In this document: positions 1-64,000 of the stretch, piece by piece | Numbering within the stretch: position 1 is the stretch's first letter | How the letters are laid out: each line of letters starts with the position of its first letter | From: a virus | Virus record (IMG/VR): IMGVR_UViG_3300045988_116230 | Location: 84,126 to 148,125 of that record | Strand: one strand, 5' to 3' | Length of the DNA: 64,000 bases | Made by a program: the position numbers and the translations under genes | Notes under the pieces: model-generated | Databases searched by the model: none | What the model was told of the DNA's origin: nothing | What the model saw: only the letters and a program-made list of their open reading frames with translations

Positions 1-1
1 T

Positions 2-109
2 CAAGGCAATCAGGATGTGATGAATATGGGTGATTATTCTACACCTTATTTGAAGAGCTTGGAGGATGATGAAGAAGATAAATATAAAAAGAGAAGGAGA
101 AATAGCTGA
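2..109 (+). CDS. 3' end of an upstream gene (partial; ...KYKKRRRNS*); stop overlaps the next ATG (ATGA)
   Basis: open frame from window edge; TGA at 107-109 overlapping ATG 109. Confidence 0.3.
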   Translation, partial: QGNQDVMNMGDYSTPYLKSLEDDEEDKYKKRRRNS

Positions 110-3099
110 TGGCTTCACAATATAGTATTTTAAGGCAATATGCCCCGTATGTTAGTCCTTACAACATAGATCTTGTTAAGGACGTCATGATGTACAAACA
201 GCAGAAGGTTGATGCTGCTCGTGAAAAGATCTATACCCAGGTAGATTATCTTATGGGTCAAGAGATAGATAAGCCTGAAGCCCGCGCTTATATGGAAGAT
301 AAGATGTCAGGTGTGATTGCTAACATCAATCAAAAATTCAAAGGCGTGGATCTTTCTTCTGATGGTGTTACGAGAGCTATACAAGGAGAGATCAGTTCGG
401 TGTTGGATGATACGGTCATTAACGCTATTGCCGGAACAAAAGAAGGCAGGAGAATGCATAAAATGATTTCTGATTTACAAATAAACAATCCGGAACTTTA
501 TTCTGCCGCGAATGCTTATGCGGCTTTAAAGCCGTATAATGAATGGGTAAATGATGGAAAGGCTGGTTCCCGTCTTGCTCCTCTTCAATATACTCCTTAT
601 ACTGATTATAATAAGGAACTAAAAGATAGGATAGAATTTATAAGTAAGCTTCATAAAGGAGCTAAAGTTCAGATGCCTATTCTTGATAAGGATGGTCATC
701 CTACTGGGGCAGTACAAGAAGTAACTAAGGATATGCTTACTCCTGAACAGATAGCTTCTTTTGCATTGTCAGGATTATCAGATAAAGCAAGGCAGCAGAT
801 GCAGGTGGAGGCTATTTACATGGTAGACTCTAATCCGTCTTTGTATTCGTATGATTCTGTTCTTGGTTTTATGAATAAGCAGATAAGTGATAAGCAGAGG
901 TATGTTGATGCTCTTACTGCCGATCTTTCCGGTTTGGGTTCTGATCCTGCAAAGAAAGAAATGGTTGAAAATGAAATAAAGAGAGCCAAATCTGAAATAG
1001 CTTCCATGAAATCTGAATTTAGCAGAATGGATGAAAGGGCTTACGATCCGTATCTTGGAGCGATGAAGGTTATTGAAAATAATTTTATTAATAATGCTGC
1101 TGCTTCATATGCTTATGATAATTCGTCTTTCATAATCAAAGCCGACGAGCTTTACTGGAAAACCAAAGAATATAATCAGAGGGAAAGATTAGCTAATTTG
1201 AATTTCGAAAAATGGGAGATAGAATTTGAATATGGTAAGAATAAGGATGAAGCCAGATTTGGATTAGACGAAGAACGTCTGAAGATGCAGAATAGGCTTA
1301 ATGAAGCCAGAATAGCAAAACTTATGTCCTCTGGTGCAGGAGCGGCAGGCGGCAGAGCTGGAAGCCGAGCCATGCAGGTGGGCGTTGGCACAAACTCTGG
1401 TGGAACTATTTCAGCTAATCCTATCGAAACTAAAAATATTAGCATATCAGAAGAAACTCATAAGAAGTTTAATAAGGCATATACAGATCTTGTAACATCC
1501 GGAAGTAGACTATCTACAGCCCTTGGTGCTGAAAACATGAAAAATATTCAAGCTGCTATATCAAGAAATATGACAGATGAAACATCAGGATACAAGTATC
1601 TTATGGATGAAGAAAAACTTCTTAAGTACATAAAGGACAATGGAGGTCTTTCTAATGATATGTTTGATAAGCTACCTATGGCAGAGAGAAAAGCTGCTAC
1701 AGACGCTTATATGCAGCTTAATAGTGCTGTAGACAAGATGGATATAGAGAATGATAGAATTAAGAAGGAGAACAGGATTTATGATAATATTGTATCTGAA
1801 ATAGCAAATGCGATCGCGCAGAAGGAAGGAGGTAAACCCGAAGAATATATAGCCTATGCTACAGCGTTATCCCTTAATGATATTTTAAGAAAAAATAGAG
1901 GTACAGTCGGCGATGTAGAATCTGGAGTAAGATATTATGAAAAAGGATTCTCGCCTGCTGATATAGCTACTATAAGAAAGAGGGTGAAAAATGATGGCAT
2001 TGATTTATCTAAAGTATTTGAGAGGGATAGCAAAAGTGGCAGGTATTTCTTAAAAAAATACGATGATGTAAAAAATAGTTTCTCGGATGGTGAAGAAAAG
2101 GTGTTTTTTAATGCACTGTATTCTATTAGTGGAATGGAGGTCGTTGGAAACTATGCAGTAAGTGATATTAATATAGCTGATCAAATAACTAAGGTTCAAG
2201 ATGATGGTATAAATGAGATACGTAAAGAATATCTCGAACTGTATTCACCTAACACAGTAACGTATTCAACCAAATTAACCTCCAAGGAGGCTGGTTATAG
2301 AGAGATGGGGGTTCTCAGGGATCTATTTACTAAGAAAATGGCAGAGTATCCTGTTGGTAAATCGAAATCATCATCGGCAACTATTGAATCATTTTCTTTG
2401 ACAGAATCGGGAATAGCCGACAATGGAGAGAAGACTTACAGTTTGGTTGCTAATCATACTGGTGAAAGAGAGGAAATAGATATTGTTGAGGTATCTGAAA
2501 CAGAGTTGATAAATAATGGCATAGATCCTGGTATTAATACTCCTTCCGTCGATATAGGTGGATATGAAAGTGGTATTATAAGACCTACATTTGGAAGTGA
2601 TACCAATATGTGGTATCCGAAGATGCTTGAAAATTCAGATATATCACCCGCTTATGCTTCTGTATCTTCAATGATGAAAGTGTTATCGGATATGATAAAT
2701 GAATCTGGTAATAATTTAGATGATATGCCAGAACAAAAGGTTTGGCTTCTTAATGCAGCTAAAGATATATTGGATAACAGTGGAAAGCTTGGTGTAAAGG
2801 TTGAAGGTTATGATCCTAAGACAAGTTACGGTTATGGATATGAGACAAGGCTTTATCTTATGGAGAATGGTAAACCTGAGTTAATAGATTCGTTTGATAC
2901 TCCTAATGTATGGTTTGCGGATAATGTGTCTAAAGAACTTGCTGTTGCGCCTCAGAAAAAAATAGTTGATTTTGTTGTGGCAGCCATAACAGAAGAGATT
3001 AAGGATATGGTGGCAGCAAAAGAAGGAGGTAATTTGCCTACGTCTTTGAATAAAAACGGCAAGTTGATGAAGTTGTTGAATAGTGTAAATAGGGAATAA
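109..3099 (+). CDS. large hypothetical protein (996 aa), coiled-coil rich; presumably virion-associated
   Basis: long uninterrupted ORF; AGGAG 12 nt upstream; no recognisable catalytic motif. Confidence 0.6.
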   Translation: MASQYSILRQYAPYVSPYNIDLVKDVMMYKQQKVDAAREKIYTQVDYLMGQEIDKPEARAYMEDKMSGVIANINQKFKGVDLSSDGVTRAIQGEISSVLDDTVINAIAGTKEGRRMHKMISDLQINNPELYSAANAYAALKPYNEWVNDGKAGSRLAPLQYTPYTDYNKELKDRIEFISKLHKGAKVQMPILDKDGHPTGAVQEVTKDMLTPEQIASFALSGLSDKARQQMQVEAIYMVDSNPSLYSYDSVLGFMNKQISDKQRYVDALTADLSGLGSDPAKKEMVENEIKRAKSEIASMKSEFSRMDERAYDPYLGAMKVIENNFINNAAASYAYDNSSFIIKADELYWKTKEYNQRERLANLNFEKWEIEFEYGKNKDEARFGLDEERLKMQNRLNEARIAKLMSSGAGAAGGRAGSRAMQVGVGTNSGGTISANPIETKNISISEETHKKFNKAYTDLVTSGSRLSTALGAENMKNIQAAISRNMTDETSGYKYLMDEEKLLKYIKDNGGLSNDMFDKLPMAERKAATDAYMQLNSAVDKMDIENDRIKKENRIYDNIVSEIANAIAQKEGGKPEEYIAYATALSLNDILRKNRGTVGDVESGVRYYEKGFSPADIATIRKRVKNDGIDLSKVFERDSKSGRYFLKKYDDVKNSFSDGEEKVFFNALYSISGMEVVGNYAVSDINIADQITKVQDDGINEIRKEYLELYSPNTVTYSTKLTSKEAGYREMGVLRDLFTKKMAEYPVGKSKSSSATIESFSLTESGIADNGEKTYSLVANHTGEREEIDIVEVSETELINNGIDPGINTPSVDIGGYESGIIRPTFGSDTNMWYPKMLENSDISPAYASVSSMMKVLSDMINESGNNLDDMPEQKVWLLNAAKDILDNSGKLGVKVEGYDPKTSYGYGYETRLYLMENGKPELIDSFDTPNVWFADNVSKELAVAPQKKIVDFVVAAITEEIKDMVAAKEGGNLPTSLNKNGKLMKLLNSVNRE

Positions 3100-3102
3100 T
3101 AT

Positions 3103-6100
3103 ATGGAAAATAAGGAACAGACATTGGTAGAGAAATCAGGTTTCTTACCATCTACTGGATTGAGAGGGTATAATGCCGGAGTTCCTACGCGATATGAAGA
3201 AGAATCTTCTCTTATTGAGGGAGCAAAAAGAGAGATGGAGAGGATGAAAGTAGGTTCATATACTCCCCCGGTATCAGCCATAAATCCTGATGATGATTCA
3301 GAAAAAGGATATGATATTAGCGGAATAGATACTTCTTTTGATGTAGACACATCTTTTTCTGGACTAAAATCGGCTCTGAATGGTGGAGATGATCCAAGAA
3401 AGAAGAAAGAGGAGTCTTATAATAAGTTAAATTCCATGATAAAATCTATTCAAGATAAATCAAGGAATACTTATTCTGGTAAACAAACGTCTTATGGTGA
3501 GGTTATAGCTGGTAATCAACAGTCATCTGCTGCTGATTTTGGTGTATTTGGTAAAGGAAGAACTATTAAGTTAGATGAAGCATATGACTTTTTATCCGAT
3601 GGGAACATCGGTCTTGCAAAGTTTAAAAGTTATATGCCAGGAAGGGATAATGAAGATTATTACGGAAGAAGTCAAACTACTTGGAATAAGGCTGTTAATG
3701 GCATAGGGAAGCTTGTCACAAAAACAGCATTATATGGTGTATCAGGAGTAGTAGGTATTATCCCGGCTGCGTATAATCTTATAAAGACTGGTACGTTATC
3801 TTCTGCATTTGACAATGATTTTACACGAACCATAAATGATATAGATGAAAGAATAAACCACTCTCTTCCTCATTATTATACAAGAGAAGAACGTGATATG
3901 GGATTTTTGCAGAGTCTTGGAACTGCAAATTTTATTTTTAATGATGTTATTGGAAATGGTCTATCGTTTATGACAGGAGCTATTTTGTCTGCCTACTTTA
4001 CAGGTGGGATGGGTGTGTCAAGTCTTGGAGCTGTTGGTGCTAAAGTAGGGATGAGGGTGGCCGGAAAGATGGCGGCGTCTAAGATTGCGGCAAGTGCTGT
4101 AAAATCTGCTTTTGGAGCGTATAGGGCAGGAGCGATGTACGGCAGGGCCATAGGCAATATGGCCAAGGTAGGAGTAAATACGTTTGTGGGCGCCGGCTGG
4201 GAGTCTGCCGTGGAGGCTCAGTCCTTTATGAAAGACTCTGAAAGTAAATACAAGGAATATTTTAAAAATATGTATGGTCGGAATCCTAATCAGTCTGAGA
4301 TGGCTGAATTTAAGAGTTCTATTTCCGATACGGCAAACAGCATATTTTTAGCTAATATGGGTATAGTTGGATTATCCAATTATCTTCTTCTGGGAAAATA
4401 TCTTGGAGTAGACACTGGTTTTGCTTCTAAATACATACCTGGATTAAAGGGTGTATCAAACACATATAGGGGATCAAAGAGTTTTGTAGATCGCTATTTG
4501 TTTGGATTAGGGACTAAGAAGGTAGCGGGTGATGCTGGAAGATTACAGACGGTAAAAGCAAATTTATTCCAGAAATCCTTAGCTACTATTTGGAATGTAT
4601 CTAAAAGACCCATATCTGAAGGTGTATGGGAGGAAGGCATGCAAGGTGTTGCTCAGCGCATGGGAGAAGATTTTATTAGATCAAGATATGATAAGACGTA
4701 TCTTGATGCTACGTCTTCTATAGTTGATTCTTTTTCTAAGGCCATAGCTGAACAATTTACAACCAAAGAAGGATTGAAAGAGATTGGCACAGGAGCCCTG
4801 ATTGGTGGTTTATTTGGAGCCAGAAATGGTGCTTTTGGTTTATATGAAAGGAGAAATAAAGAGCGTACTATTAATACTGATGTTGAGAAATTTAATAGTA
4901 ATAATGCTTTTACTTCTCAATCCGTAAAAGACTCTATGCGAAATTTAGCCGAATTTAATGCTCAAATGAATGATCCTGAATCAGATTATTATTCTAAATT
5001 TGAATTATCTGACAGAATGGGAATGTTAGAGGATACGGCTAACAATTTCAGGTCAATGGTTAAAAGCCTTGACGAAAATGAGTTGGCTTCTGAAATGAAA
5101 GTAGATGAAGAAACTGTTAAAAAATACAAGGAAGATATTATAAAAGATTTTGATAAGAAGTTAGCCAATTATAAAAAAGCTTCTTCTTTTGCTGAGGCTA
5201 TTACTGCTGAGACTTCATCTGATCTTTATCGATCTAATGTTGCTAATGCTGTGTTTAAGGGGTTGGATGCAGAAGATATAGCAATGGAAGCATCAAATGA
5301 TATTGCTGATTATGTAAATGACAATAATTTGTTTGATGATATAAATACGTTTTATTCATTATCAAGTCAAGCTTTTGATACAGTTAATCAGTTAAGGGAA
5401 TTGCGTAATGAGATCAATGATCTGAATGCTGAAATAGAGAGGTTGGCTACAACTCCGAGAAGAGTAGAGGATGGCAATGATACCGAAGCAGAGGCTATAA
5501 AACAAAAAACTATTAAATACGATAATCTTAATAAGGAATATAGAAGGTTGTCAGAAGATCTTCTTAGTAGTTATAAAGAAGTATTTTATTCTTTTGATCC
5601 TGGAGTATTAGCTCTTGAGTTGTTTAAATCCGAAACAATAACTGCTGAAGATATATTGAAAGCTTATGACTCTGTAGCTTCTTTAAGTACTTATATTGAG
5701 AATAATAAAGGGAAGAAAGAAGCAGAGGATTTAAGAAATATGGTGGTGAAATACCAGAAAGCCATTACCCAATATAAGGTTTTACGGTCATTTATGAACT
5801 CCATACAGGATAAGAAATTCATGAGACATGATTTTTCTTTATTTTCTAAGTTCTTAAATGATATGGTATCTTCTAATACTAAATCTATAGAAAGTGATCG
5901 TTTTTACCAGACAGAGGGTAATAATATCAGTTTGGATGAAAAAATAGATGAGCTTCTGAATAATGGAGAAATAAATTCAGATGAAGCATTTACCATGAAA
6001 GTATTTGGTCATCTAAACGATGGTATAACTCAGAAGCCGAAAGAAGATATATTGTCTGATTTTGATTATGAGTCGGCAATGGAAGATCTTTTGTCTGCAC

Positions 6101-9100
6101 CTATAGAGGTTAAAGAACGTATCGTAGATAAGATATATACAGGTAATCAAGATCTTTTATCTCCAAGGGAGAAGGAGATATATGAAAAGTATAAACAGGA
6201 TATTGATGATTATATATCAAATCTTGGTGATAGTCCGGCTAAGATGATAAAAGATTTATCAGATAAAGTTAGGAGACTTACTGAACATCGATCTGTGTAT
6301 GAGGATAATAAAGCTATTATTGATATGGCTAAATCCAATTTGGAACCAGATCAAAGGAAGGAACTTGATGATGCTATTTCTTCGTATGTTGATATAATGA
6401 ACAGACGGGATAAAGGGGAGAAGGTTGACGAAGATAAGCTTGCCGATTCTGTATTTACCATAGAAGATCTTGGCCAGGTTGGAAACATCACAGATCTCCT
6501 TCCTTATATCGAACAAAACAGGATTATTGATAAAGGTCGTATTTCCGAATCTACGTTAAGTAATTTTGGGGAGGATGATACCAATATAGATTCTCTTGTA
6601 AATGAGTTAGATGAATCCGATAATACGCCTGGAGCTAACATAGATAGTGCCCAAAATCCAGAGACGTTGATGGTTAGAAGAATATCCAATGATGGCAACG
6701 AAAGGTATGAAATTGCGGGTCTTAGAGCCGATAAATTTATATCTTCTATAAAATCATTGGTTCCTATTCAAATAAGCTCTGAAACGAACGCTAATGGTAC
6801 TAAAAGGTATTCTCTTAACATAGGTGGAGAAACGGCTACTATAATTGAACTGCCTTATCATGCGAGATGGTCTATAGACAAAGAATCGGCTCGTGTTCTT
6901 AACCGTTACACAGACGTGTCTATTCAGGACGTGGGTAATTCCTATTCTTTGGTTTATAAGCGTCTTGATTCAGATGAATTGGTTCCGTACAGAACGGGTG
7001 TCGGATTCGGAGAGAATGAGGTAGATAAAATAGATCAGGAAGCATTATCTTCTTTGAAAAAAGGAGATAAGGTTAATCTCGAAATAGATGTAAATGATAC
7101 TTATAATCAGTCTCTTTTTGCCGAATACAATGATGCTGTTCAGTCCGGCGATAAAAAAAGAATAGAATCTGCTGAGAATAAACTGGTGTCCAATATGGTT
7201 ATCAAGGTCATGAGTGGGAACAGATTCGTTTCTGTTGTAAAAGCTGATACAGGAGGCATAGATGGTATAAGTAAAATAAGAAGAACGGCTTTTAACAAGT
7301 GGAAGAAAGATGCTGGTCGGTCGGCTACCATCAGCGTCGGCACGCATGTTGTTGCCCAGACTCTTCCCGGAAGACCGGTGTTTAACATGAAGGTGAACGG
7401 TCAAGGATATGGCCAGATAGAAAATCTCCCTATTACCGAAAAAGGTGCTGAAAAAGTATCTGATGTCGGATATGTATTAAATGGCAAAGTCGTGCTTAAG
7501 AACGGATCTAAATACACAGGATTCCCATTTGCTTATTCTATATTAAATGACAAGGGGAATAATTACAAAAATATAAGAGTTCCGGTAGTTGTTATCAAGG
7601 GTAAAAACGGTCTTAATTATCTTTTCCCGGTTAGTCTACGTTCTGTAGAATCAGAGGAAGGGCAGAAATGGATGTCTTTTATAGATATGCTGCTTGAATC
7701 TGGTGATTCTGAATTGTCACAGATGGGTCAAGATGATATACAAGATCTTAATGCGTATCTAACCAAGTTAGGTCTTGATCCGGCTTCGTATCAAGTATCG
7801 TACTTGAATCCTATTTCAGGGCTTAGAAAAGCTCGTGAGGCTATAGAAAAATTATCTACGGTTCCTGATGTTGTTAAGTGGGTAGAAGATGGAAGTAGGA
7901 GTGTTAAAGACATTGTGACGTCTGAAGTAGAATCTGGAATAGATTTTGAAGGTGAGATGTTTGTTGCTCCTAAGATCAGGATCCAGTTTGGTAAATCATC
8001 TTCCAGACCTAAATCACTTATAGAGGACGATCTTCCTTTCTCTGATGAGGGTAAGACCGTTACTTCTAAGGTAGAAGATGTGGAAGTTTATGAAGAGGAA
8101 ATGCCAGAGGAAGGGGCTGCCCGGGAGACTCAGCCGGCGCCACCGGCTCAACCGGCTCCTGCGGCACAAGCTACGCAGTCTTTACCTGGCAAGAAGCGTA
8201 CCTCCAGGAAAAACTTCTCTCTTATGTTAAACGAAATAGAATCTCATATAGAAAAAGAAGGATTGCCGCCTTATGCTAATATTTTTGATTTTATAGCAAG
8301 GAAGATTGTAGGAGGTGACTTGAGGTTTCTTCGTGAGAGAGGTAATCCTAAAAGTCTTAAGGAGGAAATGGGATTAGAACCTAAAGGAACAGTAGGTGAT
8401 AAAATATCCACTCCTTCCAGTAAAGGTGGTAAGACCTTAGAAGAATACGTTTCTTGGCTTCGTTCTCAAACAGATCAGGTGGTGGTTGATTATGTTGGGC
8501 CAAGATCTGATGAACAAATTATATCAGAGTTGAAAAACTTTTTGAAATATATTAATTTTGTTCCAAGTAAGGCTTTAAATTATTCTCTTAGAGTCAATGG
8601 CATGGATACCCTAAAAGAATATGGCACAAAAGAGGAAGTAGAAAAAATGGAATCTGATATCAATAGTTTGGTTTCTAAAGTTTTGCCTACGGTGGATAAT
8701 AAAACTGTAGAAGATGTTTCTACTGCAATAAAATCAAACAACTTGCCTGCCATATGGAGGCCCGTGGAAAGCCTTGATATGACAAACGAGGAAAAAATAG
8801 AGTTTTTGAATAACGTAGCAGATTTCCTTAGCGGCATACCAGAGTATGCCGCTGTTGTGGAGTCTATAGAGTCAGAATCAGATAATATTTTAAATGATGG
8901 AAAAGAAGGAAGTGCAGAAGGCGGTGCAGTACGCACTGAGGAAGATGGCGATAAAAAGGGAGATGGAGAAGGCAAAGGACAATCCAGAACAAATGTCGAA
9001 GTTGAAGGAAATGTCGAATTACCTGGATCTACAAAAGGAGAAATAGAAAAAGACGAACCTCGTATATCCGAAGAACCGCTTACTCACATATCAAGGGTAA

Positions 9101-9513
9101 CATCTCCTTATTTCTTGTACGGCGGTGATGAAGCATATACATCTGTTCCGGCTAAGGTAGAACCTATACCAGAGAAGATAATGGGTTGTAATGGCATTAA
9201 ATTTGGTATGAGTGTAGTCGAGTTAACCAAATTAGGGTACAAAAAAGCTGGTGGAAACTGGATATATAAATTCTATATGAACTCAGGTGTGTATGATTTG
9301 TATAATATCAGTACCGGTGAAGCGTTTGGGGCAAAACCGGATCTTGGAGTTAAGATAAGTTCCAGTGCATTCATCCGCTCTTTATCTCAATCTGGTAGAA
9401 AAATACAAAATATGATGAGTAATATGAGCCAGGAAGAGATAGATAGGAATAAGAATCTCGTAGAAGGTTCTGATAATTCGGATTCGATAAATGAGTTAAA
9501 TAAGGAGTGTTGA
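3103..9513 (+). CDS. giant protein (2136 aa) with a Gly/Ala-rich hydrophobic segment (residues ~200-370), long coiled coils, a PAPPAQPAPAAQ linker; tape-measure/ejection-protein-like
   Basis: ORF length; GVSGVVGIIPAAY...GMGVSSLGAVGAKVGMRVAGKMAASKIAASAVKSAFGAY segment typical of membrane-inserting injected/tape-measure proteins. Confidence 0.55.
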   Translation: MENKEQTLVEKSGFLPSTGLRGYNAGVPTRYEEESSLIEGAKREMERMKVGSYTPPVSAINPDDDSEKGYDISGIDTSFDVDTSFSGLKSALNGGDDPRKKKEESYNKLNSMIKSIQDKSRNTYSGKQTSYGEVIAGNQQSSAADFGVFGKGRTIKLDEAYDFLSDGNIGLAKFKSYMPGRDNEDYYGRSQTTWNKAVNGIGKLVTKTALYGVSGVVGIIPAAYNLIKTGTLSSAFDNDFTRTINDIDERINHSLPHYYTREERDMGFLQSLGTANFIFNDVIGNGLSFMTGAILSAYFTGGMGVSSLGAVGAKVGMRVAGKMAASKIAASAVKSAFGAYRAGAMYGRAIGNMAKVGVNTFVGAGWESAVEAQSFMKDSESKYKEYFKNMYGRNPNQSEMAEFKSSISDTANSIFLANMGIVGLSNYLLLGKYLGVDTGFASKYIPGLKGVSNTYRGSKSFVDRYLFGLGTKKVAGDAGRLQTVKANLFQKSLATIWNVSKRPISEGVWEEGMQGVAQRMGEDFIRSRYDKTYLDATSSIVDSFSKAIAEQFTTKEGLKEIGTGALIGGLFGARNGAFGLYERRNKERTINTDVEKFNSNNAFTSQSVKDSMRNLAEFNAQMNDPESDYYSKFELSDRMGMLEDTANNFRSMVKSLDENELASEMKVDEETVKKYKEDIIKDFDKKLANYKKASSFAEAITAETSSDLYRSNVANAVFKGLDAEDIAMEASNDIADYVNDNNLFDDINTFYSLSSQAFDTVNQLRELRNEINDLNAEIERLATTPRRVEDGNDTEAEAIKQKTIKYDNLNKEYRRLSEDLLSSYKEVFYSFDPGVLALELFKSETITAEDILKAYDSVASLSTYIENNKGKKEAEDLRNMVVKYQKAITQYKVLRSFMNSIQDKKFMRHDFSLFSKFLNDMVSSNTKSIESDRFYQTEGNNISLDEKIDELLNNGEINSDEAFTMKVFGHLNDGITQKPKEDILSDFDYESAMEDLLSAPIEVKERIVDKIYTGNQDLLSPREKEIYEKYKQDIDDYISNLGDSPAKMIKDLSDKVRRLTEHRSVYEDNKAIIDMAKSNLEPDQRKELDDAISSYVDIMNRRDKGEKVDEDKLADSVFTIEDLGQVGNITDLLPYIEQNRIIDKGRISESTLSNFGEDDTNIDSLVNELDESDNTPGANIDSAQNPETLMVRRISNDGNERYEIAGLRADKFISSIKSLVPIQISSETNANGTKRYSLNIGGETATIIELPYHARWSIDKESARVLNRYTDVSIQDVGNSYSLVYKRLDSDELVPYRTGVGFGENEVDKIDQEALSSLKKGDKVNLEIDVNDTYNQSLFAEYNDAVQSGDKKRIESAENKLVSNMVIKVMSGNRFVSVVKADTGGIDGISKIRRTAFNKWKKDAGRSATISVGTHVVAQTLPGRPVFNMKVNGQGYGQIENLPITEKGAEKVSDVGYVLNGKVVLKNGSKYTGFPFAYSILNDKGNNYKNIRVPVVVIKGKNGLNYLFPVSLRSVESEEGQKWMSFIDMLLESGDSELSQMGQDDIQDLNAYLTKLGLDPASYQVSYLNPISGLRKAREAIEKLSTVPDVVKWVEDGSRSVKDIVTSEVESGIDFEGEMFVAPKIRIQFGKSSSRPKSLIEDDLPFSDEGKTVTSKVEDVEVYEEEMPEEGAARETQPAPPAQPAPAAQATQSLPGKKRTSRKNFSLMLNEIESHIEKEGLPPYANIFDFIARKIVGGDLRFLRERGNPKSLKEEMGLEPKGTVGDKISTPSSKGGKTLEEYVSWLRSQTDQVVVDYVGPRSDEQIISELKNFLKYINFVPSKALNYSLRVNGMDTLKEYGTKEEVEKMESDINSLVSKVLPTVDNKTVEDVSTAIKSNNLPAIWRPVESLDMTNEEKIEFLNNVADFLSGIPEYAAVVESIESESDNILNDGKEGSAEGGAVRTEEDGDKKGDGEGKGQSRTNVEVEGNVELPGSTKGEIEKDEPRISEEPLTHISRVTSPYFLYGGDEAYTSVPAKVEPIPEKIMGCNGIKFGMSVVELTKLGYKKAGGNWIYKFYMNSGVYDLYNISTGEAFGAKPDLGVKISSSAFIRSLSQSGRKIQNMMSNMSQEEIDRNKNLVEGSDNSDSINELNKEC

Positions 9514-9693
9514 GTATGAGAAGGAGATTTTTTAATGCTGCGGATAATTTCGTGGGAGGATGTTATAATAAGTTATCCAATGAAGATATAAAAAAGGCTT
9601 GGAGGAAAAAGACCTTATGTATGTCAGTTTAATAAAATTCATATACATATAGGACCTGTATTAAAAGATCATGATTCTGATGTTAGTTACATA

Positions 9694-10047
9694 ATGTTTA
9701 ATAGTAATTGGAATTATGGTGGTTATGAATCTATGGTTTATAATCATAGCAATAATGGTATTTTTATATTAGGTGAAAACAAAATTGGTAACATAGAAGA
9801 TCATATACAAGATCTAACATATTGGTACGAATATGATCCAAGCATTAATGAAAATTATTGTTATTTTTATTATGAGGCTAATAACAGCGGAAATGCTATC
9901 AAGTTGAATGGTGAGTTTGGTGATACCAGTACTGTTTTCAACATTCCCAGCTTGGAAGTCACCACTCTTCGTGATGGCAGTTTGAGTTTTCCGGAGATTT
10001 ATATAGAAGGAATTTGGGATCCGTCATTGTATAAGTCGGTTTTATAA
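9694..10047 (+). CDS. hypothetical protein (start may be an internal Met)
   Basis: ORF track; fills gap between large genes. Confidence 0.35.
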   Translation: MFNSNWNYGGYESMVYNHSNNGIFILGENKIGNIEDHIQDLTYWYEYDPSINENYCYFYYEANNSGNAIKLNGEFGDTSTVFNIPSLEVTTLRDGSLSFPEIYIEGIWDPSLYKSVL

Positions 10048-10074
10048 TTAACTTTGCAAAAAAGTTAATTATAA
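10042..10074 (+). promoter_or_regulatory. perfect 12-bp inverted repeat (TTATAATTAACT-9nt-AGTTAATTATAA) spanning the stop codon of the upstream gene and ending in the ATG of the 752-aa gene
   Basis: read directly: ttataattaact ttgcaaaaa agttaattataATG. Confidence 0.5.
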
Positions 10075-12332
10075 TGGGTGTCAAATGTCAGATAGAAAAA
10101 AAGGAAAATGAAATAAAACGGGTTAAGGCTCCTAACGGGGAGCCTTCCGTTCTTTACGAAAGTGCTTTAAAAGTATTAGGAAACAGCGAGCGGGCTCTTC
10201 AGGTATGGGCTAAGGCTTACACTCCTGGTTTTTTGTCGTATTATGGTCATTGGAATAACCCGGCTCCAGGGGAGATGTTTAATACCGATCCCAATGGTGA
10301 ACCTCTTTTAGAAGACGTGCTGTCGTATATGAAGCGTCAGACTTATTTTGCTGATCCTTTAACGGCTCAGGACATTAAGGATGTAAGGGATTTCCTTTTG
10401 TCTACTCATTATTTTTTTAATGCGTCTTCATTGTCTAATGCTATTCTCTTCGATTTTTATGTAGATGGCAGTTTGATACTGAATGAGCAGAAATTAAGGA
10501 GATCCGGTTTGTATGATGAAACAGAGATAAGTCGTATTTTATCCGATCCTTCTGTTTTAAATGAGGTTTCGACTTCCATGAGAAAGTTAATAGATTCTTC
10601 TATTAACGAACATGATAGGGAAAAAGATAATTATTTTATGTCTATTGACTATCAGTATGGTCCTATTGTTTACAAGGAGGGAGTGTTTAACCAATTTGGT
10701 AAAAAAGTACCATATAATCCTTCTGAGCTTTATTGGGCTATGGGCAAAACAGTAGCCGGCATAAAAAACTTTTCTGAATTTTCATCTGCTTTTGAATCGT
10801 TGAGAAACTCATACCCTGAACTGGTTGAGAAATTCGTTTCTGATAAAGAATTTGCCGAATCTATGTTTGATGAGTTCTCATCTACGAATAAGATTCCGGT
10901 AATAAACATAGAAGGGGATGATGTGGTGGAAGGCAAGAGAAGATCCTTATCTAAGCTACAAGATCTGTCTTATTACAATCCTGGCAAAATAGAGTTCCTA
11001 AGAGCTCGTATATCAGCTTATTTACATAGGGCTAATGCCGACACCGAATCTGATTTAAGAAGCATGATATGGGATATAGAAGAGGCTTGTACGTGGTTTG
11101 GCATAGATATAATAGGGACATCGGAAACTTATGATGGCACAGAAGAATCTTTGAATAAGATAGATAATTTGATGCTGGATCTTGATATTTATGTGGCCAG
11201 GCATAATGATGTAAATTATGCTCCAACGCTGGCATCTTCTATAGATGATGTTCTTGGTGATAGCACAGATTATTATTTTGGATTATTACCGGAGTATATG
11301 GATAATTTGAATATCGTTTATTCTGAATCCGATATAGACCCAGTAGAAGCGTTTGAGAAACATTCATTGCTTAAGGTAGGAGATAATCTATATCAAAGGA
11401 TCAGCAAAGATGATCTTAACGAGATGTATCAAATATCAACAGTGTTAGCCAAGCACAACCTAACTCATTTTTCTACTAAAATATATCCTGAATCTTGTTT
11501 TAAGAACGGCGTTTTGGATAAAGAGAAAGTACGGAACGTAGATAATAATACGCTCATGGATTCCATTAAAAAATACGTCAGATCGTTCATGGATTCTCAG
11601 AACACAGAGGACATGATAATGACCAGGATGGCGTTTGGGCACCCGGAGGTACTTGACGTTCCTTACGTGGATGTGGATCGGGAGTATAGTCGATACATGA
11701 ACAAAAAACAAGATAGCGAAAACCCATTATCCTTATTCGATTTATACCAATCTTACCTTGACAACAAACTCCATAAAACAAAATTATATGATAATGCCTA
11801 TAAGTATCTTGACTTCAAACCTGGTCCATCTTTGGGTCTTATTTCTGATGATCCTGATATTTTGAAATCAATAGAATTATCTTTATCTGGAAAAGACAGG
11901 TTGATGTTGTTTGATTATAGCATGACCAGCACCGATCCTTCTTTATCAAAATTGTTTTATTTGGATAGGTATGACCCTTCGTATGCCGGGAATGATTTTG
12001 AACACTATTTTTACACCAGGCACCCGTATCTGTTAAAAGAAAAATCGGGTCCTAATATCGTAGAGCAAGATGGTGTTATAACAGCCGAAGGTATTTATGA
12101 TAATTTTATAAGAGTAGGTAATAAGATATGGTCTAAAGTAAGCGAGAGTAGTTCCGGCTCTATCTACCAAAATCTGACAGGAACCGAATCGGAGGTGAAA
12201 TACGATTCTACTCAGAAGGCTAAGACGGTAGAAACCGATTACGCTCCATACCAAAACAGATCTGGCTTGACGCAAGATATGACCGTAAGCAAGTCTGAAT
12301 TGGATGATCTTAATAAATTGGAATGCAGGTAA
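10074..12332 (+). CDS. hypothetical large protein (752 aa)
   Basis: long ORF; no motif recognised. Confidence 0.55.
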   Translation: MGVKCQIEKKENEIKRVKAPNGEPSVLYESALKVLGNSERALQVWAKAYTPGFLSYYGHWNNPAPGEMFNTDPNGEPLLEDVLSYMKRQTYFADPLTAQDIKDVRDFLLSTHYFFNASSLSNAILFDFYVDGSLILNEQKLRRSGLYDETEISRILSDPSVLNEVSTSMRKLIDSSINEHDREKDNYFMSIDYQYGPIVYKEGVFNQFGKKVPYNPSELYWAMGKTVAGIKNFSEFSSAFESLRNSYPELVEKFVSDKEFAESMFDEFSSTNKIPVINIEGDDVVEGKRRSLSKLQDLSYYNPGKIEFLRARISAYLHRANADTESDLRSMIWDIEEACTWFGIDIIGTSETYDGTEESLNKIDNLMLDLDIYVARHNDVNYAPTLASSIDDVLGDSTDYYFGLLPEYMDNLNIVYSESDIDPVEAFEKHSLLKVGDNLYQRISKDDLNEMYQISTVLAKHNLTHFSTKIYPESCFKNGVLDKEKVRNVDNNTLMDSIKKYVRSFMDSQNTEDMIMTRMAFGHPEVLDVPYVDVDREYSRYMNKKQDSENPLSLFDLYQSYLDNKLHKTKLYDNAYKYLDFKPGPSLGLISDDPDILKSIELSLSGKDRLMLFDYSMTSTDPSLSKLFYLDRYDPSYAGNDFEHYFYTRHPYLLKEKSGPNIVEQDGVITAEGIYDNFIRVGNKIWSKVSESSSGSIYQNLTGTESEVKYDSTQKAKTVETDYAPYQNRSGLTQDMTVSKSELDDLNKLECR

Positions 12333-12379
12333 TTTTTGTATACATATAATATAGTTTTTTCATAATTACGATTTGGAAA

Positions 12380-12407
12380 GTGAGGCTTGTGAAAGTCTCA
12401 CTTTTCT
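12380..12407 (+). terminator. rho-independent terminator after the 752-aa gene
   Basis: GTGAGGC-ttgtgaaa-GTCTCAC followed by TTTTCT. Confidence 0.5.
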
Positions 12408-12557
12408 CATATATGTACGTATATCAATAACATACAAGAAAAGTTAGGTTTTCATTGTTTATGGATTATTTTTGTTAAGTTTGCGATATTAGTTTCAGGA
12501 AGGGATTATGGAAATAAGGGAAAAGTAAGAACCGAACGTAACTAATAACAGTAGGAA

Positions 12558-12755
12558 ATGAGAATCAGTACCATCAAACGTAACAACAGCATTCATCTTA
12601 TGTATAAAAACATTATGAATGATTTAGGTCAATTAAGAACTGTAGTTTCAAAATCCTATATTTATAATCTGATACAAAATCAAACCGGATTAAGTATCAG
12701 AACTATATCCCATGTCTTGAATCACACAAAAGAACAGGATACAGATTCTTTGTGA
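12558..12755 (+). CDS. small protein with LacI-type helix-turn-helix at its C-terminus (NLIQNQTGLSIRTISHVLNHT resembles DIAKLAGVSxxTVSRVLN)
   Basis: motif similarity by eye; lies in a 630-nt otherwise non-coding region; true start probably an internal Met (~12600-12615). Confidence 0.3.
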   Translation: MRISTIKRNNSIHLMYKNIMNDLGQLRTVVSKSYIYNLIQNQTGLSIRTISHVLNHTKEQDTDSL

Positions 12756-12838
12756 AAAGCATACATTTTCATACATTTGTGTGTTCTTTAGTTTTTAGAT
12801 TTAAGTTTTTCATGGTATTAGTTTAGATTAGTGTAGAT

Positions 12839-12873
12839 CAGGGTTCGCAGTGATGCGGGCCCTGGTTTGATTT
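12839..12873 (+). terminator. strong hairpin (10-bp stem incl. two G-U pairs, loop AGTGAT) plus U-rich tail
   Basis: CAGGGTTCGC agtgat GCGGGCCCTG gtttgattt. Confidence 0.5.
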
Positions 12874-13041
12874 AAAAAGTATTAAAATATTTGCTATTTA
12901 AAATCCTGTTCCTATCTTTGCTCCAGAAACAATGAACAACGAGATCCCACCTCTGGTTGTTTGATGTTGAAAGATATTTTTGGCTCATTAGGGTTTGTCA
13001 TAGTGGGATCTGACATTCTCTTTTGGGCCTATTTTTTTATC

Positions 13042-13926
13042 ATGGATAAAGTTTCTGTTTTTGAAAGTTCGGATTTTGGAGAGCTTAGAATTATTGTAGA
13101 TCCAAAAGGAGATGTTTGGTTTGTGGCGTCAGATGTGGCTAAATCTCTTGGATATATAAATGCTAAAGATGCGGTAAAAAGACATGTAGATGATGATGAT
13201 TCTATGCTTTTGCAAGTATCTGATAATCAATGGGGCGTAAAACGATCTATATTGAAAACCAGATATATAGATAGTATAAGAATAATTAATGAATCTGGTT
13301 TATATTCTCTTATATTATCTTCAAAATTAGAGTCTGCTAAGAGATTTAAGAAATGGATAACATCTGAGGTTCTTCCTTCTATTCGTAAAACAGGAGAATA
13401 TAAAACAAGTTCAGGCGGCAAGGGAATTTTGGTTCCTGACTTTTCTAATCCAGCAGATGCAGCAAGAGCATGGGCCGATCAGTATGAAGCTGCTCAGAGA
13501 GCTATAGCTGAAAAATCTCAGGCAGAGGCAGAGAAGCAACAAGCCTTGAAAACAATAGAAGATCAGCGTCCAGACGTTGAGTTTGCAGAATCGTTCAAGA
13601 AAGTTGATAATGATAGAATGTGGCTGATTCGTGATATTGCCAAAAAGTTAGAACAGAATGGTGTTATCATCGCTGAAAAGAATCTTCGCTCATTTCTTGA
13701 AGAAGCTAAGTTTATGTTTAGAAACGGTCTTGGCAAATGGGAGTTGTACAGTAATGTAGTGGCTAAAGGATACGGTGTGTATAGATCATATTTTGTAGAC
13801 AAGTATTCTGGAGAAAGGGTTAATCAACAAACTATCTACATGACTGGTGCCGGATATGAAGTGACCCTCAATGGCATAAAAGGAAAACTTAAAAATGTAT
13901 TTTTAAAATATGGTAAATTTTCTTGA
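13042..13926 (+). CDS. Bro-N domain antirepressor-like protein (N-terminal Bro-N: ELRIIVDPKGDVWFVASDVAKSLGY; C-terminal KilA-C-like region)
   Basis: classic Bro-N/AntA signature; start moved to internal ATG at 13042 (track ORF starts 12961 with TTG and a hydrophobic junk N-terminus). Confidence 0.7.
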   Translation: MDKVSVFESSDFGELRIIVDPKGDVWFVASDVAKSLGYINAKDAVKRHVDDDDSMLLQVSDNQWGVKRSILKTRYIDSIRIINESGLYSLILSSKLESAKRFKKWITSEVLPSIRKTGEYKTSSGGKGILVPDFSNPADAARAWADQYEAAQRAIAEKSQAEAEKQQALKTIEDQRPDVEFAESFKKVDNDRMWLIRDIAKKLEQNGVIIAEKNLRSFLEEAKFMFRNGLGKWELYSNVVAKGYGVYRSYFVDKYSGERVNQQTIYMTGAGYEVTLNGIKGKLKNVFLKYGKFS

Positions 13927-13937
13927 GTTTATTTATA

Positions 13938-13976
13938 GGTAGTGTTTTAAAAGAATAAAAAACACTACCTTTTTTT
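13938..13976 (+). terminator. rho-independent terminator (11-bp stem GGTAGTGTTTT/AAAACACTACC + T7)
   Basis: read directly downstream of Bro-N gene. Confidence 0.65.
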
Positions 13977-14073
13977 GTTTCTGTCTTTTCTGAAAATACT
14001 TCTCTTCTATAGGAAATAAACACACCCATATTCCACCCTGCAATCATGATCTTTGTTACGTGCTTCATGCACG

Positions 14074-14094
14074 TATGTTTAACAATTAAATACT
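14074..14094 (+). repeat. copy 1 of exact 21-mer TATGTTTAACAATTAAATACT, 8 nt upstream of ATG 14103; contains TAtgTTTA (Bacteroidota -7-box-like) and a TTAA-N3-TTAA dyad
   Basis: identical 21-mer at 60450-60470. Confidence 0.6.
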
Positions 14095-14102
14095 ATAAAA
14101 TT

Positions 14103-15111
14103 ATGGGTGGTGATAAAATCGTCCTTTTAGATGGAGCCGGGGCTAACGGTGGTGGTGCAGCCACTAATGGTCTTCTTTCAATGATTCCCGGCATGTTTGC
14201 TAATTTGATAGGTGGTAATAAAATGGATCCGAATCTGGTGGCGGCTTTGATGAACGGTCGTAACAACCAGGACGGTTTCGGTGGGGCTAACGGTTGGTGG
14301 CTCTGGATAATTGTTTTGTTCTGGCTGTGGGGGTGGACGCGGCTTCGGTAACGGTTTTGGAAATGGCGGTGATTGTTGTGCCAATGGTTTGCCGGCTCAG
14401 TTGAATAACGATTACGGTCGTGAACTTTTGATGCAGGCAATTCAAGGTAATCGTAGCGCCATAGATCAGATTGCTTCTGCTTTGAACTGTTCTACTACTC
14501 AACTTCAAAACGCTATCTGCAACGTACAGGGTGCCATTGATAAAGTAGCTGGTCAGGTAGGTATGACTTCTCAGGCTGTTATCAACGCAGTTCAACAACA
14601 AGGTTGTGAAATAGGAAATCAAATCAGCTCTTGCTGCTGCAATCTGAGTTCGTTGATCAATCAAAGCACTTGCCAGACTCAGGGAATGATTACTCAGCAA
14701 GGTTTTGATAACCAGCTTCGCACGTTGGAACAAACCAATGTCTTGCAGAACGGTCTCAACCAAGGTCTGGCTAACAATCGTGAGCAAGCTACAAGCCAAT
14801 TCAATATCTTGTCTGCGAAACTTGACGCCCAAACCGTTATGATCAATGACAAATTCTGTCAGTTGGAAATGAGGGAGATGCAGAACACTATTGCTCAACT
14901 TCGTGAAGAAAAAGCGGCTTTGACAGCTTCGGCATTATCTCAGCAACAAACCCAGAATATCGTTGGTCAATTACGCCCGACGGCCGTCCCGGCCTACCCC
15001 TCTTGTTCTCCTTACCAGGCTTATACTTGGGGACAGGTATTCGGAGGAGGTTGCTGCAATAACGGATGTGGATGTAACAACGGATGTTGCAATAACAACG
15101 CTGCTGTCTGA
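14103..15111 (+). CDS. Gly/Cys-rich low-complexity protein: Gly-rich N-terminus, Trp-rich hydrophobic segment (WWLWIIVLFWLWGW), GFGNGFGNGGDCC block, Q/N-rich helical core with CC/CCC motifs, C-terminal GGGCCNNGCGCNNGCCNNN tail. Two track ORFs (14046..14351 frame 0, 14311..15111 frame +1) would fuse if the G5 run at 14329-14333 were G4
   Basis: both frames remain Gly-rich across the junction; frameshift or sequencing error at tgGGGGGtgg. Confidence 0.45.
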
Positions 15112-15134
15112 TTTTATTAAGAGAGGAGGCTAAT

Positions 15135-15548
15135 ATGGCTTGTGTTTCTAAAATAGGATCGTTGTATGAGATGGTTACGAAGAATGTTATTGTCAGTACG
15201 ACAAATACAGTCTTCGGTATTAACCCACGGGCTTGGATCGCCCTTCCGTGTGAGGGTCTTATCCTTCTTAAGATAAGGCAAGTAGTCCCCACAGCCGGAA
15301 GTGCTCTACCGGTACAGATTGCGGTCCCGGCAAACAGCACAGTTTCAACAGTAGGATCCGACACCTGTTGCCCGGTTACGGGAGTGAATGTCGTGAACCC
15401 TATTAACGTAGCTGTCACGGGTGCTGCTATGGTAAATGGCACAGAACGCCTTCTGTACTTCAATAAAGTTCGTGGCGTGTTAAGATTAATGGATTGTTGT
15501 GTTCCGACAACAACAGCCCAGGCGTCTGAAGTTAAAGCAGGTAAATGA
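15135..15548 (+). CDS. hypothetical protein with CC doublets (DTCCPVTG, MDCCVPT), beta-rich; strong GAGGAGG SD
   Basis: ORF track; SD 7 nt upstream. Confidence 0.5.
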   Translation: MACVSKIGSLYEMVTKNVIVSTTNTVFGINPRAWIALPCEGLILLKIRQVVPTAGSALPVQIAVPANSTVSTVGSDTCCPVTGVNVVNPINVAVTGAAMVNGTERLLYFNKVRGVLRLMDCCVPTTTAQASEVKAGK

Positions 15549-15598
15549 TTTCAGTAGGGTGATGAATATCATCACCCTATTTTCACCTAACTAATATT

Positions 15599-16093
15599 TT
15601 GATCATGTTTTCAGATTTGAAGAAAGGGTTTCAGGTACATACCCTTGATACTAATACAGTACCTAAATACGAATTGGGAAAGGTAGTAGCCGTATCCGAA
15701 CCCAGGTGTCTTCCTCCTCAGCCAGGTCAGTATCAGGCGATGCAGACCCGCGTGGTGGATCTGACGGTAGAGCTCACTGGCGAAACCAAGACCTATACGG
15801 TCCCGGAATCCCAGAATGTGGCTAAGGCTATGGGCATAACATTATCTACCAGCATAGATCCGATTATGAACGAACTGAATGCTATAAAAAACACCAGTCA
15901 AGACATAATAAACAGCGTAGATGCCCATCGTGCCAAGATAGAGGCTTGTGAATCTATATTAGAAGACATCAATCCGGCATTCAAACAAACGAGAGAGCAG
16001 GATCGTAAAATAGCTGGTATAGAAAATAAGGTGAATGACCTTACTGATTCATTCGAAGATTTAAAGAAGTTAATTGTAGAACGTTTGAAATAA
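15599..16093 (+). CDS. hypothetical coiled-coil protein
   Basis: ORF track. Confidence 0.45.
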   Translation: MIMFSDLKKGFQVHTLDTNTVPKYELGKVVAVSEPRCLPPQPGQYQAMQTRVVDLTVELTGETKTYTVPESQNVAKAMGITLSTSIDPIMNELNAIKNTSQDIINSVDAHRAKIEACESILEDINPAFKQTREQDRKIAGIENKVNDLTDSFEDLKKLIVERLK

Positions 16094-16100
16094 GTATAAT

Positions 16101-16469
16101 ATGATAGTATATGATTTAAATTCAGGACACAGAGAATATCTTGGATATGACGAGATAGAAGACAGACGAGGTGGAGGCAGAGGCAGAAGCCGGCGTTCTG
16201 ATGGGACGTACATGGGGTATGGTGGTGGTATTTACGACCATTACGGTATGCATGAGAAGATGAAAGAAATGGAAGAGCGCGAAAACGAGCTGGAAGAAAG
16301 GGAAAGAAGGCTCGAAGAGCGCGAACGTCGTCATGAAATGGAGGACCGGGAATACCGGAGGATGGGTTACGAATCCTACCCGACCGATTACTATGGAGAC
16401 GACAGATACTACGGTGACGGACCTCAGATGCGTAGAGGTCGCGGACGTGGCAGAGGTCGTTCTTATTGA
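16101..16469 (+). CDS. Arg/Gly/Glu low-complexity protein (RGG/RGRGRGRGR termini, ERERR repeats)
   Basis: ORF track; composition read from translation. Confidence 0.45.
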   Translation: MIVYDLNSGHREYLGYDEIEDRRGGGRGRSRRSDGTYMGYGGGIYDHYGMHEKMKEMEERENELEERERRLEERERRHEMEDREYRRMGYESYPTDYYGDDRYYGDGPQMRRGRGRGRGRSY

Positions 16470-16562
16470 GGAGCAGACGCAGAGGGTCCAGCTTATCAGA
16501 AATATGTAGATACTTACGGCTACCATTTTTCTAATGCTCTCGCTGATGAGGCGGTAAAGAAG

Positions 16563-16856
16563 ATGGTCAACGTCGATGGATCCAAGAGGATCTGGAAGCA
16601 GCCGGAAATAAAAGATATTTTTGAAAAGTGCGGAGCGAAGAAGCCGGATAAAGCGACATGGGGCAATGTCCAATATGTCTTTGCAATGTACTATTCGGAT
16701 GGTTTTCCGAAGGTCTTCAAATGTGAGAACGAGTTGGTGAAAGCTACGTTAATGTATTTGGATGATCCGGATGCTCCCGAAGGAGTAGCCTTTATAAGAT
16801 GGCTTGCCGTGCAAGATTACCTCGGCGAAAAAATAAACTGGAAGGATCTGACCTGA
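16563..16856 (+). CDS. hypothetical protein
   Basis: ORF track. Confidence 0.4.
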   Translation: MVNVDGSKRIWKQPEIKDIFEKCGAKKPDKATWGNVQYVFAMYYSDGFPKVFKCENELVKATLMYLDDPDAPEGVAFIRWLAVQDYLGEKINWKDLT

Positions 16857-17021
16857 GATCCAGACCCAGGTCCTTCCGGTGGTGCGGGAGCCATAGTAAA
16901 AAATATGATTCCCGCATTCCCGTTTTTCCCGTTTGGAAAAAAAAGGAATAAAAATATTATACCGGTCGGCGGGCAATAGAATACCCGTGGCCGGTTTGTT
17001 TCACATAACTTTTTTTTTGAC

Positions 17022-17198
17022 ATGAATATAGCACACGAATCTAAATCGAATAAAACCCCATTGTATTTAATAGGAGAGTTGATTGGCGTACCGAATACGG
17101 TTATGGACTCAGCATTGCATGAACTGAAAGATAGAATAGACAAAGACCCTAAATATAAAGATGTTAAAAATTGGCTCGAATCTTTACCCAAGATCTGA
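17022..17198 (+). CDS. small hypothetical protein (58 aa), not in track (<60 aa)
   Basis: clean ORF ATG..TGA followed by terminator. Confidence 0.3.
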   Translation: MNIAHESKSNKTPLYLIGELIGVPNTVMDSALHELKDRIDKDPKYKDVKNWLESLPKI

Positions 17199-17220
17199 AC
17201 CTATTTTTCCCAATACCAGG

Positions 17221-17250
17221 CCCGATGCGATTTTAGCGTATCGGGTTTTT
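17221..17250 (+). terminator. rho-independent terminator CCCGATGCG-attttag-CGTATCGGG-TTTTT
   Basis: read directly. Confidence 0.55.
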
Positions 17251-17325
17251 ATTTTAATTCATATTGTTTTATTTTAAATCTAATTAATTTATGAATGTCG
17301 TACTTTTGTTGAAAAAGTATTTTTT

Positions 17326-17553
17326 ATGGAAAATAAGGAAGATTACGTTGGTTACGAAGATCAAGAACTGTGTAACCGGTATTACAAAGAGGCTGAAGCC
17401 ATGAGGCAAAAGCAGGACTGGTCTCGGCTTAGGGCTGTCCCTGCTCCGGCCAAGGGAACGCCATCGCCCGGCTGGGGTCAGCTTGGACGTGGAAGTGATG
17501 TCCGTGTTAAGTATGTGAGTATCAATTCAGGATTGGGGGGAGATAGATTATGA
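17326..17553 (+). CDS. hypothetical protein
   Basis: ORF track. Confidence 0.4.
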   Translation: MENKEDYVGYEDQELCNRYYKEAEAMRQKQDWSRLRAVPAPAKGTPSPGWGQLGRGSDVRVKYVSINSGLGGDRL

Positions 17554-17768
17554 CCGTAGAAGAATTAGCTAACAAAAGATACGGTGGCGAATTTGTTTTC
17601 ATGTTTGGTCATCTTGAAGGTAGAACAAGATTCGTTTTTGAATGCTTTGATCCTAAACCTGATTACGAAGGTAAAAGCACTTATATGGTTTCCTATTTTG
17701 AGAAGGGACTTTGCAGAAGAGATGTGGTAGATGTGCCGTGTTATATGAATGTTTTGCCAAAATCATGA
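17550..17768 (+). CDS. hypothetical protein
   Basis: ORF track; ATGA-type overlap with previous. Confidence 0.4.
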   Translation: MTVEELANKRYGGEFVFMFGHLEGRTRFVFECFDPKPDYEGKSTYMVSYFEKGLCRRDVVDVPCYMNVLPKS

Positions 17769-17968
17769 AAACACTACTTTTAAATGTACCTGTATTTTCC
17801 GGTAAGATTATTTCTCCTATATGGATTAAGGCCGTAAGAGATTTTCAATCCAAATCCAAGTCAGAAAGAGACCTGTATTGTTCGATCTGTGGATGTGCAG
17901 GAGGGTGTAACTTGTGTAATGATATAAGTAAGTATAGGATTTCAGAACAATTAAAATATTACAAATAA
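17765..17968 (+). CDS. hypothetical Cys-rich small protein (CSICGCAGGCNLC)
   Basis: ORF track 17711..17968 trimmed to internal Met. Confidence 0.35.
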   Translation: MKTLLLNVPVFSGKIISPIWIKAVRDFQSKSKSERDLYCSICGCAGGCNLCNDISKYRISEQLKYYK

Positions 17969-18246
17969 TGGAATTAAAAGATTTTAAAGATGTAATTAGA
18001 ATGATGACAAAAGAAGAGTTCGAATCAACAATTGAAGAAGATATTAAATTCGTTGAAGGATTCAAGTATTTCTTAAGACATGATGATGCTACAAGGATAG
18101 TGGAACACATCAAGTCCGTGTTAGAAGCATCAGTGGACTACTATTATCCTAATCATCCTAAACCTGAAGCAGAACCAGGAGACATGGGAGAAGTTTCTGA
18201 TGGATACCACACTTTCAATATCCGAAATAACATTAAAACAATATAA
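17968..18246 (+). CDS. hypothetical protein
   Basis: ORF track. Confidence 0.4.
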   Translation: MELKDFKDVIRMMTKEEFESTIEEDIKFVEGFKYFLRHDDATRIVEHIKSVLEASVDYYYPNHPKPEAEPGDMGEVSDGYHTFNIRNNIKTI

Positions 18247-18515
18247 TTTCATTATAAGGTTTTAATGTACCAGAAATGGTCCGGATATTAGCCTAAGCCT
18301 TGAAACGAAGGCTACGTTATTTGAGAATATATAGTTACCTACGGATGTTTGCCCAAGTCTGTAGCTCTAAGGCAAGCGATTAAACAGGAGTAGTGTATTT
18401 GCGAAACAGTGTTGCTTGCATCAAAACCTCTTATAACATTGGCGATGGGTACTAACAGGATGAAATATTCCTGACTTATGTTGAATAAACATTGAAAACG
18501 TTTGTAGATATGGTG
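18247..18515 (+). ncRNA. candidate omega-RNA (IscB guide RNA) region: ~260 nt non-coding, hairpin-rich, immediately 5' of and abutting the IscB start
   Basis: position relative to iscB as in known OMEGA systems; hairpins such as GCCTT-gaaacg-AAGGC; no comparison possible. Confidence 0.3.
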
Positions 18516-19730
18516 TACGTACAAGACATAAATGGTAAACCTATGATGCCTACAACAAGGCATCATAGGTAAGACGACTGCTTAAAGAAAACAAGGCAGT
18601 TGTTGTGAACCTATGTCCGTTTACCATCAAATTAATGTACGTAACATCTGATTACAAACAAGAAATTGTGTTAGGCGTTGATGCTGGTACTAAACATGTT
18701 GGTTTATCAGCAACGACGAAAAGCAAAGAGCTTTACAGCAGTGAAGTTATTCTTAGAAATGATATCGTAGATCTTTTGTCTACCAGAAGAGAGCTACGGA
18801 AAGCAAGACGGAACAGGTTAAGATATAGAAAACCTCGTTTTGATAACAGAGTAAAAAGCAAGCGTCTAGGATGGATAGCACCTTCGGTGAAATACAAAGT
18901 AGACGCCCATATTCGTGTTGTTGAAAATGTTTGCTCTATATTACCAATATCTCGTATTGTTATTGAAGTAGCTCAATTCGATACTCAAAAGATTAAGAAT
19001 CCTGAGATATCAGGTAAAGAATACCAGGAAGGTGATCAACTTGAGTTTTGGAACACAAGGGAGTATGTTTTAGCAAGAGATGGACATAAATGCCAGTATT
19101 GTAAAGGCAAGTCAAAAGATTCTATACTGAATGTTCATCATATTGAGTCTCGAAAAACCGGAGGGGATTCCCCTTCTAATCTTATAACTTTATGTGAAAC
19201 ATGTCACAAAGAATACCATAAAGGTAATATAGATTTAAAGATCAGAAGAGGCAAGTCGCTTCGCGACGCAACCGTAATGGGAATTATGAAATGGAGGTTG
19301 TATGAAGAGTTAAAATCCAGATACGACAGAGTTTTTATGACGTTTGGTTACATTACGAAACATAATCGGATTAAATATGGGATTGAAAAATCCCATACAT
19401 CCGACGCGTTTGTCATTTCTAAGAATATTAATGCGAAACGAATCGAACGTCAATATTTAAAACGTTTAATTCGTAGACATAATAGACAAATACATAAAAT
19501 GAAAATTTTAAAGGGGGGGGAAGAAGAAAAACAATCAAGCTCCTTTTGAGGTTTTCGGTTTTAGGTTGTTTGATAAAGTGTTGTATAACAATAAAATATT
19601 CTTTGTTTATGGAAGGAGAAAATCAGGGAGTTTCAATATCAGGGATTTCAACGGAGAAAATTCAAAAGATGTTTCACGCAAAAAGTTTAAACTCATTAGA
19701 GGGAAGAGGCATCCGATTATATTAAAGTAA
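18510..19730 (+). pseudogene. iscB: IscB-like RNA-guided nuclease (PLMP N-term, RuvC-I, RRxRR bridge helix, RuvC-II, HNH, RuvC-III, C-terminal domain) interrupted by two frameshifts. Segments: 18510-18569 (frame 0), 18569-19520 (frame -1, the 314-aa track ORF), 19521-19730 (after a G8 run 19513-19520)
   Basis: motifs read from translation; details in the IscB finding. Confidence 0.65.
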
Positions 19731-19767
19731 ATGAACGGATTTAATAAATTTAATAGAAAAACGTATC

Positions 19768-20073
19768 ATGTATAATAAAGAAATAGTAATATGCGCGGCC
19801 ATCTGGGTGCAGGACGGCAAGAAGCGTCCTCATCAGCCCACCAATATACCATCCGGCGCCGTATTTTGTGGATTGAGACATTGTTCTATCATTTCTCAGT
19901 TTGCGGCATACGGTATAGCTCATAAAAACCGCAGTGTTCAAGGATTTTTGACAAGCAAGAACCGGTTTCTGACGAGAGAAGAAGCGTCTGAGCTTGTTAA
20001 GAACAATAATCAGGAGATGGTAGTAGATAGGAATGCTATTAGAGAACAATTGTATTCAGAAGATTTATATTAA
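19768..20073 (+). CDS. hypothetical protein
   Basis: ORF track. Confidence 0.45.
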   Translation: MYNKEIVICAAIWVQDGKKRPHQPTNIPSGAVFCGLRHCSIISQFAAYGIAHKNRSVQGFLTSKNRFLTREEASELVKNNNQEMVVDRNAIREQLYSEDLY

Positions 20074-20090
20074 CTAAAAAACAAAACAAC

Positions 20091-20441
20091 ATGGGGTTTA
20101 AAATCAAAAAGTCAATCATTTATAATATGATGAACGGCAGTCGGGTAGAGTACGAATTTGACAACAAGAATTTAGATCATATCACATTTAAAGGTGATGG
20201 TAAAGAATCTTTTTCATTTAACAGAGTACTTGTTGAAAATTTAATTGAAACATTTGAGACTATGCAGGATATATACTCTGATAATTACGGAATTAAGGTT
20301 TATACCGGTAATTGCATAATTCAATTGAACGTAAATCCAAAGGACCCCAGTGAATCCTTTTTTGACGTATATGATAGAGATGAGATGAAATTGATATACG
20401 GAATAAAGATCAGTATTCTGAAAGAAATGTTTATCATATGA
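20091..20441 (+). CDS. hypothetical protein
   Basis: ORF track. Confidence 0.45.
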   Translation: MGFKIKKSIIYNMMNGSRVEYEFDNKNLDHITFKGDGKESFSFNRVLVENLIETFETMQDIYSDNYGIKVYTGNCIIQLNVNPKDPSESFFDVYDRDEMKLIYGIKISILKEMFII

Positions 20442-20755
20442 TTACCAAGCAGGACATACAAGCAGCAGCATCGTATATTTTCCGAAGCAGTTTTGTCTCG
20501 GAGGACCAGGCAAGGAAAGCAATGGTAAAAGCCGGCAATAACGCTACCAAGATCCTCGTCAAGACCTTTAGAGGCAAGTTGTTCAAGAAAGCTTTTGAAA
20601 GAGCCCGTAGAGGAAAGGATATCAGTTCTTTTGAAAGACAGGAAAAAGAAAGTGGTTTCAATTTTCTACATAATCCTAATAATGGTCGTATGCAAAGCGG
20701 TCATATTATAATAGATGGAATTGGTCTGTTTAAACAAATAATTCATGAAAGGTAA
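20438..20755 (+). CDS. hypothetical basic protein
   Basis: ORF track. Confidence 0.45.
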   Translation: MITKQDIQAAASYIFRSSFVSEDQARKAMVKAGNNATKILVKTFRGKLFKKAFERARRGKDISSFERQEKESGFNFLHNPNNGRMQSGHIIIDGIGLFKQIIHER

Positions 20756-20919
20756 AAAAGTTGATATTCGTTTAGGCAGAGGTCTGGCGAATCAGATTAA
20801 GATAAACAAAACCATCCCAGTGTCTCATAAACCAAAAGAAGAACGTCGAATGATGTTTGTTTGTGGTGATGATATTGCTTCTCTTATAAAGCGGTTTGAA
20901 AATGAATCAAAGTAATATA

Positions 20920-20952
20920 AAGTCGGACATGTGTCTTGTCCGACTTTTTTTA
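20920..20952 (+). terminator. rho-independent terminator AGTCGGACA-tgtgtct-TGTCCGACT-TTTTTTT
   Basis: read directly. Confidence 0.65.
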
Positions 20953-20964
20953 TATATTTGTGGC

Positions 20965-21288
20965 ATGGCAAGAGGTTATTATTGGATATCACAAACAGAT
21001 GAAACGTTAAATGGCAGAAGCTATTACGTGGCTAAGATAGTAGGAGATATCACGTTTGATACTAAACGAAAAAGAATCGTATTTCAAGCTGATAGGTATT
21101 TCCCTGTAGGATCTGTTTTCCATTTTACGCACAATTGCTTCAACTATATCATAACTTGCCGACTTCGTAAGCCGGGGCTTTGGTTTGAAGCCAGGAGAGA
21201 AGATTCAGGCTCTATTTGCCCTGAAGATATTGAGCGCTTTGAATCGGGAAGGTTTATACACCGAGATGGGTACATGCATTACATATAA
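20965..21288 (+). CDS. hypothetical protein (track ORF 20896.. trimmed to Met after terminator)
   Basis: ORF track. Confidence 0.4.
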   Translation: MARGYYWISQTDETLNGRSYYVAKIVGDITFDTKRKRIVFQADRYFPVGSVFHFTHNCFNYIITCRLRKPGLWFEARREDSGSICPEDIERFESGRFIHRDGYMHYI

Positions 21289-21430
21289 GCTGAACTTGAC
21301 GATTTTTCGTCAGATTATAATTTTTTTTCATATTATTTTTAAGCCATCAGACTGAGAAGTTAGGTGGCTTTATTTTTTATGATATGCTTGATTTTTAACT
21401 ACCTTTGTCTCATAACAAAAATGTTTTACT

Positions 21431-24400
21431 ATGACATCAACGTGTATTATTAAAAGAGATAATAAAAATAAAGTTGTTTCTGTCTCTACCAGATCAGGGG
21501 ACAGGTCTATGTTGTTTGATAAAATAGCATCTATTCCTCTTATGGAGAATAGGGAACGGGCTACTACTGTTTTTAAAACCGTATTTTCTAATAAGTTCTT
21601 AAAGGCTTTTGGTGACTGGAGAAGGAATGTACCTGTTAATAAACAGGCTTATAATAAGGTAAAATCCAACATCGGCCTTATTCCGGAATCCTATAGAGAA
21701 AGGGTGCTGGATAAGGCTTCTAAGATGAGTAATCCTATTCTTGTGTCAAAATCAGATGCACCTTATGGAATCCGAGAATCGGGCTTTGGATTCTACAGCC
21801 AAGATCTGGGTGATAATATTATGTTGGTGGATGCTATGGTTCCGTCAAGTATTTCCGTACCGGAAGGACCTGGAATAGACGCCGGGCAGTATTTACAAGA
21901 TGCTATATCTTCGGACTTCACTCCCGTATCTATGGTACAGGATAAGGGTGTTAATTATATGGTTATAAAAGACGGTCTTAAGATATTTAGCCCAGAAGAG
22001 TTACCACAGACAGATTCTAATCCTGTGGGTGTAACGTATCATACTGGAGAGCCTCGTTTGTTTTTCATGAACGATCGTAGTCAATTATTTGAAGATTACG
22101 GAGAAGCTCTTCGCTCTGGAGGGAATGATATTAGAATAGGATTCTTATCCGGCACCGTTCAAGAATCTGCCGTGGATGGCGTGGCAGACATTACTTACAA
22201 GGCTGGAAAGTATGTTCTTAATAATCCCAAGTCTTTTATACCGGTCATGACCGCTTCTGCTTCTACTTCTTTATCAACAAAAGGTGGTATAATTAACTAC
22301 CTTATAAAGAAAGGTCTTTTGTCCGGATCTAAGATATTCGATTCGGAAACAAGAAGCTATTATCTTACAGGAGAAGGACATACAGGACAAATTAGACTTT
22401 TCAATTCAGCATTATCCTACACCGAGCTCCGTAATCATTTTGGTTCCGATGTTTCCATGAACGACCAAGGTATGATAACCATAAATTCATTGGATAATAG
22501 TAAGGTAACTATGAGACTCGCCACCGGAGGAACAGAAAGAGTTAGCAAGGAGCAGATAAAGAGCGATCTTAAGTCTGGAAGATACAATGAATTGGATGCT
22601 AAATACGATCACTTTGATGCGCTTGTAGTTTCATTTATATTAGAAGACAATGATCTTTATGCTGATACTAAAGCTAAGATAGTATCGGATTATAGCCAAG
22701 AGGAACGTAATCAACGAAATTCTATTGTTGAGATACTGAAAACGCTGGGCGTTAGTGTCGTTGGCATGACCGATTATATAGAGAAGTACCAAACTAAATA
22801 CGGACACGAACCTTCTGCTAAGGCATTGGCGGATATTGCCAATAACGTAATAGCAGTCGGTGAAGATGCTACTTTGTCTGACTTAGTAGAAGAAACAGCA
22901 CACTTTCTCGTAGAGGCGTACAGAGATCAGAATGCTGTTGAATCTGTTTTGCAAGATGTAGAAGGCACTGAAGAATGGAATCAGTATGCAGGTCAGTATT
23001 ATAATACATACGGTAAGGTATATGAAGGCTCTGAACTTGATAATGCTGTTAGGAGAGAAATTCTTGGAAAGATCCTCGCCAGGGAGATGCAGACCGGCAC
23101 AGCACAGGCGCCGGTAGAGCCCACCTCCTTCCTGGGGCGCGTCCGGCAGCTTCTCTCTGGAATTGTAAACTGGCTTAAATCAGCTTTATCAACCCAAAGA
23201 CAGGATTTGAATAACGTTATTAAAAACATTCGTGATCTTGCCATTACTGACATAGATAAAGGATTTGATACCTCTCTGTTAAAGGATAATGACTTTACAT
23301 TATATTCCCTTTCTTCTATGAACAAGAACAAGTTTCTTGAGTCTAAGATCCGGGCATTGAGAAAAACGTTAAGAGACTTACGTCAGATAAGCTCTGATAG
23401 GGCTGTAACTACGTCTATGACCCTTGCCCAGCTTAAGACCATAGAAGATAAGATAAATAAGGTAGAGACCGAAATAGACAAGAATGAGATGGCGGCCGCC
23501 ATGAACAGCATGATCTCCACAGCCGAAGCTCAGGTTAGATACTTAAGCAACGTAGTAAATACTATCCTTCATGGTGATACCAAAGACGGTAAGCTTCACT
23601 TCAATACCAATGATCGAAAGAACGTAGATATTATCAACAATCAGGTTCTTCCGATCATGAACGATCTTCGAGGATATATCCGTAACAGAAGTACCGAATT
23701 TGATGAACGTGAAAAGCAGGATTATACAAATAGGATCAATACCGTCATTGCCGACATCAATGGTATTCAGTCTGATATTAAATCAGTACAAGACCTTGAT
23801 GAAAGCACGTTGCTTGATAAGTTAATGAACGAACTTCATGTGCCGGCAGATAAGGTAAAGAGAGTAAAAGAATTTTTCGACAAGGTTCAACACGATGTTT
23901 CTTGGATAAGTAGGTGGTTTGGTATATTAGAGCATTCTTCCAGTCCGTTCAATAACGCTCTTGGAGCTATGATTGCCAAAGACAATTACAATGCGATGGT
24001 GAATGCCCAGCCCGCCATATCCGACTTCCTGGCATATGCGAAAAAGCATGGTTTTAACAAATCTGAATTTGAAAAACTGCTTCAGAAAGTAGACGGCAAA
24101 ACTTCTAATTACCTTCGTAGTGCTCTTGATATGGCTAAATACGATCGTAATAAGAAGCTGGCGCAGATGCGAGCGTTTGCGACTGCCATGAACATAGAGA
24201 TATCAGAAGAAGAAATTGGTGATGTGGTTGACAATAACCGTAATTACGTATTTAAAAGAGAAGTAGTTGACAAGGATGGAAATACGGTTACTGAAAACGC
24301 TAAATTCAAACCATCGTCTGATAGAGTTAATACCGATATTTTTACCATCGAGCAGGAAAAGATCTATACAGAGCAGATGGAAAAGTGGGATGCTGAAAAT

Positions 24401-27400
24401 TCGGAACTGGAATTTAGCGAAAGTTATGCCACAAGAATGGAATCCATATACAAAAAGGCTGAAGAAGAATTAGGGCATCCGGTTTCTCAAACAACCAAAG
24501 AATACCTTAATGCCCTATCCCGGCAAAAACGGATATTGAGGCAGCCTTTTATTGATAGCGGTGGTAATTTTGATGAGGTTGCCTATTTTAAAAGCAGCAA
24601 TTACGAAGAAGAAGGACTGCTTCGTAAACAACGTAAGGAAGCAGCTTCAGAATACATATATGTAGGAACCAGGAGAGTGGAAAAAACCGGCGACCAACTT
24701 AAGATGGCCAAAGAAATACAAGCTATAAATGAAGTTTGGAGAAAGGAATCAAATAATGCCACTAATGCCGTATCAGAATCGTTTTTGCAAAAATTAAGAA
24801 CGATTCAGAACGAGTCAGGAGGAGAAGCTGCGCTGAAGACACTTATGTTGGGAGGTCACCTGTCATTCAACGATCGGTTTTGGAATGATGTAGAATCAGA
24901 ACAGTCGGCACGTACCGAATCAAATAACAAGGCTTCGTATCTTAAAATGGCGCATGATATCATTAGTTCTACGACAAGTGATAGAGATGCGACTGACGTG
25001 GACTCGATTGTAAAAGATATAGAAAAAAATAAGGCTATTATCAAGGAAATAATCGGAAACAATCGCGATGTGGCTGATATCGGAGAGATTAACGAAGCGA
25101 CATTTACCTCATCTGAAAGAGATGCTTTTAGGGCCGCATCTGAAGCTATTGAAGCCGATTACGCTATTTTGATAGATTATGCTAAGATGGTGGGTCTTGA
25201 AGATATTGATAAGTACTTTACTAAAAGCAGTAAGGCTGAAAACGAAGTAAATCAGTCTTATTTAAATGCTCTTGCTGACTCCAAGGAAGTGGAATGGAAG
25301 TTCGTACAACGTCATACTACGGCGAAGAAAGCAAAAAGGATTCAGGCTTTAAGGGATAAGCTGTTTAAGGCTGCTGATAACCGATATCTGTTTACCGTAT
25401 CTGAAACCAACTACCTGTCAGAAAAGCTTGGTATAAGCAAAGAATTAGACGGTAGAGATTTCAGGAATGCTGTTAATGCTAAGATGGCCAGCTTATTTTT
25501 AAATAATACAAGAGAAGAGGGCGTAGAAGAAGCTAATGCTATTGTTAATGAATTTGCCAGAAGCCAGGTTTTTTCGTACTATAAACGCATGGCGCCTACC
25601 GGATATGCAGCTATGATCGACAAAATCGGTCGAGGTGAGATAGATGTGGCGCAAATGGTTAAGGACGTACAAAACGGTACATCCACCCAAGATTATGGCA
25701 TGGACATATCGTACTTGTCTTTCGACCCTGCAAGGGCATGGGTGGCTGAATCTGAAGCCGAAAATAGCGGTCGTAATCCTGATTATGTAAAAGATCATGG
25801 GTATGGTCATCGAATGCCTAAGAAAAGCCTGTATCGTGACGAATCGTATTTCAATGACTTTGGTATCAAGTATGATGCTGACGGTAATGAGGTTGCTACT
25901 AAAAACGTAGAGCAGTGGAATATGATTCAAAAACTCAAGGAAATAAAAAGACAATCCCTTGATCTATACAAAGAGCAGAGCCCGAACCTGTATGCTATTC
26001 CACAGATATCCAAACAAGATATAGAACGTGTAGAAGGGTTAGGTATCAGCCTTAAAAGTACGGTCAGGAACTTCGTATCCGACTTATGTCTTGACCGCGT
26101 AGATGACTCCCTGTATGGTAAAACACGTCAGGGTGAGGTATATGATCCGGAAGATAGGGTTCGGTCCATACCTAAATACTACATATATGAATTAGAGAAC
26201 CAAGATGATGTATCTCACGATTTTGGCTACTCTTATTCGATGCTTATGATGCAGTCATCGTTATATAACGAAAAGCAGAAGTCTATAGAGCTTGCCCAAG
26301 GACTGGAGCAGATGTTACTGAATAAACAATTTGAGGGTGGTAAGAAGGCTGAAGCAACCCAAGCATATCAGATGTTCAGGGACTTCTTCAACGATCATTA
26401 TTATGGCATTAGGATGAACACCAAAAAACTTACGGTGAACATCGGAGGATATACGGTAGACCTTACAAGAATTATGATGGCTGTTGAAAGGTTTATGTCG
26501 GTCATGAACTTGGCACTGTCTCCATTTGTGGCAGCTACCGGCGCCTTAACAGGTCATATCAACCTCATCATGGAATCTGCCGTAGGACAGTATATAAGCA
26601 AAGACTCCCTTAAATACGCATCGGCTGAATTTTCACGCCTTGCTCCATCTTGTATAGCAGAAACCGGAGACATAGATAGGAAAAGCAAATTATATGTCAT
26701 AGGTGAGAGAATGGGGATATTCAATATCCGAAATCGTATGTATGGTGCCGGATACAATAGAGCGGCCAGGACCTTAATGCGTTCGCCTATGTATGCTTTT
26801 ATGGAAATCCTGAACTACCCTCTTGATCCGCAGGTTATGATTGCTACTATGGACAATGTTCGTTATTACAAAGGCCGGTTCTACACGTTCCAAGATTTCA
26901 AGATGGAAAAAGAACGTAATAAAGAACAGAGTACCATAAAAAGAGAATGGAACGCATTAAAAGATCGTACTTTATGGAGTATGGTAGACGTCGTGGATGG
27001 GAAGGTGGTTGTAAAGCCAGGATCGGGTGTTACTGTTGAGGAAGTTGAAACCCAGATGGCTATAACCAGAAATCAAGTTCGTAGCTTGTCGCAGATATGC
27101 AACGGATCTTTGAATGAAGAAAACCGAACTGCCGCATCGCGCAACTGGATAGCCAGGTTCATGACCGCCCACCGAGGATGGTTGGTGCTGGCGGCTCAAC
27201 GTCTGTGGAAAAGACGTGGCTTCAATTTCCAGACAATGCAAGAAGAGGAAGGGTTGTCAATTACGTTAAAGAATATGATAGCCAAAACATTTAGCTTAGC
27301 TTCCGAGTCTGGTATGAAAAACATCATAGATGCCTGGAACGAAAATAAAGACAATATGAATGAGGTAGAGAAAACCAATCTCAAACGTCTCAGTGTCTAT

Positions 27401-27853
27401 GCCGGCACGTTCCTTATCATGCAGGCCGTATCTATGCTTCTTGCCGGATGGCGTGATGATGATGAAAACGAAGAAAGTTGGCTTACTCAATTTGGATCCT
27501 ATGTCGGATTCAGAACCATAAACGAAATAGCTTCACAGATGCCGTTTATTATGGAGCTTAACGTGGTAGATATCATTAACGATCCGTTTGTTATGGGGCG
27601 AAAACTGAAGGATCTTACCGATCTTAGGAATTATTCACTTGATAAAGTAACATCCGGTACATACAAGGGAGAGTCTAAGTTATTTAGGCAACTCGCCAAA
27701 CAGACGTTTATCAAACAATGGTATAATATCAAGACGCCGGAAGACGTAGCGCGCGCCTATAATTGGTGGCAGCAGACGAACAACAAGTCAATGATGTTCT
27801 TCATCGGCGCTACTCCTGATTCGGAAGGGGACGATGATGTTAGCTACAAGTAG
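21431..27853 (+). CDS. giant protein (2140 aa), coiled-coil rich; TAccTTTG box ~25 nt upstream of ATG
   Basis: ORF length; no catalytic motif recognised (no obvious RNAP DxDGD, no lysozyme motif). Confidence 0.55.
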   Translation: MTSTCIIKRDNKNKVVSVSTRSGDRSMLFDKIASIPLMENRERATTVFKTVFSNKFLKAFGDWRRNVPVNKQAYNKVKSNIGLIPESYRERVLDKASKMSNPILVSKSDAPYGIRESGFGFYSQDLGDNIMLVDAMVPSSISVPEGPGIDAGQYLQDAISSDFTPVSMVQDKGVNYMVIKDGLKIFSPEELPQTDSNPVGVTYHTGEPRLFFMNDRSQLFEDYGEALRSGGNDIRIGFLSGTVQESAVDGVADITYKAGKYVLNNPKSFIPVMTASASTSLSTKGGIINYLIKKGLLSGSKIFDSETRSYYLTGEGHTGQIRLFNSALSYTELRNHFGSDVSMNDQGMITINSLDNSKVTMRLATGGTERVSKEQIKSDLKSGRYNELDAKYDHFDALVVSFILEDNDLYADTKAKIVSDYSQEERNQRNSIVEILKTLGVSVVGMTDYIEKYQTKYGHEPSAKALADIANNVIAVGEDATLSDLVEETAHFLVEAYRDQNAVESVLQDVEGTEEWNQYAGQYYNTYGKVYEGSELDNAVRREILGKILAREMQTGTAQAPVEPTSFLGRVRQLLSGIVNWLKSALSTQRQDLNNVIKNIRDLAITDIDKGFDTSLLKDNDFTLYSLSSMNKNKFLESKIRALRKTLRDLRQISSDRAVTTSMTLAQLKTIEDKINKVETEIDKNEMAAAMNSMISTAEAQVRYLSNVVNTILHGDTKDGKLHFNTNDRKNVDIINNQVLPIMNDLRGYIRNRSTEFDEREKQDYTNRINTVIADINGIQSDIKSVQDLDESTLLDKLMNELHVPADKVKRVKEFFDKVQHDVSWISRWFGILEHSSSPFNNALGAMIAKDNYNAMVNAQPAISDFLAYAKKHGFNKSEFEKLLQKVDGKTSNYLRSALDMAKYDRNKKLAQMRAFATAMNIEISEEEIGDVVDNNRNYVFKREVVDKDGNTVTENAKFKPSSDRVNTDIFTIEQEKIYTEQMEKWDAENSELEFSESYATRMESIYKKAEEELGHPVSQTTKEYLNALSRQKRILRQPFIDSGGNFDEVAYFKSSNYEEEGLLRKQRKEAASEYIYVGTRRVEKTGDQLKMAKEIQAINEVWRKESNNATNAVSESFLQKLRTIQNESGGEAALKTLMLGGHLSFNDRFWNDVESEQSARTESNNKASYLKMAHDIISSTTSDRDATDVDSIVKDIEKNKAIIKEIIGNNRDVADIGEINEATFTSSERDAFRAASEAIEADYAILIDYAKMVGLEDIDKYFTKSSKAENEVNQSYLNALADSKEVEWKFVQRHTTAKKAKRIQALRDKLFKAADNRYLFTVSETNYLSEKLGISKELDGRDFRNAVNAKMASLFLNNTREEGVEEANAIVNEFARSQVFSYYKRMAPTGYAAMIDKIGRGEIDVAQMVKDVQNGTSTQDYGMDISYLSFDPARAWVAESEAENSGRNPDYVKDHGYGHRMPKKSLYRDESYFNDFGIKYDADGNEVATKNVEQWNMIQKLKEIKRQSLDLYKEQSPNLYAIPQISKQDIERVEGLGISLKSTVRNFVSDLCLDRVDDSLYGKTRQGEVYDPEDRVRSIPKYYIYELENQDDVSHDFGYSYSMLMMQSSLYNEKQKSIELAQGLEQMLLNKQFEGGKKAEATQAYQMFRDFFNDHYYGIRMNTKKLTVNIGGYTVDLTRIMMAVERFMSVMNLALSPFVAATGALTGHINLIMESAVGQYISKDSLKYASAEFSRLAPSCIAETGDIDRKSKLYVIGERMGIFNIRNRMYGAGYNRAARTLMRSPMYAFMEILNYPLDPQVMIATMDNVRYYKGRFYTFQDFKMEKERNKEQSTIKREWNALKDRTLWSMVDVVDGKVVVKPGSGVTVEEVETQMAITRNQVRSLSQICNGSLNEENRTAASRNWIARFMTAHRGWLVLAAQRLWKRRGFNFQTMQEEEGLSITLKNMIAKTFSLASESGMKNIIDAWNENKDNMNEVEKTNLKRLSVYAGTFLIMQAVSMLLAGWRDDDENEESWLTQFGSYVGFRTINEIASQMPFIMELNVVDIINDPFVMGRKLKDLTDLRNYSLDKVTSGTYKGESKLFRQLAKQTFIKQWYNIKTPEDVARAYNWWQQTNNKSMMFFIGATPDSEGDDDVSYK

Positions 27854-27989
27854 ACGAAGAATATCGGACTTGCATTGTTTTTGTATGATTCCAATATGTT
27901 ATATTAGCATCGTCAAAGAGTAGATTGTACGTTTTTTGTTCTTACTTGAAAGATTATGTAGGTTTAATTTTTTCTGAAATTGTTTTCTT

Positions 27990-28030
27990 ACCGGTTCTCA
28001 GTCAGAGATGATAGGGAACCGGTTTCTTTT
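27990..28030 (+). terminator. hairpin ACCGGTTC-18nt-GAACCGGT + TTCTTTT after the 2140-aa gene
   Basis: read directly. Confidence 0.5.
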
Positions 28031-28232
28031 ATGTTGTCAATTATTGCTATCTTGCAAACAAAAATCATGAGACGAAGATTTCAAATAGGGATGGGGGGGG
28101 GTAAATCCCTCGCTTATAATCAATAAAGGCATATACATCCAACATGTAGATGGAGGATTATATACAAAAGAAAATTGGTCTAATAAAGGATATTCCAATG
28201 ATCTATGCAATGGAATAGCTCTTGTAGATAAA

Positions 28233-28688
28233 GTGTGTTTTGTTATAGCCACCGAATATATTGGCACATTTCGTTGGGGTAAGGATGGAGAAATAGACAA
28301 TATATTTGCACAAGATAGTTCTCATATGGGAACTATTAAAAAGGATTATTGGGGGCGTGAAAATCAGAATGCGTATCTTGAATATGATACCAGTAATACA
28401 GATTACGCTTTTAATAAAGCTAATAGCTATTTATTTAAAAATGGTCAAAATGGATATGTAGGTGGCGCCGGAGAGTTTTTTTTGATATCATTGTATGCTA
28501 ATGAAATAAACGAATGCCTTTTAATGGTAGGAGGTACGATAATGAGTAATAGAATGTGGACATCCACTCGAAATGAAAAATTTTCCTATTCGTGGTATTA
28601 TGATATAAACATCCAAGGAGATCATTTGGATACAGGTTCAAGGGGTAGTTCACATTATGTCCGTCCTTTTACTGAATTAATTTTATAA
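28233..28688 (+). CDS. hypothetical protein
   Basis: ORF track; G9 homopolymer in upstream region (28093-28101). Confidence 0.45.
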   Translation: MCFVIATEYIGTFRWGKDGEIDNIFAQDSSHMGTIKKDYWGRENQNAYLEYDTSNTDYAFNKANSYLFKNGQNGYVGGAGEFFLISLYANEINECLLMVGGTIMSNRMWTSTRNEKFSYSWYYDINIQGDHLDTGSRGSSHYVRPFTELIL

Positions 28689-28692
28689 AATT

Positions 28693-29142
28693 ATGAGAAG
28701 AAGATTTGAAAATATTAATACAGTTGCTGGCGGCAAGATCCCTGTTTTTGCTTGTTCGATTTCGGCCCCTACAACCACATGGCGAAATCCTGTACCTATT
28801 CTTGGTTGTAGATACCGATCTAATGGAGCAACTATGGCGGCTTCCTATGTTTTAGATGAAATTAATAATAGCAAGGTATGTACGATGGGCGGTAATCCTA
28901 TAAATTGTACGATATCAAATTCTGGACAATATATCCAGGCTTACTTTAATGAAGGATCGGTAACAGGTGATATTATGTTACAGTTTACGATTGGAGACGT
29001 TTTTTATTATTTCTTTATTACAGAAGGATCCAATCAAGTACCTCAACTGAAATTAAGTCCAAGTACTCACCTTATTCATTCAATATATAAGATAAGTACA
29101 ATTGGCAGCTTTGTTCCTATTGACACCTATGTAGAATTATAA
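28693..29142 (+). CDS. hypothetical protein
   Basis: ORF track. Confidence 0.45.
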   Translation: MRRRFENINTVAGGKIPVFACSISAPTTTWRNPVPILGCRYRSNGATMAASYVLDEINNSKVCTMGGNPINCTISNSGQYIQAYFNEGSVTGDIMLQFTIGDVFYYFFITEGSNQVPQLKLSPSTHLIHSIYKISTIGSFVPIDTYVEL

Positions 29143-29207
29143 TAAAAGATATAAAAATAGTACTAAAATGTATTAGTATAAGATAAGACGGTTATTAATC
29201 ATATATT

Positions 29208-29254
29208 ACAATAATCCCCAACCGTACACCTATTGTATGGCCGGGGATTATTGT
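29208..29254. terminator. bidirectional terminator between convergent + and - arms (AATAATCCCC-23nt-GGGGATTATT)
   Basis: 10-bp inverted repeat at strand switch. Confidence 0.5.
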
Positions 29255-29497
29255 AGTTACCATCTTTTCTTGTAACAAGAATCCACTACCTTTACCTTTT
29301 CTTCTTTGTTCTTACCATAATTAAATTCATACGCATCTTCGAATGAATAAAAAACAGCATAACACGACATGCCAAACATATCGTATTTTATCCTGTTTTT
29401 CCATTTCCCAAAAATGTTTTGATATTGGCATCAATATTCTACTTCCCCATTAGTTAATTTCCTTTCAAATATTCTAATAGGAACATGAAATAGATTC

Positions 29498-29986
29498 CTA
29501 AGCATTAGCTTTATGACCTTCCCTATCTGTGAAAACTAAACCAATACCTTCTATAATATATCCTACTACAGGAGCTTTGTCAAATTCCTCCTTCGTAGCC
29601 CAAGTGGCATTATCAGGCATCAGATCCTTAAATGCATCCGAAACATCACCTTGGCACCAGCAGTTATTTGATACAACAATGCCTTTCCCTTCGATATTGA
29701 TATACATTTTTCTTCCACCGCATCCAAGGCTGTTCCATCCGCTCGGTACGTTTTCCACCATAGGCTTAAGCACCCAGCTTTCACCGTCTATCCTAACCCA
29801 TCCTGGATCGTCTTTGTGCTTGTCGTACATATTTTGCCAAAAAGAGCATTCGTAGCACCACCCCCTGTCTTCCATGACAGTTCTTATCTCACACCTTTCA
29901 AATCCATCTGCATCCATCGTGTGCGGAGAATGAGGCTGGTGAGGAGTGCCACATTTTGGACATACGAGTTTTAAATTATTTTCCAT
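29498..29986 (-). CDS. hypothetical Cys/Trp-rich protein
   Basis: ORF track. Confidence 0.45.
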   Translation of the reverse strand: MENNLKLVCPKCGTPHQPHSPHTMDADGFERCEIRTVMEDRGWCYECSFWQNMYDKHKDDPGWVRIDGESWVLKPMVENVPSGWNSLGCGGRKMYINIEGKGIVVSNNCWCQGDVSDAFKDLMPDNATWATKEEFDKAPVVGYIIEGIGLVFTDREGHKANA

Positions 29987-30224
29987 ATTGTTTCACTTTT
30001 ATGATCTTAATAGAATCTCCTATATTGTATTCCCCTTGGTATCCAACGAATTTTATAAGTCTATTACTGTTAAATATTGAAAATCCTCCGTCTTCACCAT
30101 AATACATCACACGCCCACCCTGTAAAGGACGTAAATCGTATATAACCCATCCGTTATTAACCTGACTATCATCATGCGAACATGATGATAACACAAGTGC
30201 CATCAATAAAACAAAATACCTCAT
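29976..30224 (-). CDS. small lipoprotein (signal MRYFVLLMALVLSSC with lipobox LSSC)
   Basis: lipoprotein signal peptide read from translation. Confidence 0.5.
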   Translation of the reverse strand: MRYFVLLMALVLSSCSHDDSQVNNGWVIYDLRPLQGGRVMYYGEDGGFSIFNSNRLIKFVGYQGEYNIGDSIKIIKVKQYGK

Positions 30225-30231
30225 GTTATTT

Positions 30232-30423
30232 TCAACATAAAAATTTATAACCTGGTTTTACTGCCTCTGCTTCTTCTCTCGTATCAAACATTAAGATAGT
30301 AGTTGATTCTGTACCTTCACAAATGTAAGATACTTCCACCCACCACCTAAAAATTCCAGAGCCATAATCATCATAGTACGGCTCAGAAAGAACTTCTTCT
30401 ACATACCCATCCAAATAATTCAC
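30232..30423 (-). CDS. hypothetical protein
   Basis: ORF track. Confidence 0.4.
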   Translation of the reverse strand: MNYLDGYVEEVLSEPYYDDYGSGIFRWWVEVSYICEGTESTTILMFDTREEAEAVKPGYKFLC

Positions 30424-31142
30424 GATCGCTCCTCCTTATTTTTAGATTCTGCCTCTTCGAGTATGCTGATCACCTTATCAACAATATCCGAATCAGACAT
30501 TTTCTCAATAAAAACATCCATTGCCTTAGTTATGTCATTGGCTTCTTTTTCTTCAAGAGCTATTTCTCCACCGGTAATAGCATCAGATAATGATGTAGAT
30601 AAGTGTCTTATCTTATCAATGCTCATAAACGTAAATGGATTACCACCTTGACCTCCACCCATTTCTTTCATGATCTGATATCCACCTGAGATAAGTCTGC
30701 CTGATGTCGTGGCCAAGGAGGATACGATTAGGGACAGTACCGCCGCTTCCGTCCGCTCCTCGGACACACCCTTCGACCACACGGCTGCCCTTATAGCGCC
30801 GGCCAGATTGTCTATGTATGGCATGAGACAATCTTCCATCGCTTGTGTTATATCAGCTATAACCTCACTACGCTCTTTATTTATGTAGTAGATAGAAGCA
30901 TTGTACCTCTTTATCTCTTTGTCCATATTATTTAAAAGACGCTTGATATTGTGCTTATACATAGGACTGGTTTTAATTACTTCCTTTAGCTTAAGAATGT
31001 AATTATAAGCCTGGTCGTTTACGAACAACGTCATGGTCTCAACCGTTGAATGAAGCGTGTTGAGACTGTTAAGGATCTTATCGAAATTGTTTATCAAATA
31101 AGCTTTTCTGGCTTTTGCTGCATAGTTAATCATCGTATTCAA
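30420..31142 (-). CDS. hypothetical protein
   Basis: ORF track. Confidence 0.45.
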   Translation of the reverse strand: MNTMINYAAKARKAYLINNFDKILNSLNTLHSTVETMTLFVNDQAYNYILKLKEVIKTSPMYKHNIKRLLNNMDKEIKRYNASIYYINKERSEVIADITQAMEDCLMPYIDNLAGAIRAAVWSKGVSEERTEAAVLSLIVSSLATTSGRLISGGYQIMKEMGGGQGGNPFTFMSIDKIRHLSTSLSDAITGGEIALEEKEANDITKAMDVFIEKMSDSDIVDKVISILEEAESKNKEERS

Positions 31143-31647
31143 ATTTTAGATTTTCAAGTTCATGTATTTGTAACTTAAGAGACTTAATTAAATCCGTTCT
31201 CTGTTCCTCTGCATATTTCAAAGCTTCTTCTTTACTTTTAAAAGCTTGATACCCTATTGTATAAGGAGTGAACCGGCCAGGAGTGTCGGCTAATAAAGTA
31301 CCATCATAATCTTCTATTTTAGCTTTTACTTTTCTTATCTTACCATCTTGCAGACATGTGTCTGTAATCCACACAAATGTATCATACATTTCTTCATATA
31401 ATTCATACCATTCCGGCTTAGGAAATCTTAATGTGAATCTAATTTCGGTATCTTTCTCTAAGACATTAATATCATACGCCTCCGGCCACAGTTCTTTTAT
31501 GTTGTCTTCATCTTCAGCATACGCCACCAATACAAATGAATTACTGGATTCTGCACTACACCAATATGGATATTTTATAGGCCATTTGACTGGACGGTAG
31601 TCGTTACCGCAGTCGGATTTTTTAATGTAAAATCTTGCTCTAATCAT
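31126..31647 (-). CDS. hypothetical protein
   Basis: ORF track. Confidence 0.45.
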   Translation of the reverse strand: MIRARFYIKKSDCGNDYRPVKWPIKYPYWCSAESSNSFVLVAYAEDEDNIKELWPEAYDINVLEKDTEIRFTLRFPKPEWYELYEEMYDTFVWITDTCLQDGKIRKVKAKIEDYDGTLLADTPGRFTPYTIGYQAFKSKEEALKYAEEQRTDLIKSLKLQIHELENLKFEYDD

Positions 31648-32823
31648 TATTCTTTTATTCTTTTAAGTATATGTTCAATCACTTTAATAGTCCACCCGTT
31701 CCCCAACATCTTGTACTGTTGGGTTTCGCTGCATTCCCATTTATACCAATCTGGTACAGTCTGTAACCTGGAGCACTCTGTAGGGGTTAATCTTCTTATT
31801 CTGAAATCGCCATGTAATGCTCTCTGTATGATAAAATTGTTTCTATCATATGAATTACAAGATAATGTTGGAGCCTTATCTTCATGAAATCCACCTTTGT
31901 TAAATCCTCTTGGTATTTGGAAAATAAGATTATCTTTCTGAACTGTTGTGAGACAATTGGATTTTCCATCGTTTTTAAATTCAATCATCTGAACTGTTTT
32001 AAGACCAGATTCTCTACATGTAGGTTTTTCTGGATTCCTACCTCTCATTGCTACACAAATAAGATCGTACATGTATTTACCCTTTACGGTAACAGTATTG
32101 GATTTCTCATCTTTTGTTTTAATATTAGCTCCATAACAATTTCCCTTGTCGTGATTTCTTTTCAAGTGAAAAGCTAAATTGTTTAAAACTTTTTCAGATA
32201 AGTAATATTTTTCATCTACTTCATATTCCGCTATATCACTTATGGTCAAACCTTCGTCTTTAGGTTGAGGGATAATGCCGCCTTGAATATTAGTCCAATA
32301 AATACGTTTCCTGGTTTGAGCGGAAACAAGTGCTGAATTAATATGATTGCCTTTACACCCTATAGCATCATCAAATACCGGCTCCCATTTCTTTCCCATC
32401 TTAACGTTCTCAAGAAGAAACAATACATCAGGATTAGTTTTTCTTACATCATTCAAAATACGAATAAACTCCCAGAATAAGTAAGACTGACCGGCAAATT
32501 CAAATCCTTGTTTTTTTTAATTCAAGATACTCATTAAGTGATTTGATTTCTATTCCTTCTACGGTAGACAACCCTTTTCTTTTTCCAGAAAAGGACATAT
32601 CCTTACATGGGCTGCCGGCTAAAATAAGATCTATGTGTCCAAGATCTTCTACATTCAAATCCCTTACATCTCCTACTTGTATAGTATTAGGGAAATTTAA
32701 TTGCGTTTGTTTAATAGCAAACTTATCTATTTCTGATACATAATATACTTCAGGTGTGATCCCTATTTCTTTTAACGCTATTTGACCACATGACATTCCG
32801 TCAAATAAACTTAACACTCTCAT
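31647..32823 (-). CDS. C5 cytosine-specific DNA methyltransferase split in two track ORFs (32500..32898 and 31647..32456). N-part has motif I LSLFDGMSCG and motif IV GSPCKDMSF. C-part has motif VI ENV (DVLFLLENVKG), RRLTPTECSRLQTVPDWY and GNGWT. The frames join if the A8 run (T8 on + strand, 32511-32518) were A7
   Basis: canonical Dcm-family motifs on both sides of the homopolymer. Confidence 0.75.
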
Positions 32824-32827
32824 GGCA

Positions 32828-33136
32828 TTATACACATTTTTCAATTTTAATTGATTTTGATGATAGATACATATTCCATATTCCTCTGCCTCTGTCACCT
32901 TTTTCGTTTTGTTTTTGGATTGTCAAGTACAGATCTCCGTCTTCACATACTTCAACTTTTTTCAAGAAGCCTATCATTTCATCTCCTGCTTCGTGTAAAA
33001 TACGGATCTTATCTCCTTCTTTTAACCCATAATTGGAATCAAAATATTCTTTTTTGATTCTATCAATATTGTCTTTATGGTTTTTTATAGCATAAAGCTC
33101 TTTTCTTAATAAATAATTTAGTTGTTCTATTGTCAT
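32828..33136 (-). CDS. hypothetical protein
   Basis: ORF track. Confidence 0.45.
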   Translation of the reverse strand: MTIEQLNYLLRKELYAIKNHKDNIDRIKKEYFDSNYGLKEGDKIRILHEAGDEMIGFLKKVEVCEDGDLYLTIQKQNEKGDRGRGIWNMYLSSKSIKIEKCV

Positions 33137-33867
33137 TTCTTTTCCTCCTTATTTAATGGTATCAACCCTTTTCCATGCTTGTCATACCACAGCATAGCTA
33201 TGCAGTTCCATGCACATTGTGCAAGATGAAAACATCCTGTATCGGAATCCACTCTTTCTCCTTTCATGTATTCCATCAGGTGTCGAAACATTGCAGCTCG
33301 ATACCGTTCAAATCCGTTGTCAAGATTCTGCCAATTATTAGGCCCATATTTCTTGGCTCCGGCATGATAGACTTTTACAATGTCCTCAATCTCTTCCATT
33401 GGAAGCAAATCCCATCGTAGTTTATCGTCAATGATGTCATTCTTCACCGATTCCCCTTCTTTTTTATTATTGTCTTTTTTTGAACTAACAGGTTCTAACA
33501 AATCCAAGGGTATGCTAAACTGTTTCCCTTTGTAGTATATGACAGCCATAACATCTACATTGTAGACCTCTTTTGCCAATTCGACCATAGCTCCCCCAGG
33601 AACAATATCATCTTTAAAAGAATAATCTTTTTTAGCAAAAAGAAATTCTCCTTCTTTGAAAAGGACATCATCATTCTTTAGTATATAATCAACTGGTATA
33701 TCAATCTCCATACGACCTTCATACGACAGCGTGGCTTCCTTATCTCCTTTTTTGATATCTTTTTCACACACAACCTTAAGCCCTTTTTTGGCTACTAACG
33801 TTTTATAAGCATAAACATCTTTGTTAATAACCACATTTGTCCCCTTTAGGATAATAATATTGTCCAT
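33133..33867 (-). CDS. protein with C-terminal DUF1599 / dATP-dGTP diphosphohydrolase-like domain (LRWDLLP...GAKKYGPNNW...FRH)
   Basis: motif resemblance by memory. Confidence 0.35.
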   Translation of the reverse strand: MDNIIILKGTNVVINKDVYAYKTLVAKKGLKVVCEKDIKKGDKEATLSYEGRMEIDIPVDYILKNDDVLFKEGEFLFAKKDYSFKDDIVPGGAMVELAKEVYNVDVMAVIYYKGKQFSIPLDLLEPVSSKKDNNKKEGESVKNDIIDDKLRWDLLPMEEIEDIVKVYHAGAKKYGPNNWQNLDNGFERYRAAMFRHLMEYMKGERVDSDTGCFHLAQCAWNCIAMLWYDKHGKGLIPLNKEEKK

Positions 33868-33909
33868 TTTTTTTCATTGTTTTATCGTTGTTTTAATTAA
33901 TATAGTCCA

Positions 33910-34164
33910 TCACTCTTTTTTTACAAAACGATCAAATTCTTCTCCGCTCATAACAATGCGGTTAATGATAATTATGCCACTATCGCTATAATCATCATCT
34001 TTAATTCCCATATCATCAAGCTCCTTCTTTAAGTCTTCAAATGTAGGGCCTGTCTCGCTTTTAAAAAATAAAGTAGCATGTGCAAGACTTCCGTTGTTTA
34101 GTTTTACTCTCACGGTATAGAGATATCCTTTTTTCATCTTCATCCTTTTTATTGATACCATCAA
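33910..34164 (-). CDS. hypothetical protein; may be fused with ORF 34061..34252 across a T6/A6 run (34128-34133) to give MNENEIF...DEDEKKGYLYTVRV...
   Basis: ORF track; overlapping frames around homopolymer. Confidence 0.4.
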   Translation of the reverse strand: MMVSIKRMKMKKGYLYTVRVKLNNGSLAHATLFFKSETGPTFEDLKKELDDMGIKDDDYSDSGIIIINRIVMSGEEFDRFVKKE

Positions 34165-34248
34165 GGATGCTATTTATCATATCCTTGTCCTCACGTGATA
34201 GGTTGGATATGGCTATTCTTCCCTTTAATCTAAATATTTCATTTTCGT

Positions 34249-34536
34249 TCATGACTTTCTGTTTTTATTGTTTTCAAAATATTGTCTTACGGCTTCTATG
34301 GCTTTATCATCATCAAAAGCTTCTTCAAACTCCGTGTAGAACCTATCTCGCTCCATGCAGAATGTGTTTTTTCCTTCCGGTATAGGACGGAACACAACCA
34401 CCCTCTCTTTGTCGTGATTGGTTCCTATTATGTTATTGTCTAAGATAATAGAATACCTTCTTGAACTTTTGTTGATAACAACATCATGTTGAAGACCATA
34501 CAATTTAAGTATTTCCCTTAATTCATTTGTTTTCAT
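34249..34536 (-). CDS. hypothetical protein
   Basis: ORF track. Confidence 0.45.
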   Translation of the reverse strand: MKTNELREILKLYGLQHDVVINKSSRRYSIILDNNIIGTNHDKERVVVFRPIPEGKNTFCMERDRFYTEFEEAFDDDKAIEAVRQYFENNKNRKS

Positions 34537-34893
34537 TTATATTACTCCTTCCAAATTTACTTTAATAGAACCATTTATGGTTTTAATGCTCCCATCTATG
34601 GTTGAAATCACATCATCTATATCATTTATAATACTTTCCATGTCATCAACCACCTCCTCCATATCAGTTACAGCCTGATCTGATTCCCAATATCTTTCTG
34701 AGTCTTGTAACGATTCCGGTATATTATCTCTCGCCTCAGTCTCTTCGTCTAAAATCATATCAACATCATCTTTGGCTGAATTTATGTTGCACTTCAACTC
34801 CGATAACTTTGATTTGATGTATTCAAAATCTGTTTTATACTTATTTACGTTGTTAATAACATCCGATATTTTTTTTCTTCTCTTGTTGTTCAT
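34537..34893 (-). CDS. hypothetical acidic protein
   Basis: ORF track. Confidence 0.45.
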   Translation of the reverse strand: MNNKRRKKISDVINNVNKYKTDFEYIKSKLSELKCNINSAKDDVDMILDEETEARDNIPESLQDSERYWESDQAVTDMEEVVDDMESIINDIDDVISTIDGSIKTINGSIKVNLEGVI

Positions 34894-36311
34894 GCTTTTA
34901 TCCTATTATAATATTCTATAACCTTTTCTTTTCTATCTCCTGGTTTTACTGCCATATTCTCAGCCAAGAACCTAAAATACGACACCGGTATGTCCTTGAA
35001 TCTAATTCCTTCATATTTTCCAAACCACATTATTATACTGTCAAGATCGTCTTCTCTCCTACCATCTCCATTCACAGATTTAAGCGAGGCTGCCCGACGA
35101 AGGATCTCGTCTTTGGTAATAATATCACCCATCCTTATATTAGACAGAAGTTGATCGCCGGCAAACATACACCAGCCCTTAGAAGGGAATTGCTCAATTG
35201 TCAGGTCTTCTATCCGACCGAAACGCCTCATGTTGTCGCAGCAATCAACTATCAGCGCCTCTTTCTTGTCAGGATGGATGCGGACGGCGCGGCCTAATAT
35301 TTGGTAATAAGTTGAATATGAGAAAGTTGGTCGCCCAAACATCACACAATCAAGTTCAGGAAAATCAAATCCGGTAGCAAGCGTTGAATAATTAAAAACC
35401 ACTTTCAACTTACCTTCTTTGAAATCTGATATAATTTGCTCTCTTTTCTTTTTGGTTGTTAGCGATGTTACGACACCGGTTATGGCTCCCATCCTGGCAT
35501 TCATGAACTCTGATATTCTATTACATGATTCGATAGAATCCATGCAAACCAAAATGGCTTTACGCTCGTTCATAAGTTGAAGAAGGCGCTTGTAGATAGA
35601 GTTGTTTAAGCCGTTTCGTACAATACTTTCTTTAATAGATTCGTTGGTGTATTCGGCTCCGGTACTGTTTAACATCAGAGCCGATTCATCAAACGACCAT
35701 CGTTCGTACTTAAGTGGACACCAAAACCCTTGAGAAGTTAGTTCTTGTATTTGAGTCACATGAACTATTTTCTTGAAGAAGTTATGCTCGTCTTTCGTCA
35801 GCATATTGAGCTTGCTGTAGTTTCCTTCCAGCATGGAACTGTAGGTTCGGAGGCGGCAGGGAGTGGCGGTGAAGCCCAGCACCTTCGCCTCTGGAAACCC
35901 GTTCATAAACTCCATAAATTCAGAACCTTCTTCAGGAGAATATCCTGAATGACATTCGTCTATCAATAAGGTATCTATCCCTATATCCTTCAACCTCGCT
36001 ACATCTTTCTTTATGCTCTTTAATGTTGCATAAGTCATAGCCGACAGCTCCTTTATACCACATGAAGCAGAATATATAGTAGGTTTAGAACCGAATGATA
36101 CGGCCTTCGCATAATTCTGCTCCAGAATCTCTTTTGAGGGCTGTAATACTAATGTCGGTCTATTTATTTCATGTGCTATCTTGGATATCAGAAGGCTCTT
36201 TCCACATCCGCATGGGGCTACGATTATGCCAGGCTTCTTAGATCTTCCTGTAAGGAACTTAAGCCCGGCATCTACTGCCTCTTTTTGGTAAGGTCTAAGT
36301 TCAAAGCCCAT
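34890..36311 (-). CDS. SF2 (DEAD/DEAH-type) helicase (RPYQ, GCGKS Walker A, DECH Walker B) with DUF3820-like C-terminal tail (MWFGKYEGIRFKDIPVSYFRFL)
   Basis: helicase motifs I/II and Q-motif read from translation. Confidence 0.65.
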   Translation of the reverse strand: MGFELRPYQKEAVDAGLKFLTGRSKKPGIIVAPCGCGKSLLISKIAHEINRPTLVLQPSKEILEQNYAKAVSFGSKPTIYSASCGIKELSAMTYATLKSIKKDVARLKDIGIDTLLIDECHSGYSPEEGSEFMEFMNGFPEAKVLGFTATPCRLRTYSSMLEGNYSKLNMLTKDEHNFFKKIVHVTQIQELTSQGFWCPLKYERWSFDESALMLNSTGAEYTNESIKESIVRNGLNNSIYKRLLQLMNERKAILVCMDSIESCNRISEFMNARMGAITGVVTSLTTKKKREQIISDFKEGKLKVVFNYSTLATGFDFPELDCVMFGRPTFSYSTYYQILGRAVRIHPDKKEALIVDCCDNMRRFGRIEDLTIEQFPSKGWCMFAGDQLLSNIRMGDIITKDEILRRAASLKSVNGDGRREDDLDSIIMWFGKYEGIRFKDIPVSYFRFLAENMAVKPGDRKEKVIEYYNRIKA

Positions 36312-36678
36312 CGCAATCTATTTTACTGTTTTTTGAAAGTTCTATTATCGCCTCTTTCAACATCTCCCTTGCTTTATCTTCGTTATCTTCAAGCAAGCAT
36401 ACACTGCACGATATGCCCATACGATCCCCATAAGCCTCGGCATTACCTAATGTGAATGCGCAGCAGTAATCATAATCCATGTTTTTTGCTACGGCAATAA
36501 ACTGATTATCTTCTATCAGTACAGCATATTCAGCATCAGTTTCACACATGATAATGGCTTTATCTTTTTTTATAGACAACACCTTGTTTCTGAAAAGTCC
36601 GTTATAAATCCATAGTTCTTTTCCTGTATTTTTATAAAACACAGCCATATCTTCCTTGATTGTGACTTCTTTTTTCAT
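36301..36678 (-). CDS. hypothetical protein
   Basis: ORF track. Confidence 0.45.
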   Translation of the reverse strand: MKKEVTIKEDMAVFYKNTGKELWIYNGLFRNKVLSIKKDKAIIMCETDAEYAVLIEDNQFIAVAKNMDYDYCCAFTLGNAEAYGDRMGISCSVCLLEDNEDKAREMLKEAIIELSKNSKIDCDGL

Positions 36679-36681
36679 GAC

Positions 36682-37011
36682 TTACTTGTGTTTAACATCA
36701 GTAATTAAAATGTATTTTTTAACAATATCTTCAAGACTCACAGAAGAACGTATATATGGTTTTTCTTCGTACTCATATAGAACGTACCCTTCTTTTATGT
36801 CTAATATCTTAATCACATGCTTGCCTCTTTCAAATGGATCCTCAAAGTAGTTCTTATGTTCGTATCTTTGACCTACTTTGATTTTGTCAGTTTTCTTCTT
36901 CATCTTATAACGATCTACTGCTCTACCTGTTTTTATGAAAGCTGTCGTGAGCAAGTATAATAAAACTAAATACAAAAGGATCGCTACTCCACATATTAGA
37001 TCTTCTTTCAT
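36682..37011 (-). CDS. hypothetical membrane-anchored protein (N-terminal TM helix)
   Basis: ORF track. Confidence 0.45.
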   Translation of the reverse strand: MKEDLICGVAILLYLVLLYLLTTAFIKTGRAVDRYKMKKKTDKIKVGQRYEHKNYFEDPFERGKHVIKILDIKEGYVLYEYEEKPYIRSSVSLEDIVKKYILITDVKHK

Positions 37012-37181
37012 TGGACTCCCTTTAAGTAGTTAAACCATATATCCTCCAGCTTCTCCTGAAGTTCAAATGCTTTCTTGAAATTCCCACATCTTACAGCAAC
37101 GTCTCTCATGTATTCTACGTTTATAACTTCCGGATCTTGCCGGTATTTTGTTCTTAACTTTTGAACGTCCTCGTATTTCAT
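37008..37181 (-). CDS. small hypothetical protein (57 aa; not in track) with ATGA overlaps at both ends
   Basis: fills the only gap in this operon; translational coupling at both junctions. Confidence 0.35.
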   Translation of the reverse strand: MKYEDVQKLRTKYRQDPEVINVEYMRDVAVRCGNFKKAFELQEKLEDIWFNYLKGVQ

Positions 37182-38197
37182 CGTTTTATCTTTTTAGACG
37201 GATCCCAATCCGAAGAGAAAGGGCATTCGTTTTTGTTATGTAATCCAAAGTCACAATAATAACACAGTGCTGACGGGCAGGGTAGCTTGTTTTGCGAAAC
37301 AGGCTGGCTTAGGGTGGCACGCCGCTTGCTATACCTGGCTCCTTCTGCTCCCTGGATGTACGCTTGAAATGATTTTACACTATTATCTTCAAAATCATAC
37401 ATTTTAGACAAAGTGTCATTTAGCATCTCTATAGATTTTGTTTTACGTTCCTCATCTACCTTAACCTTTTGGTACTGCCTGGTCCTGGTAAAGAAATAGA
37501 TGTTCATATCTGGTAGAACCCCACCATATCTTCTATAGATGTAAAATGAATATATAGGATGCTGTAAATTTGTTTCCAACTTCTTAGAATCAAAAACCTT
37601 ATTACCTGATTTCCAATCTATGACATAATGGTGAACTACGTTCTTGCTTTTTATAGCCAGATGAAGGTCTACCGATCCTACTATGTACACATGAGTATGA
37701 ATTACTCCATTTATGTTAACAGGCTTAGGAAGACGGTACGGCAGCACAAAATCTTCTTCGACTCCAACTATAGCGCTGTGTCTGATAAGTTTCTCGCAGG
37801 GATTAAGATCACTATCAGCTATCATAAACCTATTGCCGTCTTTTTTGAACAGATCCACAATCCAAGCAAGAAGCTCCCCGGATTGCTTCATGGCTATCAT
37901 CATATTTTCCGGTGATTGCCAAGGTATGTCTTCTTGGTAAGCATAGTAACTTATAGCTTCCCCCAGGTCTTTTCCAGAAGGCTGTCTTCCGTTCTTAAAG
38001 AAGTATTCCAGTGTCTTATGGATAACCGTACCATAAGACGTAGCTTCTTGTTTTTCCGTAGACCTTTTGCCCTCTACGTAAGTCTTATACCATTTCATTG
38101 GACAAGTAAGAAACGTGTCTATCTGGGAATAAGATATGGCAAGACGTTTCACGCCATTAAACTCCTTATATAGCAAATGCGTTTCCGGGACCATCAT
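37178..38197 (-). CDS. Cas4/RecB-like PD-(D/E)xK exonuclease with Fe-S cysteines (N-terminal CPMKWY; GSVDL; IDWKSG; QHPIY; C-terminal CPSALCYYCDF..C)
   Basis: motif pattern read from translation. Confidence 0.55.
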   Translation of the reverse strand: MMVPETHLLYKEFNGVKRLAISYSQIDTFLTCPMKWYKTYVEGKRSTEKQEATSYGTVIHKTLEYFFKNGRQPSGKDLGEAISYYAYQEDIPWQSPENMMIAMKQSGELLAWIVDLFKKDGNRFMIADSDLNPCEKLIRHSAIVGVEEDFVLPYRLPKPVNINGVIHTHVYIVGSVDLHLAIKSKNVVHHYVIDWKSGNKVFDSKKLETNLQHPIYSFYIYRRYGGVLPDMNIYFFTRTRQYQKVKVDEERKTKSIEMLNDTLSKMYDFEDNSVKSFQAYIQGAEGARYSKRRATLSQPVSQNKLPCPSALCYYCDFGLHNKNECPFSSDWDPSKKIKR

Positions 38198-38553
38198 AAG
38201 TCATTGTCTTTAAATCCTTCCGGGTAATATACGACATACTTCTTACCGTCCTCCGGCGTCATGGCGAACTGCATGTAGTTATTACGATTACGATGCTTGC
38301 CATCCAATCCTCGTTTCCAATACAGGATACCGTCTATATCCACATAAGACCGTCCGCGTTCGGCTCTAACCACGTCCGTGTGTAGCAGATACCCGTCGGA
38401 AGACACGATCCACACTTTATCCCCTTTGTTTAAATAAGATATTCTTTTTCTTACAACAACCTTTTTCTTATTATCCAATACAAATTCCTCATCCGTCATA
38501 TTCTTCATCCTCCTCTTCTTCTGTTTCAAAATCAATTCCATAACACTGATCAT
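38194..38553 (-). CDS. hypothetical protein
   Basis: ORF track. Confidence 0.45.
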   Translation of the reverse strand: MISVMELILKQKKRRMKNMTDEEFVLDNKKKVVVRKRISYLNKGDKVWIVSSDGYLLHTDVVRAERGRSYVDIDGILYWKRGLDGKHRNRNNYMQFAMTPEDGKKYVVYYPEGFKDNDL

Positions 38554-38596
38554 AATGTCCGGTCAGTTCTTCTGGTTCTAAATCTTGTCCAAAATC

Positions 38597-38638
38597 CATA
38601 TTAAAAATATATTAATACATATTAAAAATATATTAATC
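38597..38638. repeat. tandem 21-nt duplication (CATATTAAAAATATATTAAT x2) in the intergenic/promoter region upstream of the 38553 gene
   Basis: read directly. Confidence 0.6.
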
Positions 38639-38737
38639 AATAAAGCACTAAAAATCACTATTCCTGCTGGCATGAAATCTATAAATGCTGCTTTTGCTTC
38701 TTCAATTAGGCCCAAGTGTAACCTTGGGCCATTGTAT

Positions 38738-49056: not shown

Positions 49057-49516
49057 TCTTCTTCTCGCCTAATTTTTCAGCTCCCTTCTGAAGATCGTAT
49101 TTGAATACGTCAATGATCTTCGTTTCAGCAATAGCTTCGCAATTCCAGTCTCCTAACGTGCCCTGCATACCTTTAGTCAACACAGCTTCGGCATCCTTAG
49201 GATTGCCGGCCTGGACATACATATAGCATGGAGTTTTCTTTTCTTTACCTTTCTTTTCATCCAGTGTAATGTAATTTACCTTACACTTATACCAGTACTC
49301 AGCTTCTCCGTTGAAGAAGATTTCCGACACTTTAATAGGATTTATTTTAATAATGTCGAACACTTGAAATAAATCCTTGAAAATCTCTAAAGATCTTGAT
49401 TCTGCCTCTGTATAAGACAAGGCATCTACCAAATACTTTTCAGTTACTTTCTTTTTTTTGCCGTTCTCGATATTATCAATCTCGGCTTTTACCGTAATTT
49501 CAAACCAGCGATTCAT
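49046..49516 (-). CDS. hypothetical protein
   Basis: ORF track. Confidence 0.45.
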   Translation of the reverse strand: MNRWFEITVKAEIDNIENGKKKKVTEKYLVDALSYTEAESRSLEIFKDLFQVFDIIKINPIKVSEIFFNGEAEYWYKCKVNYITLDEKKGKEKKTPCYMYVQAGNPKDAEAVLTKGMQGTLGDWNCEAIAETKIIDVFKYDLQKGAEKLGEKKSEE

Positions 49517-49527
49517 TGTATTAATAT

Positions 49528-49836
49528 TTAATTAGTTGATTTCTTTCCTTTCTCTATACTATTTTTAAATCTTTCAGAACACCACTGCAAAACATCCATC
49601 ATCATCATCTCATTATTAGATAAGATGCCTTTTATAATTAACGCCAATTGATGCTGTGACATTCTTAGGCTCATATCAAATCTTCTTTCCTCTTCATTTA
49701 CTATCGTGGCTACGAAATACTTACACCCCTCTAAGTGCGTCAGGGCTTCAATCATAGCTTCTTTTATCTCTTTTTCTTCCATTCTGTTTGTTTTTTTTGG
49801 ACAAAGATATGTCTTTTGATAATAAAAAAGATTCAA
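49528..49836 (-). CDS. hypothetical protein
   Basis: ORF track. Confidence 0.4.
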   Translation of the reverse strand: MNLFYYQKTYLCPKKTNRMEEKEIKEAMIEALTHLEGCKYFVATIVNEEERRFDMSLRMSQHQLALIIKGILSNNEMMMMDVLQWCSERFKNSIEKGKKSTN

Positions 49837-49859
49837 AATGATTTAATTTGGCTTAATTA

Positions 49860-50525
49860 CTACTCTTTTGATTCGTCCGGCATAGGCATGTCAAACTTTT
49901 TCCTGATAAACGATTCTGTTTCTTCATTGAATGGATAGGCCTCCTTAATAAAATTCATAGCTACCTCCATATCACCGTCTGCTATATCTTTATACCTTTC
50001 AAAGATACCAACCAGGTCATTGTTATATGAACGCTCTTGTTTTATGTTGTACACGTATTTCAACACCCTGTCTTTAATTTCATTGGCTTTTTTCACAGTA
50101 TCATTGAAGGAATTTATACTTTCCAATTCTGGATCTTTGCTTTCCTTGTTTACCTTATCAAACTCTTCTTTGCTATACCCCGCTTCCCCTTTAATAGCCG
50201 GGCAAACACTTTCTTTTATGATCCAAAACTGTTCATACGATCCTGTCAGAAACCTTGATTCTATTTTAAATGCATTATATTTAACAAGCAAATTAGCCAC
50301 CTCAGTTGCACCTTCTACGGTTCTAAAACCGATGCCGATATCTTTTAACATAAATACTGGAACTCCAGTTCTTGGATACACGACTTCTTTTTCGTTCTTT
50401 ATATTCCAGTTTTTAGCTTCAATTGGAATACCTTTACCAGCAAGCTCTTTGTCTATATACAGATATATCTCTTTGCATGTCAATGACACAATCTCATCTC
50501 TGCTTAAATCAAAAACTGTTTTCAT
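49860..50525 (-). CDS. hypothetical protein
   Basis: ORF track. Confidence 0.45.
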   Translation of the reverse strand: MKTVFDLSRDEIVSLTCKEIYLYIDKELAGKGIPIEAKNWNIKNEKEVVYPRTGVPVFMLKDIGIGFRTVEGATEVANLLVKYNAFKIESRFLTGSYEQFWIIKESVCPAIKGEAGYSKEEFDKVNKESKDPELESINSFNDTVKKANEIKDRVLKYVYNIKQERSYNNDLVGIFERYKDIADGDMEVAMNFIKEAYPFNEETESFIRKKFDMPMPDESKE

Positions 50526-50725
50526 TTCTTTTTATTTATTAAATTAAACAATCTACCTCTTTGTTCAGGCTCCGTATATTCTACCCATATATCGGCTGCC
50601 ACATTTCTAAGAAATTCCATAAAGTCTTGATGATCCCTGTATTCAGCAGAATCAACTTTTCTCACAAAACTTAGAATTTCCTTTAACATCTTATTGTTTT
50701 CTTCAAGAAGTTCTCTGTCGGTCAT
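50522..50725 (-). CDS. hypothetical protein
   Basis: ORF track. Confidence 0.4.
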   Translation of the reverse strand: MTDRELLEENNKMLKEILSFVRKVDSAEYRDHQDFMEFLRNVAADIWVEYTEPEQRGRLFNLINKKK

Positions 50726-50731
50726 AACTTT

Positions 50732-50980
50732 TCAAATTTTCTTCTTATGGTGTTGATTCTTTACCGCTCTGGCTACCTCCGACAACTCCACGTCCCTTTC
50801 CATTGTTACCCGAAAATCTTCTTCTGTTAAAGAAAAAGACATAGTTAATGTAGGAGTATCCTTAAAATACCAATCACATAATTCTTTTAACTCTTTACGT
50901 TCATCCTCGTTTTTACATTTATGAATGGTAAGGTAATTCATTCTTTCCTCTTTTTCTTTGTCTGTTAAATCTTTTTTCAT
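50732..50980 (-). CDS. hypothetical protein
   Basis: ORF track. Confidence 0.4.
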   Translation of the reverse strand: MKKDLTDKEKEERMNYLTIHKCKNEDERKELKELCDWYFKDTPTLTMSFSLTEEDFRVTMERDVELSEVARAVKNQHHKKKI

Positions 50981-51013
50981 AATTCTAACTTTTAAAATTG
51001 AGTATATAATTAC

Positions 51014-51280
51014 CTAAGGTAATAGATCATCCAAATAAGCCCATGATTCCATTTCATCTAATCTGCATAAAATACATCCTGGACGGCTGGATATAAAAGT
51101 TCTGTTCTCTTCCAATATACCCATAATTGGATTCTTTGATCCTATTGTTGATTTCTTAGGGAGAAACACAATAAAACGGTGGCAATCTGGAATTACTGTT
51201 ATAGAATGCCACACGCTGTTAATGCGCCATTCTGCACCAGCTTTAAAAAGAGGAATAGCAAATTCTATATCTTGTTTCAT
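51014..51280 (-). CDS. hypothetical protein
   Basis: ORF track. Confidence 0.4.
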   Translation of the reverse strand: MKQDIEFAIPLFKAGAEWRINSVWHSITVIPDCHRFIVFLPKKSTIGSKNPIMGILEENRTFISSRPGCILCRLDEMESWAYLDDLLP

Positions 51281-51324
51281 ATCTTATTATTGTTTAATTA
51301 ATTTAAATATTTTTAGTTTTGAAA

Positions 51325-51570
51325 TTATTTAATATGCTTATCGGCTGGATTGATTATCAATCCATCGTCACATGAAGGGAATGATATGTTAGATTCTCCA
51401 TTATCAAGATTAGTCAGTTTAACCGTTCCAGCATATTCATCATCCACAAAAAACAATTGACCCGAAGAAACCACAAACCTGCATTGATATGCATTCATCA
51501 TTGCTCCAAGTTGTCTAATCTTAGTTTTAATCTCTAAAAGTTGAGCGTTGTTGATTATATTCTTATTCAT
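51325..51570 (-). CDS. hypothetical protein
   Basis: ORF track. Confidence 0.4.
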   Translation of the reverse strand: MNKNIINNAQLLEIKTKIRQLGAMMNAYQCRFVVSSGQLFFVDDEYAGTVKLTNLDNGESNISFPSCDDGLIINPADKHIK

Positions 51571-51576
51571 ATTTTT

Positions 51577-52032
51577 TTAATTTTGAATTAATGTGAAAAG
51601 GGCAATTATAGTCGCAACTGATATAATAGATAAAATAACATTTGCCAATGTATGCCTTAAAAGGCGTCTTTCGAGATTTGCGATATGCTTTCTTAGTCCT
51701 TCGCAATGTTTTTTTGTAGACCTGGATTCTTTGAGTTCTTTGTTGTATTTTATCATATTTTTGTCACACCATTTCATTATATCAGCACTTGCTTTGTTAA
51801 GCATATCTCTGATTTTTTCATCATCATAGAATGGTATTTCAACATCAACACAAGTATTTGGCCTGTATAATAATCCGTATGTATCAAAGCACACTTTCAA
51901 TGTGACAACTTCAGGCTTAGCCATTTCTTCGGCTTGTTTCTTTATCTGCTCATCTGTTGCTTCGGCTTTAGCTTTAAGCTCATTGTAGTCTTCTATATTC
52001 AGCAAAGCCATGTTTTCAAATTTTGTATTCAT
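51577..52032 (-). CDS. hypothetical tail-anchored membrane protein (C-terminal TM)
   Basis: ORF track. Confidence 0.4.
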   Translation of the reverse strand: MNTKFENMALLNIEDYNELKAKAEATDEQIKKQAEEMAKPEVVTLKVCFDTYGLLYRPNTCVDVEIPFYDDEKIRDMLNKASADIMKWCDKNMIKYNKELKESRSTKKHCEGLRKHIANLERRLLRHTLANVILSIISVATIIALFTLIQN

Positions 52033-52218
52033 ATCTACTATTTCTTATTTAGAGTGAATGTTTGCCAAATGCTTTATCCCAACGCCTGTTTGTTATCTGT
52101 ACACGTACTACCAACGCATCACGATATTTACGGGATTATATGGTTCTTATGTGGCGGATGTTGATAATCCTAACAACGCATTCGTACTGATTTTTGCAAA
52201 CTGTTCACTCAATTATTT

Positions 52219-52470
52219 TTAATTTTTAATTAATTCAACTCCTATAATATCTTCGTAATCAATATAGTGCATCATTGAAACACCGTTGTCATCATTAGCC
52301 ATTATTTCAACACAAGCAGAACATCTATTGAATGCACCTTCGATTGTTATACCCGTTAATTGCCTAAAGAATCCTAAAAATTTCTTTGGCCTGATAATCC
52401 TAATACGGACAAGATCATTCCAAGTTATTCCTTTATATTCACAAATAGATTTAAACTTCTCGGCTGTCAT
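52219..52470 (-). CDS. hypothetical protein
   Basis: ORF track. Confidence 0.4.
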   Translation of the reverse strand: MTAEKFKSICEYKGITWNDLVRIRIIRPKKFLGFFRQLTGITIEGAFNRCSACVEIMANDDNGVSMMHYIDYEDIIGVELIKN

Positions 52471-52489
52471 AATTCGATTATTTTAGCTG

Positions 52490-52774
52490 TTAGTCATTTT
52501 TTGGAATCCAGTTATCCGTATCACAGTGAAAGCAATATCCGGTTTTAGGATGCTCCGCACCGTCTTTAGCTCCGCAGGTTCCGCAATAATATTCCTTATC
52601 ATATTCTGGGGAAAGACCTTTATTTCGTTCTTTGATAACAGCTTTTCTTTCTTCGAGCATCATCATTTTATCAGGATTACGACTCAAATAAAACTTTCTG
52701 ACTTTATGTATTTGCTTATCAAACAGATCATCGGACTCGGCAATTTGTTTTGCTGTATATTTACTCATGCTCAA
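52490..52774 (-). CDS. hypothetical Zn-ribbon protein (CGTCG...CFHC)
   Basis: ORF track. Confidence 0.4.
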   Translation of the reverse strand: MSMSKYTAKQIAESDDLFDKQIHKVRKFYLSRNPDKMMMLEERKAVIKERNKGLSPEYDKEYYCGTCGAKDGAEHPKTGYCFHCDTDNWIPKND

Positions 52775-52780
52775 TTATTT

Positions 52781-52963
52781 TTAAAGTTTATCTATTATTT
52801 TGTCACCCATTTCCTGCCTCTCTTCGTCGACCCACCTTAAAGTGCCATTTTCTCCACATTCCGGGCATTTATCTGCCCCACATGGAAGAAGCATTTGCGC
52901 CCCACATAAGACACATCTCACCCAGTCTCCATGCTGCACCCCTTCGTATGTTATTGTTTTCAT
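52781..52963 (-). CDS. hypothetical Zn-ribbon protein (CVLCG...CGADKCPEC)
   Basis: ORF track. Confidence 0.4.
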   Translation of the reverse strand: MKTITYEGVQHGDWVRCVLCGAQMLLPCGADKCPECGENGTLRWVDEERQEMGDKIIDKL

Positions 52964-52968
52964 ATTTG

Positions 52969-53706
52969 TTATCCATTTTTATTAGTTCCTAAAAGATGTT
53001 CGTTTCCTTCGTATGGGATACACTGACTAAATCCTACCCCTCCTAAGCATTCGTATTTATTATCTTCTCCTGATTCTCTGGAAAATAAATGCAATTTCCA
53101 CCTCTCTTGGTTAGTTCTTCTTACCAATACTCGTTCAAATGGTTTGAAGTCATGTTTCGGCATCTCATCTAATAGATACTCATATTCACTTAAATATCGT
53201 TTTATTATATCTATTTTTCTACTGTCTTCGACTTTTATAATCTTTTCTGCTAAAAATTTCTTCTCTTCTTCTATAGCCTTTCTTACATGCCGTTTTTTAT
53301 CTTCGTCATACACATGAGTCCATAATTTGTAATCAAACCCAATATCTCCAAATGTTGCCATTCCGCATATACATCCCATTATCCCTTTGGTAATAAGTCC
53401 ATCATATATGAATTGATATCCATTAGCGCTTGTTAATACATCTCCTTTCTTGAAATACGCTCCAGCCTCTACCCTCAATTCCAGAGTGGTGTCGCCAATA
53501 ACACAACCTTCCGTGTTGGCATATATAGCACTTATCCCATATCCATCTTTTTTTACAAAAAGTAAATTATAAGGACCTGCACAGTTTTTCGACTCATATA
53601 CAAATTCTATTTCAATATTACCAATTAATACTGAACCTTCTATTTCTCCGCTTTTAATTTTTCTCGCCGTATTTAAATCAAACGGAACAATAATTGGATT
53701 TTCCAT
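52969..53706 (-). CDS. hypothetical protein
   Basis: ORF track. Confidence 0.45.
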   Translation of the reverse strand: MENPIIVPFDLNTARKIKSGEIEGSVLIGNIEIEFVYESKNCAGPYNLLFVKKDGYGISAIYANTEGCVIGDTTLELRVEAGAYFKKGDVLTSANGYQFIYDGLITKGIMGCICGMATFGDIGFDYKLWTHVYDEDKKRHVRKAIEEEKKFLAEKIIKVEDSRKIDIIKRYLSEYEYLLDEMPKHDFKPFERVLVRRTNQERWKLHLFSRESGEDNKYECLGGVGFSQCIPYEGNEHLLGTNKNG

Positions 53707-53752
53707 ATCTTTTTATTTTTAATTATGTAATCAATAAAATAAGATGGACTAC

Positions 53753-54814
53753 TTACACCCATCCCAGTTGTTTTGCTATTCTCTCCATTTCGTTATATGC
53801 TATCCTATGACATCCAGCGGTTAGCAAATCGTTTTCGTACCGATTTAGACTCCACTGGTGACCGGTGACGTCCTCCACCAGACCGTGCCGAAACTCGGCG
53901 CCCCGGTGCATTGCCGACACAGCCCGCCACAGTTTTCTGGCTTCTGCTATTCCAATCTTTATCTGTTTACTTGTCTCAATAATATTTCCTTTTATACGAA
54001 TCCAGGCGTTAGGTTTTTCACCAGGAATATAGAAAGGTGTATTCAAGAAATTGATTTCTCCTGACTTCCACTCTTCCAGTTTTTCATCAAAATCCTTGTA
54101 ACGGGCTTCTTCTTCCTTTCTTAATCTCTCTAATTTTATTCTTTCTCTTTCTTCCTCACCCTTTCTCCATCTTTCAGATCTTTCTGAATACTTAATCCAT
54201 GTACCTTCCCCGCAAACTTCATCAACAATCACATTTACGGTCCCTAACACTTTTAATCCTTGATGATCTAATAAAATTTGAAAGATGCGTTTTAATTCAT
54301 GTACGTGCTTACGCTTGATACTATCTCCGCTCTTGGATAATTCATGATTGGTTCCAAGCCAATCATTAGCACTCTTTTTAAGGATACTCTTAGCAGTCCC
54401 CATGTTAAAGAACTGAATGTAATCCATCATATTCCCAAAAGCGCCCCAAATATCTGTATAAGATAATTCTGTTTTAGCTCTTTTGTATTTTTCAATAGAC
54501 TTCTTAATTGATTCCAGTTTGCTGGCAACAAACCTCATATTACCAGTATCCGATATATTATCCCCTACACTGAAAACCATTGCCCAAGTTGGTATCGCAT
54601 TACGAACATAGCATTGATGTTTGCTCGTGGTAGCAGAATAATAATCTTCATTTATCAGGTATGCTTTCTTCCCTTGTTTGTTTTTTACTATTCTCCCGAC
54701 TTCAAAGTGATGCCCATAAGAATAAATACTTGTACCTTCAAAGAAGAAATTGCTCCCTGATGCTGATTCTTCTTGTTCATGAGCCCACAAGTGAGCGACC
54801 ATTGAATTGTTCAT
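53753..54814 (-). CDS. hypothetical protein (conserved-looking HLWAHE...YSYGHHF N-terminus; ER-rich coiled coil)
   Basis: ORF track. Confidence 0.45.
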   Translation of the reverse strand: MNNSMVAHLWAHEQEESASGSNFFFEGTSIYSYGHHFEVGRIVKNKQGKKAYLINEDYYSATTSKHQCYVRNAIPTWAMVFSVGDNISDTGNMRFVASKLESIKKSIEKYKRAKTELSYTDIWGAFGNMMDYIQFFNMGTAKSILKKSANDWLGTNHELSKSGDSIKRKHVHELKRIFQILLDHQGLKVLGTVNVIVDEVCGEGTWIKYSERSERWRKGEEERERIKLERLRKEEEARYKDFDEKLEEWKSGEINFLNTPFYIPGEKPNAWIRIKGNIIETSKQIKIGIAEARKLWRAVSAMHRGAEFRHGLVEDVTGHQWSLNRYENDLLTAGCHRIAYNEMERIAKQLGWV

Positions 54815-54826
54815 ATAAATATCTTT

Positions 54827-55048
54827 TTAATTGTTTAACTTACCTTTATCATATGACATTCTCTTTTCGTATTTACCAAATACTTCTCTCCAATCGCACA
54901 CATCTTGCAGTTGGTATGAATCGCTATATTCCCATAAGAAACATGCTGCCATATCCCAACTTTCACAAGGACATGCACTGTCAGTATCATAGTATATTTT
55001 TATACGATAATTCCCTACTTCTTTTGTTGTAATAAGTCCGTCTTCCAT
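54827..55048 (-). CDS. hypothetical protein (track ORF trimmed to avoid overlap)
   Basis: ORF track. Confidence 0.35.
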   Translation of the reverse strand: MEDGLITTKEVGNYRIKIYYDTDSACPCESWDMAACFLWEYSDSYQLQDVCDWREVFGKYEKRMSYDKGKLNN

Positions 55049-55052
55049 GTCT

Positions 55053-55337
55053 TTATATTTTACACAAAGTGAATAATATATATCTAACACCATAACTGTT
55101 ATGTTTATATGATACCGAGAAACCCTCAGAACGAGCAAAATCAATTGCTACCTGTTCATGTGCCATACGAATTGTGTTACCATTAGATGATATATTAGTT
55201 TCTCGAATATGCTTGTCGCAAATAAAACTTGCATATCCATACGCCTTAATTAGACGAGAGATTTTACTAATAAATTCGTCTTTACTGAATGGTGCTTCTT
55301 GCGCTATTTCCATACGCAATTTTTCTGCTGCTGTCAT
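55053..55337 (-). CDS. hypothetical protein
   Basis: ORF track. Confidence 0.4.
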   Translation of the reverse strand: MTAAEKLRMEIAQEAPFSKDEFISKISRLIKAYGYASFICDKHIRETNISSNGNTIRMAHEQVAIDFARSEGFSVSYKHNSYGVRYILFTLCKI

Positions 55338-55341
55338 AATA

Positions 55342-55656
55342 TTAATCTGTTATTTTATAATAATAATCAAGTTCCTCTCCCTTAAAGTTGTTCATGGCAT
55401 ACTCGTCAGCTTCCCGCCACAACCGGTCATACAATGCGGCCAGTTCACGATTGCTTTCATAATGCTGCCAGATTTTATGATTCAATACGAGCGTTAATTC
55501 CGTGAAAAACTTATAATCATCTTCCCATTCACTGAATGCACGTTTGTAGGTATCTTTGACACCTGCTACACCATACTTGTCGGCTATGCTGAAATCTTCC
55601 CAAAAGGTAGTTATCAGGTCATAGCCGTTCTCCTGCATAAATTCTCGAAATGTCAT
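55342..55656 (-). CDS. hypothetical protein
   Basis: ORF track. Confidence 0.4.
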   Translation of the reverse strand: MTFREFMQENGYDLITTFWEDFSIADKYGVAGVKDTYKRAFSEWEDDYKFFTELTLVLNHKIWQHYESNRELAALYDRLWREADEYAMNNFKGEELDYYYKITD

Positions 55657-55690
55657 AAGCTATTATTTTAATCTTCTTTTTACATTATGC

Positions 55691-56446
55691 TTACTTTTTC
55701 CAGCACCAAAAATTCACAGCATATTTCCCAGTAGTTATAAATATCTTATCCCCTCCTATCTCCGCAAGTATGTTCTTTCCAAATATCCTTGTAAGAAGCG
55801 GTATGTACTTTGCATCTATAGGTAAATCCTGGGTTTCTTTTATAGGTCTATATGGCACAAACGCTTTGTTCTCATATACCATCTCAATATACAATCCATC
55901 CGGTGATTCAAATACGTCTTTTCTTTTCTGCCTCATCCCAGACCGTATTATCTGTTCTTTCCAAGATTGAATATATGATTTTCTACGGGTCTCATTTATC
56001 TTATTAATAACCTCTTCCTTAAATTCGTAATACTCATATATATGACCTTTGTAGTCAGCTATCATTTCTTCAATCTTACTTTCGGATGCCCATAACCCAT
56101 AATACACATAACAATCCGATAATCTATCTACTGAAGAAACACCGATCAACATCATTTTGGAAAATGGATTTCCCTCTTTTTCCAATTCTTCTCTTGCTCT
56201 GTCTGTCACCGCATCCCACCATTGCCCTTCACACTTCTCTATCTCTCCGTTGTCAAGTACGATATCGAACTTTCTACCTCCGAGAGCTTCTCTTCTCTCA
56301 TTTCTCTTTGCAAAGAAATCATAGAATATACCTCCTATCCTTCCAATAATGGTATCATCTCCGTACTTTGTGCTAATTTTATCAGGCATTTCGTCGAAGA
56401 CAAGAAACTTCGATTCTCCCGACTCCACTAAGTATAATAGCTTCAT
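55691..56446 (-). CDS. hypothetical protein
   Basis: ORF track. Confidence 0.45.
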   Translation of the reverse strand: MKLLYLVESGESKFLVFDEMPDKISTKYGDDTIIGRIGGIFYDFFAKRNERREALGGRKFDIVLDNGEIEKCEGQWWDAVTDRAREELEKEGNPFSKMMLIGVSSVDRLSDCYVYYGLWASESKIEEMIADYKGHIYEYYEFKEEVINKINETRRKSYIQSWKEQIIRSGMRQKRKDVFESPDGLYIEMVYENKAFVPYRPIKETQDLPIDAKYIPLLTRIFGKNILAEIGGDKIFITTGKYAVNFWCWKK

Positions 56447-56457
56447 GATTTATCTCT

Positions 56458-56937
56458 TTAGATGTAAGTTATGCTGCCAACATTAATCTGCATTATATCG
56501 TTTTCCAGCGTAATGAAATTATTTTGTTTTATGGGTCCAAACATCAATCCATATACACTTACTGTATTAAACAGCCTAACAGTGTGAAAATCTTCATTTA
56601 GCTCTACCCTGTTTTTATCCCAATATCCCAAATCGTTGATAGTTGCCGGGAATCCTCCTACGTCGTTATACTTATAGTAATCGTTTTGATTAAAAACGAT
56701 TCCCTTTATTAAGAGGTTCCCGATGCTTTTCATGTTGAATCCGGACAACGCGATCTGCTCTGAGATATAACTAATCAAACAGTTATGATACGTGTTTGGC
56801 TTATCTCCTCTCTCGTTAATAATTTTCTTCCATTTCTTCGTTAATGGAACCCTAATATCCATATATGTACCAAATACGACTATGTTAGGACATTCTCCTT
56901 CAAACTTCGTTAAATCTTCTACTCTCATAATCAACAA
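56458..56937 (-). CDS. hypothetical protein
   Basis: ORF track. Confidence 0.45.
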   Translation of the reverse strand: MLIMRVEDLTKFEGECPNIVVFGTYMDIRVPLTKKWKKIINERGDKPNTYHNCLISYISEQIALSGFNMKSIGNLLIKGIVFNQNDYYKYNDVGGFPATINDLGYWDKNRVELNEDFHTVRLFNTVSVYGLMFGPIKQNNFITLENDIMQINVGSITYI

Positions 56938-57030
56938 ACATTTGTATTGTTTTCGTCGTTCACTATCTGACTAATGTACGGTCCTGGCCACAGACAGCCA
57001 GGCCGACCTCATGGCAGGGCAGGCTCCACC

Positions 57031-57219
57031 TTACCCTGGCTGTTCTGCCCACTCCCTGTACCCTACGTTAAAACCAATAGGATCATACCTTTTGATCATA
57101 GTGCCGTAATTCTCTCTACCGCAATACCTGTTCTTTCCTCCAATGATCCATGTTTCATCGTCTCTATCTGGAGATATGGAGTTAAGAAACTTCTCATAAT
57201 CTTTTCTACTCTTTCCCAT
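57031..57219 (-). CDS. hypothetical protein
   Basis: ORF track. Confidence 0.35.
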   Translation of the reverse strand: MGKSRKDYEKFLNSISPDRDDETWIIGGKNRYCGRENYGTMIKRYDPIGFNVGYREWAEQPG

Positions 57220-57574
57220 CTTTGTCTTGATTTAAACAATAGTTAATAAAATAAGCAACCTGTTCATTTTCCCCTGTATTATCATAATCACCTAAAGTCA
57301 TATCATCATAATCCAGCAGAACTATACGAAAATCGTTTTTTTTGACATACACTTCCGTTAAATACATAGGAATCCCAGCAATTTCTATTATCACCGGAAA
57401 CTGATCATCGAAGTCAAACGCATCATTAGTTTCTTTAAACTCTTTAAATTCTTTGAATTTTAGCTTTATACTTCCACCGTTCTCCACTAATGCCTCTTTG
57501 ATGTACTTTAATCTTTTTGCATTCAGATCAACCTCTGCTTTTTCTATTTCTTTGTACAATTCATTCAGATCCAT
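57206..57574 (-). CDS. hypothetical protein
   Basis: ORF track. Confidence 0.4.
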   Translation of the reverse strand: MDLNELYKEIEKAEVDLNAKRLKYIKEALVENGGSIKLKFKEFKEFKETNDAFDFDDQFPVIIEIAGIPMYLTEVYVKKNDFRIVLLDYDDMTLGDYDNTGENEQVAYFINYCLNQDKDGKE

Positions 57575-58076
57575 ATTCCACTATATTTATGTTATCGAAT
57601 TTTTCTTTTATAACATCCAAGGCACCACACTCGTTTGTTACCATAACATACTTTCCTGGCTTCATTCTCCACAGATTGAAATACCTTGTCACATTTATAA
57701 TGTTATTAAATAATGATATTTCGTATCTTGTGTTCCCATTTTCATCATGTCCCGCTTTTTTAAAATAACATAGGGTCGGCTTGTATTTGAAATAATTAAA
57801 AAGCCTATACCATCCCTTCCCGTTACATGTTTCACGATTCCATATTCCAGTAAGCTTCCTATATCCCCTTACCGGTATTTTCTCTATTTTTTTTGGTACG
57901 ATCTTGACATACTCTCCTTCTCCGATTGGTATAGTCATATTACCTGTCTCTTCCGTGCAAAAGTATTCTATTTCAGATGCCATGTCTTTATATACATAGA
58001 ACCGGTATAGGTTCCCGTCAGGGTCTACCCGATCCATGTAATATAATATCACTTTGTCTACTTTTATCTTTTTCAT
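57561..58076 (-). CDS. hypothetical protein
   Basis: ORF track. Confidence 0.45.
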   Translation of the reverse strand: MKKIKVDKVILYYMDRVDPDGNLYRFYVYKDMASEIEYFCTEETGNMTIPIGEGEYVKIVPKKIEKIPVRGYRKLTGIWNRETCNGKGWYRLFNYFKYKPTLCYFKKAGHDENGNTRYEISLFNNIINVTRYFNLWRMKPGKYVMVTNECGALDVIKEKFDNINIVEYGSE

Positions 58077-58324
58077 TCCTTTATTCTCCTTATCTTTAAA
58101 TCGTTATTCCCACAGTATTCCTTCAACCAACTATCCGTTAGATAACGATTAACTCTATCGTATTTCTTTTTCGGACCCTTGCTCCAGAATTTCCATTCGT
58201 TTGTGATATTGTACCCATATTTATCAAACCAATGGATATAATACACTACGTTACCGTACAAATCCACTCTTTTTCTTTCCTGTATGACTACCTCGTAAGG
58301 CATCTTCTTGCCTCTTTTCTCCAT
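58073..58324 (-). CDS. hypothetical protein
   Basis: ORF track. Confidence 0.4.
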   Translation of the reverse strand: MEKRGKKMPYEVVIQERKRVDLYGNVVYYIHWFDKYGYNITNEWKFWSKGPKKKYDRVNRYLTDSWLKEYCGNNDLKIRRIKE

Positions 58325-58402
58325 CTTTGTCCTCCTTTCTTGAATAAAAAAAACGGCACCTATCTTCGCAGACCAGTGCCGGTAACTAACTTACATGGAA
58401 AA

Positions 58403-58813
58403 CTATTTTACTTCAACTAATTCTACAGAGCTGTAGAATTTAGTGAAGCTACCAACAAATTCTCTTATATTTTTATATTCTTCTGGTCGTTTTCTGTTAC
58501 CGTCTTTTATATAATTTACCCACAGTCTATCTTCTATGCTCTTAATCGCATTTTCTATAGTAAATTCGTCGCTGACACACATTAAACACGAAGACCCTGT
58601 TTTCTTATGTGGTTTATATACCCTTGAAAAAGACCACATTTTTATCCTGTCGTATATATATCCGTTGTTTGGATAAACGAATCCTATCCGGCTGTCACCT
58701 TCTTTGGCATAAAATACACCTGGCTCCTTCCCGCCCTTTCTATATACTACGAATCCTTTTTCTTTTAGGATCTTAACCACTTTATTTAATTTATTTTCTA
58801 CGTTCATTTTCAT
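58403..58813 (-). CDS. hypothetical protein
   Basis: ORF track. Confidence 0.45.
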   Translation of the reverse strand: MKMNVENKLNKVVKILKEKGFVVYRKGGKEPGVFYAKEGDSRIGFVYPNNGYIYDRIKMWSFSRVYKPHKKTGSSCLMCVSDEFTIENAIKSIEDRLWVNYIKDGNRKRPEEYKNIREFVGSFTKFYSSVELVEVK

Positions 58814-59264
58814 GCAAAAATTTAAAAACGACCTTCATTACATTTCCAAAGTTCTCCACCTTAACCCACTCGTGAGCTACTGCTCTAAGTACGGATGTTT
58901 CGTATGTCGGAATATCGTCTTCTTCAACCACCTTACAAGAAGCCAGAACTCCTTCAGTCGGCTTTAGTCCGAGGTCATGCAGCTCGCAGAGACCGCCCGG
59001 CTGGCGGAATGCGCACCACCCGTCTTTTTCTGTTGGCTGGATCATCGCTATTGGTTTTTCTTTCACTGCAAGATACCCGACCATCCACATTGTTTCTTTT
59101 AACCTGTCAGCGTATCCGGCATCTATGATAGCCTCTATGTCTTTTGGCGTACCAATACAAGGAACCTTACACATATTCTTGCATTTATCACATGTACAAG
59201 GTTGCTCCCATCTGTTATGATCTATGCCAACCAACTTCTTTATCCGTTCTACTTCCTCTTTCAT
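58791..59264 (-). CDS. hypothetical Cys-rich protein
   Basis: ORF track. Confidence 0.45.
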   Translation of the reverse strand: MKEEVERIKKLVGIDHNRWEQPCTCDKCKNMCKVPCIGTPKDIEAIIDAGYADRLKETMWMVGYLAVKEKPIAMIQPTEKDGWCAFRQPGGLCELHDLGLKPTEGVLASCKVVEEDDIPTYETSVLRAVAHEWVKVENFGNVMKVVFKFLHENERRK

Positions 59265-59545
59265 ACTTCTTTTGTTAGTTCATCATAATAAGCTTTCAGT
59301 TCCGGTGAAGCGTATTCCATAAATGCTTCAAACAAGTAGGGTACCTCTATTATCATATTCACATTACAACCTTCTGCCTGTGAAAGCAATTCAGGATCAT
59401 TACTGTACAGACACGCAACATGAGCACCTATATTAAATACATGCAAATCTATCCTTACGTATTCTATACATGAAGACAATGCATTAAACAAATTCTTTAC
59501 TTCATTCTTGTCAAAAAGTTCTACAAATTCTCTCAACCCCATCAT
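59261..59545 (-). CDS. hypothetical protein
   Basis: ORF track. Confidence 0.4.
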   Translation of the reverse strand: MMGLREFVELFDKNEVKNLFNALSSCIEYVRIDLHVFNIGAHVACLYSNDPELLSQAEGCNVNMIIEVPYLFEAFMEYASPELKAYYDELTKEV

Positions 59546-59925
59546 TTTACTACCCTTTCTATGTGTTTAATTAATACTACTGCCATCCCCTTACCTGTTT
59601 TTATCGCACATTCCGATCCTTTTATCCATTCTACACACCCTACATACTTTTCTGTAGAATGAAATCCGGGATTGTATTTTCCAGATGTACTGAACTCTAC
59701 CGTATCCCCTACCTTCAGATCATCAAAAGCAATAGACCATGTGGTCCAAATTCTATCATGTCTCCCAGGCTGAATGGCTCCAATTACGCCCTTCTTACGA
59801 CCGTTTTTTATCGCCCTTAGTATTATCTTTCTATCATCTTCGATAAGGCTGCAAAAGCGCCCGTAAAAGGTCAAATCAACCTGTTTTCCTCCTATTTCTT
59901 CTCTTATTTTTGTTATTCTGTTCAT
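59542..59925 (-). CDS. hypothetical protein (possibly PUA/ASCH-like fold)
   Basis: ORF track; weak impression only. Confidence 0.4.
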   Translation of the reverse strand: MNRITKIREEIGGKQVDLTFYGRFCSLIEDDRKIILRAIKNGRKKGVIGAIQPGRHDRIWTTWSIAFDDLKVGDTVEFSTSGKYNPGFHSTEKYVGCVEWIKGSECAIKTGKGMAVVLIKHIERVVK

Positions 59926-60169
59926 TTTCTGATTTTGTTTTATTTTTTTCTTTGTTTTTTCTATCTTCTATAGAAGATGATAATAACATTATCTTTTCTA
60001 TGTTACTTTTTGACTGTAAAAAAGAATCGCATTTCATTACTACTACCACCTTCTTAAGTTCCCCATTATCGTATAGCGATACACGCATCATGTTTTGCAC
60101 CTCGTCCACTATCAGACCTGGAGTAGTCTTAGCCATTTTGCGTAGCTTATTATACTCCGGTCTTTCCAT
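59876..60169 (-). CDS. hypothetical protein
   Basis: ORF track. Confidence 0.35.
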   Translation of the reverse strand: MERPEYNKLRKMAKTTPGLIVDEVQNMMRVSLYDNGELKKVVVVMKCDSFLQSKSNIEKIMLLSSSIEDRKNKEKNKTKSENEQNNKNKRRNRRKTG

Positions 60170-60434
60170 TTCCTCTGTTTATTACTCTATAGTATTTATC
60201 CTTATCCCCTTCTTTCAACTTCTCCAGATAGAAAATTCCATCATGTAAATGAGACAAACAAAACCTGTATCCGTATTTCCGTACTCTTCTTACATGATCC
60301 CGCAGTCTTATCTCTTCACTTTTGTCTTGTACTTTGATTTTAATACTGTCTCCTTCTTTGATTGTGTATAAAATAGTTTGAATCTCTTCTTTTTTCATCT
60401 TATAAAATATTTTAACGGCAGCACCTATACTCAC
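60150..60434 (-). CDS. hypothetical protein (likely starts at internal Met ~60398)
   Basis: ORF track. Confidence 0.4.
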   Translation of the reverse strand: MSIGAAVKIFYKMKKEEIQTILYTIKEGDSIKIKVQDKSEEIRLRDHVRRVRKYGYRFCLSHLHDGIFYLEKLKEGDKDKYYRVINRGNGKTGV

Positions 60435-60449
60435 GCACCACTACTGCCT

Positions 60450-60470
60450 TATGTTTAACAATTAAATACT
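60450..60470 (+). repeat. copy 2 of exact 21-mer TATGTTTAACAATTAAATACT; on + strand inside the - arm, overlapping the last codons of ORF 60462..61271, 10 nt upstream of a + strand ATG (60481)
   Basis: identical to 14074-14094. Confidence 0.6.
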
Positions 60471-61271
60471 TAACTCTTCAATGGTCAAGCCTTTTTCTTT
60501 TGCCCACTTTAGCATCGCGCATAATTCTGTTTCTGACTTATATTTCGGATCACGCCACGCCCATCCGAATTTATCCAGGACATGATGATATAATTCGTCG
60601 GCCTTTGCCGTGTAAATGTCTTTGAATAAATGCTCCGAACCTTCCGGTATAAGCATCTCTGTTGTTGCAAAATCGGAATACGATAAACATCCGTAAGCAT
60701 ATTCTGTTATTTCACTCCATGCTTCTCCGGCTTTAAATCCAAATTCTTTTACAAAAGCCAAAGTTAGATACATATTTAATAATATTGTTACATCATATCC
60801 GGAATCCGACTTTCTTTCTATTATTTCCTTTTCAAATTCCTTTAAATCTTCAGGCCCTAAAAAGATGTATCCTGATACCGACCGGTAATTAGTCTCCGCA
60901 TACTTCTTGCATTTATCATCATTGACAATCTTACTAATGTTAGATAACATCTTTTGCCTCCATTCATCACAAAACTCTACCTCTACGTTCATCCAATCAG
61001 TACCATAATTATATTCTTTCGGATATCCGACCGATGTTACCTTTATACTATTCACGCCATATCCGTAAAGGCGTTCACTTACCTCATTCGCCCATTCCTG
61101 TACAAAAGGAATAAACTTATTGTAATAAGAATCAAAATCAAAATCCGATTCCTCCTCATATTCTGGCATCTCTTCATAATCCTGTTCAAAGAAATGACGA
61201 GGATCTGCTATTGTTTCGTAGAAACTTACGTTAATGAAACAAAACTCGTTGGTTGTCGTTTTTAATATCAT
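60462..61271 (-). CDS. hypothetical protein
   Basis: ORF track. Confidence 0.45.
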   Translation of the reverse strand: MILKTTTNEFCFINVSFYETIADPRHFFEQDYEEMPEYEEESDFDFDSYYNKFIPFVQEWANEVSERLYGYGVNSIKVTSVGYPKEYNYGTDWMNVEVEFCDEWRQKMLSNISKIVNDDKCKKYAETNYRSVSGYIFLGPEDLKEFEKEIIERKSDSGYDVTILLNMYLTLAFVKEFGFKAGEAWSEITEYAYGCLSYSDFATTEMLIPEGSEHLFKDIYTAKADELYHHVLDKFGWAWRDPKYKSETELCAMLKWAKEKGLTIEELSI

Positions 61272-61522
61272 AACTTTTTGTATTTACGTACATTTTTCTT
61301 GCCATAGAATCTACACATGGCACGAATCTGACTATAAAATACTTTTGTCCTCCTGGCCTCAAAGTATTTAAACATTTCTTCATTCTTTGTTTCCCAAACG
61401 TAATCCGTTTGGGAACTCATGCGATCTTTCTCCTTGCGTGAATAATGGTAATATGATACCACAACACGTTTCATACCATTCTTTACAGGTACGATATTTA
61501 CGTCTATACTATTCTCTGTCAT
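61268..61522 (-). CDS. hypothetical protein
   Basis: ORF track. Confidence 0.4.
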   Translation of the reverse strand: MTENSIDVNIVPVKNGMKRVVVSYYHYSRKEKDRMSSQTDYVWETKNEEMFKYFEARRTKVFYSQIRAMCRFYGKKNVRKYKKL

Positions 61523-61545
61523 ATTATTATTGTTTTATGCATTAT

Positions 61546-61586
61546 ACAAATACAAAGAGCGCATACCTTCACAGGCCGGCGCTCCT
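61546..61586 (-). terminator. rho-independent terminator on - strand after ORF 61642..61875 (GGAGCGC-16nt-GCGCTC + UUUGUAUUU)
   Basis: read on reverse complement. Confidence 0.45.
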
Positions 61587-61641
61587 TTCAATAAAAATGA
61601 AAAAACTAATATTACATAAACATATTGTTTTCTACTCTTTA

Positions 61642-61875
61642 TTACAATACTTTTGTTCCGCAATTATTATATCTTCCGTACTCTTTTTTCGTATCATTCA
61701 AGATTTCAAAAACCATCTTCTTGTGATCTTCGTTTGGTAACCTATCCTTAACAGCCGATATTACGCCCGCTATAGACGTAAAGCCTGAATCTGTTATTGA
61801 ACACAGCAACACGCCTCTGTCGGCTCCGGTGCTTATTGCTGACGCCTTTATAATATCATTCTTATATATTCTCAT
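61642..61875 (-). CDS. hypothetical small protein in a monocistronic unit (tRNA-like element upstream, terminator downstream)
   Basis: ORF track. Confidence 0.4.
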   Translation of the reverse strand: MRIYKNDIIKASAISTGADRGVLLCSITDSGFTSIAGVISAVKDRLPNEDHKKMVFEILNDTKKEYGRYNNCGTKVL

Positions 61876-61896
61876 AACTTTTTTGTTTTATTGTTT

Positions 61897-61957
61897 GTGA
61901 GATGCCCAGAATCGAACCAGGACCGGCACATACGCACCGGCACGCCGCGTCATCCCC
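61897..61957 (-). other. tRNA-like element A (minihelix-like): GGGGATG-29nt-CCTGG-TTCGATT-CTGGG-CATCTCA-C, i.e. acceptor stem + canonical T-arm, 20 nt upstream of the start codon of ORF 61875
   Basis: canonical GGTTCGATTC T-loop and 7-nt acceptor 3' strand; no D-arm or anticodon arm foldable. Confidence 0.4.
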
Positions 61958-62138
61958 TCTATGATGCAGAAATAGGCATGCCTATCCTCACGAACCGACA
62001 TGCCAAAACCCAAAACTTAATTTGATGAATAAAATAGATTAACAAAAATACTATTCTAATTGGTGATTATATACTACTTTACACCACAAATATGTCAAAT
62101 TGTTTTTATATATAAATAATAATTCATACATTTGTGTC

Positions 62139-62453
62139 ATGAGATTAGTCGAACAACATACAATCAAGCCAAGTTCTGTTTATTACAATGAGCTTTATGA
62201 CTTATTGCATAAGTGTAAAAACTTATACAATAAAGGATTGTATGTTGTTAGACAACACTACTTTCAATACAAAGATGATAATACTGTAAAATACAAATAT
62301 CTTAACTACTATTCTCTTGAAAAGAAACTAAGAGCAGAAATGGTGCTTTTAACATCATTAGAAAATCAGAAAAAGAATCCTTTGATGTAACGATGTTACC
62401 AAAAGGTAGAGGGTTTTGGTGGAACCCGGTACGGATTTCCGTATAAATGTGTA
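62139..62453 (+). pseudogene. remnant resembling the N-terminus of a TnpB/OrfB (IS200/IS605 family) protein: 83-aa ORF (IKPSSVYYNELYDLLHKCKNLYN...KYKYLNYYSLEKKLR) with GFP(Y/R)FK-like continuation in other frames, then truncated
   Basis: alignment by memory to the TnpB N-terminus (LYPnaaQxELxxxxxxxRFVYN); only + strand ORF in a gap of the - arm. Confidence 0.3.
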
Positions 62454-62813
62454 CTATTTTACGCTTTTGGTGTAAAGTTGTATATAACCACCTTCTAATT
62501 CTTTTATAATATCTTTCACAATATTCAGCCTCACCTCCTTCGTTTCTGGACTAATACAGCCAAACCATCCATATATCCTCCATTCTTCTTCTGGTTCTGT
62601 AGCCATACTTTTCTTTTCCTCCAATTCCGGGAAATATGTTTTCACCAGTTCATCTAAATATAACCCATAAATGGATTCTATTTTTTTAGGAGTACTGAAA
62701 AACTTAAATACTATATTTCTCAACATGACGCATATATAATCCCCATTCTCTGACCTTTCGATCTCCTCATATACCTTTTTCCAAATGAATAATCGCTCTT
62801 CTTTTGTAAACAT
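62454..62813 (-). CDS. hypothetical protein
   Basis: ORF track. Confidence 0.45.
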   Translation of the reverse strand: MFTKEERLFIWKKVYEEIERSENGDYICVMLRNIVFKFFSTPKKIESIYGLYLDELVKTYFPELEEKKSMATEPEEEWRIYGWFGCISPETKEVRLNIVKDIIKELEGGYIQLYTKSVK

Positions 62814-62827
62814 ATCTTTCTTTATTT

Positions 62828-63169
62828 TTATGGTATTATTTGACTGTATGCAAACTTTTCCATGTACACAACACTATGTTCCCGTCCAAGTATTTTCTTT
62901 GCTGCTTCTTTCTTTATTGCGCAATATCTCCCTGTACGATACGGATTCTTTTGATCTGATCCATCCTCGACTTCGATAATAAAACAACCTCCGTCATCTA
63001 TTATCTTTTTGCAATTGTCACATATTTCTCCCGTGCATATATGATGCGGCGCCTGCCCCTTGATGTTATTCCCTAATAAAGCAATCCCCATCTCTTCGCC
63101 ACATATCATGCAAACTTCTATAGACGGATTCAATCCGTGTTCTGGATATAATGTAATACCATCTTTCAT
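62828..63169 (-). CDS. hypothetical Zn-binding protein (CMICG...HHICTGEICDNC); strong AAGGAGGA SD
   Basis: ORF track; SD read upstream. Confidence 0.45.
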   Translation of the reverse strand: MKDGITLYPEHGLNPSIEVCMICGEEMGIALLGNNIKGQAPHHICTGEICDNCKKIIDDGGCFIIEVEDGSDQKNPYRTGRYCAIKKEAAKKILGREHSVVYMEKFAYSQIIP

Positions 63170-63197
63170 TTTCTTTCCTCCTTTGTTTTTAATGTTG

Positions 63198-63243
63198 TGT
63201 GAGATCGCCGGAATCGAACCAGCCTACCGCACCATGAATCCCA
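63198..63243 (-). other. tRNA-like element B (minihelix-like): TGGGATT-13nt-GCTGG-TTCGATT-CCGGC-GATCTCA-C, ~28 nt upstream of the start codon of ORF 63169
   Basis: same architecture as element A with compensatory C-G to G-C change at T-stem position 49/65. Confidence 0.4.
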
Positions 63244-63322
63244 TAAAGCAAATGCTCCGATCTTCGCAGACGGGAGCACTCTGTCTAAAGCATAAGAAAA
63301 TTAATGAAGAAATTTTTCTCAC

Positions 63323-63403
63323 TTACGCCATAGCATCTAAAATAGCTATCAACACTATTTCTATGACAAACATAATAGAAAATATCTTAAATGCCTTTTT
63401 CAT
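63323..63403 (-). CDS. 26-aa hydrophobic peptide MKKAFKIFSIMFVIEIVLIAILDAMA with strong AAGGAGGAGA SD (type-I-toxin-like / small membrane peptide)
   Basis: ATG 8-10 nt downstream of perfect SD; single TM helix. Confidence 0.3.
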   Translation of the reverse strand: MKKAFKIFSIMFVIEIVLIAILDAMA

Positions 63404-63510
63404 ATCGCTATCTCCTCCTTTTTATTTTTTTTAGTTCCACAATAAACTGTTCCGGCTCTGCTCCGACCTACGTTCCACCTACAACCGCAGGCCTTAGCCC
63501 AAGGCGCCGC

Positions 63511-63780
63511 CTACTCCCCCTCTATGGCAGCCTGTTCGTACCTACAACACCAGTCTCCATCTATACAACTATCACTACGCGATAACAAACATTTATCCTT
63601 ATAACAATCATAAAAAATACACCTATCACAACTGTAATCTTTAACTTCTATACAGCTAACTACCTTAGCATATACTATACCATCACTACCTTCTATTCCT
63701 TTCACCCCAAAAATAGAACCTTCTCCCTCCTTACTCAAATCTAAGTCAGGCGCAAAGTCATATACGTTCATACCATCCAT
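63511..63780 (-). CDS. hypothetical Cys-rich protein (first gene of the - arm)
   Basis: ORF track. Confidence 0.45.
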   Translation of the reverse strand: MDGMNVYDFAPDLDLSKEGEGSIFGVKGIEGSDGIVYAKVVSCIEVKDYSCDRCIFYDCYKDKCLLSRSDSCIDGDWCCRYEQAAIEGE

Positions 63781-63882
63781 ATTTTAATTGTTAAACATCC
63801 CGCTTAAAAAAAAAATACTCACATAATGCAGTCCTCAACCCTTAATCTGTTGGAAGGAACCTATATAATGCTGTTTTAAACC

Positions 63883-64000
63883 CTTATCATATTGAATTTT
63901 GTGGAAATGATCTACAGAACACTGTTTTAAAACGCTTATCTATTGAATTTTGTTGGTAGGGAGTTGAATTTTGTTGGTAGGGAGTTGAATTTTGTTGGTA
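63883..64000. repeat. array of degenerate ~21-bp direct repeats with core TTGAATTTTGTGG/TTGAATTTTGTTGGTAGGGAG (at least 3.5 copies, cut by window end), upstream of the - arm: iteron/origin-like or terminal-repeat region
   Basis: read directly; three near-identical tandem units at 63943-64000. Confidence 0.55.

Follow-up and report, generated by a model that had tools for sequence, protein, structure and literature searches.

Results

Organization of the island

The window, a 64,000-nt stretch of viral DNA, comes from an epsilon crAss-like phage and is 97.6% identical to crAssE-Sib. Within it a run of plus-strand genes, here called A to E, is bounded by two intrinsic terminators (Table 1), and none of 200 shuffled sequences folded as stably as either of them. 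The left one ends the upstream antirepressor (Bro-N/KilAC) gene and forms the left border of the island. The initial annotation had described a unit of four genes between strong terminators. The terminators hold up, with 12-bp stems and z-scores of -4.4 and -4.8, and the gene count has to be revised, as the interval holds A (split), B, C, D, E and a 58-aa ORF. A further strong, terminator-like hairpin 3' of E is the right end both of the conserved cassette described below and of an island of codon composition, in which the GC3 of A to E is 0.41-0.53 as against 0.26-0.36 in the flanking genes. This deviation is confined to the epsilon genus of the window; the cassette does not show it in general. 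The strong hairpin between B and C could be a terminator or attenuator within the island, setting the A-B pair apart from C-D-E. A Bacteroides-type promoter pattern precedes gene A; it was matched 9 times across the whole window with 5.4 matches expected, and the match at gene A is not significant on its own. A scan of the island against Rfam detected no RNA family. In the window the neighbours of the island are large structural genes, and the lysis genes are not adjacent.

Table 1. Features of the island and its borders, numbered from the first letter of the window.
Feature	Position	Strand	Description
Left intrinsic terminator	13937..13976	+	12-bp stem (13937-13970) then U7, -14.2 kcal/mol, z -4.4
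Promoter-like motif TTTG-N20-TATGTTTA, Bacteroides-type	14052..14081	+	About 20 nt before gene A ATG; weak pattern match
Gene A, split	14103-15111	+	5' and 3' fragments in two frames; restored protein 335 aa (P0001)
Gene A, 5' fragment	14103..14351	+	DPNLVAALMN motif, Gly-rich stretch, Trp-rich hydrophobic segment, premature stop
G5 run	14329..14333	+	One extra base relative to G4 of intact alleles; alignment with crAssE-Sib
Gene A, 3' part, +1 frame	14332..15111	+	phrog_16490 match; family alignment; AF2 model
Gene B	15135..15548	+	137 aa; predicted beta sandwich, CC doublets conserved
Strong hairpin between B and C	15553..15581	+	13-bp stem, -18.5 kcal/mol, z -5.2
Gene C	15605..16093	+	162 aa; beta-rich N-terminal part, C-terminal coiled coil
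Gene D	16101..16469	+	122 aa, charged, RG/ER/Y-rich; conserved TGA stop at 16467-16469
Post-TGA segment	16470..16562	+	31 codons in frame with D, no start codon; conserved DUF7841 N-terminal part
Gene E as annotated	16563..16856	+	97 aa from internal ATG; DUF7841 domain
Terminator-like hairpin (about 16882-16917) plus U run 3' of E	16882..16930	+	Predicted fold
58-aa ORF	17022..17198	+	No family match; absent from the cassette as found in other phages
Right intrinsic terminator	17218..17258	+	12-bp stem (17218-17248) then U-rich run, -17.4 kcal/mol, z -4.8

Gene A encodes a conserved protein with one membrane-type segment

The ORF that starts at 14046 or 14103 and closes at 14351 ends in GWWLWIIVLFWLWGWTRLR, whereas the +1 frame reads on as GGGRGFGNGFGNGGDCC, through the CCC triplet, to GGGCCNNGCGCNNGCCNNNAAV at 15111. 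The 3' part carries a GFGNGFGNGGDCC linker, a helical region with the motif NNDxGRELLMQAIQGN, the invariant CCC, a INDKFCQLEMREMQN motif, a P-PAY stretch and a Cys-rich tail. The restored protein contains 17 Cys residues and is rich in Gly (13%), Asn (12%) and Gln (11%). The first gene had been described as Gly-rich, with a Trp-rich hydrophobic helix, short repeats, multiple CC/CCC motifs and a distinctive tail; all of these are present in A, where the repeats read GFGN and the tail is rich in Cys, and indeed every sequence feature reported for the island lies where it had been placed. Residues 37-328 of A align to positions 6-284 of the 286 positions of PHROG 16490 (E 3.6e-43; function not annotated). 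The A family counts 926 representatives. Among 35 of its sequences (31-78% identity) the CCC triplet shows no or almost no variation.

The Trp-rich segment GFGGANGWWLWIIVLFWLW has a Wimley-White octanol energy of -14.4 kcal/mol. With a 19-residue window five copies of A showed a hydrophobic segment of -10 to -16 kcal/mol and B to E all remained above -2.3, so that a membrane-type segment is found in A only among these five proteins. A 15-residue scan detected a similar segment across 51 members of the A family. It lies about 60 residues from the N-terminus between Gly/Asn-rich linkers, and its flanking charges lean weakly towards an N-out/C-in orientation. Members are 300-335 aa long, with one hydrophobic segment followed by a domain of about 250 residues. 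AF2 predicts a long helix (157-290; mean pLDDT 60, low confidence outside the helix). Foldseek of this model against the PDB gave no match at E <= 0.001, and nothing significant was found for A among PDB profiles, the best hit having E 0.011 over about 40 residues.

The low-complexity parts of A are short linkers and tails whose sequence differs between subfamilies. Its Gly-rich stretches (GFGNGFGNGG; GGGCCNNGCGCNNGCC), read from the sequence, are 10-20 residues long and without triplet periodicity; Pfam gave no collagen match, and neither an extended Gly-X-Y array nor any other regular repeat array was seen in A. The initial annotation had named a known repetitive fibre family lacking conserved Cys motifs as the outcome that would speak against it; no collagen or fibre assignment was obtained, and both CCC and CC are conserved.

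Databases label A as "spike glycoprotein" or "viral fiber". These labels rest on non-significant coiled-coil matches; they are coiled-coil artefacts and no evidence of homology, and they mislead and are being propagated in annotation. A does share with class I fusion "spike" proteins and with reovirus and rotavirus fibres heptad-repeat helices rich in Q/N/A/I/L, a hydrophobic segment and Cys-rich stretches at both ends of the helical region (in A these are GDCC, some 14 residues beyond the hydrophobic segment, and the C-terminal tail). The matches cover about 40 residues and are not significant (coronavirus S2 HR1, E 0.011-0.3; rotavirus VP4, about E 0.8), and there is no fold match.

Genes B and C

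B, annotated earlier as beta-rich with CC doublets, is indeed predicted as a beta sandwich (pLDDT 79, pTM 0.72). Four of its 6 Cys form the CC doublets 78-79 and 121-122, which are invariant within the B subfamily. The predicted fold weakly resembles domains of tail fibres and receptor-binding proteins; PDB profiles gave nothing significant. The type of the A tail co-varies with the type of B, from which we infer that B is a partner of A. In C the coiled coil seen earlier is C-terminal and follows a beta-rich part. Residues 1-156 of C align to positions 1-162 of the 181 positions of PHROG 28898 (E 2.9e-19; function not annotated), and in the same phage records this match falls within about 1-1.5 kb of the A match. 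Against PDB profiles C gave coiled-coil matches that were not significant and no others.

A conserved, in-frame TGA separates D from E

D is composed of 20% Arg, 16% Gly, 16% Glu and 12% Tyr, so the earlier description as RGG/ER-rich stands. The protein, which had been said to look almost eukaryote-like, belongs to a conserved small family with a helical N-terminus and charged repeats of the Y/M-GER type and is physically linked to E. In other cassettes the D slot is likewise held by a small charged protein. E, as the 97-aa ORF, matches Pfam DUF7841 (PF25223) with E 3.9e-8 and 34.0 bits, the gathering cut-off being 25.2 bits, and also phrog_38431; PDB profiles gave nothing significant. When the 31 codons after the TGA are added, E aligns along the whole DUF7841 family and matches its invariant Y, F and A positions. 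The annotation of this gene in epsilon phages is therefore too short by this alignment.

The junction, with the context Y-TGA-GGAGCAGACGC, is conserved in 79 loci of both epsilon genera, and the 31 codons (pN 0.23, pS 0.87) are equal to E proper in this respect. The single frame across a conserved TGA suggests stop-codon readthrough that would yield a D-E fusion. We found neither a SECIS-like element nor any other RNA structure 3' of the D stop (z about +0.5), and no suppressor tRNA in the window or in a 60-100 kb stretch of crAssE-Sib. General recoding was rejected since D/E is the sole split ORF of this kind in the window. The D/E TGA is a candidate for single-site readthrough, the genetic code of the phage being standard elsewhere.

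Searches for function

Scans of A to E and of a sixth cassette protein, F (see below), against Pfam, NCBIfam and PADLOC gave no functional assignment and returned DUF7841 and weak coiled-coil noise. The sole PADLOC match was that of A to the tail of ZorA, a weak coiled coil (E 7e-4, 16.5 bits), with no match for B, D or E. Nothing significant was found for the HExxH protein F among PDB profiles, and sequence inspection of B, C, D and E revealed no signal peptide or lipobox. For none of the six proteins was homology to a protein of known function found. No family had been recognised at the outset either, and the genes are indeed real and conserved while belonging to no characterised family. Two identities were considered and rejected. 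A RiPP with a Gly/Cys tail similar to microcin B17 would have a "leader" of about 300 aa, and the cassette holds no modification enzymes. Nor does A, with some 250 residues after its only hydrophobic segment, fit a holin, which would be a small membrane protein with one to four TM helices and a short charged C-terminus; holins of the usual multi-TM kind have genes of their own upstream.

A widespread cassette

From the comparison of loci, the island is one copy of a conserved accessory cassette of five to seven genes that is common to many Bacteroidales gut phages. The order A-B-C-D-E is fixed in about 100 loci, and the picture of loose low-complexity proteins gives way to that of an operon. 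The initial annotation would have been weakened had the ORFs been missing from related genomes; A to E are kept there. In most other phages an HExxH protein of about 130-150 aa (F) comes after E, and a gene for a DnaA_C-like HTH protein of about 100 aa often precedes A. Carriers are found in three or more families of Crassvirales, in the epsilon group, among unrelated phages of 40-80 kb and as integrated prophages; among the prophage and non-crass carriers are those of Alistipes putredinis and Parabacteroides segnis. One carrier is cultured, phage C3_41T2LP (OR296439) on Bacteroides uniformis MB20-41, and it has A to F. Viruses assigned to Methanomassiliicoccales also have homologues of A. A tblastn search with A gave 32 matches in all, and PhiCrAss001 is not among them. 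Most matches in MAGs are crAss-like contigs binned as Bacilli, Clostridia and others and are unusable for host range. The literature on the phage names and on DUF7841 yielded nothing on the cassette, and the crAssE-Sib paper does not discuss its genes.

The cassette usually lies directly 3' of holin-endolysin-spanin genes. Several unrelated phages have a complete lysis cassette in front of it: in locus L094 it follows a holin, an M15 endolysin and a u-spanin with a lipobox and a C-terminal TM; in L123 a holin, an endolysin and a u-spanin; and in L185 a lysozyme and a u-spanin. It is also directly 3' of lysis genes in L101, L113 and L093, and adjoins holin, LysB-like or endolysin genes in the crAss genomes cr1_1, cr109_1, cr52_1, cr273_1 and cr116_1.

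Between the two epsilon genera compared, protein identity is 88% for A and 83% for B as against 30% for the flank. Synonymous sites are saturated (pS 0.76-0.81) and pN is 0.10 for A and 0.12 for B. Saturation together with the high identity of A and B indicates, as judged from these substitution rates, that purifying selection on the cassette proteins is strong, and strongest on A and B. The same saturation led us to drop a recent horizontal exchange of these two genes between the epsilon genera as the sole cause.

Gene A is disrupted in nature

The interruption of gene A at the G5 run, seen in the initial annotation, was confirmed: crAssE-Sib has G4 and an intact gene, and the window carries one extra G. 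In the IMG/VR epsilon loci that were fetched A is uninterrupted in 80 of 80, a ranking of loci that favours intact copies. The exact 82-aa frameshift product is found on 34 public contigs, and the likewise exact 266-aa and 226-aa products on 7 and 16 contigs, respectively, so that the G5 run is not a private error. On the evidence of these contigs the frameshift is a null allele circulating in nature. Other null alleles of A or of the cassette comprise one IS insertion and several truncating alleles, and 39 distinct deletion junctions were mapped. Some disrupted alleles sit on contigs of 140-157 kb, and on such genomic grounds the cassette is dispensable for the phage. About 12 odd-length variants were seen for A as against about 3 in the top 120 matches of a control gene (18605-19549), a comparison that is only indicative as the control is a mobile HNH/RRXRR endonuclease that has over 8000 relatives. 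Since gene A is null here, this genome probably has a cassette of no or only partial activity.

Discussion

What would pass for four "hypothetical proteins" is one portable operon, found in several families of crassviruses, in further phages of Bacteroidales and in prophages. It can be recognised by the DPNL motif, the Trp-rich anchor, the invariant CCC and INDKFCQLEMREMQ.

As to its role, our leading suggestion, which we put forward tentatively and with less than even confidence, is that the cassette encodes an accessory complex that is portable, expressed late, tethered to a membrane and directed at the host envelope. The Trp/Phe-rich segment would tether A to the cytoplasmic membrane, and A could oligomerise via its helix of about 130 residues, the oligomer being stapled by the invariant CCC and the Cys-rich tail, which might otherwise bind metal. 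The small beta sandwich B would dock on the C-terminal tail of A, C could contribute a second coiled coil, and D and E, partly as a readthrough fusion, would be soluble partners. Made late, such a complex may act on the cell envelope around lysis, with possible roles in egress or lysis timing or in the exclusion of other phages, and would not be part of the capsid. In favour of this reading we count the conserved gene order, the frequent position next to lysis genes, the membrane-grade segment seen in A only, the moron-like layout in the window, the selection on A and B, the dispensability and the pairing of A with B. Podovirus-type Crassvirales share the cassette with phages and prophages outside the crass group, and a function directed at the host agrees with this better than does a component that has to dock on one particular virion. 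If the assignment to Methanomassiliicoccales hosts is right, a role specific to the Gram-negative envelope becomes less likely. Other points also count against the envelope complex. No homology ties any of the six proteins to a function; the cassette of the window lies away from the lysis genes and among large structural genes; the weakly fibre-like fold of B and the tail-fibre genes near several loci favour a virion fibre; the charges around the segment in A favour one orientation only weakly; the AF2 model of A has low confidence outside the long helix; and the segment in A could be buried in an oligomer or be the membrane-inserting part of an ejected virion protein.

That virion fibre is the strongest rival, possible though we doubt it. 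The cassette would then be an auxiliary fibre or adhesion module, with A as a trimeric coiled-coil shaft held by CC/CCC "knots", B as the distal knob, C as an adaptor coiled coil and D to F as assembly helpers, exchanged among phages that share hosts and losable like side tail fibres or head decorations. The long helix in A, the Cys doublets at domain ends and the weak resemblance of the C coiled coil to others, many of them trimeric, agree with this, as does the lack of a signal peptide in any component, which is expected of virion proteins. Moreover, the second epsilon genus has a 674-aa fibre-repeat protein two genes downstream, and convergent tailspike-like genes of 750-970 aa adjoin the cassette in the L131-L191 group. 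The coiled coil joined to a small beta sandwich of weakly fibre-like fold, the putative late expression, horizontal exchange and natural frameshift alleles recall dispensable fibres such as lambda Stf/Tfa, T4 fibritin and collagen-like fibres with C-terminal knobs; laboratory lambda carries a frameshift in stf, and frameshift and deletion alleles are typical for such fibres. The cassette differs from them, however, in having no Gly-X-Y repeats and in encoding the knob-like protein as a separate polypeptide. The conserved membrane-grade segment of A also argues against a fibre, and the cassette is found in phages of very different virion architecture, on each of which a docking site would be needed. 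In many loci, furthermore, it follows lysis genes and includes the HTH gene and the HExxH protein, unlike fibre operons, and we found no virion proteome of a phage that bears the cassette.

Returning to the membrane-tethered complex, it may form a three-part system of Cys-stapled A-B-C, a D-E pair joined by UGA readthrough and a metallopeptidase-like partner, which would be strongly selected across Crassvirales and unrelated phages and yet repeatedly switched off in nature by frameshifts, deletions and IS insertion. As a whole this remains speculative and we give it a rather low probability. Strong protein conservation combined with frequent natural knockouts points to a conditionally useful function, and such a pattern would be expected if the product were useful in some hosts and a liability in others, for example as a trigger of host defence. 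Phage C3_41T2LP makes this idea directly testable.

The initial annotation proposed that the Gly/Cys-rich and RG-rich proteins form cross-linked or phase-separated material, be it an inclusion, a condensate or a coat layer. The Cys clusters may be cross-linked by disulfides or metal, and their conservation, the low-complexity Gly/Asn/Gln/Cys segments of A, the RGG/ER-rich disordered D and the lack of export signals in any partner are in line with such a material. As an account of the cassette it is nevertheless improbable, given that A, B, C and E are mostly ordered, conserved and strongly selected, that A has a membrane-type segment and that there is no sign of bulk expression; that the cassette moves between phages of unrelated type further argues against a coat component.

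It is still less probable that A is a lysis protein of spanin or holin type, with an inner-membrane anchor and a periplasmic, Cys-bearing coiled coil as in an i-spanin. A shares with the two-component lambda Rz/Rz1 and the unimolecular T1 gp11 a hydrophobic anchor, a long helix, conserved Cys and adjacency to lysis genes, often those for holin and endolysin. We reject the spanin reading because separate and convincing u-spanins, as well as holins, are encoded just upstream in the same phages (L094, L123, L185). A is also about twice the size of an i-spanin with an internal anchor, has no lipoprotein partner, shows no detected sequence similarity to spanins and is often null in otherwise complete genomes. 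That the ORFs are pseudogenes or junk in decaying DNA is hardly credible: the frameshift in the gene A of the window, the deletion junctions and the many truncated alleles would fit, but the identity of A and B despite saturated synonymous sites contradicts it, and so do the large A family, the gene order kept across distant phages and the intact state of most copies, with the same reservation on how the IMG/VR loci were ranked.

Among known systems phage morons such as lambda bor and lom, HK97 gp15 and P2 old/tin come close to the cassette, which like them stands as a unit of its own between terminators and shows a promoter-like motif (not significant here), deviant codon composition (in this genome), patchy spread, a position after tail and lysis genes and dispensability. 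It differs from them in comprising five to seven genes in fixed order instead of one or two, in occurring also in crAss-like phages, which have no known lysogeny, and in its strong long-term purifying selection, and it has no homology to any described moron. In the window itself the moron-like traits are the terminator brackets, the cassette's own promoter-like motif and the deviant GC3.

Organization and distribution of the cassette

Folding placed strong terminators on both flanks of the island (13937-13970 followed by U7, z -4.4, and 17218-17248, z -4.8), and the composition of the proteins matched the initial annotation of four Gly/Cys- and RG-rich genes lying between terminators. The features described there were all present, but the list lacked the DUF7841 gene E and the hairpins after B and after E. 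B, first described as beta-rich, is predicted to fold as a beta sandwich (pLDDT 79, pTM 0.72), and the coiled coil of C follows a beta-rich N-terminal part. Genes A to E form a GC3 island (0.41-0.53 versus 0.26-0.36 in the flanks), within which the hairpin between B and C, which may be an internal terminator or attenuator, separates A and B, which are 88% and 83% identical across the epsilon genera, from C, D and E, where conservation is lower (59-66%).

Coordinates and sizes of features in the window and in compared loci (L-numbers); sizes of cassette proteins are ranges across loci
Feature	Position	Description
Bro-N/KilAC antirepressor gene	12961-13926	directly upstream of island
HTH gene	often before A	~100 aa, weak DnaA_C-type HTH match
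Gene A	14103-15111 (split)	about 290-335 aa
12-nt direct repeat GGGGCTAACGGT	14139-14150 and 14283-14294	within gene A
Gene B	15135-15548	about 113-180 aa
Hairpin between B and C	15553-15581	13-bp stem, very stable, z -5.2
Gene C	15605-16093	about 165-185 aa
Gene D	16101-16469	about 75-120 aa, small, charged
Gene E	16563-16856 as annotated	DUF7841, about 135-142 aa
Strong hairpin	after E	from folding
Gene F	usually after E	125-150 aa, invariant HExxH
HNH/RRXRR-type ORF	18605-19549	314 aa as called (GTG start)
A homologue, L005	5857-6780	Caudoviricetes sp. vir335
Fibre-repeat protein, L070	11385-13409	674 aa
u-spanin candidate, L094	6979-7383	upstream of cassette: holin, M15 endolysin, lipobox + C-terminal-TM protein (unimolecular spanin)
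u-spanin candidate, L123	3970-4377	upstream of cassette: holin, GH108-type endolysin, u-spanin
u-spanin candidate, L185	2500-2904	upstream of cassette: lysozyme, u-spanin
TnpB genes, crAssE-Sib	58986-60125, 64190-65413	

Over the 3.4-kb region, identity to phage csAssE-Sib (OR575929, 151 kb, human gut) is 97.6%. The publication of that genome under the name crAssE-Sib (PMC11054128) places the phage in the epsilon crAss-like group and in a proposed genus, Epsilonunovirus, without discussion of the cassette genes. In OR575929 gene A is a single CDS of 354 codons labelled 'spike protein/glycoprotein', followed by genes labelled 'hypothetical'. Large structural genes surround the island, with a muzzle protein, a tail lysozyme and several 2000-aa structural proteins upstream and another large structural gene downstream; its immediate neighbours are the antirepressor gene and small accessory genes. 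Of 41 near-identical IMG/VR loci, only between about a quarter and a third carry a full-length antirepressor gene, and its junction with the island is a variable accessory spot. The HNH/RRXRR-type endonuclease ORF has more than 8000 relatives, the close ones mostly of 406 aa, so that the ORF as called covers only part of that length.

Clustering at 50% gave 926 representatives of A homologues. Annotated matches include three Suoliviridae subfamilies, one Steigviridae genome, the non-crass Bacteroides phage C3_41T2LP, which has been cultured, lemur-gut viruses and viruses assigned to Methanomassiliicoccales. The order A-B-C-D-E is constant in the translated neighbourhoods of about 100 loci, and in the same phage records the match to C is no more than about 1-1.5 kb away from that to A. 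Integrated or isolate-associated copies were found in Alistipes putredinis, Parabacteroides segnis and P. leei. The archaeal-assigned tailed viruses vir335 and vir215 (the latter being hit H36) carry clear A homologues with CCC motifs and FCQIKSRE; the genes downstream of A differ in them. Among L088, L090, L096, L100, L107, L121, L122 and other loci, many ~99-kb crAss-like contigs sit in MAGs named Bacilli, Clostridia, Roseburia and the like, where they are likely mis-binned. Stop-codon-recoded crAss lineages are on record, and the fragmentation of cassette genes under the standard code in several loci is consistent with such lineages.

The hallmarks of A begin with an acidic N-terminal tail bearing a G-x-DPNL-x-A-x-MN motif, after which come a Gly-rich stretch, a Trp/Phe-rich segment of about 15 residues and a GNGFGG linker; its further motifs are NNDxGRxLLMQAIQGNxxAIxQLAxxLNC, an invariant CCC and INDKFCQLEMREMQNKI. 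It ends either in P-x-PAY and a Cys/Gly/Tyr-rich tail closing with CGC, or in a longer IKCKLPxTxxVPY region closing with GFWG. Cys-rich tails go with a larger, Cys-containing B and GFWG tails with a mostly Cys-free B of 113 aa (Spearman 0.58 over 20 clusters, not corrected for phylogeny). This correspondence and the hairpin after B led us to regard A and B as a pair.

Constraint and natural loss

When the window was compared with the Epsilonduovirus-type locus L070, synonymous differences were saturated (pS 0.76-0.87) and pN was 0.10 for A, 0.12 for B, 0.28 for C and 0.24 for both D and E. Low pN at saturated pS marks A and B as being under unusually strong constraint, and the saturation rejects a recent transfer between the epsilon genera as the sole source of their identity. 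A flanking protein of 752 aa is only about 30% identical between the genera.

The interruption of gene A at a G5 run, already noticed in the initial annotation, is due to one extra G, 14329-14333 being G5 in the window versus G4 in csAssE-Sib. Deletion of one G restores a 335-aa protein identical to the public protein P0001, which belongs to a 90%-identity cluster of 1072 sequences, and A was uninterrupted in each of 80 epsilon loci retrieved from IMG/VR by a ranking that favours intact copies. The exact 82-aa N-terminal frameshift product occurs on 34 public contigs (the longest of 148,300 bp), and exact C-terminal products of 266 and 226 aa occur on 7 and 16 contigs, which rules out a private sequencing error. 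The G5 frameshift is a circulating null allele of A.

Other broken alleles of A or the cassette include in-frame internal deletions and several N-terminal truncations. In near-identical public sequences, 39 different deletion junctions were mapped; the deletions span 0.4-5.2 kb, and their end points fall at 12.7-20.6 kb (12683-20582). The comparison of their frequency with that elsewhere is only indicative, the control gene for deletion excess being poorly chosen. Fusions on record join the antirepressor to A, A to B, C or E, and B to C, D or E. Some broken alleles lie on contigs of 140-157 kb and thus are carried by whole genomes. The cassette undergoes repeated natural knockout despite strong purifying selection. 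In the A-related protein P0548 (287 aa) exactly 48 codons are lost in frame between two copies of GGGGCTAACGGT, as expected if the deletion arose by recombination between them. In another relative, P0081, a TnpB gene of the IS200/605 type (PF01385, PF07282) interrupts A; this insertion and the two TnpB genes of crAssE-Sib point to the possible movement of an active IS in these phages.

The D-E junction

D and E share one frame, in which the TGA stop of D (16467-16469) is the sole separator. The 31 codons after it (to 16562) are open, contain no ATG, GTG or TTG, and specify the conserved N-terminal region of DUF7841. These codons evolve like coding sequence (pN 0.23, pS 0.87), and 79 loci from the two epsilon genera preserve the junction Y-TGA-GGAGCAGACGC. 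In cr1_1 an E-like and a D-like part are naturally fused. From these sequence features we infer that E is probably made, at least partly, as a D-E fusion by programmed stop-codon readthrough. The 97 aa annotated for E are too few. Searches revealed no hairpin after the TGA, no suppressor tRNA in the window or in the 60-100 kb stretch of crAssE-Sib and, in the window, no other gene split in this way by an in-frame stop.

Family searches and possible function

No family had been recognised from the sequence, and database searches bore this out: the only match for A is phrog_16490 and that for C phrog_28898, while E matches phrog_38431/DUF7841, all of unknown function, and NCBIfam and PADLOC scans added no assignment. 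Searching the PDB with a profile built from 35 diverse homologues of A gave only non-significant matches of about 40 residues, to S2 HR1 of coronavirus (E 0.011-0.3) and VP4 of rotavirus (E about 0.8). Such weak matches underlie the labels 'spike/glycoprotein' and 'outer capsid protein/viral fiber' on crAss genomes, which we reject as artefacts of coiled-coil similarity. In the AF2 model of A, confidence is confined to one long helix (residues 157-290), and a Foldseek search with the model found no match. In the literature we found no description of the operon, its hallmarks, the knockout polymorphism or the D-E junction. Judged by sequence and fold, the cassette fits no known kind of system, its families being on record only as PHROG and Pfam entries of unknown function.

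A hydrophobic segment of membrane grade is found in A alone (Wimley-White octanol energy of -10 to -16 kcal/mol in five copies, 19-residue window), and a 15-residue scan found a comparable one across 51 family members; B to E showed neither such a segment nor export signals. The flanking charges (+27/-30 before, +37/-21 after) and the acidic N-terminal tail lean weakly towards an N-out/C-in topology, in which case the Cys-rich coiled coil of A and all its partners would be cytoplasmic.

In unrelated phages the cassette directly follows a complete lysis cassette (L094, L123, L185; L101, L113 and L093 are similar), and in crAss genomes it adjoins holin, LysB-like or endolysin genes. Since holin and u-spanin are encoded separately upstream, A is rejected as a spanin or holin. 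We tentatively favour, as one possibility, an accessory complex that is portable, made late, tethered to the membrane and aimed at the host envelope, because of the membrane segment of A, the occurrence in phages of different build, the tendency to follow lysis genes, the frequent presence of a regulator-like gene and the dispensability of the cassette. Such a complex might act on the timing of lysis or egress, or in exclusion.

Directly after holin and endolysin genes, Bacteroidales phages and prophages encode proteins of ~134 aa that carry a lipobox at the N-terminus (e.g. AMSSC, LFGSC, LTGC) and a TM helix at the C-terminus and are good candidates for unimolecular spanins. Tail-fibre-like genes are also frequent neighbours of the cassette. 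In L070, of the second epsilon genus, a protein of tail-fibre repeats (GLVPAPAAG...FLRGDGTW) lies two genes after the cassette, an arrangement absent from the window's genus.

Follow-up and report, generated by a model that had tools for sequence, protein, structure and literature searches.

What is a gene for an RNA-guided nuclease, interrupted by two frame breaks, doing in a phage genome? IscB-ωRNA systems, from which Cas9 descends, serve as compact genome-editing tools; what they do in nature has been demonstrated chiefly on bacterial chromosomes and plasmids to date. An earlier note on a 64,000-nt stretch of the IMG/VR record IMGVR_UViG_3300045988_116230 (hereafter the window) had read positions 18247-19730 as an IscB-like nuclease gene with a putative ωRNA leader, had called its presence in a phage unusual, and had offered a decaying IS relic or a phage-borne weapon as explanations. 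All the sequence features it had listed are present. Judged from its sequence, the segment 18218-19767 is a 1.55-kb copy of an IscB-ωRNA (OMEGA) element, a small selfish element that has multiplied within a lineage of human-gut crAss-like phages. It is very probably a non-autonomous copy of IS200/IS605 type (ISC) with a cargo limited to the ωRNA gene and iscB. The element type, with IscB as its RNA-guided nuclease, is already known, and the window element adds informative population-level behaviour to it. The locus leads to a large clade of IscBs from a group that ranks among the most abundant viruses of the human gut. Dozens of natural insertion sites in this clade reveal, from sequence alone, where the element ends, where its guide lies, and a simple putative transposon-adjacent motif (TAM), ATG.

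Three reading-frame pieces join into an IscB protein

The protein is encoded on the plus strand in three pieces. Piece 1 (18510-18569) runs from the ATG at 18510 to a TAA at 18570-18572, reads MVYVQDINGKPMMPTTRHHR up to that stop, and is the N-terminal PLMP-type segment, aligning to OgeuIscB from residue 4 onward. Piece 2 (18569-19519), whose frame contains a 314-aa ORF at 18605-19549 and is open back to 18569, carries RuvC-I, an arginine-rich bridge helix, RuvC-II, HNH, and RuvC-III, as identified by Pfam and PDB matches and invariant residues. Piece 3 (19521-19730, stop codon at 19728-19730) supplies a conserved C-terminal segment of ~70 aa with many invariant residues, which is in frame and contiguous in intact relatives. 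Joined, the pieces give a protein of 406 aa, and the relatives' proteins measure 400-406 aa. Intact 406-aa relatives read ...TTRHGKVRRLLK... and ...KILKGGKKKNNQAPFEVFGF... at the two joints; they bear out the three-piece join proposed in the earlier note, save that its HHR at the first joint is HGK in the relatives, a difference of two residues.

Searches with the joined protein upheld the proposed IscB identity and motif order. The match to Pfam RRXRR (PF14239) covered the full model (1-174 of 174, E = 2.6e-60) and crossed the first break, the HNH profile (PF01844) matched with E = 5.5e-11, and OgeuIscB and other solved IscB structures matched with E values of 1e-42 to 1e-49. Across relatives, D58 (RuvC-I), E153 (RuvC-II), H210/H211 (HNH), and H296 and D299 (RuvC-III) are invariant, and the HNH region carries a CxxC...CxxC zinc site. 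The split RuvC with its HNH insert and the bridge helix thus occur in the order expected of IscB. Residues 2-110 align to residues 4-113 of OgeuIscB, GKPLMPTTR included, which defines an N-terminal PLMP domain; a REC lobe is absent. An IscB of this type would be a putative RNA-guided, TAM-dependent DNA nuclease.

In domain order, catalytic residues, lack of a REC lobe and the position of a large HEARO-family ωRNA just upstream on the same strand, the locus resembles OgeuIscB-ωRNA (PDB 7utn, 7xht, 8csz) and other IscBs. The window protein is shorter than OgeuIscB (406 versus 496 aa), aligns to it in two blocks, lacks about 30 residues behind the bridge helix, and has a different predicted TAM, ATG(D) as opposed to NWRRNA. 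Profile alignment to the solved IscBs ends at residue ~335, and the C-terminal ~70 aa have no detectable sequence similarity to their C-termini, including the TAM-interacting domain of OgeuIscB; this segment is presumably a candidate TAM-interacting domain. AlphaFold2, run with ten relatives of 87-95% identity, gave an unusable model (pLDDT 34, pTM 0.30). Cas9 of type II CRISPR systems also holds its HNH within RuvC, and the window protein weakly matches small Cas9s (YnpsCas9), but it has no REC lobe, a single guide set by the insertion site, and best matches to IscB. No CRISPR repeat array was found in 14000-24000.

The ωRNA takes its predicted guide from flanking phage DNA

The covariance-model search placed a full-length HEARO RNA (Rfam RF02033, model positions 1-211) at 18218-18456 with a score of 99.3 bits (cut-off 83; E = 1.6e-20), and HEARO scored above cut-off in relatives as well. 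Compensatory changes were seen in 17 of the 48 pairs predicted by RNAalifold, and the first helix covaries across subfamilies (ATATCCG/CGGATAT, ATAATCG/CGATTAT, ATAACCC/GGGTTAT, ATAATCA/TGATTAT). Two further conserved 3' hairpins, at 18456-18473 and 18478-18492, are extra to the RF02033 model, as is general in IscB ωRNAs (Meers et al., 2023; PMC10055086). The earlier note was therefore right to place an ωRNA upstream of the ATG; its true start, 18218, lies 29 nt upstream of where the note had begun it, inside the last codons of the upstream ORF. With its end at about 18492, the scaffold (18218-18492, plus strand) forms the guide-proximal end of the element.

Directly 5' of the scaffold, the 16 nt of flanking phage DNA at 18202-18217 (GGATACCACACTTTCA, plus strand) are the predicted guide; the length is assumed from other IscBs and the position follows the rule of Meers et al. 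These 16 nt differ at every insertion site, giving about 40 distinct flanks. The target of the window's guide, with ATGAA directly behind it, occurs in at least 120 IMG/VR contigs of related phages, and the window's own junction in only 3. Conversely, six sites in the window match the guides of relatives, each followed by ATG. No guide matched anything beyond the relatives' orthologous site.

The element has discrete ends and inserts directly 5' of ATG

The earlier note had suggested a search for IS200/IS605 ends or TnpA nearby, and only the ends were found. Comparison of copies at different sites revealed discrete common ends at 18218 and about 19767; the TAM-proximal end (19731-19767, plus strand, ATGAACGGATTTAATAAATTTAATAGAAAAACGTATC) is where homology among these copies stops. 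It is followed by an ATG at 19768-19770, the putative TAM and also the start codon of the ORF 19768-20073. Right flanks start with ATG in all 15 independent cases, and 14 of the 19 left breakpoints, located in uninterrupted genomes, are followed by ATG (window ATG frequency 0.020, P = 1.9e-20). The five exceptions are deletions of 4-25 nt beside junctions that obey the rule. From this we infer a TAM of ATG(D), with A preferred at position 4. The rule could be explained by the target choice of a transposase alone and does not by itself demonstrate IscB cleavage or homing.

Filled and empty sites showed precise insertion directly 5' of ATG with no target-site duplication. One such pair consists of an IscB-less ωRNA element (locus L020) and the window's minus strand at 38542; loci L044/L045 and L041/L073, compared with their relatives, provided further cases. 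The IscB-less ωRNA elements keep a similar TAM-proximal end.

No TnpA was detected above noise by tblastn (E <= 1, approximate IS608 and IS200 queries, a weak negative) in the window, the 80 related loci or two bacterial-assembly loci, and the 1.55-kb element has no room for one. About 98.5% of iscB loci likewise lack tnpA (Meers et al., 2023; PMC10055086). Being the ωRNA itself, the guide-proximal end is strongly structured; the TAM-proximal 96 nt fold no better than shuffled sequences (z -0.25 to +0.9). As this end has no significant hairpin, TnpA-type mobilisation is a candidate only.

The IS605-family element that encodes GstIscB in Geobacillus stearothermophilus (PMC10055086) is organised in the same way: its scaffold forms one end, its guide is the adjoining flank, it is transcribed from outside, and it has no tnpA. 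Its TAM, TTCAT, reads ATGAA in the IscB orientation, in agreement with ATG and the preference for A at position 4. The role proposed for it is homing and retention (Meers et al., 2023; PMC10055086), as for the window element. The window element differs in residing in phage genomes and not a bacterial chromosome, in having no cognate TnpA found, and in its nested adjacent deletions and chimeric copies; the "other allele" would be a co-infecting phage for the window element and is the sister chromosome for GstIscB.

The IscB clade is large and nearly restricted to phages

The presence of such an element in a phage proved to be anything but unusual. Epsilon crAss-like phages are rich in relatives: 286 stretches were found in IMG/VR, and several contigs have 2 to 4 copies each. 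Records from Staphylococcus, Ralstonia, Clostridium and cyanophages contain IscB or HEARO as well. At least 8000 database proteins matched with E <= 1e-10, and the best 120 of these are at least 86% identical. We considered a host-bacterial origin and rejected it: among 185,579 species-representative genomes only two contained a relative, both on short phage-like contigs. The clade is very large and nearly phage-restricted. ORFs are intact in 73 of the 79 family members and pN/pS is 0.09-0.21; taken together, the family evolves under purifying selection and is probably active. We found no paper describing IscB in crAss-like phages or Crassvirales. A 406-aa IscB with a putative 3-nt TAM would be of interest to tool developers.

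The two frame breaks are private to the window copy

In the assembly as given, iscB is interrupted at 18564-18572 and 19513-19520 and yields no full-length protein. At the first site CAT (18564-18566) replaces the relatives' GGTA. The net change is the -1 nt that had been reported, and it is not a plain slip: two substitutions accompany the 1-nt deletion, and the site does not lie within a homopolymer. At the second site (19510-19520), the G8 run at 19513-19520 that had been noted as splitting off the C-terminal piece is indeed there; relatives have A4G6 where the window has A3G8, a net +1 nt. Neither lesion occurs in any of 205 related loci. Programmed frameshifting and an alternative genetic code were rejected, since the relatives' ORF is continuous at both sites, TAA is the stop that closes the frame at the first break, and translation with code 11 leaves the giant ORFs of 2136 and 2140 aa uninterrupted.

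Whether the interruptions are technical or a very recent inactivation stands at roughly even odds. There is close to an even chance that the real phage has an unbroken gene, with sequencing or assembly errors behind one or both frameshifts, and that this copy is as active as its relatives. The window has three private indels in 11.2 kb (four close relatives compared per stretch), each breaking an ORF that is intact elsewhere, and two of the three are G-run extensions: the G8 run in iscB and a G4 to G5 change at 14329 that disrupts a gene of 354 aa, a "spike protein" in the annotation of crAssE-Sib. A run between genes, at 28093, is likewise longer, G9 against G4-G6 in relatives. Since the G8 break fits this window-specific pattern, at least one of the breaks may be technical. 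The iscB frame is otherwise clean: compared with L002, the closest intact copy, its pN/pS is 0.17, and outside the two break sites it contains no in-frame stop. Against an error stand the position of the first lesion outside homopolymers, its composite nature, and the unbroken giant ORFs; moreover, ORFs are truncated in 6 of the 79 family members (two of them cut by the locus end), so that real inactivation does occur. A recently dead copy, a true pseudogene whose ωRNA is a remnant or acts in trans with the IscB of a co-infecting relative, is a serious possibility that falls short of an even chance. Both lesions are in the sequence and unique among the related loci; IscB-less ωRNA elements in relatives show that ωRNAs are maintained without an adjacent iscB, and neither a second element copy nor a second iscB was found within the window. 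What speaks against a dead copy is the lack of accumulated decay and a likely essential neighbour gene broken in the same manner. The description as a decaying IS relic found no support: no other sign of decay was seen, and the ωRNA and both element ends are intact.

The left junction varies and a Tad2-like gene is truncated

Among collinear relatives the right junction is constant and the left junction varies. Upstream of the element, 17968-18246 (plus strand) holds the N-terminal ~84 aa of a WDGH and Tad2-like gene, which align to crAssE-Sib (L001, 3800-4076). This homology stops at 18219, and the last 29 nt and the stop codon of the truncated ORF come from the element. An intact 251-aa homologue matches PF25311 and PF11195. 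A shift of the left junction thus appears to have removed most of the Tad2-like gene in the window.

Such a shift could arise by a one-step TnpA deletion beside one end or by insertion followed by recombination between copies. In two chimeric copies, L011 and L019, the left and right parts belong to different subfamilies, and the first hairpin region (18226-18279) has been exchanged between subfamilies. The chimeras favour the second route, at least for L011 and L019. Fixed right junctions, nested left junctions and chimeras together suggest that the element is retargeted and that accessory genes, a candidate anti-defence gene included, are remodelled.

A possible self-retargeting gene drive

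Genome comparison, from which we infer the guide length, TAM and activity for this clade, makes the following mechanism the most likely one. Co-oriented upstream phage genes would be read through into the ωRNA, whose 5' ~16 nt (18202-18217) would derive from the flank and the remainder from the element scaffold; both the guide-from-flank rule and the dependence on read-through transcription are known (Meers et al., 2023; PMC10055086). The IscB-ωRNA complex would cut DNA bearing the same 16 nt followed by ATG, that is, related phages without the junction, and spare the element's own junction, which reads ATA. During co-infection, the break would be repaired from the element-bearing genome, copying the element and its adjacent deletion into the rival by homing, a form of gene drive. 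To reach new sites, the element would insert precisely 5' of an ATG, in most cases a start codon, and leave the target unduplicated; the transposase would presumably act in trans. Recombination between co-oriented copies would delete the intervening DNA and provide a new guide, and may have destroyed the Tad2-like gene in the window.

We tentatively propose, while judging the balance to lie somewhat against it, that these steps amount to a self-retargeting gene drive in Epsilon crAss-like phages. A copy landing at an upstream ATG would recombine with the resident copy and fuse the scaffold to a new flank. The new guide would, by construction, target the ancestral allele without the deletion, where ATG comes directly after that sequence, and the deletion-bearing genome would convert relatives during co-infection. 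Accessory genes upstream of the element would be progressively erased, in the window the Tad2-like candidate anti-defence gene, and IscB-less ωRNA elements would supply extra guides in trans. If true, it would show, in nature and at population scale, that RNA-guided homing shapes the genomes of viruses.

Might the locus be a domesticated phage weapon or defence, kept to destroy competing phages, mobile elements or host DNA and not for its own spread? That the window copy's guide matches a gene in so many related phage contigs, and that window sites match relatives' guides beside ATG, makes inter-phage cutting plausible, and homing endonucleases are known to double as competitor killers (reviewed elsewhere). 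The guides, however, are never chosen; they are whatever adjoins the insertion, and they matched only orthologous sites in relatives. As is typical of a selfish element, copies lie scattered, occur several to a genome and can be chimeric, and near-identical phages differ in whether they have them. We therefore consider a domesticated weapon unlikely, and the weapon against competing elements that the earlier note had envisaged gives way to selfish homing or drive among co-infecting relatives, which a guide of flanking phage DNA fits. An ordinary protein-only HNH homing endonuclease with an incidental upstream structure has next to nothing in its favour beyond the GenBank and RefSeq phage records that name homologues "HNH endonuclease" or "RRXRR protein"; such genes are also annotated as "hypothetical" at present. 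Against it, solved IscB-ωRNA complexes share the whole RuvC-HNH-RuvC arrangement, and the HEARO score and covariation speak for a genuine RNA.

Homing between co-infecting phages would have a parallel in the free-standing homing endonucleases Seg and Mob of T4-like phages ("intronless homing"; reviewed elsewhere), whose genes also lie between conserved phage genes and are present in some close relatives and absent from others; in a co-infected cell, such a nuclease should cut the competing genome, and its gene should be copied there together with flanking markers. Unlike these, the window element would take its specificity from an RNA read from the flank, so that each new junction would retarget the nuclease, and it also transposes to new sites. 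TnpB, which shares with IscB a superfamily of RNA-guided transposon nucleases, has been reported in elements of crAssE-Sib, a member of this phage group; the paper reporting them does not mention IscB (Viruses 2024, PMC11054128). crAssE-Sib carries no element at the site corresponding to that in the window, and its TnpB, unlike the window IscB, has RuvC only and a 3' guide.

An IscB-ωRNA element with displaced reading frames

The earlier note proposed a broken IscB-like nuclease with an ωRNA leader at 18247-19730, and we found all of its ORF pieces and the G8 run in the sequence. On the plus strand, the first piece starts at ATG 18510, reads MVYVQDINGKPMMPTTRHHR and ends at a TAA (18570-18572); the second lies in the frame of a 314-aa ORF (18605-19549) that is open back to 18569; and the third open frame follows the G8 run (19513-19520) and extends from 19521 to a stop at 19728-19730. 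Joined, the pieces encode 406 aa. The Pfam RRXRR profile (PF14239) matched residues 2-175 of this protein over the entire model (E 2.6e-60), continuously through the first frame break, and the HNH profile matched with E 5.5e-11. The top matches among solved structures were IscB without exception (OgeuIscB 7utn/7xht and others, E ~1e-42, or 1e-49 when a family profile was used). RuvC-I D58, RuvC-II E153, HNH H210/H211 and RuvC-III H296/D299 are invariant in the relatives, and the HNH domain carries a CxxC...CxxC zinc site. The 69-aa C-terminal extension may, as the note suggested, be the conserved IscB C-terminal domain. One relative, the 520-aa NCBI protein P0001, has an internal tandem duplication of ~114 residues from the bridge helix to HNH.

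A covariance-model search identified HEARO (RF02033, the IscB ωRNA) at 18218-18456 on the plus strand, at full model length with 99.3 bits (E 1.6e-20; Rfam gathering score 83), as the sole Rfam match in the 64-kb window. When 25 non-identical copies are aligned, compensatory changes on both sides preserve pairing in 17 of the 48 predicted pairs, and two additional conserved hairpins lie 3' of the core (18456-18473 and 18478-18492). The first helix pairs element nucleotides 1-7 with the 7 nt preceding TAGCCTAAG and covaries among subfamilies (ATATCCG/CGGATAT, ATAATCG/CGATTAT, ATAACCC/GGGTTAT, ATAATCA/TGATTAT). The scaffold therefore starts exactly at 18218, within the final codons of the upstream ORF, so that the proposed leader stands but begins 29 nt further upstream than suggested. 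Together, profile, structure-database, covariance-model and comparative evidence bear out the IscB assignment: this is an IS605/ISC-type IscB-ωRNA element, of a kind already known.

Insertions abut an ATG motif

Copies at distinct sites are homologous from 18217/18218 to ~19763-19771 and not outside. The left (scaffold) end reads ATATCCGAAATAAC... in the window's subfamily and ATAATCG[AC]GAATAAT... in another, and the flank directly upstream differs at each site (~40 distinct 20-nt flanks). At the right end the stop codon is followed by ~16-37 poorly conserved nucleotides and then, in 15/15 independent sites, by ATG, which in most cases starts the following gene. Filled and empty sites correspond exactly, without target duplication. 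For example, a 358-nt IscB-less ωRNA element in locus L020 lies between ...GATCAGTGTT and ATGGAATTG, and the window has the uninterrupted site at 38542 on the minus strand; empty counterparts also exist for the locus pairs L044/L045 and L041/L073.

This arrangement agrees with the published logic of IscB elements: the scaffold doubles as a transposon end, the neighbouring outside flank serves as the guide, transcription has to come in from outside and the TAM is the transposase target; the TAM of GstIscB from Geobacillus stearothermophilus, TTCAT, is ATGAA in IscB orientation (Meers et al., PMC10055086). We infer that the TAM of the present family is ATG, judging from the aligned junctions; of 31 sites, 19 have A at the fourth position and none has C. 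Such a simple motif puts insertions directly before start codons. The element's own junction is ATA, one base away from this TAM, so that the donor would escape self-cutting. A folding check of the TAM-proximal end gave no significant hairpin. A tblastn search with approximate query sequences found no TnpA in the window or 80 related loci, which is the norm, as about 98.5% of iscB loci lack tnpA (Meers et al., PMC10055086).

Nested left junctions and proposed re-targeting of the guide

In collinear relatives with an element at the window's site, the right junction is always identical, and there are a dozen different left junctions, each stopping exactly at scaffold base 1. The uninterrupted counterpart has ATG after the breakpoint in 14 of 19 junction classes (P = 1.9e-20, given an ATG frequency of 0.020 in the window). 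The other five are deletions of 4-25 nt adjoining ATG-type junctions and probably arose by slippage. Compared with locus L066, whose left junction lies near window position 49698 (minus strand), loci L065, L068 and L061 have lost 6, 10 and 25 nt directly at the scaffold; because this alters the guide and the counterpart lacks ATG, an empty site flanked by the TAM would not be matched by their guides any more.

The window's breakpoint lies inside a 251-aa gene with WDGH and Tad2-like (Thoeris anti-defence 2-like) domains (PF25311, PF11195), of which a truncated remnant stands at 17968-18246. The same gene is intact in the Epsilon crAss-like phage crAssE-Sib (locus L001, 3822-4849) and at least 120 IMG/VR contigs. 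About 500 nt of it and a downstream 91-aa Cys-rich ORF are lost from the window, a collateral loss that adds to the interest of the family. The resulting predicted guide GGATACCACACTTTCA followed by ATGAA occurs in at least 120 IMG/VR contigs, and the window's own left junction in only three.

Nested junctions may result from a one-step transposase-mediated deletion adjoining one end. The simplest route, however, is suggested by chimeric elements in L011 and L019 (~5700-7260), to which one subfamily contributed the left end plus ωRNA and another the 3' third plus right end, and by tandem copies in the same orientation: a second copy would insert at an upstream ATG, and recombination with the resident copy would then delete the intervening DNA. 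Most copies are mosaic across their middle 700 nt, indicating frequent recombination between them. By either route, every new junction would direct its guide against the ancestral allele, and on this basis the element may act as a gene drive.

Guides of relatives (at most one mismatch in 16 nt) followed by ATG match six window sites, at 17600 and 17764 on the plus strand and 37182, 38542, 49698 and 49783 on the minus strand. These are predicted empty targets of the relatives' IscB or ωRNA copies, whose systems would thus cut the window genome. Mobile ωRNA-only elements of ~358 nt without iscB (L020 3994-4352, L044 608-~960, L013 1117-~1470) score 91-113 bits with HEARO. Their first helix is a variant of its own, ATAACCC/GGGTTAT; they also carry a GGAGACC/GGTCTCC hairpin that resembles a terminator, and their right end is like that of the full element. 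Such elements could supply additional guides in trans. The value of the family lies in what its members show together: the simple ATG motif, automatic re-targeting by adjacent deletions, chimeric copies, these IscB-less elements and the collateral loss of a Tad2-like gene.

A phage-resident clade and the status of the window copy

The earlier note considered such an element unusual between giant virion-protein genes of a lytic-looking phage, but it is not rare among Epsilon crAss-like phages: 286 IMG/VR stretches encode close relatives, and the best 80 of these (79-99% identity) nearly all have a single unbroken ORF of 400-406 aa. A large protein database holds at least 8000 IscB-related proteins (E <= 1e-10), the best 120 with at least 86% identity; one cluster, named 'RRXRR protein [Bacteriophage sp.]', spans 547 contigs. 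Among 185,579 bacterial species representatives, only 2 encode a relative, in each case on a short phage-like contig, which makes this essentially a clade of phages. In a 'Vibrio olivae' assembly, a 20-kb contig (L204, NZ_JBHMEP010000019.1) carries an 86%-identical element with the left flank of gut-phage loci L035/L038, and is probably gut-phage contamination. More distant IscBs turn up in records of Clostridium, Ralstonia, Staphylococcus and cyanobacterial phages, most of them under the label HNH endonuclease; HEARO has previously been noted in Staphylococcus phages. Our literature search turned up no account of IscB in crAss-like phages. crAssE-Sib (OR575929, organism name spelled 'csAssE-Sib' in the record), 93% identical to the window, lacks the element at the insertion site, and only TnpB, in two genes, has been reported from it (Viruses 2024, PMC11054128).

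Lesion 1 (GGTA to CAT, turning HGKVRR into HHR*) and lesion 2 (A4G6 to A3G8) are absent from all 205 fetched loci. Otherwise the window iscB shows no decay, which leaves the suggestion of a decaying relic unsupported; 73 of 79 ORFs in the family are intact, and the repaired gene gives pN/pS values of 0.09-0.21 against its relatives. The gene may be truly intact, its frameshifts being technical, or it may be a very recent pseudogene. Across 11.2 kb, each stretch of which was aligned to four close relatives, only three indels are private to the window: the two lesions and a G4 to G5 change at 14329. The latter divides a 354-aa gene rich in Cys, Gly and Asn into ORFs 14046-14333 and 14311-15111; relatives have this gene unbroken, and crAssE-Sib lists it as 'spike protein/glycoprotein'. 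At 28093, between genes, the window has a G9 run where relatives have G4-G6. Both runs suggest systematic G-run errors in the window assembly, and because such over-extension also strikes a probably essential gene, lesion 2 looks like a technical artefact. Lesion 1 lies outside any homopolymer and may be real.

The window also carries a Bro-N + KilAC/ANT antirepressor-type gene (12961-13926) and a 122-aa Arg/Gly/Glu-rich low-complexity ORF (16101-16469) with a 21-nt tandem repeat at 16270-16325.

Follow-up and report, generated by a model that had tools for sequence, protein, structure and literature searches.

The acceptor stem and T-arm make up the part of a tRNA that is recognized by RNase P, RNase Z, and the CCA-adding enzyme. 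In the vertebrate mascRNA systems of MALAT1 and MEN-beta, RNase P cleavage generates the 3′ terminus of the upstream RNA, where a stable structure guards it, and the small RNA is completed by RNase Z and the CCA-adding enzyme. The early genes of phages T7 and SP82 contain intergenic RNase III sites, at which a host RNase cuts the polycistronic mRNA to leave hairpin-protected ends. Plant mitochondria possess t-elements, which Hanic-Joyce et al. are said to have described in 1990, and similar t-elements have been described in the Haloferax rRNA operon. The mitochondrial t-elements were found via the T-loop motif GGTTCRANYCC; RNase P has been proposed or shown to cut them to produce the 3′ end of the upstream RNA and RNase Z to produce the 5′ end of the downstream RNA, and the released t-element may gain a non-templated C or CCA (Forner et al. 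2007, PMC1920247).

Here we analyze two elements, A and B, that lie between small genes on the minus strand of a 64-kb window (the whole stretch of DNA under study, from a large human-gut phage). We propose that both may be t-element-like RNA processing signals at which RNase P and RNase Z would cut polycistronic phage transcripts, a reading to which we give somewhat less than an even chance. A preliminary description of the locus had offered tRNA-mimic leaders for RNase P or RNase Z as its first suggestion, and this is the reading we also favor. As far as our literature searches show, tRNA-like cutting sites in phage mRNA have no phage report: searches for phage minihelices, tRNA-like decoys, and tRNA punctuation returned nothing relevant.

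Anatomy of elements A and B

Element A spans 61 nt (61897..61957, minus strand), as defined from the sequence and a descriptor scan. Its 5′ acceptor strand GGGGATG (61957-61951) pairs with the 3′ strand CATCTCA (61904-61898) at six of seven positions, pair 1-72 being G/A, and the 3′ strand is followed by a discriminator C (61897). The T-arm, CCTGG TTCGATT CTGGG (61921-61905), presents the loop TTCGATT at 61916-61910. Between the 5′ acceptor strand and the T-stem lies a 29-nt spacer (61950-61922) composed of a linker (61950-61942) and a central hairpin, GCCGGUGC GUAU GUGCCGGU (61941-61922), which is predicted to form 8 bp capped by the tetraloop GUAU and lacks a 7-nt anticodon loop. An A-rich trailer, AAACAATAAAACAAAAAAGTT (61876..61896), extends to the ATG of a 77-aa ORF (61875-61642), which therefore begins 21 nt past the element.

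Element B, defined in the same manner, is a 45-nt minihelix (63199..63243, minus strand). All seven acceptor pairs form between TGGGATT (63243-63237) and GATCTCA (63206-63200), which flank a 13-nt linker (63236-63224) and the T-arm GCTGG TTCGATT CCGGC (63223-63207) and precede the discriminator C at 63199. The linker begins with an invariant CATGGTG and continues with a hypervariable CGGTAG, and across 115 copies in relatives its flanks are likewise invariant. Downstream, the trailer ACAACATTAAAAACAAAGGAGGAAAGAAA (63170..63198) contains the Shine-Dalgarno sequence of a 113-aa ORF (63169-62828), whose ATG at 63169 stands 29 nt past the element. The sequence thus agrees with the T-loop context, the 7-nt 3′ strand, the discriminator C, the two 5′ acceptor strands with their 29- and 13-nt distances to the T-stem, and the 20-30-nt separation from start codons that had been described. 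The accompanying argument that no D-arm or anticodon arm can form stands to the extent that neither element has a 7-nt anticodon loop, but the spacer of A is not structureless, given its 8-bp hairpin.

The minihelix of B is the minimum free energy (MFE) fold in four of six haplotypes and lies within 0.5 kcal/mol of it in the others. In the window copy the MFE fold is an alternative closing stem that uses the linker (GUG.GGU with AUC.CAC); we rejected it because substitutions in the linkers of relatives break this stem, whereas TGGGATT is invariant. For A, RNAalifold predicted the acceptor stem and T-arm unaided from 32 haplotypes, and 98.6% of the cells in the alignment pair, versus at most 52% in slid controls; in single A sequences the tRNA-like fold is not always that of minimum energy. 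The fold energies of the elements are no better than those of shuffles.

The shared block GGTTCGATTCYGGSSATCTCACA occurs twice in the window versus 0.00 expected from shuffles. A descriptor that asks for the T-loop, five paired T-stem positions, a 3′ strand of 7 nt, and, 5-75 nt away, a 5′ strand complementary to it finds exactly A and B in 64 kb, where 0.08 sites are expected, and a relaxed version finds no further sites there. Both elements have the T-arm signature G53 T54 T55 C56 R57 A58 plus C61, with a 5-bp stem and a 7-nt loop, directly adjoined by an acceptor stem and then the discriminator. Pairs 2-7/66-71 are retained in nearly all haplotypes, and pair 1-72 is mostly unpaired. B matches the t-element motif GGTTCRANYCC exactly (GGTTCGATTCC), A at 10 of 11 positions (GGTTCGATTCT), and some relatives end in ...CC.

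The elements do not belong to a canonical class. A cloverleaf would require a D-arm and an anticodon arm with a 7-nt loop, and only 13 nt (B) or 29 nt (A) lie between the halves, which also lack the pseudoknots and tag reading frame of a tmRNA. Consistent with the earlier view that these are not canonical tRNA genes, ARAGORN reported no tRNA or tmRNA at the elements in the window, and ARAGORN and Rfam were likewise negative for canonical or odd tRNAs and for tmRNAs in more than 60 relatives; the Rfam tRNA model RF00005 gave no match at E≤10, so that a full cloverleaf was found by neither search. The YrlA model RF02553 also gave no match to A, B, or C (a third element type) at E≤10, and all three are without the Ro-binding closing stem and the permuted module with its D-arm. 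The sole Rfam match on A is a very weak one to tmRNA (RF00023), whose 6.5 bits fall far short of the gathering score, 47. The RNA structure of the elements is well supported, and we infer their function.

Recurrence in relatives and selection on pairing

A and B recur in more than 119 IMG/VR contigs and in the phage csAssE-Sib, the closest isolate record to a lineage of human-gut phages of ~80-250 kb; GenBank annotation labels element A a hypothetical protein. Genomes of this lineage carry three to four tRNA-like elements of four types (A, B, C, and D), ranging from 45 to 64 nt, and the order C-B-A is constant among relatives. A discriminator C is present in nearly every copy of all four types, with a T in one copy of B. 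Type C copies were collected by their 5′ anchor only, and the 5′ acceptor strands of types C, D, and the second lineage described below were picked for their ability to pair.

That second lineage (L123/L124/L127/L133), which is actinophage-like and unrelated, shows a similar architecture: a hairpin, an element with a 6-bp acceptor stem and a perfect T-arm, a CA-rich trailer, a Shine-Dalgarno sequence, and a start codon. BLAST of this locus against isolate phages matched a methylase gene alone.

The preliminary description noted a C-G to G-C swap in the T-stem and took it as a sign of selection on RNA structure. The swap is real (pair 49-65, C-G in A versus G-C in B) and is joined by a compensatory difference at pair 7-66, G-C in A and U-G in B. 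Within the B family, pair 50-64 appears as C-G, U-G, or U-A and pair 52-62 as G-C or A-U; within A, pair 51-63 runs through the series C-G, U-G, and U-A. Type C has four pairs changed on both sides, values that were reached in 0-2 of 500 shuffles, and its T-loop is nearly invariant at 54-58 and variable at 59-60, as in real tRNAs. A single MAFFT alignment of all types misaligned the 5′ strands and was replaced by per-type and excised-minihelix alignments. Across element types, 8 of 12 minihelix pairs covary, with a covariation score of 0.64 versus 0.29 in shuffles, although the acceptor-stem share of this signal is inflated because the 5′ strands of C, D, and lineage 2 were chosen for pairing. 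A hand count gives roughly 28 pairing-preserving changes versus 5 disruptive ones. In type A alone, changes are one-sided wobble substitutions only, and shuffles match the real alignment. The comparison as a whole supports selection acting on RNA pairing in the elements, with evidence much stronger than a single swap.

Could the elements instead be tRNA genes in decay, functionless relics that have lost their D and anticodon arms and look conserved through the close kinship of the sampled genomes? The relatives are indeed very alike overall, most alignment columns being invariant, and ~9 kb upstream the same strand encodes the phage's own tRNAs (Met, Gln, Arg, and Cys), two of which share the T-loop TTCGATT. 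The wobble-type changes of type A fit such a history, as do haplotypes with damage: the central hairpin is missing in two A haplotypes, and pair 7-66 is a G/A mismatch in 12 of 106 copies. We nevertheless consider decay decidedly unlikely: in four paralogous types and in an unrelated lineage the two helices are kept and one and the same part is missing, and in B and C pairing is re-established by two-sided changes. Around a fixed T-loop core, variation clusters in the linker and at stem sites that tolerate wobble, and the elements keep a constant position with respect to hairpins and start codons.

The sequence between the two elements bears on the same question. It had been suggested that A and B are degenerate tRNA genes flanking a small inserted segment with TnpB affinity. 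The ~440-bp insertion is a terminal-inverted-repeat element whose TnpB affinity we could not confirm, and csAssE-Sib has both elements without it, which speaks against the flanking role.

The repeated blocks might also act at the DNA level, as attachment sites or hot spots of cassette exchange. Similarity among relatives collapses ~12-15 nt past each element, and the gene that comes next is one of two alternatives. In A, per-column diversity shows the first ~15 nt of the trailer conserved together with the element before similarity breaks down; in B, the collapse occurs beyond ...ACATTAAAA. One contig (L128) carries a chimera of a B 5′ half and an A 3′ half, so recombination via the common T-loop does occur. 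Yet a compact genome that tolerates indels only between an element and the next ribosome-binding site would show the same collapse, and a DNA site needs neither compensatory changes in two helices nor a conserved 5′ acceptor strand. The earlier idea of att-like tRNA 3′ fragments fares poorly as well: among 185,579 species genomes no host tRNA has this 3′ half, and the pattern scan hit nothing but one chance coding sequence and a fragment of a phage that had been binned in a Veillonella metagenome-assembled genome. No integrase or recombinase is found among the neighbors or annotated near the elements in csAssE-Sib, and the inserted genes are flanked by short A/T-rich repeats only, with no duplicated piece of an element. 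Recombination sites are, on this evidence, a very unlikely explanation.

Upstream hairpins, downstream genes and promoter candidates

A stable hairpin precedes each element. Upstream of A (61975..62004, minus strand), the MFE fold has 8 bp, a 1x1 internal loop, 4 bp, and the GNRA tetraloop GUGA, and a U-rich spacer, UAUUUCUGCAUCAUAGA (61974-61958), leads from this hairpin to the element; in csAssE-Sib the hairpin is kept, with a C-to-U change that retains a G-U pair. Its counterpart upstream of B (63251..63280, minus strand), on which MFE and centroid folds agree, consists of 8 bp (including G-U), a 1x1 C/C internal loop, 4 bp, and the GNRA tetraloop GCGA. With UUGCUUUA coming next, this hairpin has the look of an intrinsic terminator, and its variable sites in relatives are stem positions with mostly wobble-compatible changes. 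Element D, found in L037, is preceded by a homologous hairpin. These GNRA-capped hairpins, the central hairpin of A, and the set of three to four elements per genome were overlooked in the preliminary description.

All elements are intergenic, sense to the flanking ORFs, and located 20-30 nt before a start codon, whichever alternative gene follows. Genes after A start 20-22 nt downstream of the element (38 nt in 4 of 101 cases), and the two alternative genes after B start at 23 or 29 nt. No terminator is seen between an element and its downstream gene, so the element is not a free-standing gene. For the nine neighboring genes, neither Pfam nor PHROG supplied an annotation.

Two other interpretations of the surrounding sequence were discarded. 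ORFs overlapping the elements (61888-62013 and 63166-63279) are ruled out as coding by frameshifting indels in relatives (a G-run of 3-6 and a 14-nt deletion). The motif GTGAG is seen upstream of A as well as of B, and in the centroid fold computed for a 129-nt stretch around B it pairs with CTCAC, as if to close a longer RNA; we dropped this as coincidence, the motif in A being the GNRA loop of the upstream hairpin.

The succession of a terminator-like hairpin, a conserved block, and a gene is the layout of many early phage regions, and the block could accordingly be read as a promoter for a host or phage RNA polymerase, perhaps of the N4-like hairpin type, with the upstream hairpins as terminators. 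If the U-tract hairpins were efficient terminators, the elements would need a promoter, and the early promoters of crAss-like virion RNA polymerases are unknown (bioRxiv 10.1101/2020.03.07.982082). No promoter was found for the elements. A scan of 59000-64000 detected no sigma-70-like hexamer pair (16-18 nt spacing) overlapping either of them, and T7-like or leaderless promoter candidates, judged by eye, are not common to the element types. The block is present in two copies only in 64 kb; the T-loop is common to A/B, C, and D, but the stretch that would hold a -10 is not; and the acceptor-stem covariation spans 45-64 nt, far past an N4-type hairpin of 5-7 bp. Moreover, the window's four largest ORFs contain no DFDxD motif, and no RNA polymerase is annotated in csAssE-Sib. 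We regard a promoter role as highly improbable.

A putative processing signal and its parallels

In the processing reading that we favor, transcription of the small-gene block would yield a sense-strand polycistronic RNA that contains the elements. Each is predicted to fold into a 6-7-bp acceptor stem stacked on a canonical T-arm, with a 13-nt linker (B) or a linker and tetraloop hairpin (A) in place of the D and anticodon arms. RNase P would cut at the 5′ edge of the element, so that the upstream mRNA would end in the GNRA-capped hairpin as a 3′ protector, and RNase Z would cut after discriminator C73, leaving the downstream mRNA with a short A-rich leader of 20-30 nt. The excised mini-tRNA of 45-64 nt could then receive a CCA tail. 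The anatomy supports this scheme in its T-arm and acceptor helix of 11-12 bp, its discriminator C, and its lack of an encoded CCA. The phage's own tRNAs do not encode CCA either, which makes RNase Z cleavage and CCA addition the route already expected in this host. What we infer is that transcripts run through the elements, that RNase P and RNase Z cut there, and that the mRNAs are altered as described.

A fairly unlikely alternative holds that selection favors the product, with the mini-tRNAs being released as stable small RNAs that act in trans by binding tRNA-recognizing proteins. It is compatible with the processing model and differs solely in what selection favors. Targets might include host tRNA-directed defense nucleases, EF-Tu, TruB, TrmA, the CCA-adding enzyme, or a phage Ro60/Y-RNA system, and A and B might be alanylated via G3:U70, like the tRNA-like domain of tmRNA. 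Positions 54-58 of the T-loop, C56 among them, are strictly conserved, and a GG located 3-5 nt into the linker (CATGG in B, ACGCGG in A, GCAGG in lineage 2) would suit a folded elbow with a contact like that of a D-loop. The genes of csAssE-Sib include one for a Ro60-related protein, adjoined by a weak YrlA-like match (RF02553, 28.5 bits) at a locus distinct from the elements, as well as genes for Pnkp and an accessory Pol-beta-type nucleotidyltransferase, all of which indicate a lineage investing in tRNA and noncoding RNA biology. Strong transcription is also on record for crAss-like phage phi14:2, in which two early intergenic regions are transcribed above most genes (bioRxiv 10.1101/2020.03.07.982082).

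Several observations weigh against a trans role. G3:U70 is found in A and B of the window but is not general, being G-C in type C, A-U in lineage 2, and A3-U70 in some A haplotypes. Lacking an anticodon loop, the elements could not decoy anticodon nucleases. No homolog of the 220-aa csAssE-Sib nucleotidyltransferase is present in the window, for which reason a phage-encoded CCA-adding enzyme was dropped as a candidate, and the Ro60 locus lies ~75 kb away. Trans action also leaves the fixed place before start codons unexplained. A dual cis and trans class of tRNA mimics, in which early transcripts are punctuated by anticodon-less mini-tRNAs that are excised, CCA-tailed, and then active in trans, is in our estimate unlikely; such RNAs could be sponges or decoys for tRNA-directed host defenses or tRNA-binding factors, and A and B could be alanylated via G3:U70.

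Should the proposed processing take place, tRNA mimicry would define mRNA ends in phages as it does in plant mitochondria, archaea, and vertebrate lncRNAs, through a gene-expression signal overlooked by gene finders and tRNA finders alike. This would provide a simple way, open to testing, to study how transcripts are organized in an abundant group of uncultured gut phages, and a cheap structure descriptor makes a survey of anticodon-less acceptor/T-arm elements across all phages feasible.

Among known systems, the RNase III sites of T7 and SP82 differ in their enzyme and in their structure, which is that of long imperfect duplexes and does not mimic a tRNA. Canonical phage tRNAs share the T-arm, the acceptor stem, the lack of an encoded CCA, and the strand and region, but possess a D-arm and an anticodon stem-loop, whereas the elements, at 45-64 nt, are missed by ARAGORN and the Rfam tRNA model. 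YrlA (RF02553) is likewise a phage-encoded tRNA mimic with a canonical T-arm; it differs in being circularly permuted, with the T-arm, a capped acceptor-like hairpin, and a D-arm in that order inside a Ro-binding closing stem; A, B, and C have neither the D-arm nor the closing stem. The tRNA-like domain of tmRNA resembles the elements in combining an acceptor stem and a T-arm with no anticodon arm; G3:U70, present in A and B but not general among the elements, might be a further parallel. The GG soon after the 5′ acceptor strand also resembles the D-loop analog of E. coli tmRNA. The phage elements differ from tmRNA in having neither an mRNA-like frame nor pseudoknots, and a discriminator C, not A. 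Like mascRNA, they form a tRNA-like structure inside a longer transcript, but mascRNA has a full cloverleaf-like shape, belongs to a eukaryotic nuclear lncRNA, and has no coding sequence after it.

The plant t-elements, finally, are organellar, have no sequence homology to the phage elements, and are larger. Their cleavage has been proposed or shown, whereas that of the phage elements, known here from sequence, is predicted. The phage elements are further set apart by their ordered series of three to four, the GNRA-capped hairpin before each, and the distance of 20-30 nt to a start codon. What the two have in common is a non-canonical tRNA-like structure with a GGTTCRANYCC T-arm and an acceptor-like stem and, if the phage elements are transcribed with their flanking genes as predicted, a place in sense orientation beside mRNAs.

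Two tRNA-like elements on the minus strand

Element A (61957-61897, minus strand) comprises a 5′ acceptor strand (GGGGATG), a 29-nt spacer, a T-arm (CCTGG TTCGATT CTGGG), a 3′ acceptor strand (CATCTCA), and a discriminator C. Element B (63243-63199, minus strand) has the same organization, with TGGGATT, a 13-nt spacer, GCTGG TTCGATT CCGGC, GATCTCA, and a discriminator C. The next ORF begins 21 nt past A (ATG at 61875) and 29 nt past B (63169). Both elements are GC islands (50-60% GC) within 25-35% GC surroundings. They share a 23-nt block that occurs twice in the window versus 0.00 times expected. A descriptor combining the T-loop, five paired T-stem positions, a 3′ strand of 7 nt, and, 5-75 nt upstream, a 5′ strand complementary to it matches exactly A and B in the 64 kb (0.08 expected), and a relaxed version adds no sites in this window. 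Sequence, block count, and descriptor scan thus confirm the tRNA-like elements of the preliminary description. Its view of A as an acceptor stem and T-arm only holds in part: both helices are present, but the spacer can fold into an 8-bp hairpin with a tetraloop.

That these are not ordinary tRNA genes is upheld by ARAGORN, which finds 0 tRNAs and 0 tmRNAs in the window, and by Rfam searches. At E ≤ 10 neither element matches the tRNA or YrlA model, and the tmRNA model reaches just 6.5 bits, on A; elements from relatives likewise give no tRNA or tmRNA with ARAGORN and no tRNA or YrlA with Rfam. At gathering thresholds, the sole Rfam match in the window is a HEARO RNA far from the elements (18218-18456, plus strand; 99.3 bits, above the gathering score), the omega-RNA of IscB-type nucleases; a 314-aa ORF (18605-19549, plus strand) lies just downstream.

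The closest deposited genome, phage csAssE-Sib (OR575929.1; 151 kb, human gut, ~91% identity), carries both A and B. GenBank annotates a hypothetical protein there (WOZ57404.1; L001, a locus handle, 2541-2699) spanning the upstream hairpin and element A. This coding reading is excluded because the G-run varies from 3 to 6 G and a 14-nt deletion occurs in relatives. The window ORFs across hairpin and element (61888-62013 and 63166-63279, minus strand) are probably spurious, given G-run differences of 1-3 nt and the 14-nt deletion.

A ~440-bp insertion (62056-62494) is missing from csAssE-Sib. Its 28-bp imperfect terminal inverted repeats (62062-62089 and 62465-62492), together with an AATTAG on either side, make it resemble a miniature transposable element, and it alters the C-terminus of a 119-aa ORF (62454-62813). 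The 96-aa ORF within it (62100-62390, plus strand), previously termed TnpB-like, finds no backing in Pfam, PHROG, or tblastn. The idea that A and B are degenerate tRNAs flanking an inserted segment is not supported, since csAssE-Sib has both elements without the insertion. The region’s best sigma-70-like match (TTGACA-16-TAGTAT, 10/12; 62098-62071, minus strand) also lies inside the insertion, directed towards A and the subsequent genes. Further upstream, a 65% GC intergenic island (63440-63540, minus strand) is kept in csAssE-Sib and folds no better than shuffles (z -0.73). Between this island and the hairpin of B lies an ORF for a strongly hydrophobic 26-aa peptide, MKKAFKIFSIMFVIEIVLIAILDAMA (63324-63402, minus strand).

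Element types and their placement in related phages

An exact-pattern scan of IMG/VR recovered at least 119 loci on contigs of 7-253 kb, most with A and B together, 0.5-2.2 kb apart. Applying the descriptor to these loci uncovered type C, ~1.8 kb upstream of B and just past the window end, where it would fall beyond position 64000 (L002, a relative, 7816-7880, plus strand; csAssE-Sib ~460-530, minus strand). Type C combines an acceptor stem of 6 bp with a bipartite central arm (GCAT...ATGC around a covarying 4-bp hairpin), a T-arm, and a discriminator C; 23 nt further on comes either of two small alternative genes. In the loci examined, the order on one strand is always C-B-A. True tRNA genes for Met, Gln, Arg, and Cys, likewise without an encoded CCA, are found on this strand ~9 kb upstream. 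Type D (GGGACGA ... AGCGG TTCGATT CCGCT CCGTCCC A) occurs in one long locus, a 172-kb relative (L037 10975-11040, plus strand), ~9 kb downstream of A; the window holds no counterpart. A descriptor scan of csAssE-Sib (1-63000 and 101300-151256) returned only C, B, A, and true tRNAs; the last ~20 kb of the intervening 63-101 kb stretch are homologous to window 1-19765, where the descriptor finds no additional element.

All elements lie between genes, in sense orientation. Upstream of both A and B comes a hairpin of 12-13 bp, interrupted by a 1x1 internal loop and capped by a GNRA tetraloop, and then a U-rich spacer; type D has a hairpin homologous to that of A plus a U-run, and type C has a covarying 8-bp hairpin. 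Downstream, ~12-15 nt of an A/CA-rich trailer are conserved before similarity among relatives collapses. The following gene is one of two alternatives, almost always 20-30 nt away; neighbouring proteins have no function recognisable by Pfam or PHROG. At one locus (L128, minus strand, around reverse-complement position 817), the 5′ half of B is joined to the 3′ half of A with a mismatched T-stem, and therefore B and A appear to have recombined through the shared T-loop with loss of the intervening genes. A 3.9-kb contig with C and B (NZ_DXLG01000138.1), a fragment of this phage lineage, is binned in a Veillonella sp. MAG, which could be an artefact of binning or hint weakly at the host.

A comparable architecture is found in four related contigs of higher GC content, which carry WhiB and look actinophage-like (L123, L124, L127, and L133). 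In these (in L133 at 5128-5193, plus strand), a hairpin, a tRNA-like element, a CA-rich trailer, and an SD precede a DNA methyltransferase gene directly downstream. ARAGORN calls no tRNA here, and the MFE fold comes close to a cloverleaf: a D-like hairpin of 3 bp is present, and an 8-nt loop takes the place of the anticodon loop. Given the collection size, the pattern match by itself could be chance; the perfect T-stem, 6-bp acceptor stem, and MFE fold lie outside the pattern’s requirements.

Selection on pairing

The proposed selection on pairing is borne out by two-sided changes in B and C and by covariation across types, within a sample of relatives whose shallow divergence limits the statistics. 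For type C (26 haplotypes), RNAalifold unprompted yields the acceptor stem, central arm, T-arm, and upstream hairpin; 99.5% of cells are paired and four pairs change on both sides, values reached by 0-2 of 500 shuffles. Its T-loop, located via the 5′ anchor only, is nearly invariant at 54-58 and varies at 59-60, like real tRNAs. Among 115 copies of type B, pair 50-64 forms a C-G, U-G, U-A series and pair 52-62 occurs as G-C and as A-U, with a single A/C intermediate; in the linker CGGTAG five of six positions vary, and the 5′ strand and T-loop core show no variation. In type A (106 copies), every stem change is wobble-compatible and 98.6% of cells are paired versus at most 52% in slid controls; A alone is merely consistent with structure because two-sided changes are absent and shuffles score equally well. 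Between types, covariation is seen at 8 of the 12 minihelix pairs (score 0.64 versus 0.29 in shuffles), with the caveat that the 5′ strands of C and the actinophage-like lineage were chosen for complementarity. These comparisons give good support to a folded nucleic acid that has tRNA-like acceptor and T helices. Against a promoter speak the low copy number, covariation extending over 45-64 nt, and the finding that no pair of sigma-70-type hexamers overlaps either element; no early-promoter motif of crAss-like phages is known for comparison.

Candidate functions

We regard the structure as solid, and it is widespread among gut phages; its function we only infer. RNase P, RNase Z, and CCA-adding enzyme recognise the acceptor/T-arm helix. 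We tentatively favour A and B as tRNA-like processing signals, a reading that falls somewhat short of probable, because they combine this helix with no encoded CCA, a hairpin just upstream that would protect the upstream RNA, and a short leader that would be left downstream. A trans-acting role of a released mini-tRNA is compatible with processing and rather unlikely. Relic tRNA genes, an unlikely alternative, fit poorly, as four types retain the same two helices and placement. The earlier suggestion of att-site-like tRNA 3′ fragments is contradicted: no matching tRNA occurs in 185,579 species genomes, and a recombinase is absent among the neighbouring genes.

csAssE-Sib encodes several tRNA- or ncRNA-related genes. 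A polynucleotide kinase/3′-phosphatase and an NrnA-like phosphodiesterase are encoded at 2615-4409, in the stretch that separates the tRNA cluster from element C. An accessory gene at 137063-137725 codes for a 220-aa nucleotidyltransferase of Pol-beta type, which is annotated as a polyA polymerase/CCA-adding enzyme and for which the window has no homologue. A Ro60-related gene adjoins tRNA-Tyr, tRNA-Lys, and a weak YrlA-like match (72601-74725; L140, a locus handle, 9601-11725); gene and match indicate that the lineage also has a Y-RNA-type tRNA mimic, outside the window. At 28.5 bits (E 0.003), the match stays under its gathering score of 69.

Literature searches turned up no description of elements like these in phages. 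The principle itself is known elsewhere. Plant-mitochondrial t-elements, found via the same T-loop motif, coincide with mRNA ends (PMC1920247); the processing logic proposed for the phage elements would be the same.
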